A stretch of 64,000 nt of DNA, taken from positions 2,058,419 to 2,122,418 of the forward strand of contig MU058198.1 in the NCBI GenBank assembly GCA_013265495.1, given 5' to 3'. The translations under genes were made by a program, and so were the position numbers. Positions 1 through 64,000 of the stretch are shown here, one piece after another; position 1 is the stretch's first letter, and each line of letters opens with the position of its first letter. Under the pieces are notes generated by a model. The model worked only from the letters and a program-made list of their open reading frames with translations. It was not told where the DNA came from and searched no databases. The stretch is from Vicugna vicugna (Eukaryota).

Positions 1-379
1 TCCTGAGTTTGGGAAAAGGCAAATATTCTTTCTGGCTGAAACAAAATTTGAGTATCTATACATGGATCAAACTAGTAACAGGAAGAGCAGCTATCTCACT
101 TAATCTGCCATGATGTAATTGGAGCTTCTTATAAAACAATGGTTAGAAGAAGTGAAAGACGTTGTGAAAGACATTGAGAAAGTAGAGTTGTCAGGGTTTA
201 GGCTCCATTTGGATGTGGGCTATAAGGAAAAGAAAAGAACCTGAGATATTGTCCAGGAATCTATCTTGAGCCAGTGAATGAATGAAAGTTCCATTCACCC
301 AGAGAGTAAATACAGGACATGAGTATATTCAGAGGAGGATATGTTGAGTGTTAGATGTCTGCAACGCATTTCAAGGGAA

Positions 380-1430
380 AATATATCTCAGCATAAAACT
401 ATTTATGACAAACCCACAGCCAACATAATACACAATGGTGAAAAGTTGAAATCTACCCACTAAGATCTGGAACAAGACAAGGGTGCCCACTCTCACCACT
501 TTTATTCAACATAATATTGGAAGTCTTAACCATAGCAGTCAGACAAGAAAAAGAAATGAAAAGGATTCAAATTGGAAGAGAAGAGGTAAAATTGGCACTA
601 AAAGCTCCACACAAAAACTACTAGAGCTGATAAAAGAATTTGGTAAGGTAGCAGGATACAAGATTAACATACAGAAATCAGTTGCATTTCTTTACACTAA
701 CAATGAAATATCAGAAAAGGATAATAAAGAAACAATTGCTTTTAAAATCCCATTCCAAAAAATAAAATACTTAGGAATAAATCTGACCAAGGAGGTCAAA
801 GACTTCTACACAGAGAACTACACAGAGAACTGACTAAGGAAATTAAAGATGACTTAAAGAAATGGAAAGATAGTCCATGTTCTTGAATTGGAAGAATTAA
901 TATTACTAAAATGGCCATACTACCCAAAGCAATCCACAGATTTAATACATCCTTATCAAATTACTTAGGACATTTTTCACAGAACTAGAACAAATAATCT
1001 TAAAATTTATATGGACTCACAGAAGACCCAGAATTGTCAAAGCAATACTGAAGAAAATGAGTAAAGCTGGAGGCATAACCCTCGCAGACTTCAGACAATA
1101 CCACAAAGCTACAGTAATCAAAACAGCATGGTACCGGCACAAAAACAGATATGAGGGACAAGGAAGAGAATAGACAGCCCAGAAATTAACCCACATATTT
1201 ACAGTCAGTTAATGTCCAACAAAGGAGGCAAGAATGTACAATGGAGAAAATACAGTCTCTTCAGCAAGTGGTGTTAAGAAAGCTGGACAGCCACATGTAA
1301 ATGAATGAAGTTAGAACACTGCCTCACACCAAACACAAAAATAAATGTAAAATGGCTTAAAGACTTAAACATAAGGCAAGATACCGTAAATCTCCTAGAA
1401 GAGAAGATAGACAAAACCTTAGACATAAAT
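380..1430 (+). mobile_element. L1 ORF2 fragment (RT region), degenerate
   Basis: [22 protein letters not shown]...IKYLGINLTKEVKD in ORF 483-833; frameshifts and stops. Confidence 0.93.
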
Positions 1431-1431
1431 C

Positions 1432-2970
1432 CTTCGGTGTTCTTATCACCTCCTTATTGAAGTCAGGATCTAGTAGACTGTTGAGGTCTATTTCATTATT
1501 CGTTCATTCAGGGGACTTTTCTTGTTTTTGTTTTTTTTTAATTGGGAGTAGTTCCTCTGCTTCTTCATTTTACTTATGTTTCTCTAACTCTACGAACTTA
1601 GGAGTAACAATTATCTACTGTGGTCTCAAAGGGCTATTTTTTTTTAAGTGGGAGCATCCCTGTGTAGACAGTGCACATCTAATAATTTTGTTATTTTGGG
1701 GCGTTTTTAGTATGGATGGTTGCCATGTCTTTATTCTATGTGTGCTGACTGTTATCCCCTTGATTGGGGATGTAGTTGTTTTGCTGACCAGAGCCTGCCC
1801 TGGTTGTTGAGTAGGGTCCTCTTTCCTCTGTAGTTGTCACAACCCTGAAAGGTGCCAGGTCTGCTCCCCTGTTGTTGGAATAAAGGCTTTCAGAGCCATT
1901 GCTGAGCTGGGGTGTGTGATAAGTGGGATTGGAGCACTTCCATTGGACGAGGAGCTGCTGAGTGTTCCTCTGCTAGAAATGTCTCCCAGGAAGTGCCCTT
2001 TGTGATGTTGTCCATCACGTGCTATGCAAGCTTACAAAGTACACTTTGTTGACACTGCCCATGTCCTCACTTCAGCTGCAGAAATGTCAGCAATCCTCTC
2101 TAGTGACCCCCAGGTTCTTTTATTTCCATTACTCAAGGAGTCTGTTCGAAACAAAATATTGCTGCATTTTATATCCAAGAGTGTTCTGCCCATGTCTTCT
2201 TCTAGGGGTTTTATACTATCTGGTCTTACATTTATGTCTTTAATGCATTTTGAGTTTATTTTTATACATAGTGTTAGAGAATGCCTAATTTCATTCTTTT
2301 ACATATAGCTGTCCAGTTTTCCCAGCACTATTTATTAAAGAGACTGTCTTTTCTCCACTGTATTTCCTGCCTCCTTTGTCATAGATAAATTGACCATCAG
2401 TGCATGGGATTATTTTTGGATTTTTGATCCTGTTCCATTGATCTATGTGTCTGTTTTTTTTTTTTTGCTAGTACCATACTGTTTTGATTATTGAAGCTTT
2501 GTAATATAGTCTGAAGTCAGAGAGTCTGAACTCAGGGAGTGTGATTTCCCCTAGCTCCGTTCTTCTGTCTCAGATTGTTTTGGCTATTCTGGGTCTTCTG
2601 TGTTTCCATATTAATTTTAACATGTTTTGCTCCAGTTCTGTGAAAAATGCCATTGGTAATTTGATAGGGATTGCCTTGTCTCTGTATATTGTCTTGGGTA
2701 GTGTGGCCATTTTAACAACACTGATTCTTCCAAGCCAAGCACACAGTATATCTTTTGATCTATTGGTGTCATCTTCAATTTTCCACCAATGTCTTACAGT
2801 TTTCAGGTATAGGTCTTTGCCTCTTAGGTAGGTTTATTTCTAGGTATTTTATTATTATTTTGATGTAATGGTAAATGGGATTCCTTCCTTTATTTCTCTT
2901 TCTGATACTTTATTGTCTGTTACTTTATACATTTATAGAAGTGCAACTGATTTCTGTGTATTCATTTTGT
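1432..2970 (-). mobile_element. L1 fragments on the minus strand (5' UTR/ORF1 start 1432-2110; ORF2 2110-2970)
   Basis: 1457-1800 resembles 49640-49950; 2110-2970 is the reverse complement of L1 ORF2 sequence like 600-1430. Confidence 0.8.
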
Positions 2971-2971
2971 A

Positions 2972-3420
2972 AATCAATCAGAGAAAGACAAATATTGATT
3001 TGTAAGTCAATCAGAGAAAGACAAATATCACTTATATGTGGAATCTAAAAAAATCACACAAACAAACTTATTTACAAAACAGAAAAAGACTCACAGACAT
3101 AGAAAACAAACTTATGGCTACCAGGAGGGGAAGAGGGAAGGAGGAATAAATTGGGAGTTTGGGATTAGCAGATACAAAATACTATGTATGGAATAGGTAA
3201 ATGAAAAGGTCCTACTGTATAGCACAGCAAACTATATTCAATGTCTCGTAGTAACCTGTAATGAAAAAGAGTATGTACATTTTTATATGGATAGCTGAAT
3301 CACTATACTATACACCAGAAGCTAATACAACATTGTAAATAAAAGACATCAATCAATAAAATCAATTAAAAATGGGCAGTAAAAGAAAAATAGACTATAT
3401 AAAATAAAAATAAATATATT
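2972..3420 (+). mobile_element. L1 3' end
   Basis: gagaaagacaaatatcacttatatgtggaatct...gaatcactatactatacaccaga, with an A-rich tail. Confidence 0.85.
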
Positions 3421-3429
3421 TTAATACAA

Positions 3430-4645
3430 AAACTTATCTTTCTCTGTCTGACTTATTTCACTTAACATAATATCCTCTAGGTCCATCTATGTTGTCACAA
3501 ATGGCAAGATACTGTTTTTATGGCTGAATAATATTCCATTGTATAGATATGCCACTTCTTTATCCATTCATCCATCAACACACTTGGTTTATTTCCATGT
3601 CTTGGCTATTGTAAATAATGCTGCAATAAACATGGGGGTGTAGGTATCTTTTTGAGTTAGTGTTTTATTTCCTTTGGATAAATACACAGAAGTGGAATTG
3701 CTGGATCATATGGTAGTTCTATTTTTTTTAACATTTTTTATTGATTTATAATCATTTTACAATGTTGTATCAAATTCCAGTGTTCAGCACAATTTTTCAG
3801 TCATTCATGGACATATACACACTCATCGTCACATTTTTTTCTCTGTGAGTTATCATTAACATTTTGTGTATATTTCCCTGTGCTATACAGTGTAATCTTG
3901 TTTATCTATTCTACAATTTTAAAATCCCAGTCTATCCCTTCCCACCCTCCACCCCCCCTGGTAACCACAAGTCTGTATTCTCTGTCTGTGAGTCTATTTC
4001 TGTCCTGTATTTATGCTTTGTTTTTGTTTGTTTGTTTGTTTTTGTTTTTGTTTTTTAGATTCCACATATGAGCGATCTCATATGGTATTTTTCTTTCTCT
4101 TTCTGGCTTACTTCACTTAGAATGACATTCTCCAGGAGCATCCATGTTGCTGCAAATGGCAGTTCTATTTTTAATCTTTTGAGGACTCTCATACTGCTTT
4201 CCATAGTGGCTACACCAATGTACATTCCAAACAACAGTGCACAAGGGTTCCCTTTTCTCCCCATCCTCACCAGTATTTGCTATAGCTTGCCTTTGTGATA
4301 ATAGCCATTCTAACAGGCATGAAGTGATATCTCATTGTGGTTTTGATTTACATTTCCCTGGTTATTACTGATGTTGTATACCTCTTCATGTACCTGTTGG
4401 CCATCTGGATGTCTTCTTTCAAAAAATGTCTATTCAGGTCTTCTGCCCATTTTTAAAACAGATTTGTCTTTTTGATTTTGAGTTGTATGAGTTCATTACA
4501 TACGTTGGATATTAACCTTCTATCACATATATAACTTACAAATATTTTCTCCCATTTGGTAGGTTGCACTTTTATTGATGGTTTCGTTTGCTGTGCAGAA
4601 GCTTTTCAGTTTGATGTAGTCAAGCATGTTTATTTTTGTATTTGT
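3430..4645 (-). mobile_element. Older L1 3' region interrupted by a young L1 3' end (3727-4160)
   Basis: TSD agttctattttt at 3715-3726 and 4161-4172. Confidence 0.85.
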
Positions 4646-4800
4646 GTATATATATATAATATATTATATATAACAATATATAATATATGTGTGATAGTAT
4701 ATATTTATATATAAATATATACACAAATACATATATGTATGATATATGTATGTATATCATAACACATGGTATATATACGTATATATCATATACATACAAT
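4645..4800. repeat. (TA)n/(TATG)n low-complexity repeat
   Basis: Directly visible. Confidence 0.8.
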
Positions 4801-5201
4801 TTTTATGTGTAGGAGAATTGGCCTGATAGAAGTCACTTGCCATTAATGAAAGTGAAATCCTCTACATTATTTTAATTGATTTAATAGAATGGCTCTTTCT
4901 TAATGATATTTGAATAGACAACTTCATCTAACAAAAAACTATCTTGGGTGCATAATAGTGCACAATAGATATGTGTTGAAAATTCCAGTTCGAGATGTTA
5001 GTATTCCATTCTACTACCATGGGTTCCAGCTGTAAAGATTCTTTAGACCGAAAAAGAAGTAATCCTTGTTGGGAGCTCTATGGGTATCACCTTGCCAGCA
5101 TGGGCTAGAAACTTCAGGTTTTCTATCTCATCCATGTAACTGTGTGTTCAATGGAATAACTGACTTGGGTCTATTGCTAATGAATTACCCTCTGGATTCA
5201 G

Positions 5202-5389
5202 ATTAGGTCAAGAATTGGCTATTGTCCTCAATGTGACCCCATGCTGAACCACATGACAGGTCGGGAATTGCTGATCATGTATGCCAGGCTGCGGGGGGTC
5301 CCGGAGCCAGATATTTACATGTATGTGGAAACTTTTTTGCATTCAATGCACCTGGAAACCCATGCTGACAAGTACATCTACACATACAG
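5202..5389 (+). CDS. Gene 1 exon (188 nt): [36 protein letters not shown]...HADKYIYTY
   Basis: ggattcag| acceptor and ag|gtaaga donor; ABCA Q-loop region. Confidence 0.92.
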
Positions 5390-8300
5390 GTAAGACATTA
5401 TGCTACTGTATTTATTAAGCTGCCTGCTGCACACCTGTGTTTCTACTGTTAGAATGAATGCCTGTAAACTCAACCTGACAACTCTGTCACACAGAGGCCA
5501 TGACTATGAAAGAGCCTTATGTCTTGTCAGGGTTTGGATGTCAGGAATAAGGCAGATCACACTTGCATGAAGTTAACTTTTTGTAGGCATAAGCTGTAGC
5601 CTTTGCATTTCAAAAATGAGCAGCTTCATCCATATATGACTATGTTTTTTGTCTCCTCTAAACAAAAATACTTCGCAAGATAATGATGCTAAAATAAATT
5701 ACCCCAAAAAAAGTCATTTCAAAGAAAATGGGTTGATATACACACCTGGACCTGGGCCTGCTGCCCTCTGTGAGTCATATCAAAGCAGCACTGTGGGTAT
5801 ATGAGCTAATTCTGTCCTATGAATTAACGATGTGTATACCCTTATTTCTTCTTTCTCCTCCACTTTCTCTCTCCTTCTTCGACGACAAAGTGGAGGAAAC
5901 AAACGTAAACTGAATACTGCTATTGCCCTAATGGGAAAGTCCTCAGTTGTCTTCCTGGATGAGCCATCTACTGGCATGGACCCAGTAGCCAGGCGCCTGC
6001 TCTGGGACACAGTTACATGGATGTGCAAAACTGGCAAAGCTATCATCATCACCTCTCACAGGTATGACCCGTTGGGAGACTTGGTTGATAGAAGAGTATA
6101 GGAGGGAATTATACGGAGCCAGGAACATAGGTCAGTGAAGTATGTGAACTACATAAGAGGGACTACAAACAGATGATGATTCTTGGCTTTAGCTCAGTTG
6201 AGTTCTGAAATCCAGACTTGGTAGAAGATTGGAAGTTAGAGAACTGTTCCTATTGTGAAGTTAAAAATCAACTGCTTTGAATTTTAAAACCTCCTCTTCC
6301 AAAATATGGTCTTAGTGATGATCATCTTAAAATACCAAGCTTTCTACTACAAGTGTTACCTTATAATCCTAGCTCTGTTTTGAAATGCAGAATTTTCCCT
6401 CTGAAAGGGAGTCTCTTCAGCCATGTATCCTTTGTGCCCCTAGCATGGAAGAATGTGAGGCGCTTTGTACCAGGCTGGCCATCATGGTAAAGGGGAAGTT
6501 CAAGTGCCTAGGCAGCCCTCAGTACCTCAAAAACAAGTTTGGTAACGTATATATTCTGACAGCAAAGATTAAGATTGATGAAAATGAAGATAAACTAGCG
6601 GAGTTCAAAGAATTCATTGCAACAACTTTCCCAGGTAAGAGAAGTAGGGTTGGCTTGTGAAAACTGTGTTAAGTCACGTATGTTGTGCTGCTGCATGTAA
6701 TAATTAACTTTTTGCTGTGAATTACTGATGTTTATTTTCAATTAGGCTCCTTTGGGAATAATTTTTTTCTATGAATTTATTCCTGATTATGCTAAGAAGC
6801 TTTCTCAAAATAGCAGAGGCTCTCACCAGTCTCTTGTAGGAACCAACCAGTAAGATAAATGTGTTCAGGTGTATTTATCTGGAGCTAAATTACTGAGGTT
6901 AAGTCTCTATTTTTCATCCCTGATAATTTTTTAGTTTCCCCTCTTTTTGAGCATGTATCCTCTGCCTTTCCCTGCTTCCTGAGACAGGCAATGTTTATGA
7001 AATGCCAACAAGAATGATAAATTCCCTTTTCTCCTTTCAAGGAAATAATCTCTGTGTGACATAAAAATGAATTATTCTGCTTTTGTGTGCTAACTTCAGT
7101 AAGTGCCTCTTTGTGCCCATGGTAAACAGTAATTTACAGCCAGCTTCTATTTATTTCTACCCCCACTACTTTATTCTAATTATTAAGCAGAGATATGGTA
7201 AGTCTTTTAAGTTTGACTGGCTTAGTCTCTAAGTTGAATGATGACTCTGTCAACAATGTGGTGGCCAGATGGTCAGGATGCAAGATTAAAACCATGGAAG
7301 CTATAACAATGGTAAAGCAATACATGGTATTGGTATACACTAAGGAAATGACTGTCAGAATGGAGAGGAAGAAACGATAAGAAATGGATATACAAGGGGG
7401 GAGGGTATATAGCTCAGTGGTAGAGTACATGCGTAGCATGCACAAGGTCCTGGATTCAAACCCCAGCACCTCCATTAACAAACAAACAAACAAACAAACA
7501 AATCTAATTACCTTCCCCTCAAAAAAACACAAAAACCCAAAAGTCCTAGCTAAAAAAAAAAAAGAAGAAGAAAAAGAAATGGATATACATATTGAAATGG
7601 TCAACTCAAGAGGAGGAACCACTATGTGGAAAAGATAATTACTTCCATATTAATTATATTAATTATACCTAGAAAGTCAGATAAATATGTTCATTAGGCA
7701 GTTGAATATTCATTTAATCATTCATTCATATGGTAAGATTTATGGAGCATTTCTTGCATACAGTGTTGAAGACACTGAATTAACCACACAGAAGCATATA
7801 TCCTGTGAGCCACTTCAACATCAACCTCAGCCTGAAGGTGAGAGAGGACACAAGAAGAACTGAGGACAAACTTGTCTTAAAGGAAGTGAACAAAATAGCT
7901 TGGCTGTGAAACTGTGTATGGAAGACTGCTGATTTGGCGATCTTTCCCCCATACTATTTAGCTGTTTCAAAAAGACCTCCCCATTTAAAGAGAGCAGAAT
8001 AAAAAGGAACCTGTATGGTATCTATACGCAAAGATTATCCAGAAAAGGGGGAAAGAACGAAATAGAACGTGTGAAAGGCAGCTTAAATGTACATTTCAGT
8101 CTAAGATTATCTATAGGAACTGGTAGATTATTTTAATTAAATGCTTCTGTTTAGGGTCAAAGAATTTAAAAGATCATGCATTATCTTTAAAAGACCACAA
8201 AGAAAATAGTTCCTCTTTCTACAGCATGACAGATTATACTCTCAGAAACGTACTGCTGTTAAAATAAAAATACACACTGGAAAACATAAAGTAAAATTGC

Positions 8301-10249
8301 TTTTAATCATTTGCTTAGAGTCAGGGGAAAAAATGAGAAAATTCAAAGAACTAAAACAAAACAAAAAGAAAAATTAACAAGCTGATACTTGATAGTGACA
8401 ATAATAAAACTCAAAAGCTAGTTTGCCCTGAAGCAAGTTCCAATACCAGAACTAAGATAAGAGGTAAAATGTTGGACCCACTGCCATGTGAGTTTAACCT
8501 AAGATTCCCACAATAAGGAAAGACCTCCAAAAAATGAACAAATGTTCTGGTTTCCAGTCCAGCATGTGAGAATGTTGGAAATTGATGCTCTGTCCTAATA
8601 AGTAAAAACCTGAACAAACTGAGAAATCAACAACTCTTCTAGGATCTGAAAAAGAGGTAAGGGCACAGGGCAAACCACTGCAGCCAATATTAGAGAGACT
8701 GGCAAACACAGGGACTCATGGGTTACCAGAGCAGAGAATAACAAGCAGAAACCTCAAGGGGAAACCAGTGCCAGCGTGGGAAAACCTGAATTATAATTGA
8801 ATTGCTGGAGGTGCTGTGTGGACAACTCCAGGAGGTAACAACTCGAGGGGACCCAGTGCTGGGGGGTCTCCCACATACTGTGATATTTACCTCTAGGACC
8901 TTGACCCGGCTACCAGAGAAAGTATAAGAAAAATCCCCTCATGCTTCCAGAAGGGAGAAGGGTAAAGGAACCATTTTGAAAGACATCATAGGACTCTTTT
9001 CTCTGTAAAATGCCTACCCTCAGGGGAAACTAGTTAACTAGAAGCTAACAGGCTGGGGTATTTTCAGAGCCTAAATGACCTTGGGGAAGCTCCAGTCAAC
9101 TCTTGGCCATCTTGTTCCACAAAAGTGGGGAAAAAGTGAGAAACCTCTTGTAAAGTTCACAGTGCAGAGGTATAGACTCACTGAATAGTTGAGATATTCA
9201 CACAGGATATAGAACACTCCCTCTCTCCCACACCTCACCACTAGATTACTAAAGTTCCATTTACCGCAGTTCCTTTTTCCAAGGAAGTCTAGCAATCAGA
9301 CACAAAATCAGAAATCACACCAAAAGCCAGAAAGCACAATGTGAAGAGACAGAGCAGTGTCAGAATGAGACATGTCAGTGATGTTGGAATATCAGTCCAG
9401 TAACTGGAAACAACTACGATTGATATGCTAAGGGCTATGCTACAGTGGATAAAGCAGACAGTATTCACAAACAAATGGTCAATGTGGGCTGGCAGATGGA
9501 TGGACTAAAAAGGAATGCTAGAGATCCAAGACACTGTAAGAAATGAAGAATGAAGAATGTCTTTAATTGACTTCTTCAGTAGACTAGACATGGCTGAAGG
9601 AAGAACTGCTGAGCTAGAGGATCTACCAGTAGAATCCACAAAAACAAAAAGCACAGAAAACAAAGACTAAAAAAAAAAGAACAAAATACCCAAAGACTGT
9701 AAGACAACTACAAAAACAAATGTAATATGCACAATGTTGGAAATACCAGAAGAAAAAGAAAAAGAGAAAGGAACAGAATATTTTAAATAATGACTGAAAA
9801 TCTCCCCCAAATTAATGTCAACACCACACCACAAATCAGGGAAGCTCAGAGAACAGGATAAATGCCAAAAATAAACAAACAAACAAACAAGCAAACAAAT
9901 AATGATACCTAGGTATATCATTTTCCAATGACATAAAATCAGAGAAAAAAAAATCTTGAAAGAATCCAGAGGAAAGAGCCACCTTACCTATAGAGGAACA
10001 AAGATAAGACTTGCATCCTCAGAGACCGTGCAAACAAGAACAAAAGGGAGTGAAATATTTAAAGTGTTGAGAGAATAAAACCACACACATAGAATTGTGT
10101 ACCCAAAGAAACTTCAATTCTCCTTCAATGTGAAGGAGAAATAAAGGCTTTCTCAGACAGAAAAAAAAAATTGAAGATATTTCTTGCCAGTAGACCTGCT
10201 TTGCAAGATATGTTTTTTTAAAAAGTTCTTTAGAGAGAAGGAAAATGTG

Positions 10250-10291
<42 letters not shown>

Positions 10292-10662
10292 GGAATACTA
10301 TTCAGCCATAAAAAAGAATGGAATAATGCCATTTGCAGCAACATGGATGGACCTAGAGATTACCATACTAAGTGAAGTAAGTCAGAGAAAGAAAAATACT
10401 ATATGATACCAATTATATGTGGAATCTTAAAAAATGACACAAATAAACTTATTTACAGAACAGAAACAGAGTCACAGACATAGAAAACAAACTTATGGTT
10501 ATCAGGGGAGAAGTAGGAGGAAGGATAAATTGGGAGTTTGGATTTGCAGATACTACCTACTATATATAAAATAGATTAAAAAGAAAACAAGGTCCTACTG
10601 TATAGTACAGGGAACTATATTCAATACCTTGTATGGCCTATAATGAAAAAGAATGTGGAAAG

Positions 10663-10702
<40 letters not shown>

Positions 10703-13700
10703 CTGAATCACTATGCTGTATACCAGAAACTAACACAACATTATAAACTGACTTTATATTTAAATTTTAAAAAATAAAAAGGAGCATGCATGGAAGTACT
10801 AGAAAAAAATTAGATGAGTAGAGAACACAGTGATATACAAAGACAATTAGTGTGCTGGAGAGAATTTTTTAAGTAAACATCTCAGAAATACTTCACTATT
10901 AAGAACAAATAAACAACATAGAAAGTACAAGGGACATGGGGACTGGAAAGGAGGAAACAGAAAACCATCAACCAGAAATATAGGCAAGCATTCGAGAGAG
11001 AAAATAAGAGAGAGGCAAGGTAAAGACAAAGCAACACAACCATGAAAACAGTCCACAAAGAAAAAATAGCAAAGCCATAGAAGAGAACAAATACTGAAAT
11101 ATTATCATTCAAGAACATTTCCTGAGATAATACAAACCTACTTATTCAAAGGACAACCTGAAAAATTGACCCAACATTGTCAACATCAAGGAATACTCCA
11201 ATATAACTATTGTATTTTGTATTGCAATAGAGGTTGGGGGACCTTTGGATATCCAGATTAAAAGACAAGGAAAAGAAAGAAAATTTATAAGGGAAAGAAA
11301 TTTATATTGACCTCAGACTTTGTGTCAAAACTTCCTATGATAAGAAAAATGCAAGCCAGAGATCTGACATATAGACAAAGTGAATTTCAAGAACAAAATT
11401 CACAGTTATGAACACATAAGAATTCAGTGGCTATTGTTCCTAGTGGCTCTCCCTGAAGACTTACAAACAAAATTTCACATAGACTGAGAAATAATTGAAG
11501 AAGTTTCTGCATAAGAGCTAAAGGTGTGCATTCAATGTTTTTTACCTCTAGACTGAGGCCTAAATGAAGAGGATCCAAGTGATAGATTATTATGTAAATG
11601 AATATGTTTTAGAAATGTGTATAAAATAACAGTTATCAAAAACGGTAAGGAAGAAGGCAGAGGATACATGGAGTGTAGTATGCTTACTGAATGCCATTTA
11701 GGTGTTAAGTGGAAATAAAAAGGTGTTACTGTGAATTAGATGCTGGGAAGGGCAGTAAGAGGTTACTAGCATATCCAATGTCATTCTTACTAGGGATACA
11801 AAAGACAGTATCTTAAAAGGAAGGGACTATTTATGGGTATCAGCATAAAGATATTAGCATGAAGTTAACCGTTAGAACAAAAGCATATATTTTCTGTGTC
11901 AGAATTGTAAAAATTAAAGAATAAAGAGAACCAACTACATGATGAAGATATACACACAGACATATTTTATATATTTATATTTGTGTTTATAACTATACAT
12001 GTATATGTATAAATAATTTTTTAATTGGAGGAATGTAATTAAATATATTGTTACTTTCCATAAATGTAAATAGGCTAATTCCTTCATTAAGTGAAAAAAA
12101 TTTCTGATTAGATAATGAGCAAATCTATTTTTCTGATGTGTATTAAAAAAAAGGTAGTAAAAAACCTAAATTAGAGAGGTTAAAAATAAAGGAATGAGGT
12201 TCACACTGTCTTGCTAGTCCGTTCTCAACCTTTAGTGATTTGTTAAAATTTTTAAGCTTTATATTCTTACCAGCTTATGCCATCCACCTGTGTCTACCTT
12301 GTATAAGCAAATGCTCTCATCCTGATGCTGTCTGCAGATGCCTATCTTCCACCCCCCACCCCATATGGGGTTAGTTATTTGCCCTGAGTCTGCCCCATCA
12401 GAAAACTGATGGGATTAAGAAAAGCCAATAATTTGAAATTTATCCAGCCTTCTTACAGTAACAGTGAGAGTGGCATTCTTTCTGACTTGCTGTATCATAC
12501 AGGTGAAACTGAAGTTGGTATAACCACTTTTAAAAAGAGCAGTGGCCCAACAATTCCACCTACAGGTGTACCTTAGTTTCTTGCATGCACCTGTGGCAAG
12601 AAAACTAAAATAATATTTAAGTTAGCAATATTCACAATTGTCTGATAACCCATATGTCTATTAGTATAGCTGAATGGAAAATAAATCATGAAATATTCAC
12701 ATACCAGATTGCTGTTTAAAAGGAAAATGAATGAATTCTAGTTCTATGCAACCTCATGGATGAATCTTACACTGAGAGAAAGAAGAAAGAAAAGAATATA
12801 CACTAGATGATTCTATTAACACAAACTTCAAAAGTAGGAACATTCTACCTAAATTTTTAGGGGTACATGCCTGAAGACATTTAAAAAAGAAATGTCCAAA
12901 ATTACAATGAAGGTATTGGTTATTTTTTATGGGGCATAGAGGCTGGGAAGTGGCACATGTGCCCAGGTTACTGTCACTTGACCTAAATGAGGTGGTTTCA
13001 TCAGTGTTTGCTTTGAATAATTCATTAAATTCAGTGTTTAAAACATTTCACACACACAGAAAAGAGCTTTATGTGACTATGGAGACAATACATGCATTAA
13101 AATGCATATTAAGAAAAGCCACTTAGCATTATAAACATGTACGTTTTTCCTTAAAACATTTTAATCCCAGTTAATCCAATTTGCAATAATACACAAATTT
13201 GCCTGATAAGTGTAAACATATCTGTTTGTTCTAAATTAGAAATGGATACCACCCTCTCCCCTGCACTGTCCCAGTGTGTTCTTCCTCACCTGTGAAAGAA
13301 ACAGGCACACATGGCCCGATTTGGGTGATTTATATGTATGACTTCTTCTTTCACATGGTGTGTAATCATGCCCAGAGTGAGGAGGCCTTGTTCTGCTCTC
13401 CTCCCCATCAAACACACTGTCCGTGCATACATGCTCACACAAGAGTGAAAATCCTCCCAGTTAATATTTTCAGGACTACATTCAGAAATAAAGTCTTATA
13501 GCAACACTAGAACTGTAGAAGGGTCAGGTTTTTTTACATTGGGCATGTGAGCTGACAATTTTTTGTGCCAAAAAGCCTGCCCTCAATAACTGCTATGAAC
13601 TCCACATAATAAGACTTTCATCAGGAATAAATCTGCTGAAAAGAATTAACCATATCATGCATACCAAAGAGAGTGGATATTCAGTCATGTCCCCTTTTGT

Positions 13701-14414
13701 ATTAGCCACATCCACTCACCTTTCTATGGCATGTAATTAAGTATATATATAGCAATATTTTGGCAATTTTAAAAGAAAATCTGTAAGATGATTCAGCCAT
13801 CCTATCTTTCCTTTCTTAGGTAGTGTATTAAAGCAGGAGAATCAAAGGATCCTTAACTACTACATCCCCAGCAAGGACAATACCTGGGGAAAGGTGACTG
13901 TAAATTCATACCTTTCTATCATTACATGTTAAGAAAGACCAGTGATGGGAGAAGTATTAGATACTCAGGCATGTGGAGCAGAATTCTGGCAATGCAGGAG
14001 GAGCAGAGTCTTTAGGTTACTTTTCAAACACCCCTAGAGTTTAATTGCTTGGTTTCTGCTCCCTAAATCCCATTGTGAGTCCTTGTCCTTCAAGAGAATG
14101 AGGACAGAGAGCTGCCTTCTCTCAGTTTCTCAATTATCTATTTGTCCATTTTCTCATCCCCCTCTTCTGTGCCTTTTGTCCTCCACCATTAACTTGGCAG
14201 CAGTGGGAGGAAGTGGAAAAGGGACATCTGGCTTGGAGGCTGGAAGGGAGGACTGCAATGATAACTGCACTTTTTGTTGTTGTTGCTAAAGGTGTTTGGT
14301 ATTTTGGAGGAAGCCAAAGAGCAATTCAATTTAGAAGACTATTCCATCAGTCAGATAACGCTGGAGCAAGTCTTCCTGAGCTTTGCTAACCTACAGAACA
14401 CAGATGATTATTAA
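5202..14414 (+). CDS. ABCA3-like ABC transporter gene 1 (ABCA14/15/16-type), 3' part: join(5202..5389,5891..6061,6444..6634,13820..13893,14292..14414)
   Basis: The spliced translation is open and collinear with the ABCA3 NBD2/C-terminus: IGYCPQ (Q-loop), YSGGNKRKL (signature), [13 protein letters not shown] (Walker B/D-loop), [13 protein letters not shown] (H-switch), LEQVFLSFA. All introns are GT-AG with matching phases. Upstream exons lie before the window. Confidence 0.93.
5891..6061 (+). CDS. Gene 1 exon (171 nt): signature, Walker B and D-loop
   Basis: Long pyrimidine tract with aag| acceptor and ag|gtatga donor; [40 protein letters not shown]...IIITSH. Confidence 0.95.
6444..6634 (+). 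CDS. Gene 1 exon (191 nt): [33 protein letters not shown]...FIATTFP
   Basis: cccctag| acceptor and g|gtaaga donor. Confidence 0.95.
7395..7573 (+). mobile_element. tRNA-derived SINE (camelid Vic-1-like)
   Basis: Box A tagctcagtggta, box B ggattcaaacc, (AAAC)n and A-rich tail; perfect 16-bp TSD aagaaatggatataca at 7379-7394 and 7574-7589. Confidence 0.88.
8400..10240 (+). mobile_element. Old L1 5' UTR and ORF1 remnant
   Basis: A-rich ORF1-like sequence (cagtagactagacatggctgaagg, caaatcagggaagctcagagaac); degenerate. Confidence 0.7.
10250..10780 (+). mobile_element. L1 3' end with (CA)n at 10253-10289 and (TA)n at 10665-10700
   Basis: atggaatactattcagccataaaaaagaatg...gcagcaacatggatggacctagag. 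Confidence 0.87.
13820..13893 (+). CDS. Gene 1 exon (74 nt): [25 protein letters not shown]
   Basis: ctttcttag| acceptor and aag|gtgact donor; phase fits both neighbours; resembles ABCA3 GSVLEDEHQGMVHYHLP. Confidence 0.9.
14292..14414 (+). CDS. Gene 1 terminal coding exon: [40 protein letters not shown]
   Basis: aag| acceptor; ABCA C-terminal DYSxSQxxLEQVFLxFA motif; TAA at 14412-14414. Confidence 0.93.
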
Positions 14415-14531
14415 CAAAAGGTGCCATGAGATTCAGTTCCAACCGTTATGTCTTCCTTAGACTCCTCTGCTACACCTGGATACATGGAGTGGCGTTCCTA
14501 TGTGTGTATCTCAGTGTACATATGTTTATGT

Positions 14532-14537
14532 AATAAA
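14532..14537 (+). terminator. Polyadenylation signal AATAAA of gene 1
   Basis: Canonical AATAAA about 120 nt after the stop codon, with T/GT-rich sequence downstream. Confidence 0.65.
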
Positions 14538-15299
14538 CAGTCCCACAAAGGAAAACATATGTCCCTTCTTTGTAGATTTACATCAGCAGCCTGTGTATCC
14601 AGCATGTGCAAATCTAAAGGAATTTGGTGAAAATTTTTGTTTTCTCTCCTAGAAATATGAAAGAGCAACATTTATCAGACTGGGGACAAGAACCTACTCT
14701 TGAGTATTCTGAATGTTTGAACAGAAACATCCAGAAATGATGCTATTCCACACGTGCTGAGCAAGCAGGAATTACCCACCGCCCCAGCCGCCCCCGGGGA
14801 GGTGGAGTGGGTACAGGCTGCCTAGGCTGGCCAACAGGGAACCTTGGCTGGGTCTGGCAAGCAAGCAACTCTTCTCTGGGGTTGTTGGCAGGCTGGTGGG
14901 TCACCTCCGTGAATCACTGGGAATCCACACTTAAGGGGGCGGGGGGGCGGTTCAGGGAGGGGGAGTGAAGTTCCACATCTGCTGCTGGTAAGAGCAGGAA
15001 GAATCTAGGAGAACATCCTTAAGCCCATTGCCCTGCAGAGCTCCTCCAGCGCCCTCTCCTGACAAACGTTAACCTGTCAGTTCAAGAGCCTAGCTCTGGC
15101 GCTGAGAGGCAGTAAATGATACGTATCTGGCACAGCCGACAGAGGATTTATCCTTCGATAGTCAGAATGCAGAATCTGTGACTCGTTAAGTTACACTGGA
15201 GCTGGGTATTCGGGTGGGATCAGCCAAGAGGAGCAAGCATCGAGGAAACTGGGGAGCATGAGAAAGGTCTGGAGGTGGGGTCAACTGAAAGACTGGCTG

Positions 15300-16500
15300 A
15301 GGGCTCAGACGAGAGGCAGCGGTTTTCCCGCGCCAAGAGGTCAAGGGCAGAGGCGGAGGGGTGGCGGGTTGCGGGGGCGGAAGGGCTGCGCATGCGGGGG
15401 CAAGGGCCGCGTGTTCTGCGTGTATTATGCTTCACGACGGGGACCTTTCGGGTAGCCCGCCGGTGGGGGTTTGCAAGACGCGGTAAATTTTCTATTTAAA
15501 CACCACCAATCCTGGGCGTGAGGGGACGGGGCAGCCACTGGCTCTCCTTAAACTTTCTGCCACCAGTCACTGGGCCCGCTGAGGGTGACGTTGACACAGG
15601 AGGGAGAGGGAGCCCGCGAGACGTGGAGGATTGTGGGGTCGTCCAGTAGGGTCCAGAGGCAGAGAACCTGGGGAGCAAGCGAAGGGGCGCCGAGGTGGGG
15701 CCTTCAGGGTCTGGGCGGTGCACGAGGGGTGCAGTGGGGAACGAGGGCAGGCTCTGAGGTGTCAGGGGCCGAGGGACCTGTGTGCGGAGGGGAAGGAGGA
15801 GCGGGCTGGCCGGTTCTGGGAAGGTGGGAGGATTGGCAGGCCGCTCTGGGGCTGAGGGCTGGGAGTGCGACGAGCCGGGGACTAGGCGCGGGCAGGTTGC
15901 GCGGAGAAGGGGCGGTGGCCGCGCGCGGCCGCAAACCTGCGGGGGCGGGGGGAGGGGCGGGGCCGGTTGCGAGGAGGGCGTTGGGAGGAGGCCCTGCGCC
16001 GGAGTCGCCGCACGTTTCTCCGCCGCGGAGGCAAAGGCGGAGGCGGTGGCGGTGGCGGTTAAGAGGCCTGAGCGGTGAGTGTCTGGCCCTCCGCGCCCTT
16101 GTTCCTTCTCCCCAGCTTCCCCTGCTCAGCCAGGTGCTCCGCGGAGTTCCCGGAGGCCGACCCCACTGCCTGCGCTCAGAGCCAGAAAGTGCGTGTCCTA
16201 CCCCTACCCCCTCCCCGCAAAAGTCACACACAAACCGTCTGCAACCCTTTCTCCCCCCAAAACAATTAAACCAGACGACAACCCTCGCAGAATCCCCTAT
16301 GACTTACCCCAGTCTGTCAGTCACTCGGCCTCGTCCCTCCGTGTCGCCCGCTCTCCCACCACATACTGCCGCTGCTTGGGGGTTTACTCAGGAGGGAAGG
16401 GTCATGACGCCTCTACCTTTAGACCTCACAGAACTTTCTAGGGGACTATGAGGCGGGACAACAGGCAAAATAAAGTTTACTTTTCCTCGTCGTGGATTAT
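15300..16500. promoter_or_regulatory. CpG island, probable promoter and non-coding first exon(s) of gene 2
   Basis: Abrupt GC- and CpG-rich stretch in AT-rich surroundings; GC boxes at 15941-15963, NRF1-like TGCGCATGCG at 15387-15396, E2F-like TTTCCCGCGCCAA at 15324-15336; splice donors at 15483 (cg|gtaaat) and 16075 (cg|gtgagt). Confidence 0.8.
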
Positions 16501-19500
16501 CCCAAATCTCTTATTTTCTCTAAAAAAGGGAACACTGTCTTCTTACTCTTTGTGGTATGATCCTTTCTCTGGAGAAAATAAAGATTGGAAGTGGATTGGG
16601 TCACAAGATAAAGGAAAGTAAATTGAAATTTAAAACTATGTTTTTCCAGTCACCAGAGTCCTCAGAAGCTATTTTTGCCAGATTTTTGCCTTCTGGAACT
16701 TGACTTAAGCGGTATTTGCTGTTTTTAACTTTGATCTGAGCCTTTTGAATAAGGATTAGCTTCTATATTGTTTATTTTGCAGATATATACTAAATACCAA
16801 CTATGGTGAGGTCCAATTTTACATAAAATCCATATTGTTATCTTGAAGGAAAGCACAACAGTAGCTGGCATCACTGTATCCGGAAAATCTGAAATGGTAT
16901 AAGCCCTTCACTCACTACCTGGTTAAAAATTCATGGAAAATCATTTGATTTTACAAGTCTCTGGCAATGGCCTAACCTGGTTTGTTTGTTTGTTAGTCTG
17001 CTTGGTTTGTCTGTTTTGTTTCATTTTCACCATTGCCCCATGTGCAGAAGACACTTGCCATGCCCTTCTTGGTTAAGATTAGTCTTAATTTAGATCTTCA
17101 GAAATGCTTGCCTAAATTCAAGATAATGTTCAAAGCCATGTACTAGATACTACAGACATAAAAATGAACAAGAGTCTATACCAACCTCTACATTTTGAGA
17201 GGAATCCGTTTTCTCTTGTAATGAGGCCAAGAACCACTAAAATAGGAGAAAATGTGAGGAATCCCATAAGCATAGTAGTCACTGGAGTATTTTACTTCCC
17301 AGAGTGAATGTGGCAATACCCCATAAAAAGAAGAATGCAATCATGGGGTTTTTTTTCAGTTTTATTGAGATATTATTGACATACAACATGTAACTTTAAG
17401 GTGTACAGTATGATAATTTGATACCCATATCTATTGCAAAATGATTACCATAGTAAGGTTAGTTAATAGGTTCAACTCCTCACATAGTTAGCATTTTTGG
17501 TGTGTGTCGTGATAACATTTAAAATCTCTAAACATGCTTTGATATCCTTCTCTTTACCTTTTGTATATGTACTGTAAATTCGACCTATGTGGTTACTGTG
17601 AGTCTTACATAAAAGGTGTTTAAGATATAACAATGTTTTTTCAGCTGATTACTTAACTTTGATCACATGCAAAAACTCTATCCTGTTAATTTCTCCTCTC
17701 CATATTTTATGTTTTTGATGTTAACACTTCACCTCTTTTATATCATATGTCCATTACCAAATTATTGTAGCTATAGCTCTTTTAATACTTTTGTCCTATA
17801 AACCTTTATAATAGAGTTAAATAATTAACAGACCTCCGTATTACAGTACTACAGTGTTCCGAATTTGACTGTATACTTTACCAACGTGTTGTGTATTTTC
17901 TCATGTTACTAATTAGTTACTAATTAGTAGCAAATGACCTCCTTATTAATCACTGATTCTCTGCTTAATCAAGTCTGCTGTTGAAGCTTCTTACTGTAGT
18001 CTGCAGAAATCTTAGATTTGAAGACTAGATTCCATAATTTTACTGATTTTTGTCTGATTATTTTGTTGCACTAAAGGTGGTTAAAATCTCCCTTTGTGTT
18101 ATTATAGTTTTCCCTATTTGTACCTGCGTATCTGCTAACATTTGCTTTAGTCTCTTTTGAGCCCATGATATGAAATATATATATATTTCATTATATATAT
18201 ATGAGATTGTTATGTTTTTCTGGTGAATCAAATCTTAATTTCGTCTAGTAATACTCTTTTTTTCCTTAAGATTTTTTTTTTTTTTTGATCTAGCATGAGA
18301 CCGTGCAGCCATTTTTTCCCTTGGTTAGTGGGTTTGCATGGTCCATTTTTTTCAGTCCATCTGCTGTCAACCTTTCAATAAGTTGATACTTGAAATGTTT
18401 GTTTTATGGGTTTCTTTTTTAAATGCTCTCTGGCAATTATTATTTTCATATGGAGCATTTAGATCACTTTATCATTTAGTGTAATTCCTGATACTTAATA
18501 TTTGGTTTTAAAGTCACTATCTTTTGATCTATTTCCTATTTGTGGAACCAGTTCTACATTTCTTTTTCTCCCTTATCTAGCCTTTATTTGCTTGTTAGAG
18601 TTATCTTATTTCCTTTTTTCTCTCTTAGTTTAGTATTTTTCACTCTTTTGCTATTATTTTAATATTTTTCATAAATACAGCATGCACTTTTGTCTATCAG
18701 TGTTTAATACTAATTGGGACTTTTGCAGTGCCCATAGAAATTGCAAAGTCCTCAGAAGATAGGCTCTGTTTATCTCTGTTCTTACTTTATTTGCTAATGT
18801 TCTCATGTATTTCTACATATAGTTCAATCCCTTCAGCCACAGACATGGTTTTATGCAGTTAAAAATTATTTAGATGTACGCTTTTCTGTTTTACTTCTTT
18901 TGTTATCTTTTGTCTTCCATATGTATACTTTCTTTATACAAATGGTCCCCTTTAAGCATTTTTAAAATTTGTTTTCTAATGACAAATTTTCAACTTGTAT
19001 TTCTTTGTTTTTGTCTTCATTTCACCTTAATTCTTGAAAATTATCCTTTCCTTGGTATAAAATTAGTCGGTAGTTATTTCCTTGCAGCAGTTTGAATATA
19101 TTTATTTCAATCTCTGTTGGTTTCCGTCTTTTTCAAAGAAGTCACAGTCTTATCATTGCTTTTATGAAGGTCATCTGTCTGTTTTCTGTGGTAGCCTCAT
19201 TATTATGTACTTAAATGTAGAAAGGTTTTCATTTATCCTGCCTGGGGTTCATCTTGAGCCTGTAATTTTATGTTTTTCATCAATTTCAGAAAAATTTCAG
19301 CTCTTTTCTCTTCATTTGTTACCTCTCTTCATTTCTATTTGTACTGTCCTCCAGTTATGTATTCATTAAATTTTATGACTATTTCTGTGTCACTGTATTC
19401 TTTGTTTTTCTATTTGTCTCTCTGTTTGAGTATTTTATTCTGAAAAAATTTCCTGACCAATTATTTCTCTTCAGCTGTATCAAATCTGCAATTATAGTAT

Positions 19501-22413
19501 CCATCGAGGTTAAATTCAGCTGAGATAGTCTTCTATTTTAGAATTATTTGGCTGTTTTCCATATTTGTCATTCCATTGTCATAGTTCCAGTTCTCATATT
19601 CTCAATCTTGTCTTTTTTTCTTTTTGAATGTAGAAGTTATAGTTATTTGAAAGGCTCACATATAGAACCTTTTGAAGTGCTTCTGTGTTTGCTTCTTACT
19701 TTCTCATTCATGTAATCTTATTTTCCTGTCTATGGTTATTTTATATTATATGATAGAAATTATATTTGGAAATTGGTTTTTAGAAATAATTTGATTTGAG
19801 ATGTTTCTTAATTCCTTCAGAGAGATTTTGTTTTTTTGTTTGCTTTTATCTGGCACCTTGGTTAAATCTCAGAGCTTGAGCAGCTTTGGAGCTCTGTTTC
19901 AGTATCTGTAATGTGCAGCCTACTTCTAGTTTACCTTAACTTGGCAGCCCAAAGGAAGGAAATTTTCCCAACCTACCCTCAACCCAGGTCTGTGAATTTA
20001 ACTTTGGTCACTCTGCTACATGAGGCTCTCAAAACAGCTGCTTAGCTTCCCAGTCTCTTGGCTGGCACTTCAGGAATTGACAATATCTAGGAGTAAAGAT
20101 TCCCCAATGCTAGGCCTACCTCCGCAGATTTCAAACTTCTACTTGTACTTAGCATAACTTTTTCAAACTTCTACTTGTACTTTGAATAACTTATTCTCCT
20201 CTTCCTGAAGGTAGACCTATATTATTTTCTTATCTGCTAGATTTGTAGTTATGTCTGCCTTTACATTCTGAATATTATTTATTTATACTTTCCTTTTTAT
20301 CTTGATGAATTTCACCAGAGATTTGCTTACTTTACTATTCTTTAAATATATATATTGCTTTTATTATTTCTCTCTATTAATTTCTGTTTTCTATTTCATA
20401 TATGTATGCATTTAGCTTTATTTCTTTTCTCCTGCTTTAGTTGTGTTTATTCTGTTGCTTTAGTTGTGTTTATTCTGTTGTTCTTTTTCTAACTCATTAA
20501 ATTGTATCCTAAGACCATTTATTTTAAACCTCTTTTGCTTTTTCACATAGGAAATAAAAGTATACATTCCCATCTAAGTATAACATTAGTTATCTTCCAC
20601 AAGTATTGAAATGTAGTATTTTTACTATCAGTTGGTTTTATGTATTTTAAATTCCCTCTAATTTCTCCTTTGACAGATGAACTGCTTAGAAGTATTTTTT
20701 AAATACCTAAATCTGCAGGAATCTTTAACTCATCTTTTTATGTAACTCCACCTTAATACAGTTGTGATCATAGGCTGTGTTCTGTATGATACTGGCAATT
20801 TGAAATTTATGGGGCTGTTGCTGTTATGGCTAGAATATGATCAGTTTTTATAAATGCTTTATGTGTGCTTGAGCAACAATCTTAATTGTTGTGTAGAGTA
20901 TTCTGCATATATGTATGAGATCAACTTCTTAATTATGTTGTGTTTAAATTGTCTATATTTTTCTATTTGCCTAACCTGTCAAAAACTGTGAAAATTGTAT
21001 TGAAATCTTTCAGTATGATGGTTGATTGATCAGTTTATCCCTGTACTTGTATGGAAGTTATTTTATATGTTTTTAGACTATGTTACAAGTATATGTTAGT
21101 ATAGTATTGATATCTGATGCACATAGGCATAGAATTGCTAAGATCTCCTGGTGAATTGAGCCTTTTATTGTATGGTAAGTCTCTTTTTTTTTTGTCATAA
21201 AGACAAACTATTATAGCTCTCCCAGCATTACTTTTAGAATTTACATATTCTTATGTTTAGATATGGCCCTTTATAAACACTATTTAGCTAAATTTCAAAA
21301 TTGAAATTTATTATTTCTATTAACAGATTTAATCCGTTTACATTTTTTGTGATTACTAACCTATTTGAGTGATTCTACCATCTTAATTTTTACATTTTGA
21401 TTGTTGTTCATTTTCTATTCTTCTTCTGTGTCCTGCTTTGCTTTTCAATTTTAATTAGTAGAATTTTTTTTCTTTTATTTATAGTGGTGGAAAGATAATC
21501 TTTTCAATAAAATAATTAATACTGAGTCGGATATTCACATGAAAAAGATTCAACCTTAACCTCTTTATAAAACAAACATAAAAGTCAATTTTAAGTGGAG
21601 AATAGATTTAAAGATGAAAAGAAAAACAATAAAGCATTTAAAAGAGAATATAGAAGAACAGATTGGAGTAAGCATATTTTTAACAGGATACACAAAAACC
21701 TATTTAATTGAACTGCATTAAAAGTAAAAGCTTTACTTATCAAAAAATACTTTGAAGAGAGTAAATAGGCAAGTTGTAGAGCTGGAGAAGATATTTCTCT
21801 TATTTATTTTGAAAGGAATATATGCTAGAATATGTGAAAAACACTTTTCTCAATAAGAAAATGTTGCCTCCCCCTAATAAAAGTTTGTAAAAGACTTGAA
21901 CAGGCACCACACAAAACACGACATGCAAATGTCTGACTTTGTGTAAGGGTAATGTGAGCCTCCTAAAATGAATTTGTACATGTTCCTCTCCTCTTCTATT
22001 TTTTGAAAAAGTTTAAGAAGGATTGGTGTTAATTCTTCTTTAAATATTTAGTAGAATTCACCTGTGAAGCCATCTGGTCTTAGAAACTGAAATAGCAATA
22101 TCAGATCCTATTAGCTTATGCCATCTGGAGAAATAGAACTATATCTTACGGATAGTTTTTCTATTTCTTTGTTTTTTAAACATACTACAACTTTCTAGAT
22201 ATTAAGGAAATTATTGGATAGAAAAATAGTAATTTAATTTTCTTTACTTCAAATATGTATTATTCTTGCTCTCAATATTTGAGACAGATTAAGGAGAAAA
22301 TTAGGATAAAGAAGTAATATTGTTATTTGCTTGATGTTTACATTATTAGGTAACTTCACATTGAAAAACTTTTTTTCCATCCCTGGAGTTGAACATACAC
22401 TTTTTGTAGAAGA

Positions 22414-22473
22414 ATGGATTTGTTGGCACTCAGGCAATTTGCAGTGCTCCTCTGGAAAAATTTTACCCTAAAG
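22414..22473 (+). CDS. Gene 2 first coding exon: [20 protein letters not shown]
   Basis: agaATGg Kozak context, ABCA xLLWKN motif, aag|gtgtgt donor; candidate acceptors at 22349 or 22409. Confidence 0.9.
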
Positions 22474-25400
22474 GTGTGTAAAAGTATCCACAGAAAATGT
22501 TCATAAATGCCTATTTGTTGCAGTTCAGATTTTGTGTGTGGGTGTGAGTGGGCACATGCTCACATGTGCACGTTTTTGAAAAATCAGTTCCTGGACTGTA
22601 GGTGGCTCTTCTAAATCTATTAAGCTGAGTTAATCAATAGTATAGTTGACCTATAAGAAAGTTGGGAGGGGAGCTGGAGGGATGATGTGAGATAGTCCAG
22701 GAAACACTGGCTGTTTCAAAGTGAAATTGAGAGAAACTTAATAGAACTAACCATTTGCACTGAATATGTACTCTTAAGTTAATTAACATGATCTTTTTGT
22801 TCCTCTTTTAGAGAAGGAAGTTCTTTAACTTAATATTGGAAGTCTTAACAATATTAGTGTTTCCAATGATGCTTTTGCTATTCCGTGCAATTATTGAGAT
22901 GAATGTTACTGGACCTTACAATTTTACCTCTCAACCCATCAGTACTCTGCCTTCTTTCCTCCAAAATCCTGAAGAGTGGAAATTGATTTATGTGCCTTCT
23001 AATATTGATGTAGTAAAAGAGATCACTGAAAATGTGAAGAGGAATCTAAACATCAGTATAAAAGGTTAGAAATTAAGGTTTTCTGTAAAGCTTATTATGA
23101 ATTTATTGTTATTTTTGATGGAGCTAACAATGAGGGAGATTAGAATAAAGTTGGAGTCACATTCCTCAATTTTAAGATGTATAACTGTAGTTATAAAGAC
23201 AGTATAGTATTGGTGGAAGGATAAACATGCAAAGCAAAGATCTACACAAACACACCAAAATATTTTTTAACAATAGTGCAAAAGAATTCAGTGGAAGGAT
23301 AATCTTTAAAACAAATATTTAAACAAATACTGACCAATTGGACATTAATGGCTAAAACAATGAAATCTCACACCTTATGCAAAAATCACATCAAAATGGA
23401 TCACAGATCTAAAAGTAAAATGATGAAACATTTAGGATAGAACATAGCAGAAAATCTTTGTAATGCTCAGTTGAAGAATTCTTAGGCATGACATTAAAAC
23501 ATCATCCATGAAAGAAAAAAAATTGATAAACTGGACTTTTGATATATAATTTTATTAGTGGTTGCTCTTGTAGTTAAATATGCATATTTAATTTTTCATA
23601 GGTTACTTAGAACTGTCATATTACGACTTTATCATAATGTCAGATGTTTACCACTTTATAGATCCCTTTATATTTCCCACTTTGTTTTAGTTTTCATATC
23701 TATGTAAGTTGAAAACTTCACTAGAAAATGATATAATTCACACAAATATTTTTAAAGAACTTAAGAAGAGAAAATTATTTACCCAGATGTTTACCATAGC
23801 TGTGGTTCTTCCTTCATTTTCAAAGTTCCAAGTTCCTTCTAAAGATTAAGATTTCTTATTTTCCTCCCTTACACTATACACAAAAATAAACTCAAAATGA
23901 ATCAAAGACTTAAACATAAGAGAAGATGCAATAAACCTCCTAGAAGAAAATATAGACAAAACATTATCTGAACATACGTCTCAAAAATGTTCTCCTAGGG
24001 CAGTCTACCCAAGCAATAGAAATAAAAGCGAGAATAAACAAATGGGACCTAATGAAACTTAAAAGCTTCTGCACAGCAAAGGAAACCATAAGTAAAACAA
24101 AACGACCACCTATGGAATGGGAGAAAATTTTTGCAAATGAAACCAACAAAGGCTTGATCTCCAGAATATATAAGGAGCTCAGATGACTTAATAAGAAAAA
24201 AACAAACAACCCAATCCAAAAATGGGCAGAAGACCTTAACAAGCAATTCTCCAAGGAAGACATACAAATGGTCAATAGGCACATGAAAAAATGCTCCATA
24301 TCACTAATTATCAGAGAAATGCAAATTGAAACTACAATGAGGTATCATCTCACACCAGTCAGAATGGCCATCATTCAAAAATCCACAAATGACAAATACT
24401 GGAGAGGCTATGGAGAAAAGGGAACCCTCTTACACTGCTGGTGGGAATGCAGTTTGGTGCAGCCACTGTGGAAAACAGTATGGAGATTCCTCAAAAGACT
24501 AGGAATAGACTTACCCTATGACCCAGGAATCCTGCTCCTGGGCATATATCCAGAAGGATCCCTACTTCAGAAGACACCTGCACCCCAATGTTCATAGCAG
24601 CACTATTTACAATAGCGAAGACATGGTAACAGCCTAAATGTCCATCAACAGATGACTGGATAAAGAAGAGGTGGTATATTTACACAATGGAATACTATTC
24701 AGCCATAAAAACCGACAACGCCATTTGCAGCAGCGTGGATGTTCCTGGAGAATGTCATTCTAACTGAAGTAAGCCAGAAAGAGAAAGAAAAATACCATAT
24801 GAGATCACTCATCTGTGGAATCTTAAAAAAAAAACATAAATACAAAACAGAAACAGACTCATAGACATAGACTACAAACTTGTGGTTTCCCAGGTTGGGG
24901 GTGGGAAGGGACAGACTGGAAGTTCAAAATTTGTAGATACTGACAGGCATATGTAGAATAGATACATAAGATTATACAGTATAGCACAGGGAAATATATA
25001 TAAGATCTTGTGGTAGCTCACGGAAAAAAATGTGACAATGAATATATGTATGTTCATGTATAACTGAAAAATTGTGCTCTACACTGGAATTTGACACAAC
25101 ATTGTAAAATGACTGTAACTCAATAAAAAATGTTTTAAAGAAAAGATTTCTTGTTTTCCTTCTTTCTGAAAAACTTACTTTAACAATTTTTTAGAGCAGG
25201 TCTACTAGTAATGAATTCTCTTTGTTTTCTTTCATCTGAGAAAATCTTTAATTTAATTTCACTCCTGAAGATTATTTTCATTTGGTACAGAATTCTGGGT
25301 TGACACTATTTTCTTTCAACATTTAAAAAATATTTGCCACTTTCTTCTGATCTCCTTGATTTCTGGAGAACCTGCAGTTTATGAATCCTCCTATCCCTAT

Positions 25401-28400
25401 AAGTAGTGTCATTCCTCTCTGGCTCCTTTCAAGATTTTTTTTTTGACTTTATTTATCAAAAGTTTGATTATGATGTGTCTGTAGATTTCTTTTGGCTTAT
25501 TCTGTTTGTGGTTCACATTCTGTTTTGGTTTCACTGAGCCTTTTGAATCTGTAATTTTAATGAAATTTGGGGACTATTCAGTAATTATTTCTTAAAATTG
25601 TTTTTCAACACAGCCTTCTTTCTCCTTTCCAGGACTAAGATGAGAAGAATGCTCAACATTTTGTATTGTCACACAGGTGGTTGATGTTCTCTTCAGCTTT
25701 TTTCCAACCTTTTTTTTTCCTCTATTGTTCAGATTAGGCAGTTTCTACTGATCAATCTTGAACTACTCTTTCCTCTGTTTCATTTACATGTGTATATACA
25801 CACACATACATACGTACATACATACATACACACATACACACACATATACATACATATATATATATGTACAACTATTGAATCAACAAATTAGGTTTGTTTT
25901 CCTTTAAAGCACAGTTTAAAATGATCACCTCCTGATTTATCTTAATTTCTTTAAAACAACTTTTTTGAGATATATGCACATCCCATACATTCACCCATTT
26001 AAAGTGTACAATTCAGTGGCTTTCAGTATATTCACAGAGTTGTGGTAACATTAGCACAATCAATGTTAATTTAAGTATAGTCAATTTACAATATTAGTTT
26101 CTGGTGTACAGCATAGCAATGCAGATATTTACATATAAATATATATTTATTCCTTTCACATTCTTTTTCATTATAGGCTATTATAAGATTTGGAATATAA
26201 TTCCTTGTGCTATACAGTAGGACCTTGCTGTTTATCTATTTTATGTAGAGTAGTTAGTATCTGCACATTTTGAACTCACAATTGATCCCTCCCCTACTCC
26301 TTTCCCCCATAGGAACCGTAAGTTTGTTTTCTGTCCCTTATTTGTGTCATTTTTTTTAGATTCCACATATAATGGATATCATATGGTATTCTTTCTCTCT
26401 CTGGCTTCCTTCACTTAGTATGATGATCTCCAGGTCCATCCGTTTTGCTGCAGGTGGCACTAATTCATTATTTTTATGGCTGAGTAGTATTCCATTGCAT
26501 GGGTGGGGTGGTATATGTGTTATATATATATAACAATTGCTCATTGCCAAAAAGTATCCCATTGTATGTATGGATACATTACATTTAGTTGGTATATCCT
26601 TCATCAGATGATGGACATTTAGGTTGTTTCCACCTTTTGGCTATTATAAATAATACTGCTGTGAACATTAATCTATAGGTTTTATATAGACATATGTTTT
26701 CATTTCTCTTAGGTATATACCTAAGAGTGGATTGAATAGGTCATGTGTTAACTCTAGTTTTTAACTTTTTCTGGGACTGCCACACTGTTATCTAAAGTTG
26801 TTATACCATTTTACATTCTGGTCAGCAGTGTATGAGGGTTCCAACTTTCCTGCATCTTCACCAGCACTTCTTCTTGTCTGTCTTTTTGATTATAGTCATC
26901 TCAGTGGATGTGAAATGGTGTCTCATTGTGATTTCAATTTGCATTTCCCTGATCACTAGTGATTTATCTTTATATGTGTTTTATAATGATTACTATTTAA
27001 AATTGTAGTAAAATTTTATAAAACACCTAAAATTGTTTTATTGATTTATAATCATTTTACAATGTTGTGTCAAATTCCAGTGTAGAGCATAATTTTTCAG
27101 TTATACATGAACATATATGTATTCATTGTCACATTTTTTTCTCTGTGAGCTACCATAAGATCTTGTATATATTTCCCTGTGCTGTACAGTATAATCTTGT
27201 TTATCTATTCTACATTTTGAAATCCCAGTCTATCCCTTCCAACCCCCACCCCCTTGGCAACCACAAGTTTGTATTCTATGTCTATGAGTCTGTTTCTGTT
27301 TTGTATTTATGTTTTTAGATTCCACATATGAGTGATCTCATATGGTATTTTTCTTTCTCTTTCTGGCTTACTTCACATAGAATGACATTCTCCAGGAACA
27401 TCCATGTTGCTGCAAATGGCGTCATGTTGTCAGTTTTTATGGCTGAATAGTATTCCACTGTATAAATATACCACCTCTTCTTTATCGAGTCATCTGTTGA
27501 TGGACATTCAGGCTATTTCCATGTCTTGGCTATTGTAAATAGTGCTGCTATGAACATTGGGGTGCAGGTGTCATTTTGAAATAGGGTTCCTTCTGGATAT
27601 ATGCCCAGGAGCGGGATTCCTGGGTCATATGGTAAGTCTATTCCTAGTCTTTTGAGGAATCTCCATACTGTTTCCCACAGTGGCTAATACCTAAAATTGT
27701 TTTGAACCCCAAATATCCATTAAGTAATTGTGATACCAATATTTGAGAAACCGTGGCCTTAAGTTTACACTATTTGGATAGCCTTTTGTCCATATAAAGT
27801 AGTATCTCCTCTCTCAGAAGGGTAATCTGATGTTTTACTTAAGTGAACAATTTTATCTCTCTACAGTTCAAGGCTTTTCTTCGGAATCTGAGTTTGAGGA
27901 GTATGTTAAGTATGACTATGGATCTTACAAAATACCTAAAATTGTTTTGAACCCCAAATATCCATTAAGTAATTGTGATACCAATATTTGAGAAACTGCG
28001 GCCTTAAGTTCACACTATTTGGATAGGCTTTTGTCCATATAAAGTAGTATCTCCTCTCTCAGAAGGGTAATCTGATGTTTTACTTAAGTGAACAATTTTA
28101 TCTCTCTACAGTTCAAGGCTTTTCTTCGGAATCTGAGTTTGAGGAGTATGTTAAGTATGACTATGGATCTTACAAAGTGCTGGCTGCCATTGTTTTTGAC
28201 TGTGACTTCAAAAACAGTGGTGATCCTCTGCCGCTTCAGGTGAGAAAGTTGTATTCCAAGATTTCTACATAAATAGCTTTCTAGTAATTGCACTTCCAGT
28301 TTCCAGGGTTTTAATGAATTTCATATTAACCCTCTTTTATAAGTGAAGAAACTAATTTTCCCAAGATCAAACTACTAGTATACAATAGGACAAGAATATA

Positions 28401-31400
28401 AGTCCAGATCTGAGTAACTTTAATTTCTGTGTTCTTACCTACTGCATCATGCTGATAAGGGCAGAACTGCATCTTCCACTCACAAGACCTTAGATTAATG
28501 GCACACTCTAACTACTTGTGCAGTGCTTCTGAGTTGTACAAGGGGTAGTAAAACAGGTAAGCCTCAAAGCAGATGCATCTTCACTAACAGACAAGCAAGC
28601 ATGGAAAGATGTTTTATCTTTGAATGAAACACAGAATTTAAGTCATTTCATAAATCTCTAGAGAAAACTGTTAAGGTTCAGCCACGTTGATTCAGATTAG
28701 GACATTTATAGGCACTGAGAAAGAATCTGATAACTGCATAGCCCATGAGGAGAGAAAGAGACAATGCTTTGACCTTGGTGTCTCCTTAGTCGATCTTATA
28801 GATGTTCCATCCTGGTGGTGATGAAAATAAAAGGGCAGTCTGCAACAGCTAGACCTGGAGCCAAATTCTTTAGATCACAGATGCTCGTCAGTAGAAGGCA
28901 AAATTAATAAAACCACTAGTAGGTTAGTACATATTTTTTCTGTGAGCCCCATCCTTCCATGACTCTATTCATCTGTGCCAGCTTCCATTTACTAAGTCAG
29001 AATTATCCATATGCTGATATGGATTTAGGTTCAACATTTTACATTGGCTCAAAGTGTCTTCAGTGACGTTTCAAGTTTCATTCTCATTGCTGATTGTGTT
29101 TGTGTCCCCAGATATTTGAACTAGAATTCTGACATCAGAAATTCCCCAAATTTTGTGTCCAGGTGCTTGTTCTGTTTTTGCCCAGCTTTGTTGAGATATA
29201 ATTGACATATAATACTGTGTAAGTTTACTATGTACAATATGATGATTTGAAACATGTATATATGTTGAAATGATTGCCCTAATAAGGTTAGTTGACATTA
29301 TTCTTCACCTCACAGAATTACCATTTTGTGTGTGTGGTGAGAATATTTAAGATGAGTAAGTCCTGGGGATCTAATGTACAGCATGCTGTTTGGTCTACTT
29401 TGATGAATTTTTAAACAAACCTTTTGATCTCTGTTGATGACTCGATGTAAAGCATAGAGCTTCTAATATCTACCAGCTTTCCCACATCTTAGATGACTTT
29501 CTTTACAGGCTCTTTTGTCCACCTACAAGTGCCACAAGGATCTACGTAAACCTCACATATGATCACTGTCCTGATAAAAAGACCTTAGTGATGGTCATTA
29601 CCAAGGCTTTTAGAATGCAGTTTCTTATTTGCTGTGGACATGACCATAAAAAAAATTTCCCACTAGGTTTTCTTTCTGCTACTTTGTTAGCGTTCAGCCT
29701 ACTGGGAACATTTAAAAAAAAAAAAAAACCTTAGTGACTTCCCATTGCTCCAGGCTCATGTCCAGAGTGCTTTGCACAAGGCACATGGCTATCAGTATCC
29801 TAGTGCTTGGATATCTCTGCCACTCCTTAACCATTCTTAGTGCTGCAGCTTAACTGCCAGATGCACCATATTATTTTTTGCTTCTAGGCCTTTGGTCACT
29901 TTTTCTCTACTGTAGGAATGCTGCTATGAACTCCCATTCAACTTCCACACCCATTCCTTTTCTGTCTTTTCATCATAACCTGTCTTCATCATAACTTGTC
30001 CGTATTTCTATTAGTCAAAATTCATATGGGAGCACAGACACTACTGTAGGTATTTCAACAAAAGGGTTTTAATAGAAGGAAATATTTACACATTCACATT
30101 CTAGATTTTAGTCACTCTTGACCATCACATTAGAGGGTCTAGTTTGCTCACCTGTTTAGGTGAACCATAACCTTCTTGATTAGTAGAGTGTTATCCTTAG
30201 GTGAAATTTAATAGGCATTTTCAGTTTCTTCTCTCAGGCCTCCTGCTTCTCTCAGCCTCTGGTAAGCAGATGTCTTACTAGGGCATTTACAGTAGTTGTC
30301 ACTTCCTGTTTATCAGGTCTAAATGTAAGTGCACATGCAAAGGACTTAAAATATTTGAAACAATTCTGTAAAAGAATAACAAAGTTGGAAGACATACAGA
30401 ACTTATTATAAGACTAAAATAATCATTACAGTGTGTTACTGGCATATGATCAACAAGTATATCTATGAAACAGAACTGAAATCCCAGAAGTAAATGCTCT
30501 CTAATACAGTCATTTGACTTTTGACAAATGCACCAAAGAAATCTGATGAGGAAAGGAAGATGTTTTCAATAAACAACGTTACAATAATTTGATATATGTG
30601 GAAAACAGGAATCTTGAGCTCACTCACACTATGTGCAAAAAATTCATGATGGATTATAGATTTAAATGTCAAAGCTAAAACTAATGCATTTATAGTAAAA
30701 CATAGACAAATATCACCTTTACTTGGGGGTAACAAAAGTTTTTCAGGTCACACAAAGCAATAACCATAGAAGAAAAAATTAATGGATTGGCTTTTATTGA
30801 ACTTTAGAAACTTTTTATCATCAAAAGACACTGTTGACTTCTGGTCTGGGCAAGATGGTGTGGACTCATTTCTCCCTGTCCTTCCTCACTAAGCACAGCT
30901 ATAAACTCTGGACATAATGCAGAGGCAAAGAAAAACTCTGAAAGGTGACAGGAAATGTGCAAATCGGTTAAGGTCCCAGGCCTGGAGGAGCAACATAGGG
31001 GCACATACCTTACTGTTCCACACCCAACAGAGGGCAACCAAGACCCAGCATTGTCTGTCTTCCAGCCTGGCAATAGAACACAGCCCAGTTAGGTTCATTT
31101 CACTCCACGGTCAGATGGAAGCATTTCTGACATTTGGTGACTCCAGTACCCCCCGCATGAGGATTGCTAACAATTAGTGGCCAGGAAAATACTTTCCTTC
31201 CCCACCAGGCCTGAGATGCCTTCCCCTGCCATTGTATACTGAGGCATAAGAGTAGGAGTAAGAGGGATTCATACATTAGTAGCCCAGTCTAGCAAGCCTC
31301 TTCATCTCCACAGGCCTAAGACACCCCTCATGGCAAAACACTGGAGTCGGTGGGCCACTAGGACCATCAGTAGGGACACCACACATCTCTCACTTTAAAT

Positions 31401-34400
31401 CAAAAGCTAGAAATTATTAGGCTTAGTGAGGAAGACATGTCAAAAGCTGAGATAGGCTGAAAACTAGGCCTCTTGCACCAAGCAGTTAACCAAGATGTGA
31501 ATGCAGAGGAAAAGCTTTTGAGGGAAATTAGACTCCAGTGCTACTCCAGTGAACACTCTAATGATAAGAAAGTGAAACTGCCTTGTTGATAGGGAGAAAG
31601 TTTTAGCAGTCTGCACAGAATAACAGACCAGCTACTACATTCCCTTAAGCCAAAGCCTAATCCAGACCAAGGCCCTAACTCTCTTCAACTCTGTGAAGGC
31701 TGAGAGAGATGAGGAAGCTGCAGAAGTAAAGGTTGAGGCTAGCAGAGGTCAGTTCATGAGGTTTAAGGAAAGAAGTCATCTCCACATCGTGAAAGTACCA
31801 GGGGGAGCAGCAAGTCCTGATGTAGAAGCCGCAGCAAGTTATCCAGAAGATCCGGCTAAGATAATTAACGAAGGTAAGCTACATTCAAAAGCAGATTTTT
31901 GATCTGGGTGAAAAGCCTTATATTAGAAGAAGATGCCATCTAGGACTTCTGTAGCTGGAGAGAAGTCAACGCCTGGCTTCAAAGCTTCAACGGACAGGCT
32001 GACTCTGCTGTTAGGGGCTAATGCAGCTGATGACGTTAAGTTGAAGTCAAAGCTCACATACTATTCCAAAAATCCTAGAGCCTTGAAGAACATTTTTTGG
32101 CGGGGAGAGCCTTTAAGAATTATGCTAAATCTACTGATCTTGTTTTCCATAAGTGGAACAACAAAACCTGCATGACAGCACACCTATTTACAACATGGTT
32201 TACTGAATATTTTGAGCCCACTGTTCAGACCTAGTGCTCAGAAAAAAAATGTTTTCAAAGTATTACTGCTCATTGACAAAGCACTTGGTCACTGGTGAGC
32301 GCTGATGGAGATGTAGAGTAAGATTAATGTTGCTTTCATGTCTGCTAACACAACATCCATTCTCCAGCCTGTGGATCAAGGAGTAATTTTGACTTTCAAG
32401 TTTTATTATTTAAGCAATACATTTCTTAAGACTGTAGCTACCATAGGTGGTGATTCCTCTGATGGATCTGGGAAAAGTAAATTGAAAACCCGGAAAGGAT
32501 TCAGCAATCTAGGTGCCACTAAGAATATGCATGATTCATGGGAAGAGGCTGAAATATCAGCATTAACAGGACTTTGGAAGAAGTTGATTCCAACCCTCAT
32601 GGATGACTTTGAGGGACTCAAGACTTCAGTGGAGGAGTTCACTGTAGATATGGTAGACATAGCAGGAGAACTAGAAGTAGAAGTAGAACTTGAAGATGTG
32701 ACTTAGTTACTGCATCTCATGATAAAACTTTCATGGATAAAGAGTTGCTTCATACAGATGAGCAAAAGAAAGGAGTTTTTTGAGATTGAATCTGTTCCTG
32801 GTGAAGATGCTGTAAAGATTGTTGAAATGACAACAAAGGATTTAGGATGACATAAACTTAGGTGTTAAATGGTGGCAGGTTTGTGAGGATTGAGTCCAAT
32901 TTTGAAAGAAGTTCTCTGGGTAAAACACTATCAAACAGCAATGCATGCTGCAGAGAAATTGCTTATGAAAGGAACGGTCAAATCAGTGTGACAGACTTGC
33001 TGTCTTATTTTAAGAAATTGTGCCACAGCCACCCCAACCTTCAGTAACCACCACCCTGATCAGTCAGCAGCCATCAGCAAGGAGGCAAGTCCCTCCACTG
33101 GCAAAAGATTACAGCTCAGCGAAGGCTCAGATGGTGGTCGCCGAAGGCTCAGATGGTGGTTAACATTTTTTAGCAATAAAGTATCTTTTTAAATTAATGT
33201 ATGTACATTTTTTGACATAATACTATTACACACTTAATAGATTACAATATATTGTAAACATAACTATCATGTGTACTGGGAAACCAAAAAAATTCACGTG
33301 ACTTGCTTTATTGCAGTACTCACTTTATTGTGGTGGTCTGGAACCAAACCCACAATATCTCTAGGTCTGCCTATATCTGACAATATGCTAGTATCTCAGA
33401 TATTTTTAAAAGTCCTACAGCTCAATAGTAAAAAGACAAGTAGCTCAATTTCAAAGATATAAATAGGCAGTCCTCCAAAGGAGGCACACAAGTGGCCAGT
33501 AAAGATGTAAAAAAGTGTGCAAGTCAGTAGACATCAGGAAAATACAAATGTAAACCACAGTGAGACACTGCTTCCTGCTTATCTAGAAAGGCTAAAATTA
33601 TAGTCAGACAGTATCACGTGCTGGTAATCATGGGAAGCTACGGTTGGTGGGGCTATAAAATAGTATGGTCAGGTTAGAGAAAGATCTGCCATTTGTTCAG
33701 ATAAAACTAAACATACACCTACCCTATGATCCATCAGTTGCACTTTAATGAATTTACCCTAAAGAAAAAATAAACGATGTTTTTATACACACACACAAGA
33801 GTTTTACAGGAATGTTCTTAGCAGCTTTATTCATAATATCCAGAATTAGCAGCAGCCAGGTATCCATCAACCAGAGAATTAATGAGCTCTGTTATAGTCG
33901 TACTGTGGAATACTTCTCAGTGACAAAAAGGAATTAACTACTGAAAAAAGAAACTACGTTAATGAATTTCAAAAACATCATGCTAAGTAAAAGAAGCCTT
34001 ATATGAAAGAGTACAATACTGTTTGATTTCATTTATATGATATTTTACAACAGGCAAAATTAATCTGTGGTATCAGAAAAATTATATATATGAGTGTGGT
34101 CAGGATCAGCTGGGAAAGGACATGAGAGAACTTTCTGGGTTGATGTTTAATTTTGATAGTAGTTTGGGTTACAACAACTACAGACTTGTTAAAACTCATG
34201 TACAGTTAAGATTTGTACATTTTACTGTATGTAAATTTTACCTCAAATAAGAAATGAAAAGAAATATTGAATTCTACTAGATGCTGAACTGTTCATTTGG
34301 TGGACATGTACTGAAGTTGAAGTCTCTTTCTTTGCAGTGCATCCAAAAATTAAATATTTTGATCGATAAGCATAAAGTATATAGATGTTATATATACAGG

Positions 34401-37400
34401 TTTATATAGATACATACATTTAAATTTATGTGTCTGTATAGTATAAATTACATACACATACCTCATTTTGCCTTTTTTATGCAAACGATAGCATTCTTTT
34501 CAGTCACTAAATTTGTTTCTTTTTGAACCGTAAATCCATTCTTCTATACTTTGCTCTTTGATGCTGTAGCTACATTTCTGCTCTTTCCGTCAACTATATG
34601 TGAGACTCTGCTGATAAAGGCAGACAGGGGCAAGCCTGTGGGAAGAAGGAACTTGAGCTTTCCTATTGGCTTTCTGTCTGCTTGTAGTTGCTTTGAATGA
34701 CATCCCAGCAATCTCTCTCTTTTTTTTTTTTTGACAGTAGCATGTTCTCCCTATAGCAGCAGCCAAATATATTTTGCAGATTGCCCAATACTTTTAAAAA
34801 TCAGGCTAACACACCCTCACAAAGATAAGCAGCACTAGGCAACTGGAACTTTATCTCAGATGTCCAGGTTCTGATCCAAAAGCCCCTTCTTTCTAACTGT
34901 GAGACAGAGTACTAGCTGACTTGTGCCCTGTCCTCAAAGGTTTGATTTTTTTCAGCTGCACAGATGTCTCATTTACGTTTATAACTGTTAATAATTCCAA
35001 ACTCTTGCTTTTGTTCCCTTAGTCCTAAGGCCAGTGGCTGCTTCCTGCTGTCACTATCTGATACCGTAGAGTTCTCTTATCTCTAAGTTATCTAGCAGGA
35101 TGTCTGTTTTCTGACTGTACCTTGAACCAGATACAAAACTGTGTATTGTGTATAGATATAATAGTTTTGCAGTCTCCTATATATGAGCAATTAGGTTAAT
35201 TCCAATTTACTGTATTACCACCACAAATAATGTTTCAACAAACTTGTGCATATGTGTTTTTTTCATACTATTTGAAGTATATATTCCAAATCTGCTCCTG
35301 AAAGTAGGATTGCTGAATCAAACAATAAATGCATATGTAGTGTAACATTGCCAGATCTACATTATAGTTGTTCCATTTTGCATCCAGAAAGCAATGTTTT
35401 AAGTGCTGTTTATCTACTGCCTTGCCAACAGAGTGTGTTGTTATATTTTTGATTTTTCCAGTGTGATAGGTAAGAAAGATATCTCTGTAGTCTCAATTTG
35501 CATTTATTTCAGTGTGTGACATTGAGAAGACTTTGATATATTTATGGGCCATATTTATATCTTGCTTTTGTGAACTGTCTGCATTTTGAGAGAACTTCAA
35601 ATGTAGATAAGATTGGAATGTATTTGTTTTGCTTAGTTACAGTCATTTTCAGGCACTCAGAATCACTTTGACACCAGATGGATCCCATCTTTCAGATCAT
35701 ATGGTTTCCCAACTGGATTTAACTTTCCTTTATTTCTAATATTTGCTTTTCAGGGGTTTTTTTGGTATTATAGTTTATTTCCTATTGCTACTTCTAGGTA
35801 AAATATCATCTGCGTTTTGTTAGGATACAGAGGACTATCTTGTGGCCAGACAGGATAGGTTGGAAAACATCGTTCCTTTTTCCTAATTACCCCTCTCCAG
35901 GACCCAGGAACCCAGATCATAATGATGGAGGAAGTCCTGGTGAGCAGATCCTTAAGTATACTCATTTTGTTATCACAGTTGCATATATGTATACACACAC
36001 ATGCTTATACATGTATATATATGTACATGAATATATATATTAAATCAGATTATTCTTAACTTGTAGTAATTTTTAAGTTAATTATATTATAGTAAAACTA
36101 CTTCTCAATATTATACACTTGGTAAATCTAACATACATGTATAGAATATATATACACATTCATATATGTATTATGCTTTATCCTCTTTCAATTATTATAC
36201 CAATATATTTGCCTTTATGTAGTTGTGATTTTGTGTAGCAAATTTTCAGTAGAAGAAAAAAGCTGTGCACATTATAGCATTAACAACAAAAATTGGACAC
36301 AGTATATCCAGTAAGAGAATAGATGAATCTATTAGACAATCATTGAAAATAATCTTTATGAAGTCTGTTGAGAAATAATTTAAACAGAATCTACAAGTGC
36401 CTATATCAATTAGCTAGATAGAGATGGGTGAGAATTATTCCACACAGCGGGACTATGATCATTAACACATGTATAACAGGATGCCACATTCAGGGAACTA
36501 CATGGTCTTTTGTTTGTTTCCTTTTTGTAGCTAGAATAGAGGGCTATGTGGGAGGTTATTAGAGATGAGACTAAGAGACAAACAGGTCATAAAGACCTAA
36601 TGTGTAAAGTGAAGGAGTATGAAATTTCTCCTGGGAGTTATGAGAGACAGAGGCATAGCAATATTTAACATGAATAGGAGAACTGATATAAAAGTGAATA
36701 CATCTCTCCAACTGATGACACTCATAGATGTCTTTGGTATTTGTTTATATCTGAACACAGAATTTTTGTTTTGTGCTATTGCTGAACAGAGAAGACTGTG
36801 ACTTATATTTCACAATTTTTATAATTGATCAAGATATTTCAGAGAATGGCTTTTTTGCCTCAGATGTCTGGATTTTATTTTATCTTTTCACTTCTGGACT
36901 TCGGGTGGAATATTACTTGAGAACAGGCAGTTTACCCTTATGTTTCCTTAATACCATACTATTTGTGGGGAAACATTATAAAGAGAAGGGAGGATAAGGA
37001 CTACTTGCTTGGTAACATTCATATTAAGGAGGAGTAAATGAAAGGAGACAAGAGTATGAAGACTAAGAAAGATTGACAAGGAAGTAAGTAGAAAATTAAG
37101 ATATCTATTACATTAATCAAAGGAGGAATGGGAAACTATGCTTGATATTTCAGTTTTATCACCACAAAAGAACTTTTTTGATATTTTAAAACTTAAACAC
37201 AACAATCCCTCCACAGAAAAAAAAGTTTCCATAAAAACTGTGAAGCATAGATAAAGGAGGTTAAAGATGATACAAAGAAAAAGAAAGATGTCCAATGCTC
37301 TTAGATCAGAAGAATTTATATTTTTAAGAGGCAATACTACCCAAGCAGAATCTACAGTTTTAATACAATTTCTGTCAAAATACATGACATTTTTCACAGA

Positions 37401-40400
37401 ACTAGAACAAATAGTCCTAAAATGTATATGGAACTAAAAAAGACCCCAAATTGCTAAAGCAATCTTGAGAAAAAAGAACAAAGCTGGAGTTATCACACTC
37501 CCTGTTCAGACTATACTGCAAAGCTACAGTAATCAAAACAAAATGGTACTGACACAAAAACAGACACATAGATCCTTGGAACAGAACAGAGACCCCAAAA
37601 TAAACCCACATACATATGGTTAATTTATCTAGGCAAGAACATAAAGTGGAGAAAAGGAAGCATTTTCAAAACTGGTACTGAGAAAACTGGAAAGCTGCAT
37701 ATAAAGCAATGAGATTAGAACATTTTCTCATACCATATATAAAAGTAAGTTCAAAATGGATTAAAGACCTAAATGTAAGACCTGAAACCATAAAACTCCT
37801 AGTAGATACTGTAGATAGGATACTCCTTGACATAAATCATAGCAATAATTTTTGGATCTGTCTCCTAAGGCAAAAGAAATAAAAGCAAAAGTAAACAAAT
37901 GTGACCTAATGAAACTTAAAACTTTTGCACAGCAAGGGAAACCAATGTCAAAATGAAAATACAACATACAGAATGGGAAAAAATATTTGTGAATGATGTG
38001 ACAAACAAGGGGTTCATTTTCAAAATATACAAACAGCTCATACAACTCAATATCAATAAAACAAACAACTCAATCAAAAAATAGGCAAAAAGCCTGAATA
38101 CACATTTTTTCCAAAGGTGTGCAGATGGCCAACACACATGAAAAGATGCTCAACATCACTAATTATCAGAGTAATACAATTCAAAACAACAGTGAAATAG
38201 CATCTCAGAATGGCCATCATCAAAAAGTCTACAAATAAGAAATGTGGCAAGGATGTGGAGAAAAGGGAACCACATTGTACACTGTTGGTGGGAATGTAAA
38301 TTAGTGTAGCCCCTACAGAAGACAGTATGGAGGCACCTCAGAAAACTAAAAATAGAACTACTGTTTGATTCAGGAATTCTACTTCTGGGTATAAATCTGG
38401 AAAAAATGAAAACACTAACTGGAAAAAAATACATGTCCTCTAGTGTTCATGGCAGCATTATTTACAATAGCCAAGATAAGGAAACCACCCAAGTGTCCAT
38501 CAATATATTTACAATAGAATATTACTCAGCCATAAAAAATTTAAAAAGGAAACTCTGCCATTGCAGCAATATAGATGGTCCTGGAGAATATTATGCTTAG
38601 TAAAATAAGTGAGGCAGAGAATGACAAATAATGTGTCATATCACATATGTGAAATCTAAAAAATAAAAACAAACAGATGTTCATAGCAAAATAGAAACAG
38701 ACTGACAGATATAGAAAACAAACTAGTGGGTACCAGCAGGGAGAGAGAATTAACATGGGATTACAGGATTAAGTAATACTATATATAAATTGGATAAGCC
38801 ACAGGATATATTTTATAATACAAGGAGTTATAGCCATTATTTTGTAATAAGTCAATGGAGTATAATCTATAAAAATACTGAATCACTATGCTATACACCT
38901 GAAACTAACACAATGTTGTGAATCAACTATACTCCAGTAAAAACACAAAAAAACAAAAACCAATTTGAGTTTATCCCAGGTGAAACAGCATCACCTAATG
39001 TTTTTAAAAATTATTATTTTTCAGTTCTCACTTATTTTATCAATGCACAAAACTCCAGATTTGTAAATAAAAAACACATTTCAAGTGGAAAAAATGGTAA
39101 AAGAAAAGCAAATTAAATCGTAAACTGCCTTTTAGTTTTATGGATGACTTAGTTTCAGTGAAACATTTTCCCTTGGGGGCCATACTGTATTATTCGCTAT
39201 AACACGTCTGTTGAGCTTCATTTGTTAACTTTACATTTCCATGTCTTCATCTTCCAATATTTAACTAAATCTGCATTCTTTTTGTAAATATGAATTGTAT
39301 TTAGCAAGCCTACCTGAAACTTTCATTAAATATATTTAATTTGGGGAAGATGTGAATCAGATTCATCTGAAAAAGTAGCCCTTACTTTTATGTCAAAACT
39401 ATTACAGGTTTTCAGAGTAACTGTGTTCAGTTGGCCATGATACAACAGTAAATTTAAGTTATGTGTGTTACAAGCTATGACTGACTTGAATTGCCTTGTT
39501 CTTTTTTGTGTCTGAGCCATTGATTAGTCTGTTTTATTTGATATTGTTTTATCATATAGGGTACATAAGAGAAGGGTTCCTGGCTGTACAGCATGCCTTA
39601 GATAAGGCCATCATGCTGTACCATGACAGCAATGCTAGACAGAAGCTGTTTGATGGTATTAGCATCTTTGTACAGAGATTTCCATACCCAGCTTATTCTC
39701 ATGACGGATTAATTTGGCTCTCTGGTAGTTTCCTCCCTCTGATGTTCATACTCATGTTCTCTCCAACTGTACTTTCCATCGTGCGATCCATTGTATGGGA
39801 AAAAGAAAACAGATTGAAGGTAATCCCAATTATTTTCTGATAAAGTTTTTATAAAGATTTTTTTTTGGCCTGTAGAACTCTGTTGTATGGAGAGTTGGAT
39901 TATTTCTGCATATTCAGCATTGGTGGTTAGTTGTTACATCTCATAACAGCAAATTACATCCCAGGAGCAAAAACTACAGAGCATGAAGAGTGAACATTGA
40001 TGCCACCTATCATTTATCCAAACTTGCATATTTTCATAAGCAAACTCTCTCTGAGGAGCAGCAAAAAGATAAAACCTGAGGGCAAGGAGGGGGGACAATC
40101 AAAGGTCACTAGAGGAATTTGATGTCTCTAGTACCTAAAGTAACAGTGAATTTTAAACACAACTTAACTCCTGGCTAAGTTAATATAAATCCTTACATTG
40201 TAAGCCCGTTTACCTTCATATTTACTCCTAGATAACAATTTCAACAAAAAATTGTAAGGGACACCAAAACTAACAAAAAACATGGTCTGCGGAGGCAAAT
40301 TAACTGTCAGAATCAGACTCAGATAAGACACAGATGATGGAAATATTAAAGAAGGAATTAAAAATTATTAAAAATTATTATGATTAATAATTTAAGGCTC

Positions 40401-43400
40401 TAAAGGGAAAGGTAGATGTGTCCAGGATCCTTAAGACCTTTTCTGAAATTTCTACAGTTTATGCACAGTATCCACACTTACCATTTAGAGAATGATTTAT
40501 ATCAGTATAGGGAACAGTTTACCCACCAAGTTTCCATATACCAGCCAAAGACCAATTTTGCAAACATCCTTCTTAAGAATAGTAGTCTCAAGGCTTCTGT
40601 GTTAACTCTTTTCTGCACTGTAAGATAACATGCAAGTTCAGATAGGTAATGCAGAGAGATCAAAGCTATAAGGATTCAAATGGAATTATTAGAAATAAAA
40701 CACATGCTAACAAAAATGGAGAATACCTTTGACAGGCTCATCAGTAGGCTTGACCATGATGAGGAAAGAAAGAAATGAATACAAGACAGTTGAAATTATA
40801 CAAACTGAGATGCAAAGAGAAGAGAAAATGTAAAATTCTAGAAGAGAGCATCCAAAAGGTATATGACATTATCAAATGGTATAACATGTATATAATTGAA
40901 TCCTATAAAGGAAATGAGAGACTAGAGCTAAAGAAATAATGATAGAATTTTCCAGAATTAATGATAGACATCAAACCACAGATCAAAGAAGCTCAGAGAC
41001 CACAAACCAGGATAGTACCCCCCACAACACACACACACACCTAGACATATTACATATTATATTCAAACTGGTGAAAACCAAAGACAAAGAAAATGTCTTA
41101 AAAGCAACCAGAGGTGGGAAAAAGACACACTGCCTACAAGGAACAAGCATAAGAAGTATAGCTGACTTCTGATTAATAGTTGAATTTTCTAAAAGGAACA
41201 TAGACACATTTTTCTAATACTCCTGGAAGTAGAATATAATGGAAAAGAGATCTTAATCTCAATATTTCAAAGTTTAATTTGAGATATTTTGCCTTTTGGT
41301 CAAATACTAGATGCAGTATTGAAAAAAGATCTCTGAACTCAGGAGAAAAATATTTTAATGCCAGTGCTGCCTTTACTAACTGCATCATTTTGATCAACAC
41401 ACTTGACTGTCTCAGCCTTGATTTTTCACTTTCATAAAATAGAGATGATATTACCCATTTATATAGGTTTTATCAAAATTAGAAAAATGTATATGAAAAC
41501 AATATGAATTGCTAATATATGTAATATTTGATTTGTGTTCAATTTCTTACAGGAGTACCAGCTCACAATTGGAATTAAAAACTGGATGCTCTGGGCTGCC
41601 TATTTTTGCACATTCTTTTTTTTTTATATCTTTATTATTGCTTCAATATGTGTGTTATTCTTCACCAAGGCAAGTGTTTAGTTTCATGTCCAACTGAAAT
41701 ATAATTAGTCACATATATAATATTACATTTCAGTAGGTACTAGAAAATTTAAGAAGTAAAAATAATAGGACGAATTATTTTACTAATAAATTTAATTTAA
41801 CCCAATATATTATTTCAATATGCAGCCAATTTAAAAACTGAGATATTTTACATTCTTTTCTGTACCAAGTACTTCAAACTCCAATATGTGTTTTATATGT
41901 ACAGCACATCTCAACTTATATTTTCATTAGAAAGACTTGATCTGTATTGACACTGCTTTAATTTTCTAATTTAAATTAAAAATAACTAAAATTAAATGAA
42001 AGTAAATTCAGCTCCTTGGTCATACTAGCTACATTTCAAGTTCATAAAAGCCACATGTGGTTAATGACTATGATGTATCAGGCATCTTAGTTCTAGCTGA
42101 TTGCACCTGCTGCAGCTATCCTGTGAGAAGAAAAAAGTAATCATAGTGTGAACTGATGGGTCTCCGGTTGCCAAAAGATGAAAAATGTCTTTTATTGTCT
42201 TCACTGTGGAAACTCAGAGGCTGCTGAATCTCTGAGAAAAATGTAAATCCTTCTGTGAGAAGTAAGTGATTTACTTAACTTTCCATCTCATTGAGTTTCA
42301 GTCACTGGGCAGCGATCGGTTTCATTAGGGCCATTATTTTCTATATCTTCCTTTGTGTTTATATGATTCTGCTTATTGTGTATTTTACATGACATAATAT
42401 TTTATTGTAGATTATCCGTGAGCCACTCCTCCGCTACAGTGACTATAGTTTCATCTTTATCTTTCTTACGTGTTATGCCATCGCTTCGATATTCTTTGCC
42501 TTTATGATTAGCACATTCTTCAGTAAAGGTGAGTCTAAGACTTCTCCTCTAACAGAATTACTGTTTAATGGACCAGAATAGGATCATATTGGGAGTTCCT
42601 TCCAGCCATCTTGTGTCTAGTCTTGGTTTGCATTTTAACTTAGAAGATGAATTATGCATGAAATGATTGGACAGGAGGTAGAGGGTGTGTTGAAACTTAA
42701 TGTGGCCCAATACATATATAAAAAGAGACTATAAAGTAAGATTGTTATCAGCTAGAACTTTAGAATAAATTAAACAATGCTTCCTGCAGAAGTTGACTTC
42801 AAATCACTTTTAAAAACAAATCAAGGGATGAAGATATTTGTTCATTCATTTATTCAGCATGTCCTTTGTGCACTTCCCATGTGACAAGACTCTATATCAC
42901 ATGCATAAAGACAAAGGAAAATTGATTCTCTATGAAATCCTGCATGAGAAAATAGGTGTAACCAGATAACCCCAGATTGGTCTATTAATGGTTTTGTAGA
43001 AATAATTCTCTACTAACAATTTTAATAACTTCCAAAAATTAAGGAATATTTCTTTTTATTTGGACCACAAGTATTAACCATTTTTTTCTCCTGTATTTTT
43101 CTTCTGTACTGAATCATCAAAATATCATCCCTATTAAATCATTTAGGGTATAAACATAGTTTTACAGTTAAGACTTTTAAACATCACAGGTAATTTAATT
43201 TTTAATATATTATCACAGTTATAATCAGCTGATTGGTTTTCACAATTCACAGTTGGTATTCACATTTGTGCAGAAAAGAATTAACATTGCAGACCTGTGA
43301 CTCCTATCTTTAGAAAGTCCTACTAGAAAGGTTGGCCTTTGGCTGGTATCTAAGAATTTGAACTTTTGGAAGATTTCCTACCATTCTCTAAATAATAAGA

Positions 43401-46400
43401 GTGGCTCACTCTACCAAAACTGCTTGTGCAAACAATATTTATGCTTTCCTCCTGGGAGTCTTGAATCTTGGTATATATTAGGCAGAAAATGCCCATATGA
43501 CCAGTCCCCAGTAAAATCCTTGGCCACCGAATCTCTGATGCGTGTCTGGTTGACAATACTTCACACGTGTTGTCACAATTCATTGCTAGAGGAATTAAGC
43601 ATAACCTGTGTGATTTCAGTGAGAGAGAGCTCCTGTTAGCTTGTGCCTGGTTTCCTCTGAATATTGCCCCATGCTCCTTTTCCCTTCACTGGCTGTATCC
43701 TTTCACTGGTATTACAACATCATTATTTATTCATCATAGCTTTGAGTATGAGTATATGTTAAATCCTGTGAGTTGTCCTAGCAAGTCGTTGAATCCAGAG
43801 GTGGTCTTGAGGACCTCAACAAAACAAGTAGTGCAACGAAACTGTGGATAAATAAAAATAATGTGTTGAGCTAAAAAAAAGAAGGTGATATGTTGAAAAT
43901 AAAGATAAGATTGTCAGATAAGTAGGAGTCAGTGTATTTATAAAAACTTAAAGAAAGGGGACTTCTATTTCTGGTGGTATGATAGACTAAATAATTGTAA
44001 TGACTCCCAACTAAAACAATTAAACTTACTTTAAATTTATGGCTTTAAATATTAATTGTTTAAATATATAGCCCTAAAAAGATGTAGTAACCTTATTCCG
44101 CCCAAATTCTACCCCTTACAAAATCTTGGATAAAACAATAAACAAGAATAGAAAGTCCCTGAAAGCTATAAGGAAGTAGGCAGGTTGCTTAAGACCTTGG
44201 AACTTGAGGAATTGACATGGCCTCCTTGAAATTTCTTACTGCCAATCGTATATCTTTGAAAAAGGACTTCAGAGGCCTCTAGTCTGTAACCAACAACCGG
44301 CACAAAGTTCCAAGAAAAGCCTGTTGTCCCAAGCCAAAAGACAAGGAAAAGGGTGCTCTAACAAAAGAAAATATTTTGGCAGTACTTAACCAACTCTAGC
44401 CCAACACTAAGTGAAAAACCACTGCACCTCAACCTGCATGGCTGAAGCAGAATCAAAAAAGAAGTTTATCTTTCATCCCAAACCCCCATTCTCTAGAGTC
44501 AGGCAGTATTGCAGTTCCCTTGCCAGGTTACTGCCATGAAGATCCAGTAGTGATCTGAGTTTCCATCCACACGTAGCATCAGTAATTTTTAACAGGTAGT
44601 ACAAGTCAGTTCCAGTAAGCACCCCTGGTGTCAGTAAGGCTAAATGGGGAGCTAGACTTCCACATCTACCCAATAGCAACGGGACTGAACAAGGTGTGGT
44701 GCAAAAGTAGTTAGCACTCCTTCCCCACCTCCCACCCTATAGCATCAAATGATGCCCAGTGGAGAGCTGAGCTTCCATCCTCAATCAGAGGTAAAGAGGT
44801 GCTGTCAGTCAGTGCTCCACTTTGATTAAGGTGTCAGCAGGGCCAAAGAGAGATCTGAACTTCCACTTCATCTATCCACAATGAGGCAGTGTATGTCAGT
44901 ACCCTCCTTTTCCCAAAGAAGTGTCAGCAGGGAAGAGGAACCTATACACCCATGTGACCTCTGTGCTACACCTCCACAGAGGGATTGCCTGCTTTAAAAA
45001 AAAAAAAAGATTAAGATTCAGAGTCTCATTATACCTAAAATGTTTAGGATATTATAGAAAGTCGCTCACACAAAGAACCAAGAAAATCACAAAGTGAGTA
45101 AGAAATGACATTCATGTCAACAGACAGCACTGAGGTGAAGCAGATATTGTAATTAACTGAAGAGGAATATAGGCAGCTATCATAAAAATGCTTCATGAAG
45201 CAGTTATGAATTTTCTCAAAACAAGTGGAAAACAGAAATCTCAGCAAAGAAATAGAAGTTACTAAAAAAAGAAATTACTGAAAAACACAAGAAGTTTAAA
45301 AACTTAAGTAAAATAAAAAGAAGCTAGAATAATTGAAATTTAAGACAGATCAATAGAATTTACACATTCTGAATAAAGAGAGAAAATATACTGAAAAAAT
45401 GTATAGCTCTCAAGGACTTGTAGGATAACAACAACATATTTAATGCTAATATCAATGACTCTCAAAAGGAGATTAGGGAAAATGTGGGACTGAATAGGTT
45501 TTCAAAAGAAAACCATATTCAAAGAAGTAATGGCTGAAAATTTATTGTCTGGTGAAAGACAAATATACAATCTAAAGAAGCGGAGTGAACCCCAAATTAG
45601 ATAAACTCAAAGAAACTGATGCCAAGACCCATCATAATTAAACTTCTGAAAGCTAAAGACAATGAAAAAAACTAGAAAGCAGAAAAAGAGAAACAATGCA
45701 TTACTTACAGGGGAACGCCAATTTGAATAAATGCAAATTTCTCATCTAAACCAGAAGGAAGCAGCATATTTTTCAAGTCCTGAAGAAGAGGAATGCTGAA
45801 AATGAATTCTGTATCCAGCAAAACTATATTCCAGCCATGAATAGGAAATCCTCAGAAGAAGGAAACTGAAGAGAATTTGTTGCCTGCAAGCCTACACTTA
45901 AAGAATGGCTAAAGGAAATTTTCTAAAGAGATAGCTAATGATAACAGAAGTTTTTGAACTGCACAAGGGAAAGAACATGGGGATGGGCAAAAAACAGACT
46001 AAGTATAATAGACTATTCTACTTCTCATGAAATTGTTAGGTCAAATTTGATGGATGAAGCAAAATTATAATACAATCCATCCAATGTGGTGTTTAACTTA
46101 GGTAAAGAAAATACTTAAAACAATTATAATTATAAAGTGAGTAAGGTAGAGTAACCTAAGCGGAAGTTTTCTGAACGTTGAACGATAAGATGCAGAATTT
46201 AGAGTGCTGCAAAGGAATACTGAACCACCAGGAGCCGGAGGAGACAAGGAGTGCCCTCTCCCCTAGAGTCTCCAGTGTGAGTGTAGTCCTGCTGGCACCA
46301 TGCTCTGGTGTGTATTTGCATTTCTAGCCCAGATGTCTTTATTATTAGGTCTCTTTATCCAGGACATTTGGCTGGGGTCTCTTCAGGTGCCTCTGAAACC

Positions 46401-49400
46401 TTGAAGACACTTCTCTCCACTCTGACTCAGCACTCAGAACTTTTTCACTCCTATATCAATTTAAAAACTTCTTTTCCTCAACAAAGGAAATAACCAACAA
46501 AATGTAGATGCAGCCTATGGAATGAAAGGAGATATTTGCAAACCCTATATCTGATAAAGGGTTAATATCCAAAATATGTAAGGAACTTCTACAACTCAAT
46601 AGCAGTAAGACAAATAACAGTTGAAAATGGGCCAAAGAACTGAATAAACATTTCTCTAAAAAAGACATATGAATAGCCAATGGGTGTGTGAAAAGGTGCT
46701 TAAAATTACTAATTACCTGAGAAAGGCAAGTCAAAACCACAATGATACCACCTCAACCTGTCCAAATGACCATTATCAAAAAAATCCCAAAAGATTGTAA
46801 GTGTAATTTTACAAGTGTACAAGAATGGAGAGAAATTTGAACTCTTATACTATTGGTGGGAATGTAAAATTATTCAGCCTCCATGGAAAACAGTATGAAG
46901 ATTCCTCAAAAAATTAAAAATATAACTACCATATGATCCAGCAATTCCTCTTCTGAGTATTTGTCCAAAGGAATTAAATCAGGATCTCTTAGATATACTT
47001 GCACTTCCATGTTCAGTGCAGCATCATTCTCAGTATTCAAGATACGGAAACAACCTAAATGTTCGTCGGTGGATGGATAGATAGGATGGATGGATAGGAA
47101 GGATGGATAAATAAAATGTGGTATATACATACAATGGAATATTATTCAGCCTAAAAAAAAGAAGGGAATTCTGCCATTTATGACAACATAGATGGACCTG
47201 AAGGACATTATGCTAAGTAACGTAAGTCGGACACAGAAAGACAAATAGTGTATGATCTCTCTTATGTGTGGAAATCAAAATAGTCAGATATATAGGAGCA
47301 GAGAATACAGTGGTGGTTGCTAGGGGAGGGGTGGCTGTGGATGGGGAGGTGATGGTCAAAGGGTACAAAATTCAGTTATGCAAGATAAGTTCTGCAGACC
47401 TACTATCAGCATAGTTCCTATAGCTAACAGTAGCGTATTGGGTAGTGAAAATTTGTGGAGAGGATATACCTTTTGTTAAAGAAAATATAATAATAAAGGA
47501 GGTGGGTAGAAACTTCAAGAGGTGGTGAATATATCTGTGGCCTTGATGGTGGTGATGGTTTCATGGATGTGTACTTGTCCCCAAACTCAGTGATTGTATT
47601 CTTTAAATTTGTACCAATTTTTACATGTTAACCACACTGCAGAAAAATGCTTTTTAAAAAATTAAGGAACCTTTTATAATATTCTCTTATAATTCTTTTT
47701 ATTTTCATGGAATCAATGTTTATGTCCCCACTTTCATTTCTGATTTTAATAATTTGAGTTTTCTCTTCATTTATCTTAGTCAATTCAGCTATAGATTTTT
47801 AAATCCTTTTGATGAACCAACTTTTGCTTTTGTTTATTTTCTCTTTATTTATGCTGTAATCTTTATTTCCTTCCTTTTACTAGCTTTTGGTTTTGTTCTT
47901 CTTTTTCTAGTTTCTTAAGTTGTAAAGTTAAGTGGTTGATTGGAGATCCTTCCTCTTTTTCAAAGTAAGCAATTATAGCTATAAATTTCCCCCTTAGTAC
48001 TGCTATCAATTAAGTTTTGTTATGTTGTGTTTTCATTTTCATTCATTTCTATATACCTTCTAATTTCTCTTGTGATTTCTTTTTTGATCCATTGGTTGCT
48101 CAGGAGTGCCTTGTTTAATTTCCACAAACTTGTGAATTTTCTTTCTGTTATTGAATTCTAAGCATATCCTGTCATAGTTGGAGAAGGTAGTTTATATGAT
48201 ATTTACCTTAATGGAAAAGTTTTGTGATTTGATTTGTGGCCTAACATATGGTCATATGGTCTATTCTGAAGACTGTCCTATGTGCACTTGGCCAAAAGAA
48301 GTTGTTGGCAGGAGCCTATAACAAAGAATCCATTTCTTGCCTTTTCCAGCTTTTAGAGACTACCCGTGTTTCTTACCTCATGACCCACTTCCAGCAACTG
48401 CATCACTCCAACCTCTACTGTGATCATCACATCTCCTTTTCTGACTTGGACTCGCTCGCCTTCTTTTTTATTGAGGATTAGTTGATACAATAATACTAGC
48501 TTTAATAATTGCCCATGAATTTACTTTTACTGGAGATCTTTACTTGTTCATATAGTCTCCACTTACTATCTAGTGTCCCTTTATTTCAACCTGAAAACTC
48601 CCTTAGTTCTCCTCCAGGGCAGGTCTTCTTGTTTACTTGTTATTCGTTTCTCCCTTTGAAGAACAGTTTGCTGCATTAAGAATTCTTATTTTTCACTTTT
48701 TTTTTCAGCATTTTGAATATATCAACCCATTGCCTCCTGGCCTTCAAGGTTTCTGATTAGAAATTTGCTGATAATCTTACGAGTATCTAGTTCTGTGAAA
48801 AGGTCATGGGAGTTTTCTTAGGGATTGAATTATATCTGAAGATTGTTTTGGGTAGTATGGGTATTTTAAGAATATTAATCCTTCCAATCCAAGAGCATGG
48901 GATAGCTTTCCATTTCTTTGTATCGTCTTCAATTTCTTTTATCAATGTTTTAGAGTTTTCAGAGTATGAATCTTTCACCTCCTTGGTTAATTTTATTCCT
49001 AGGTAGTCTATTCTTTTTGATACAACTTTAACTGGGGTTTTTCTTACTTTCTGATATTTCATTATTAGTGTATAGAAACACAACAGATTTCTGTATATTA
49101 ATCTTGTTTCTGCAACCTTGCTGAATTCATTTATTAGCTCTAATAGTTTTGGGAGGAGACTTTAGGGTTTTCTATATAGAGAATCATATCATTTTTTTTC
49201 CTTCTTTCTGCTGTTCTGATCAGGTTATTTCCACTCTTCGATCTTCCAGATCACTTATGAATTCTTCTATATCACTTAGTCTGCTATTCATTCCTTCTAA
49301 TGTGTTTTTTATTTCAGATATTCAGTTATCTATTGTTTTAACATTTTTTGTTGAGTTATGATCGTTTTACAATGTTGTGTCAAATTCCAGTGAAGAGCAC

Positions 49401-52400
49401 AATTTTTCAATTATACATGAACATATATATATTCATTGTCACATTTTTTTTCTGTGAGCTACTATAAGATCTTGTATATTTTTCCTGTGCTATACAGTAT
49501 AATCTTGTTTATCTATTCTACATTTTGAAATCCCAATCTGTCAATTATCTATTTTTTGGGGTCTTTTTTGTATTTTCTATTTCCTTTTTTAAATGATCAC
49601 TTGTTTAGGTCATTTCTTTTTTCTAAGTCAATTAACATTTTTATTACCAATGTTTTCAATTCTTGGGTAAATTATCTATTCCTGTTTCATTATTTATCTT
49701 TTCTGGGGTTTTCTCTTGCTTTTTCAATTGGGAGTAGTTTCTCTGCCTTTTCATTTTACTTAACTTTTTCTGCCTCTGTGAATTTAGGTGAAACAGTTAC
49801 CTATTATGGTCTTGAAAGGGTATTTTTAATGTGGGAGCTTCCCTATGAAGATGACATGTGCCCAGTGCCTTTGGTGAGAGGGCTGGATTTGATGTCTACA
49901 ACAATCATGTCATTCTTCAGAGTGTGCCAGCAGCCATCACTTTGTTAGGGCATAGGGCTGGAGATGAAGGTGCTAGTCTGTGCAGGATGTTAAGCAGGAC
50001 TTCCTCTTTGTGCAGTGGCCATGAGCATCCTGTCACAGGACATGTGTGATCCCAAGTTGCTGGAGAAGAAGTCCTAAGGGTCAGGCTTGAGCTGGCTCTG
50101 TTCCCTTTAATTATGTCTTTCTACTTCTCTCCACACCAGGATCTTTGCCTCAAAGGAGAGGTTTGCTGAAGCAAGTGGGTCTCATGTCCCTAAAAGAGGT
50201 CCAGTGCTTTGCCTTTGTAGGCATCTGCAGCTCTGCTCAGATACAGCCCACAGCCACATATTTTCCCTAATCATGGCTGTCTCAGATCTAGTAGTAGTGT
50301 CTACCTAGTGTGGCATGCTGTAAGTGGAGCCAGATGGTGTACATGGCCTGGGCTGGGACACACAGCAAGGTAGTTACGGAAAACCTGGCAGCTAATAGGT
50401 TAGACTTTTCTCCACTCTGCCTTGGGCAAGCTAGCACCTACACACTTCTCTTGAGTGGAGTCCAGGCTTCCCCAGCCTTTAAATCTGTCTCAGTGGTTCT
50501 CCAATGAGTCAAGGGGCTTTCCTCCTCCACATAGGACCTCAGGGCTGGGATGCCCAGTCTGTGGCTCAACCTGCTCAGCTCCCAGGGCAGGTGTCCATGC
50601 AATCTTCCTTTTCCTCTGAGTCCCCTCTTACACAGGTTCTGACTTGATTGTTTTTCTTCTCATCCTATCCAATTATGTGTGTTATCTTTCTTACTGCTTT
50701 GATTTTACAGTAGTCCTGCCAGTTTGCAGTTTTTAGTGAGAATTATTCCACATGTAGATGTATTTTTGATGTGTTCTTGGAGAGAGGTGAGCTCCACATC
50801 CTCTTACTCCACCATCTTGATCTCCTATCTTAATAATAACCTTGAAAAAAAATTTTTTCTAACTTACAGGATCCCATATTTATGGACCTAACCACATTCA
50901 ACTCCCAATAATTAACTGTTTATTCAATTACTCTTTCTTTGGGATATCATGATTTAGATTGGAAGCATGCATTAAAAACTTCATCCGGGCTTTAGTCTAC
51001 GCATAACCTCAAACTCTCTAGAAATATCAATATATTCAATTTAGGTTAATACTGATGATCTATAATCATACATTTATAATTTCTCAAGCCAAGTGATCAT
51101 GAGTAAATAGATTTTAAAAAGGAGAAAATATTTTTCTGTAACATACATAGGGGTCATTTTTTGTTTACATGACCATAAACAATTATCATATGTGGTAAAT
51201 ATCCTATACATTAGCTCACCCTATACATTAATTCATTCAACACACACTAATGTCTGCTGTGGTCTAGACATTAATGATATGAGGGTGAAAAAGAAAGATA
51301 AATTCTCTTCCCTCATAGAGCTTGCATTCTTTTCCTTTAGTGTATTTTATTTACACACTACATAAAGTTTTTATAATTCATTATTTCATATATTGCTTTA
51401 AACTGACCTTATAATTTCCTTCTTATTTGCAGCCCGTATGGCTGCTTCTGCTGGAAGCTTCCTATATTTTGCCAGTTTCTTTCCATTTAACTCCGTTGCT
51501 CAAAACTATGGACACATAACTCTCACCAGGAAGGTGGCTGCCTGTCTCAGCTCAAATGTTGCATTGGCCTTGGGGATTAAACTTCTGGTCAAGTTGGAAA
51601 TAAAAAGTAAGAGTTTGCCTTGCAAATATGCCTTTGATATTTGATTCCTAGAAATGTAGAAAGGTAATGGGGGTGGGACAGTGGGTGAGGAGGTAAGAAA
51701 ATGTTATAAAAATTATTTATCCTCAGATTTTTTATTATAAAGGCATTTATGTGAACTGTAAAAAATTAGAAATGTGAAAAATGAAAAGTTCCCCATCTCT
51801 CTTCAATAAACACCCCAGATACACTGTCAAAGAGCAAAGAATTTTAAACCTTCTATACTACAACTTGTTTTATTCACCTAATGGTATCTATTAGGCCTCT
51901 TCCCATATAAAGTTATGCTACTTTCTTCTACGAGGTTGTTTAATATTCCATTGCAAAGGGGAACTATAATTAATTAACTAGTTCTCTATGATTATGATTG
52001 CACATTTAAGAGTTTTCCTGTTTTTACTGTTACCCACAATAGTATGCATATGGTATGCATACTAATATAAATTCCTAGATATAAAAATGGTATCCAGTAA
52101 GATATTCATAGCTTGATTTTGATTGCTATTATGGTAACCTTCAAAAAATAGAGATCAGTTTATTCTCCCACGAACAACACATGAGTTTTTCTACATCATT
52201 TCCAATAATATACTATTCTCAGGTAAAAGGCAAATTTAGCTTCTTTACTTCCTGTAACTACTTTTCCTCCAAACTCTACACTACTGGGCTAAAGAAAATA
52301 AATGTAATGTAAGTCTAATCCAGTGATTTATTCAGGTTCTTCTGAATGAGTCAATCTTTGAGACATCTTTCCTTCTTGGACTCTTCAAGATGATATGGAG

Positions 52401-55400
52401 GGGAATGGAAATTAATGAGCTCTCTTATGATGGAGGGAAATGGGGACCTCAAATCTATTGGATCCTTTACCTCTATAGTAGAGTACCTAGCCTGAAGCCT
52501 GATCTGCATTATGGACCCTTAAGAATCTGAAGTGTCACTGTTTATATATGGCTCATGTTGAACAAGATACTCGTACGTCATCTGTTAGAAACATGGCTCT
52601 GGATAGCTTACCGTAGCCTTAATCTCCTCACCCAGGTCCGTGCCTTCCTCTGGCCCTCTCTGAGACTCTTTGGCCTTCACAAACAAACACTTGCAAAGTT
52701 ATGCAAGCTCTGAATGTGACTTTTAAGATATGAGGAGCCAGTAGCATCACTTCAGACCCATTTTCTAGCTGCCTCTGCCTCACTCTGCCATACAAATGCC
52801 ACCATCGTACAATATTGTATATTTCTACACAATCCCACCTGAAAGTTTCTCCAGGATTTCCCTGAAACAGGAAAACGTAGGATTCATGGACCTGTCCTCT
52901 GTACCTTATTTTCATTCTTTTCTTACTTAGGAGAAGGGGGAGGGCAGGCTGCTTTCCTACTTGTCTTCCTGTCTAGAAAAGGGCGTCCTTTCCAAAATGA
53001 CATTTACATTTTGGAATTCTTGGGTCACAAAATAAGATAAGGATAAATGGGCCATAAATTGAGGAGTATTTCAGATTTTTACATCCTTTACACTATCAAA
53101 TAATTTCACCTTTTCTGCTAAGTGAAAAAAATCGCATCTAAATATATTTTAATTTGGGGGAAGAAGAGGAATTCTGCCTTGTACATAAAAGGATTTCAAT
53201 CCTCTAAGTGTCGTAGGTAGTGTAAATAATTATCCTTAGGCTGTGACTCATTTTAATTTGTGTTTATGGTATCTTTTTTCCAAAAATGTTTAGTTTAATG
53301 GTCTTCTAAAGGAATCCATCCATACCCAGAGTCATAAAAATAATAATTCTATATTTTCTTTAATATTTTTAAATTTTTACATCTGACTAGCAATAAGCAT
53401 AGAGTTGATATATCTATTTGTTATGAGGTGAGAACTTAATTTTATTTTTCACATGAAAATAAAGCTATTAGAATCATTTATTGGATAGTTTGTTGTTCTG
53501 TACTGCTTTCTCATTCCACCTTTGTTTTACATCATGTCTCCATTTGTGCATGGATCTTTTTGGTTATCTTTTTCATTCTGTTGATCTTTTTTAGTCTCTT
53601 TTGTGTTGATACCACAATGGTTTTACTTGCTATAGCTTTATAATGAGTCTTAATATCTGTTAGACCTGTCCCCATACCTTGTAATTCTTCAGTTGTTTGT
53701 ACCACCTTGTTTTCCACTGGAACTTTAGGGTCACTTTGTCAAATTCTATGAAAAATCTTGTTGGGATTTATTGGGAATTTCATTGCATTTATTGGTTAAT
53801 GAAGAGGGTTTAAGATACTAAATTTTCTCATCTATGAACAAAAATCTCCCAGTGAATATCCAGTCATGCATATGATTTCTTTATGGATACTTTCATCATT
53901 CTTACTTTATACATGAAACATTCAAAAATTTAATAGACTTGATCTAGAGGTGGGATTTCCATTGGCTTAATATGCAACAGGAGGTACACTTTTAGTTCTC
54001 TGAGTTATTTTTGTCAGGTTATTTTATTATTCAGTTATTATTTCTTTTCTATATTATTTATTTTGTTTTGAAGGGACTCCTATTTTATTTTGAGATGCAG
54101 AATTTCTCAAGTTATGGTACACTTCCTGATTTTTGTGTTCTATATTCTCTTTTTCCATGGTTTCTAATTTGCTATTCATGGCCTCTCAAAATGACTTTCA
54201 TTTTGATACTTATCTCTAATTCCACTGAACACTTTTTTCTCAAACAATTACCTTTTCTTACAGCTTTCTCAAAGACACAGTGTTCATGAATATTTTTCTC
54301 GTAGTACTGATCTATAGGAGAGGAAGGGCTAAAATTGAAGAAAGGTTGGGTTTCATGGGCCATTGTTGTCTTCATGTCTTTCCTCTTTGAATTAGGAGTT
54401 CACTGGATGCCCTAATGCTTTTTCAGTTCTGCTACACTCTGTCCAGAAATAGAGAAAGTACAGGAACAAAGGATTACGTGTATTATTTTGGTGAGATTTT
54501 TTTTCCCTTTCCATCAGTACTATGAGCAAAACTTCTTTTTCTCTTTCACTTGGTGGTCACCATCCTTCTCTAGTGCTGTTAAATAGTTTTCCAAATGTGT
54601 ATATCCTAACGGTTATTTCAGTAGGAATTTAGCATGATGGGAAAGGTAGACGGATAGCTTCTAATGGGTCTGTTTTTTTCTTAGCTCTTTTGTTACCGTT
54701 TATTTTTGTTTCAGCCATTGACCTTGTCTCAGTCATCCCTATTTATGTTGGTAGGTTTTGAAGGGAGGAGGGAGGATATCAATGTTATTATATATTCCAT
54801 CACTTTCTTGGATGACCTAAGGGTCTCAATATATAGATAATTGACAGTGGCAAAATTTAGGGTATCAACTTTTTTCTTTGCTGTTTCAATCACAGAGCTG
54901 TCATCTATGGTATATATCTTCTTTCTATTTCAGGAATTGGTGTTAAGTGGAATAACCTTTGGACACCAGCCAGCCTTGACGATAATCTCGTCCTGGGCCA
55001 TATGTCAGGAATGCTTTTACTTGATGCCTTCTTGTATGGCCTTGTGACCTGGTATATAGAAAACGTCTTTCCAGGGCAGTATGGCGTGCCCAAGCCATGG
55101 TACTTTTTTCTTATGGTGAGTTCTAATGCTGCTGTTATTATGAAAGACCATAGTCCTTATGAGCCTATTTCATGATGTTTATAATCAAATCAAAAGGGCA
55201 TGTGCAGAATCATTTTCATTTGCATACCATCCATATGAAATGTTATAGCCATTTATTGATATCCCTTAAGCCTTCCACAGATGCAGAGTTTTTCTTCTAA
55301 ACCTTGGAAATTCAAATCATACAGAATTCTGCTGCAATATATAACCCCTAAAAGTATGCCACAGCTTTCTGTATCTCAGAAAGTAAACCAGGCCAAAGTG

Positions 55401-58183
55401 TTTTTAATTCTTAAAGTGCCTCACTTTTTCATGTTTCAATTTTCAATTCAGATGAAATTCATATAACTTAAAACTAACCATTTTAAAGTGAACAAACCAG
55501 TGGCATTTGTACATTTATAATATACATGCACATATCTACTTTCAAAATGTTTTCATCACTCAAAAAGAAAATTATGTACCCATTGAGAAGTCACATCCCA
55601 TTTTCCCCTATCACAAGCCCCTAGCAACCACTGACCAGCTTCCTTTTCAGATTTACCTTTCCTGGTTATTTCTTATAAATAGAATCATACAATATGTAAT
55701 CATTTGTGTGTGGCTTCTTTCATTTACCATAATGTTTTTGAGGTTTATCCATGTTATAGTATGTATCAGTACTTCATTCTTTTTGATTGTAGAATAATAT
55801 TCCAGTGTATGTATAAAGAGCAGTTCTTTTATCTGTTAGCCCATAGTTGGATATATAGGACATCTTTGGGGTATTGAGTAGTGCTGCTGTTAATATTTGT
55901 GTATAAATGTTTGTTTGAATACTTGTTTCAATTTTGGAGGGACTGTGTATCTAGGAGTGGAATTTGTGACTATACCTTGGGGTGGTAATTCTGTGTTTAA
56001 TGTTTTCAGGATCATCAAACTGTTTCTTTTTCTTTTATTATACCCTTGTGGGTATAAGATGGTATCTTGTTGTTTTGATTTGCATTTACCTAGTGAATAA
56101 TCATGCTGATATATTTTCACGTGCTTGCTGGCCATTTGTATATATTATTGTAGAAATGTCTGTTCAAGTCCTGTGCCTATTTTTAAATTGGATTGTTTGT
56201 CTTTTTACATATTTCAGACACTGGACCCTTATCAGATATATGATTTGCAAATATTCAAATATTTTCTTCCATTTTGTGGGTTGTCTTTTCACTCTTTTTT
56301 TTTTAAAGGACATTGTTCACTGTCTTGATAGTGTCCTTTCATGCATAAAATTTTAATTTTGATGAAAGCTAGTTTATCCTAATAAATGTATGTAATGCAT
56401 GACTGGGACATTGTGCTGTACACCAGAAACTGGCAGGTTGAATTGACTATACCTCAACTAAAAAAAACCAGGTTGATTAATTTTTCTTTTGTTGGTTGTG
56501 AAATTGGTGTCATATCTAGGTGACCATTGTCAAATAAAAAGTCATGAATATTTACCCCTATGTTTTCTTCTAAGAGTTCTGTTTTCTCTCTTAAATTTAG
56601 ATCACTGAACAATATTTATTTTGTTTTTATACAGTGTGAGGTGGGGATCCAGCTTCAGTCTTTTGCAGGTGGATATCCTGTTGTCCCAGCAACAGTCTCT
56701 GAAAAGACTATTCTTTCCCCATTGAATGGTCTTAGCACATTTGATATAAATCAGTTGGGCATAGATGTATGCATTTATTTCTAGACCCTTAATTTTATTC
56801 CATTAACCTACATGTCTATCCTTATACTAATACCACACTGGTTTGATTCTTGTAGTTTTATAGTAAAGTTTGAAATCTGAAAGTCTCAGTATTCCAGCTT
56901 TGTTCTTTTTCAAGATTGTTTTAGCTACCAGGGGCCTCTTGCAGTTCCATATGAACTTGAGGATCAGCTTTTCTATTTCTGCAGAAATGTCATTTGAATT
57001 TTTATAGAGATTACATTGAATCTGTTCATTTTTGAACTAATATTTCCATATTAAAATACTGTCTGTCTTTAAGTTCATGTATTTTCTATTTATATGTCTT
57101 ATTTAAATTATTTCAACAAAGTTTTATAGTTTTCAGTGTGCAAGTCTTTCACCTCTTTGGTTGCTCCTGTATCTTGCATCTTTGCTGAATTTGTTCATTA
57201 TCTCTTCTAGTATGTGGGGGAGGGCATTCTTTGGGCTTTTCTTAATAAGTAGGATCTTGTCATCTTCAAACATAGATAGTTTTACTTCTTGCTTTCCAAT
57301 TTGGATGCCTTTTATTTCTTTTTCCTACCTCATTGTTCTGGCTGAAACTCCCAGTACAGTAATGAGTAGCAAGGGTGAAAGCAGGCATCCTTGTCTTATT
57401 CCTGATATTAGAGGAAAAGCCTTCAGTATTTCACCATTGAGTATGATGTTAGCTGTGGGTTTCTTCATGAATGCCGCTTATCATTTTGATAAAGTTCTCT
57501 TCTTTACCTTTAACACACTTTGTCAGAGGCTTTATTTGCATCAGTTGAGCTGATCATGTGTGTTATTTTCCATGGTTCTATTAATGTGATGTGTTACAGT
57601 GATTGACTTTCATATGTTGAACCACTCCTCCATTCCTGGGGTAAATCATACTTTATCATAGTCTATAATGCTTTTGATATGCTATTGGATTCAGTTTACC
57701 GGTATTTTATTGAAGATTTTTACATTTATATTCATAAGAGATACTGATCTGTAGTTTTTTTGTGATCTCTTTGACTTTGGTGTCAGGGTAATGGTGAGAT
57801 CATTGAATGAATTAGGAAATGTTACCTCCTCTTGTACTTTTTGGAAGACTTGTAGAAAGATTGTTGTTAATTCTTATTTAAATGTTTGGTAGAATTCATA
57901 TAGTGAACTCTTCTGGTTCTGGACTTTTCTTTGTAGGGAAGTCTTCATCACTGACTCAGTTGCCTTACTTGTTATAAGTCTGTTTAGATGGAGTGCTTCA
58001 TTTCTTATGCTCATTTTGGTAATTATCTTTTGGCTTTCTTTGTAGCGCTCATACTGGTTTGGCCAACCAAGAATCAAAAGAAACAAAGGAGAAGTGAAAG
58101 ACTGTGAAGTAACTCAAAACAAGTATTTTGAACCTGAACCTACCACTTTGGTGGCAGGTATCCAGATCAAGAATTTGTACAAG
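22414..58183 (+). CDS. ABCA3-like ABC transporter gene 2 (ABCA14/15/16-type), 5' part: join(22414..22473,22812..23064,28112..28239,35798..35939,39560..39819,41553..41669,42411..42528,51433..51606,54934..55115,58046..58183), continuing beyond the window
   Basis: Ten exons splice into a 1572-nt open frame (524 aa) collinear with the ABCA3 N-half: [62 protein letters not shown]. All phases are consistent. Confidence 0.93.
22812..23064 (+). CDS. Gene 2 coding exon 2 (253 nt): TM1 and start of ECD1
   Basis: ctcttttag| acceptor and g|gttaga donor; [25 protein letters not shown]...WKLIYVPSN...LNISIK. Confidence 0.92.
23866..25142 (+). mobile_element. Young 5'-truncated L1 (ORF2 C-terminus and 3' UTR)
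   Basis: [32 protein letters not shown]...[10 protein letters not shown]; 18-bp TSD aagatttctt(a/g)ttttcct at 23848-23865 and 25143-25160. Confidence 0.93.
25790..25870. repeat. (CATA/CA/TA)n compound microsatellite
   Basis: Directly visible. Confidence 0.8.
25960..26970 (-). mobile_element. Nested older L1 3' fragments
   Basis: Reverse-complement L1 3' UTR and ORF2-end motifs (gatggacatttaggttgtttcca, gtgaaatggtgtctcattgtg). Confidence 0.75.
27040..27685 (-). mobile_element. Young 5'-truncated L1, same family as 23866-25142
   Basis: Reverse complement closely matches 24460-25130; TSD aa(c/t)acctaaaattgtttt at 27022-27039 and 27686-27703. Confidence 0.92.
27686..28175 (+). repeat. 245-bp direct tandem duplication (27686-27930 / 27931-28175) covering the intron end and first half of exon 3
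   Basis: Manual alignment gives 4 substitutions in 245 bp, all in the intronic part. Confidence 0.95.
28112..28239 (+). CDS. Gene 2 coding exon 3 (128 nt): [43 protein letters not shown]
   Basis: tctctctacag| acceptor and cag|gtgaga donor; the acceptor and first half of the exon are duplicated 245 bp upstream. Confidence 0.9.
28325..28455 (-). mobile_element. MIR fragment
   Basis: ttttataagtgaagaaact...cccaagatca...agtccagatctgagtaact core, degenerate. Confidence 0.5.
30340..31380 (+). mobile_element. Old L1 ORF2 fragment followed by an L1 5' UTR-like segment (30836-31380)
   Basis: aagaataacaaagttggaagac..., gacttctggtctgggcaagatgg start motif. Confidence 0.6.
31382..33372 (+). mobile_element. 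Tigger1 (TcMar/pogo) DNA transposon, left end missing, transposase disrupted
   Basis: [18 protein letters not shown]..., [43 protein letters not shown]; right terminus caatatctctaggtctgccta|ta. Confidence 0.92.
33375..34360 (+). mobile_element. Old L1 (L1M-type) 3' region resuming after Tigger1
   Basis: cctacagctcaatagtaaaaagacaa, cacctaccctatgatcc, gcagctttattcataat. Confidence 0.7.
35798..35939 (+). CDS. Gene 2 coding exon 4 (142 nt): [47 protein letters not shown]
   Basis: cttctag| acceptor and g|gtgagc donor. Confidence 0.92.
37230..38960 (+). mobile_element. L1 ORF2 3' half and 3' UTR
   Basis: Homologous to 830-1430 and 23870-24800; A-rich tail near 38940. Confidence 0.9.
39560..39819 (+). 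CDS. Gene 2 coding exon 5 (260 nt): [19 protein letters not shown]...RFPYPAY...EKENRLK
   Basis: atatag| acceptor and aag|gtaatc donor. Confidence 0.95.
39990..41170 (+). mobile_element. Old L1 5' UTR/ORF1 remnant interrupted by an LTR fragment
   Basis: caaaccacagatcaaagaagctcagagacc and other ORF1-like motifs. Confidence 0.65.
40420..40619 (-). mobile_element. MER68-like LTR 5' fragment
   Basis: Reverse complement begins gtgcagaaaagagttaaca...tttggctggtat, matching the start of the LTR at 43267. Confidence 0.7.
41310..41495 (+). mobile_element. MIR
   Basis: tctcagccttgatttttcactttcataaaatagagatgata core. Confidence 0.55.
41553..41669 (+). CDS. Gene 2 coding exon 6 (117 nt): [39 protein letters not shown], with GC donor
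   Basis: ttcttacag| acceptor and aag|GCaagt donor; length and phase match the homologous ABCA3 exon. Confidence 0.87.
41686..42080. mobile_element. hAT-Charlie (MER33/Charlie1-like) non-autonomous transposon
   Basis: tgtccaactgaaatataa...tttaacccaatata...acagcacatctcaa...tagctacatttcaag...agccacatgtgg. Confidence 0.75.
42411..42528 (+). CDS. Gene 2 coding exon 7 (118 nt): [39 protein letters not shown]
   Basis: tattgtag| acceptor and g|gtgagt donor. Confidence 0.92.
43267..43826 (+). mobile_element. Solo LTR, MER68-like (ERVL)
   Basis: TG start tgtgcagaaaagaattaacat...aggttggcctttggctgg; about 560 bp ending gtggtcttgaggacctcaaca. Confidence 0.8.
43950..46170 (+). mobile_element. Old L1 5' UTR (degenerate monomers gtgtcag...gagct...acttcca) and ORF1
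   Basis: Repeated degenerate units at 44540-44950, then A-rich ORF1-like sequence. Confidence 0.65.
46460..47660 (+). mobile_element. L1 (L1MA9-like) 3' portion
   Basis: ORF2-end and 3' UTR motifs. Confidence 0.8.
48788..50825 (-). mobile_element. Internally deleted L1 (5' UTR and ORF1 start joined to an ORF2 piece) containing a young L1 3' end at about 49340-49540
   Basis: Minus-strand start ggagatcaagatggtggagtaagagg; ORF2 [12 protein letters not shown]...[11 protein letters not shown]; imperfect TSD tca(g/a)ttatctatt around the inner insertion. Confidence 0.8.
51433..51606 (+). CDS. Gene 2 coding exon 8 (174 nt): [20 protein letters not shown]...[21 protein letters not shown]
   Basis: tatttgcag| acceptor and a|gtaaga donor. 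Confidence 0.92.
54934..55115 (+). CDS. Gene 2 coding exon 9 (182 nt): [12 protein letters not shown]...[33 protein letters not shown]
   Basis: ctatttcag| acceptor and atg|gtgagt donor. Confidence 0.94.
55430..57990 (-). mobile_element. Old L1 (L1MB-like) 3' UTR and ORF2
   Basis: Reverse-complement ORF2 motifs (aagggtgaaagcaggcatccttgtcttattcctgat). Confidence 0.82.
58046..58183 (+). CDS. Gene 2 coding exon 10 (138 nt): [11 protein letters not shown]...[20 protein letters not shown]
   Basis: ctttgtag| acceptor and aag|gtattg donor; linker leading into NBD1. Confidence 0.92.
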
Positions 58184-58585
58184 GTATTGTTTCAAAGATC
58201 TCTTTTTCCTACAATGACTGAAAGCCATATACTGGCATTAGAATTGTTTGCAACTAGACATTCCAAGAAAACAAATGAGATCCTTAACAAAGAATCATAA
58301 TTAATAAAGTCCTAATTTGAGGCATTCATAGAATGTATAAATATAGATATAGCTTTACAAATACGATTTTATTTGCTCTCTCCTTTATGCTTGCTTTGAA
58401 TTTCCTCTGATGGGCTTGCAACAAGTGGTATATGAATTTTGTACTTAAACCCTGTGAAGAAAATAAACTTGATGATGCAATAGTAACATCTGGGCATGTG
58501 GTTGGGAAGGATAACACTAAACGTAGTTAAAGGAAAACCTCTCTGAAGGGATGTCCTTTGAACTGAGACCTAAAGAATGAGAAGA

Positions 58586-58703
58586 AGAGAATGTGACAAT
58601 GAATGTAGGTACGTTCATGTATAACTGAAAAATTGTGCTCTACACTGGAATTTGACACAACATTGTAAAATGTCTATAACTCAATAAAAAATGTTTATAA
58701 TGT
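58586..58703 (+). mobile_element. Very short (118 bp) young L1 3' end inserted into an L2 remnant
   Basis: Perfect 15-bp TSD taaagaatgagaaga at 58571-58585 and 58704-58718; matches 25030-25135. Confidence 0.9.
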
Positions 58704-60289
58704 TAAAGAATGAGAAGAGCCAATTGTTTGAAAAAACTTAGAGAAAAACACAACAAGTTTGAAAACCCTGAGGTGAGAAAGACCTTCATGTGTTTGAGGA
58801 ACAGAGGGAAGACCAGTATATTTGGAGGCCAAAAAAATGATAGTAAATGGCTTCACTGGGAAGCTACTGATTGGTTCAAAGCACTGGAGGAATATATGTT
58901 TTTTTTAAAGATCATTTTGGCTACAATGTGGAAAACAGGGTATTGGAAAGTGAAGAGTAGAGAAGGAGAAATGTAGAAAAAGGCAAAAGAAATAATTCTT
59001 AACTTTCTTCAAGAAATAATGATAATTAGACCAAGGTTGTGGCAGTATATATGAAGAGAAATGGATGAATCCAAGACATTTTCAACAGAACTGAAAATAC
59101 TAGGAAACTGGGGACATTGAAGGAAAAGAAGGAAACTAGAATGGTTCTTAGATGACAAACTAGAGCAGCTGAATGTTAAATAATACAAACTCTTTCTATT
59201 CTTACCAAGTTTTACTAAATTTTCTTACATAAATTATTCATTTGCTGTATTCTCTTAGGTCGGTTTCTGGAGACATTAAGTGGTTGTCTTTGTTTTGTTT
59301 TTCAATTTTGACCAGATTTTCGTGTTTCACTGGGGAGTGGGTCTGTGGAGCTCTTATTTCTCAGAAGTGGAACTCTCTATTAACTATTTTAATGGATTCA
59401 GTTTCTTAAATTTTATTTAGAATGTTTTTATTTAGGTTTATGATGGATATTAGTCTATTTTCATTTCTTGTAAGATGTTTCTCTAGTTTTGATATCTGGA
59501 TAATGCTAGCCTCAGAGTGAGTGGAAAGTATTTCCCCTTTTCACTTTTCCAGAAGTGCTTTTATATAATTTGTATTACTTCTTTTTCAATTACTCGGTGG
59601 ATTTTTCAGACATCTTTTTGTTACTAATTTCTAATTTAACTCTGCTTATGGTCAAAGAAAGACACTCTGTATGACTTGAATTCTTTTAAATTTATTGATT
59701 CTGGTTTTAGGACTCAGACTATGGTCTATCTAGATAACTGTTATAAGTATTTGAAATTAGTGTATAATTTGCTACTGTTTAATGGAGTCATAAAAAAAAT
59801 GTCAGTTAAGTCAAGTTAGTTGTTAGCTCTTCAAATATTCTATATGTCCTTACTGATTCTACCTATTCTAACAATTATTGAGAGAAAAGTATTGAAGTCT
59901 TTCAAAAATAAATGCATTTTTCTGTTGCTCTTTGTAGTTCTGTTATTTGTTGCCTCATATATTTTGAACTGTTATTGGGTACATAAACATTTAAGAATAT
60001 TATGTCTTCCTGAAAAGTTGATCTCTTTATGATTACAAAATGATATTCTTTGTTCTGGCAATATTCTTCATTCTTAAACCTACTTTGACTAATGTTAATA
60101 CAGCCACATCACTTACCTTTTTTTTTATTGTTATCTGATTCCATTTTATTGTAATAACACTAAGACTTACAAGTTATCAGTTTTGTTCCAATGCAAGTTC
60201 AAACACTTTTTGAATGTTTGCATAATTTATCATTTTGGGGAAAAAAAAACTAGGCAATATCCATGTGTTTCTTTAAACCACTCTTTTGG

Positions 60290-62940
60290 GGTTTGATTAA
60301 AATACAAAATTAAAATACAAAAAGCTATATATTTTTAATGCATATAATTTGGTATGTCTATGTCGTCTATGCTGTAACATATTCATCACCTTGAAACATT
60401 TCCTCCTGCCCTTTTTTATTTATTATTAATATTTGTGTGTGTGATAAGCACATTTAATATAAAATCAACCATCTTAGCCAAATTTAGCACACAGGACAGT
60501 ATTATTAACTATGGACAGGATTTGTACAGTAGATATTTAGGACTTATCTTGGGTAACTGAAACTCTATAGCCTTTAATTAATACTTCTTATATTCCCCTC
60601 CTCCTAGCCACTGGTTACCACATCCGCTTTCTGCTTATATGAATTTGACTAGTTTAGACTCCTTATGTTAGTAATATCAGGCAGTGTTTGTCTTGTGTCT
60701 GGCTTATTTCAGTTAGCATAATGTCCTCATTTTGTCACAAGTGGCAGGATTTTTTTTTCTTTTCTTAGGCTAATAGTTCAATGTACTTATATACCACATT
60801 TCTTTATCCTTACATCCATGGCTGGACTTTTGGTTTGCTTCCATTACTTGGCTATTGTGAATAGTGTTGCAGTAAACATGGGTGTGTTGATATTATTGAG
60901 ACAATGCTTTTATTTCATTTGGATATTGATGCAGAAGTGGAGTACTGGATCATATGGTAGTTCTAGTTTTAATTTTTTGAGAAATATCCATACTATTTTC
61001 CATAATGACTTTACCAATTTATATTTTCTCCAACAATGCATAAGGGTTCCCTTTTTATGTATCCTCACTAACACTTCTTATCTTTAGACTGTTCAACAAT
61101 AATGATAATTTTTCATCATAATAATAGCCATCTAACAGGTGTGAGGTAATATTTCATGGTGTTTATTTGCATTTCTGTGATGATTAGTGATTTTGAGCAT
61201 CTTTTCATATACCTATATGTTTTCTTCAGAGAAATATCTGTTCATTTCTTTTGCCTGTTTTTCAGTTGTTACTTGTTTTCTTGCTATTAAGTGGTAGGAA
61301 TCCTTGCGTATTTTAGATGTAAACTCATGAGATATGCAGCCTGCAAAATTTTTCTCCTTTTTTACAAAATGCCTCTTCATTGTGTTGATTAGTTCCTTCG
61401 ATGTGCAGCAACTTTTTGGTTTGATGTAATTCCACTTGTCTATTTTTGCTTCTGTTGCCTATGATTTTGGTGTCATATCCATGAAATTATTACCAGGACA
61501 AAGGTCAAGAGGTTTTGCTGATGTTTTCTTCTAGAGTTTTCTAGTTTCTGGTGTTACATTTAAGTCTGTAATCCATTTTGAGTGAATTTTTGTGTATGGT
61601 GTAAAATTAGGGCCCAATTTCATTGTTTTGCAAGTAGATAACCAGTTTTCCCAGTACCATTTGTTGGAAAGACTGTCCTTTATCCATTGTATATTCTTGG
61701 CATCCTTGTTAAAGATCTGTTCACCATATATACTTGAGTTTATTTCTGGGTTCTCTGTTCTGTTCCATTGGTATATGCCTGCTTTTATACCAACACCATG
61801 TTGGTTTCATCACTGTAGCTATGTAATATATTTTGAAGCCAAAGGGTGTGATGCTTCCAGCTTTGTCTTTCTTGCTTAAAACTGCTTTGGCTATTCAGAG
61901 TCTTTTGTGATACCACATAAATTTTAAGATTGCTTTTTCTATTTTTGTAAAAAATGCCAGTGGGATTTTGAAAGGCAGTGTATTAAATCAGTAGACCATT
62001 TGGGTAGTATGGACATTTTAACAATACTAATACCCCCATCAATTAACACAGGTTGTCTTTCTACTTATTTGCATCTGCTTTAATTTTTTACTCAGTATAT
62101 CATGGCTTTTAGTATACAAGTTTTAAAGTTTCTTGGTTAAGTTTATTCCTAACTACTTTATTGTTTTTGATGCTGTGTTTTCTTACTCTCCTTTTTCAGA
62201 TAGTTCATTTTTTGTATATAGAAATATAATGATTTTTGTATGTTGATTTTGCATCCTACAACTTTGATGAATTCACATATTTCTAACAGAAGTAAGTGTG
62301 TGTGTGTGTGTCTATGTGTGTGTGTGTGGAGCCTTTAGGATTTCCTAAATCTAAGATTATGTCACCAGCAATAAAAATTACTTTACTTCTTACTTTCTGA
62401 TTTGATGCTGTTTAATTCTTGTCCTTGTCTAATCTATAATCAGGATTCCCAGTACTATGTAGAATAGAAGGGACAAAAGTGGATATTCTTGCCTTATTAC
62501 AGATCTTAGAGGAAAAGCTTTCAGTTTTTCACCATTGAAAATGTTTACTATGGCCTTTTTATGTAGGGCCTTTATTGTTTTGAGTTACTTCTATACCCAA
62601 TTTGTTGAGAATTTTTATCATGAAAGGATGTTCCCTCTTGTCAAATGTGTTTTCTATAAATCCTAAGGTGATTGTGTGATTTTTTTCCTTTATTTATAGT
62701 AATGTGGTATATCATGTTGAATGATTTGCTTATGTTGAACCATCCTTGAATCCCAGGGATAAATCACATTAGCCATTGTATATGATCCTTTTAGTGTGCT
62801 GGTAAATTCAGTTACCTAATTTTCTTGAGGATTTTTGCATCTACATTCATCGGGGATATTGGCCTGTACTTTTCTTGAGATGCCTGACTTTGGTATTAAG
62901 GTAACGGTGGCCTCATTAATTGAATTTGGAAGAGTTCCAC
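60290..62940 (-). mobile_element. Old L1 3' UTR and ORF2 with internal (TG)n at 62296-62328
   Basis: Reverse-complement ORF2 motifs. Confidence 0.82.
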
Positions 62941-62944
62941 TGTA

Positions 62945-63530
62945 TTGTGTTAGTCTCGGCCTATTGCTAGTGATGCTATCAGCTAAGAATGTTTGGGGGC
63001 GCTACCTGAGCCCATACTACATGTGGTGAGCCCTGACAGATGCTTCTCCAAATGGAGTCAGTGTTGTGGCTGGACCTCCCTTGTGGTTCTTATTAAATCA
63101 TAATAAGACACCTCAGCAGTAACCATCAGGAGACTTTGAAGAAACAGTGTTTATTACTCACAGTCCTGGAGAGTACATAGCACACCTGGGGTCACACAGT
63201 GATCGTGGGTAGAGGAGAGAGCAGGGACCAGGAGTTCTTCCTTTATTGGGGCTGAGGATGGGGTGTCTAGAGTTTGATGGGCTCACTCTTTATTGGTGAA
63301 TTCAAAATATAACAGCAGAAATTAATATGTAAAAGTGTAGGAAGGGAAACACAGGGTCATTCAAATGGTCAGTTAGGTCACTAAGACTTTCTAATAATGG
63401 AACTTCATGTGTGGGGTGGCCTGGCTGTTAATCTAGTTGTGTAATTGGCAGTATGTTTGTTCGAGATGGATGTCTTTGAAATGGGTGCCTCAAGAATCAA
63501 AAGCTTAATTCTTGAGAGTCTGTACATTTA
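62945..63530 (-). mobile_element. LTR, MER76-like (family tentative)
   Basis: GC-richer block interrupting L1; gtttattactcacag (reverse polyA region), gagatggatgtctttgaaatgg...atcaaaagcttaa. Confidence 0.5.
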
Positions 63531-64000
63531 GACTAAATTTGTATTTACACTGTCTTTATGACAAGTGCGTGAAAAAATGTTAATATACTATTGGATTCTA
63601 TAATTTCTCTTTTAAATTTGGCTTGTACCAGGACTAAAAACCTCAATTTTATGTTCATGTCAGTGGGGATATTTTTAAATGTCTACATTCTTTTAACTGT
63701 TAGAAGACCAAAAATAATTGTATTACAATCAAAAAAAGGTAACTGTCAAGTACTTACACTACATTTCATATTCTTCTATTTTTGGAATAGTTTAAGAAGT
63801 ATTCACATTGATTCTTCTTTAAATGTATGGTACAATTCACCTATGTAGTCATGTTATCTTAAACTTTTTTGTTGGAAGTTTTTTTAATTACTGACTCAAT
63901 CTTCTAAGAAGAACATAAAACTATTACTGTCTATTTTAATCTGATAATTCAATTTCAATTCCATCCAAAAACTAAACTTTTACTCCCCCACACCCTTAAA

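Follow-up and report, generated by a model that had tools for sequence, protein, structure and literature searches.

Does coding exon 3 of an ABCA3-like transporter gene in Vicugna vicugna have one 3′ splice site or two? In the window (the whole 64-kb stretch of assembly GCA_013265495.1 analysed here), the end of intron 2 and the start of exon 3 stand twice in immediate succession, and the question is whether the chromosome carries both copies, in which case the upstream acceptor could lead transcripts to an early stop codon, or whether the assembler wrote a single stretch twice. The genes and exons concerned are these:

22414..58183, + strand: gene 2, a camelid ABCA16-type ABCA3-like transporter, with ten coding exons within the window
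5199..14411, + strand: last coding exons of gene 1, a close paralogue of the P0107/P0024 family, ~90% identical to gene 2
22812..23064, + strand: coding exon 2 of gene 2, 253 nt, the upstream partner of the exon 3 junction
28112..28239, + strand: coding exon 3 of gene 2, 128 nt, with donor GT at 28240, fitting alpaca P0002 residues 105-149

The ten coding exons of gene 2 splice to 524 stop-free codons, and the idea that gene 2 is an existing pseudogene was rejected because these exons are open, the remainder of the gene lying outside the window. Exon 5 matches human ABCA3 (E 1.7e-20), and exon 2 is 100% identical to the Vicugna pacos ABCA3-like protein P0002, while its identity is 96-98% with Camelus proteins and 85% with cattle proteins that bear the name ABCA16; these protein matches identify gene 2 as a South American camelid ABCA16-type gene. 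No Pfam family was found in any of the five single-exon or L1 peptides searched, and the identity of gene 2, like that of the L1 described below, rests on protein sequence matches. Judged by these matches, gene 2 best resembles named ABCA16, with an ABCA3-like fold and a position in the ABCA14-16 cluster, and may be either ABCA16 or a recombinant ABCA15/16. Genes ABCA14-17 are described as predominantly testis-expressed and little studied beyond rodents (PMC4492045). A literature search on camel and ABCA16 found no papers, alpaca ABCA16 under other names being outside its scope.

Two adjoining ABCA16-like genes, ~90% identical, are present in both Camelus and Vicugna. The last two exons of gene 1 are 96% and 100% identical to P0107 (tblastn). 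The exon-3 peptides of gene 1 and gene 2 are the same or nearly the same, whereas exon 2 is only 82-85% alike, a combination that suggests patchy gene conversion between the paralogues. The gene-2 exons at 39560-39819 and 54934-55115 encode D217 and Q466; both residues are shared with the alpaca paralogue, while the orthologues of alpaca and camel show E and K at these positions. T512 of gene 2 occurs in none of the 13 other proteins checked; this pattern could reflect gene conversion, or paralogue reads mixed into the assembly. Coding exon 6 (41553-41669) ends in a GC donor, and several annotated camelid models skip or extend it. The NBD2 exons of gene 1 (5199-6636) are at least as close to the gene-2 protein as to that of gene 1, while the last two exons (13813-14411) match gene 1 only, which gives gene 1 a mosaic 3′ end. 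The Camelus ferus gene-1 model P0011 falls apart midway through exon 3, suggesting that this exon fails in other assemblies too. Between the two genes lies a GC-rich, CpG-island-like stretch (15300-16400) in which a non-coding first exon may end near 16076, and this stretch is likely the promoter of gene 2. Intron 3 holds a long interspersed element (31440-33330), which we take to be Tigger-like DNA transposon sequence.

The assembled repeat and the splicing features that it creates are as follows:

27686..27930, + strand: copy 1, comprising the end of intron 2, the AG at 27865-66 and the first 64 nt of coding exon 3
27931..28175, + strand: copy 2, with the AG at 28110-11, running on into the remainder of exon 3
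27752/27997, 27754/27999, 27766/28011 and 27782/28027: positions at which the copies differ (copy 1/copy 2)
27969..27974, + strand: candidate cryptic donor, which would close an in-frame 102-nt exon (27867-27968) and leave a 143-nt intron
27989..27991, + strand: TGA, reached only via the upstream acceptor combined with the 28240 donor

The two direct 245-bp copies are gap-free and 98% identical (TRF score 954), a match far outside chance expectation. Their four differing letters, at unit offsets 67, 69, 81 and 97, are all intronic. The 60 nt before both AGs are identical, and exon 3 is repeated over its first 64 nt. The description in the initial annotation is thus exact for the assembled sequence. 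That much concerns the sequence as assembled; the presence of the repeat in the chromosome is doubtful. There is no N gap at the copy boundary (27930/27931), nor any N in the 64-kb window. A protein search with the 53-codon frame that spans the junction (lengths of 29-93 aa) found no match, a weak result that carries no evidential weight.

Splicing from the first AG to the donor at 28240 gives a 373-nt exon in which TGA is codon 146, 248 nt before that donor. A stop codon more than ~50-55 nt upstream of the last junction marks a transcript for NMD. Translation of the spliced frame reproduced the 373-nt exon and stop codon of the initial annotation, and its argument that the product is an NMD substrate agrees with the 50-55-nt rule, conditional on use of the upstream acceptor, because the stop then lies far ahead of the next junction. 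Skipping of exon 3 as a rescue is ruled out by the frameshift that it causes. The candidate donor at 27969 matches the U1 consensus at 6/9 positions, by a crude count.

The left edge of the repeat coincides with an L1 insertion:

27040..27685, − strand: L1 fragment, 5′-truncated, consisting of the ORF2 end and 3′ UTR, its cut end adjoining copy 1
27022..27039, + strand: left copy of the target-site duplication, 18 bp, 17/18 identical to 27686-27703 and 27931-27948

The fragment matches human L1 ORF2p residues 1152-1274 (E 2e-19 and 1e-16). A sibling L1 copy (24461-25128) aligns with it up to 27685 and then extends past that position, which makes 27685 the truncation point. The fragment has no poly(A) run and ends at the poly(A) signal, directly on the target site. 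In a contig of public runs X1 and X2, the flank 26994-27015 is followed at once by the 245-bp unit, with no L1 between them; the three differences in this contig would assign it to the paralogue, and with it an empty site is seen and the target-site duplication confirmed. Hence the locus displays the 5′ truncation, the target-site duplication and the empty site in a relative that are expected of an L1 insertion, and lacks the poly(A) tail. The repeat starts exactly at the L1 cut end and its first 18 bp are the target-site duplication, so a duplication coupled to the L1 was the initial reading; public DNA then changed it. That the duplication is older than the L1 was rejected, the copies being too similar.

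Public runs were searched with a query covering 27660-28260, sampled as 41 words, and 24 runs were listed. At least half of the words are held by 14 of the 24 (share 0.76 in two, 0.66 in one and 0.63 in eleven), and no listed run exceeds 0.76. For comparison, a run with copy 2 only is computed to reach 0.67, one with both letter sets but no junction 0.78 and a carrier of the duplication 0.95, the first two figures assuming a pruned path beside the L1, as the contigs show. Lower shares, 0.15-0.37 in X15-X17, X19 and X20 and 0.00 in X21-X24, were left out of the analysis; those of 0.20-0.24 match the 0.24 expected from the spliced exon alone. For four of the 24 runs (DNA runs X1, X2 and X5, and RNA run X18), contigs were compared over 27890-28600, with 32 of 63 pieces listed. 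Depth over 27890-27913 is zero in all four, and among the pieces listed none of the four holds a junction contig or a joint copy 1/copy 2, the absence of a contig being no proof. Across 28109-28250, where a junction would branch, X1 and X2 each have a single unbroken contig. Logan contigs are described as simplified graphs (10.1101/2024.07.30.605881). The contigs of all three DNA runs lack gene 2's own 27931-27965, which must exist, so a weak junction path may likewise have been pruned.

The variable part of the unit is present in X1 and X2 in three versions, namely the paralogue (depth 8.7 in X1 and 12.2 in X2), copy-1 letters, with all four on one contig (7.3 and 12.5), and copy-2 letters (5.9 and 10.1, obtained by subtraction). 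Among the pieces listed for X5 there are only the paralogue and copy 2, with no copy 1, and an X5 contig is identical to copy 2 over 27969-28138. The copy-1 letters thus behave as real heterozygous variants, carried together on one contig in two of the three DNA runs. Sequencing error as the source of copy 1 was rejected because it is present in both X1 and X2. The shared part has a depth of 11.2 in X1 and 16 in X2, close to what a single locus shows in the vicinity; at the next bubble the gene-2 versions total 11.1 and 20.1. Relative to paralogue depth only, the duplicated part is 1.3-1.85 times higher in these runs, the ratio for the shared part being 1.3. Fitted haploid depths are 5.6 (X1) and 8.0 (X2), with each copy at about half depth, noisy values taken from other animals' contigs. 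A Poisson fit to 12 depths per run, a rough likelihood computed from contig means, put alleles ahead of a heterozygous duplication by 37:1 and of a homozygous one by 256:1. At 28251/28260 there are two gene-2 versions in X1 and X2 and one in X5. X1 and X2 differ at three listed places and one loose-end letter and are perhaps not independent animals, and all depths and contigs come from public runs rather than from reads of the assembled animal. Rooted with the paralogue, the four differences split evenly, two being derived in each copy.

RNA contigs link exon 2 to exon 3. In X18, from reproductive system, two deep contigs (221 and 301) make this join, both of mixed consensus and compatible with both paralogues, and the 90%-identical paralogue of gene 2 appears to be transcribed there as well. 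This run has no cover over 27890-28081, its exon contigs lie inside the repeated 64 bases, and the animal is not known to carry copy 1. A further contig, present in all four runs, matches only at 28096-28155 and diverges on both sides; it comes from a more remote sequence whose exon begins alike, probably another cluster member. Neither a repeated exon-3 start nor the poison peptide occurs in any of proteins P0001-P0113, a weak observation as gene predictors would avoid both.

Taken together, these data make it probable that the repeat represents two parental alleles of one stretch, set in tandem by the assembler. The chromosome would carry a single copy, the assembled animal would be heterozygous, and copy 1 is probably the second allele. 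The assembler's join may have kept both alleles in tandem after the contig broke at the L1 cut end, beside an exon nearly identical in the neighbouring paralogue. Exon 3 would then have one acceptor and normal splicing, and the 'poisoned' allele probably does not exist. The depths of the two letter sets in X1 and X2 are similar and sum to one locus, as expected of alleles, and the two derived letters in each copy are the pattern expected of two old alleles. Alpacas have ~36% guanaco/llama ancestry (PMC7331169), which makes divergent allele pairs plausible in South American camelids. Neither mark of a true tandem duplication, a junction-spanning contig or raised depth over the shared part, was found in the contigs compared. 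Mis-assembly of two haplotypes, which the initial annotation had named as the alternative to a duplication, is therefore the better supported of its explanations, given the allele-like letters in public DNA and the lack of a junction contig. Heterotype false duplications of this kind are marked by half depth and single-copy k-mers, with 7-24% on the same scaffold (PMC9516828).

Several observations point the other way, namely the absence of an N gap, the higher depth relative to the paralogue, and a number of differences (4 in 245 bp) that is high for ordinary heterozygosity (P 0.007-0.036 at 0.3-0.5%). At the junction, 8/10 positions also match the pre-L1 flank; such microhomology is expected of a random end point in ~0.3-0.4% of cases (the match was spotted post hoc), and it is easier to square with a biological join guided by homology than with a blind one. 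Alternatively, the duplication could be real, rare and recent, produced by unequal exchange or a template switch between divergent copy-1-type and copy-2-type alleles. Such an allele would have two acceptors, and part of its transcripts would take the upstream one and enter NMD. The allele-like pattern in X1, X2 and X5 fits this reading equally, as the carrier need only be the assembled animal, and the gap-free boundary and the microhomology agree with it. It is nonetheless unlikely, because it demands a rare event in one assembled animal that ended exactly at the L1 boundary, and the junction words are in none of the 24 listed runs. Moreover, the microhomology is to the L1-free flank, yet single-copy chromosomes appear to carry the L1, since the words of 27931-27965 are missing as if pruned beside a repeat.

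Coupling to the L1 would place the event in target-primed reverse transcription, during which 245 bp of flank were copied before a switch back at the microhomology, with the product surviving as a polymorphism. The left breakpoint falls exactly where the L1 has its 5′ junction and the target-site duplication begins, the flank as it stood before insertion supplies the microhomology, and locally templated sequence and small tandem duplications are known at L1 sites (PMC11702581). The ages disagree, however: the fragment differs by ~6% from its sibling copies and the two copies by 1.6%, so that ~15 copy differences are predicted and four are seen (P 0.0006, although the siblings may overstate the age). 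Copy 1 is absent from X5 and from the runs with a share of 0.63, which would require its loss from most chromosomes; the X1 and X2 depths disfavour a carrier by the same 37:1; and both derived letters of copy 2 recur in X5, which has one copy. A duplication as old as the L1 and inherited with it is thus not what these data contain, and this origin is highly improbable. That one copy is gene-1 sequence drawn into gene 2 by the assembler is extremely unlikely and, on sequence comparison, largely refuted: X1 and X2 show a paralogue without a difference over 28109-28250, and D217 and Q466 match the alpaca paralogue rather than the orthologue, but within 172 bp the paralogue's intron departs from copy 2 by nine letters and two gaps, and the letters peculiar to the paralogue at unit offsets 12, 33 and 35 are in neither copy.

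Were the duplication real, the choice between acceptors would decide its effect. Of two alternative acceptors the upstream site is generally favoured, significantly less so under exon definition, and long flanking introns reduce the preference (PMC9225289); intron 2 of gene 2 is ~5 kb. Most internal exons are <300 nt (PMC3467050), and the 373-nt exon is larger than this usual size. Use of the candidate donor at 27969 is possible and would keep the reading frame. The initial annotation had suggested that the allele could be 'hypomorphic or null'; given a real duplication, a leaky allele would be plausible, whereas a null is unlikely in view of exon definition, the candidate donor and the paralogue, so that the allele would more likely be leaky than null. 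The close paralogue would probably buffer a leaky allele and blunt the phenotype. A real, L1-made duplicated acceptor segregating in camelids, its 245 bp copied from the L1's own flank at integration, is very unlikely. If it were true, transcripts would be lost to NMD, or the 27969 donor would create the 143-nt intron and, by an insertion, lengthen the first extracellular domain of this sperm lipid transporter by 34 residues, and the birth of an exon and an intron would be seen as a polymorphism. A real duplication would also be a clean experiment of nature on the competition between identical acceptors separated by 245 nt under exon definition, and the gene, from a livestock group, probably encodes a lipid transporter of the sperm membrane. 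If the repeat is instead two alleles in tandem, as is probable, it warns that an assembly slip beside an L1, in a near-identical gene pair, can mimic a hidden loss-of-function allele, and variant calls and gene models at exon 3 in GCA_013265495.1 are not to be trusted.

The locus can be compared with four known systems. By its exon 2 and exon 5 matches, gene 2 resembles members of the ABCA14-16 cluster, described as ABCA3-like and mainly testis-expressed (PMC4492045, PMC2329642), and spliced contigs are likewise found in the reproductive-system run X18; unlike the cluster described there, camelids have two adjacent ABCA16-like paralogues ~90% identical. L1 insertions with locally templated DNA, as portrayed in PMC11702581, share the 5′ truncation, the 18-bp target-site duplication, the T-rich nick site and a repeat that runs from the 5′ junction, whereas here the repeat seems younger than the age of the L1 would allow and was not seen together with it in other animals. 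Identical splice-site copies beside an authentic site are also known from F7 intron 7, where a VNTR holds identical donor copies that are functional yet silent (PMC1557585), and from ATP2A, where a tandem duplication gives a weakly spliced new intron (PMC3265369). F7 concerns donors, where acceptors are at issue here, and in ATP2A the duplicated sequence is entirely exonic, so that the outcome of acceptor competition in gene 2 cannot be read directly from either case. The 143-nt intron that the candidate donor would create is akin to intron gain by duplication (PMC3265369). The cases of heterotype false duplication set out by Ko et al. 2022 (PMC9516828) differ in that the present repeat is much smaller (245 bp), has no N gap and is gauged by depth from other animals' contigs. 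With them it shares adjacent near-identical copies that have their own k-mers and about half depth when heterozygous, as well as a false partial exon gain, and the ATP-binding gene family is named there among the paralogue-rich cases (PMC9516828).
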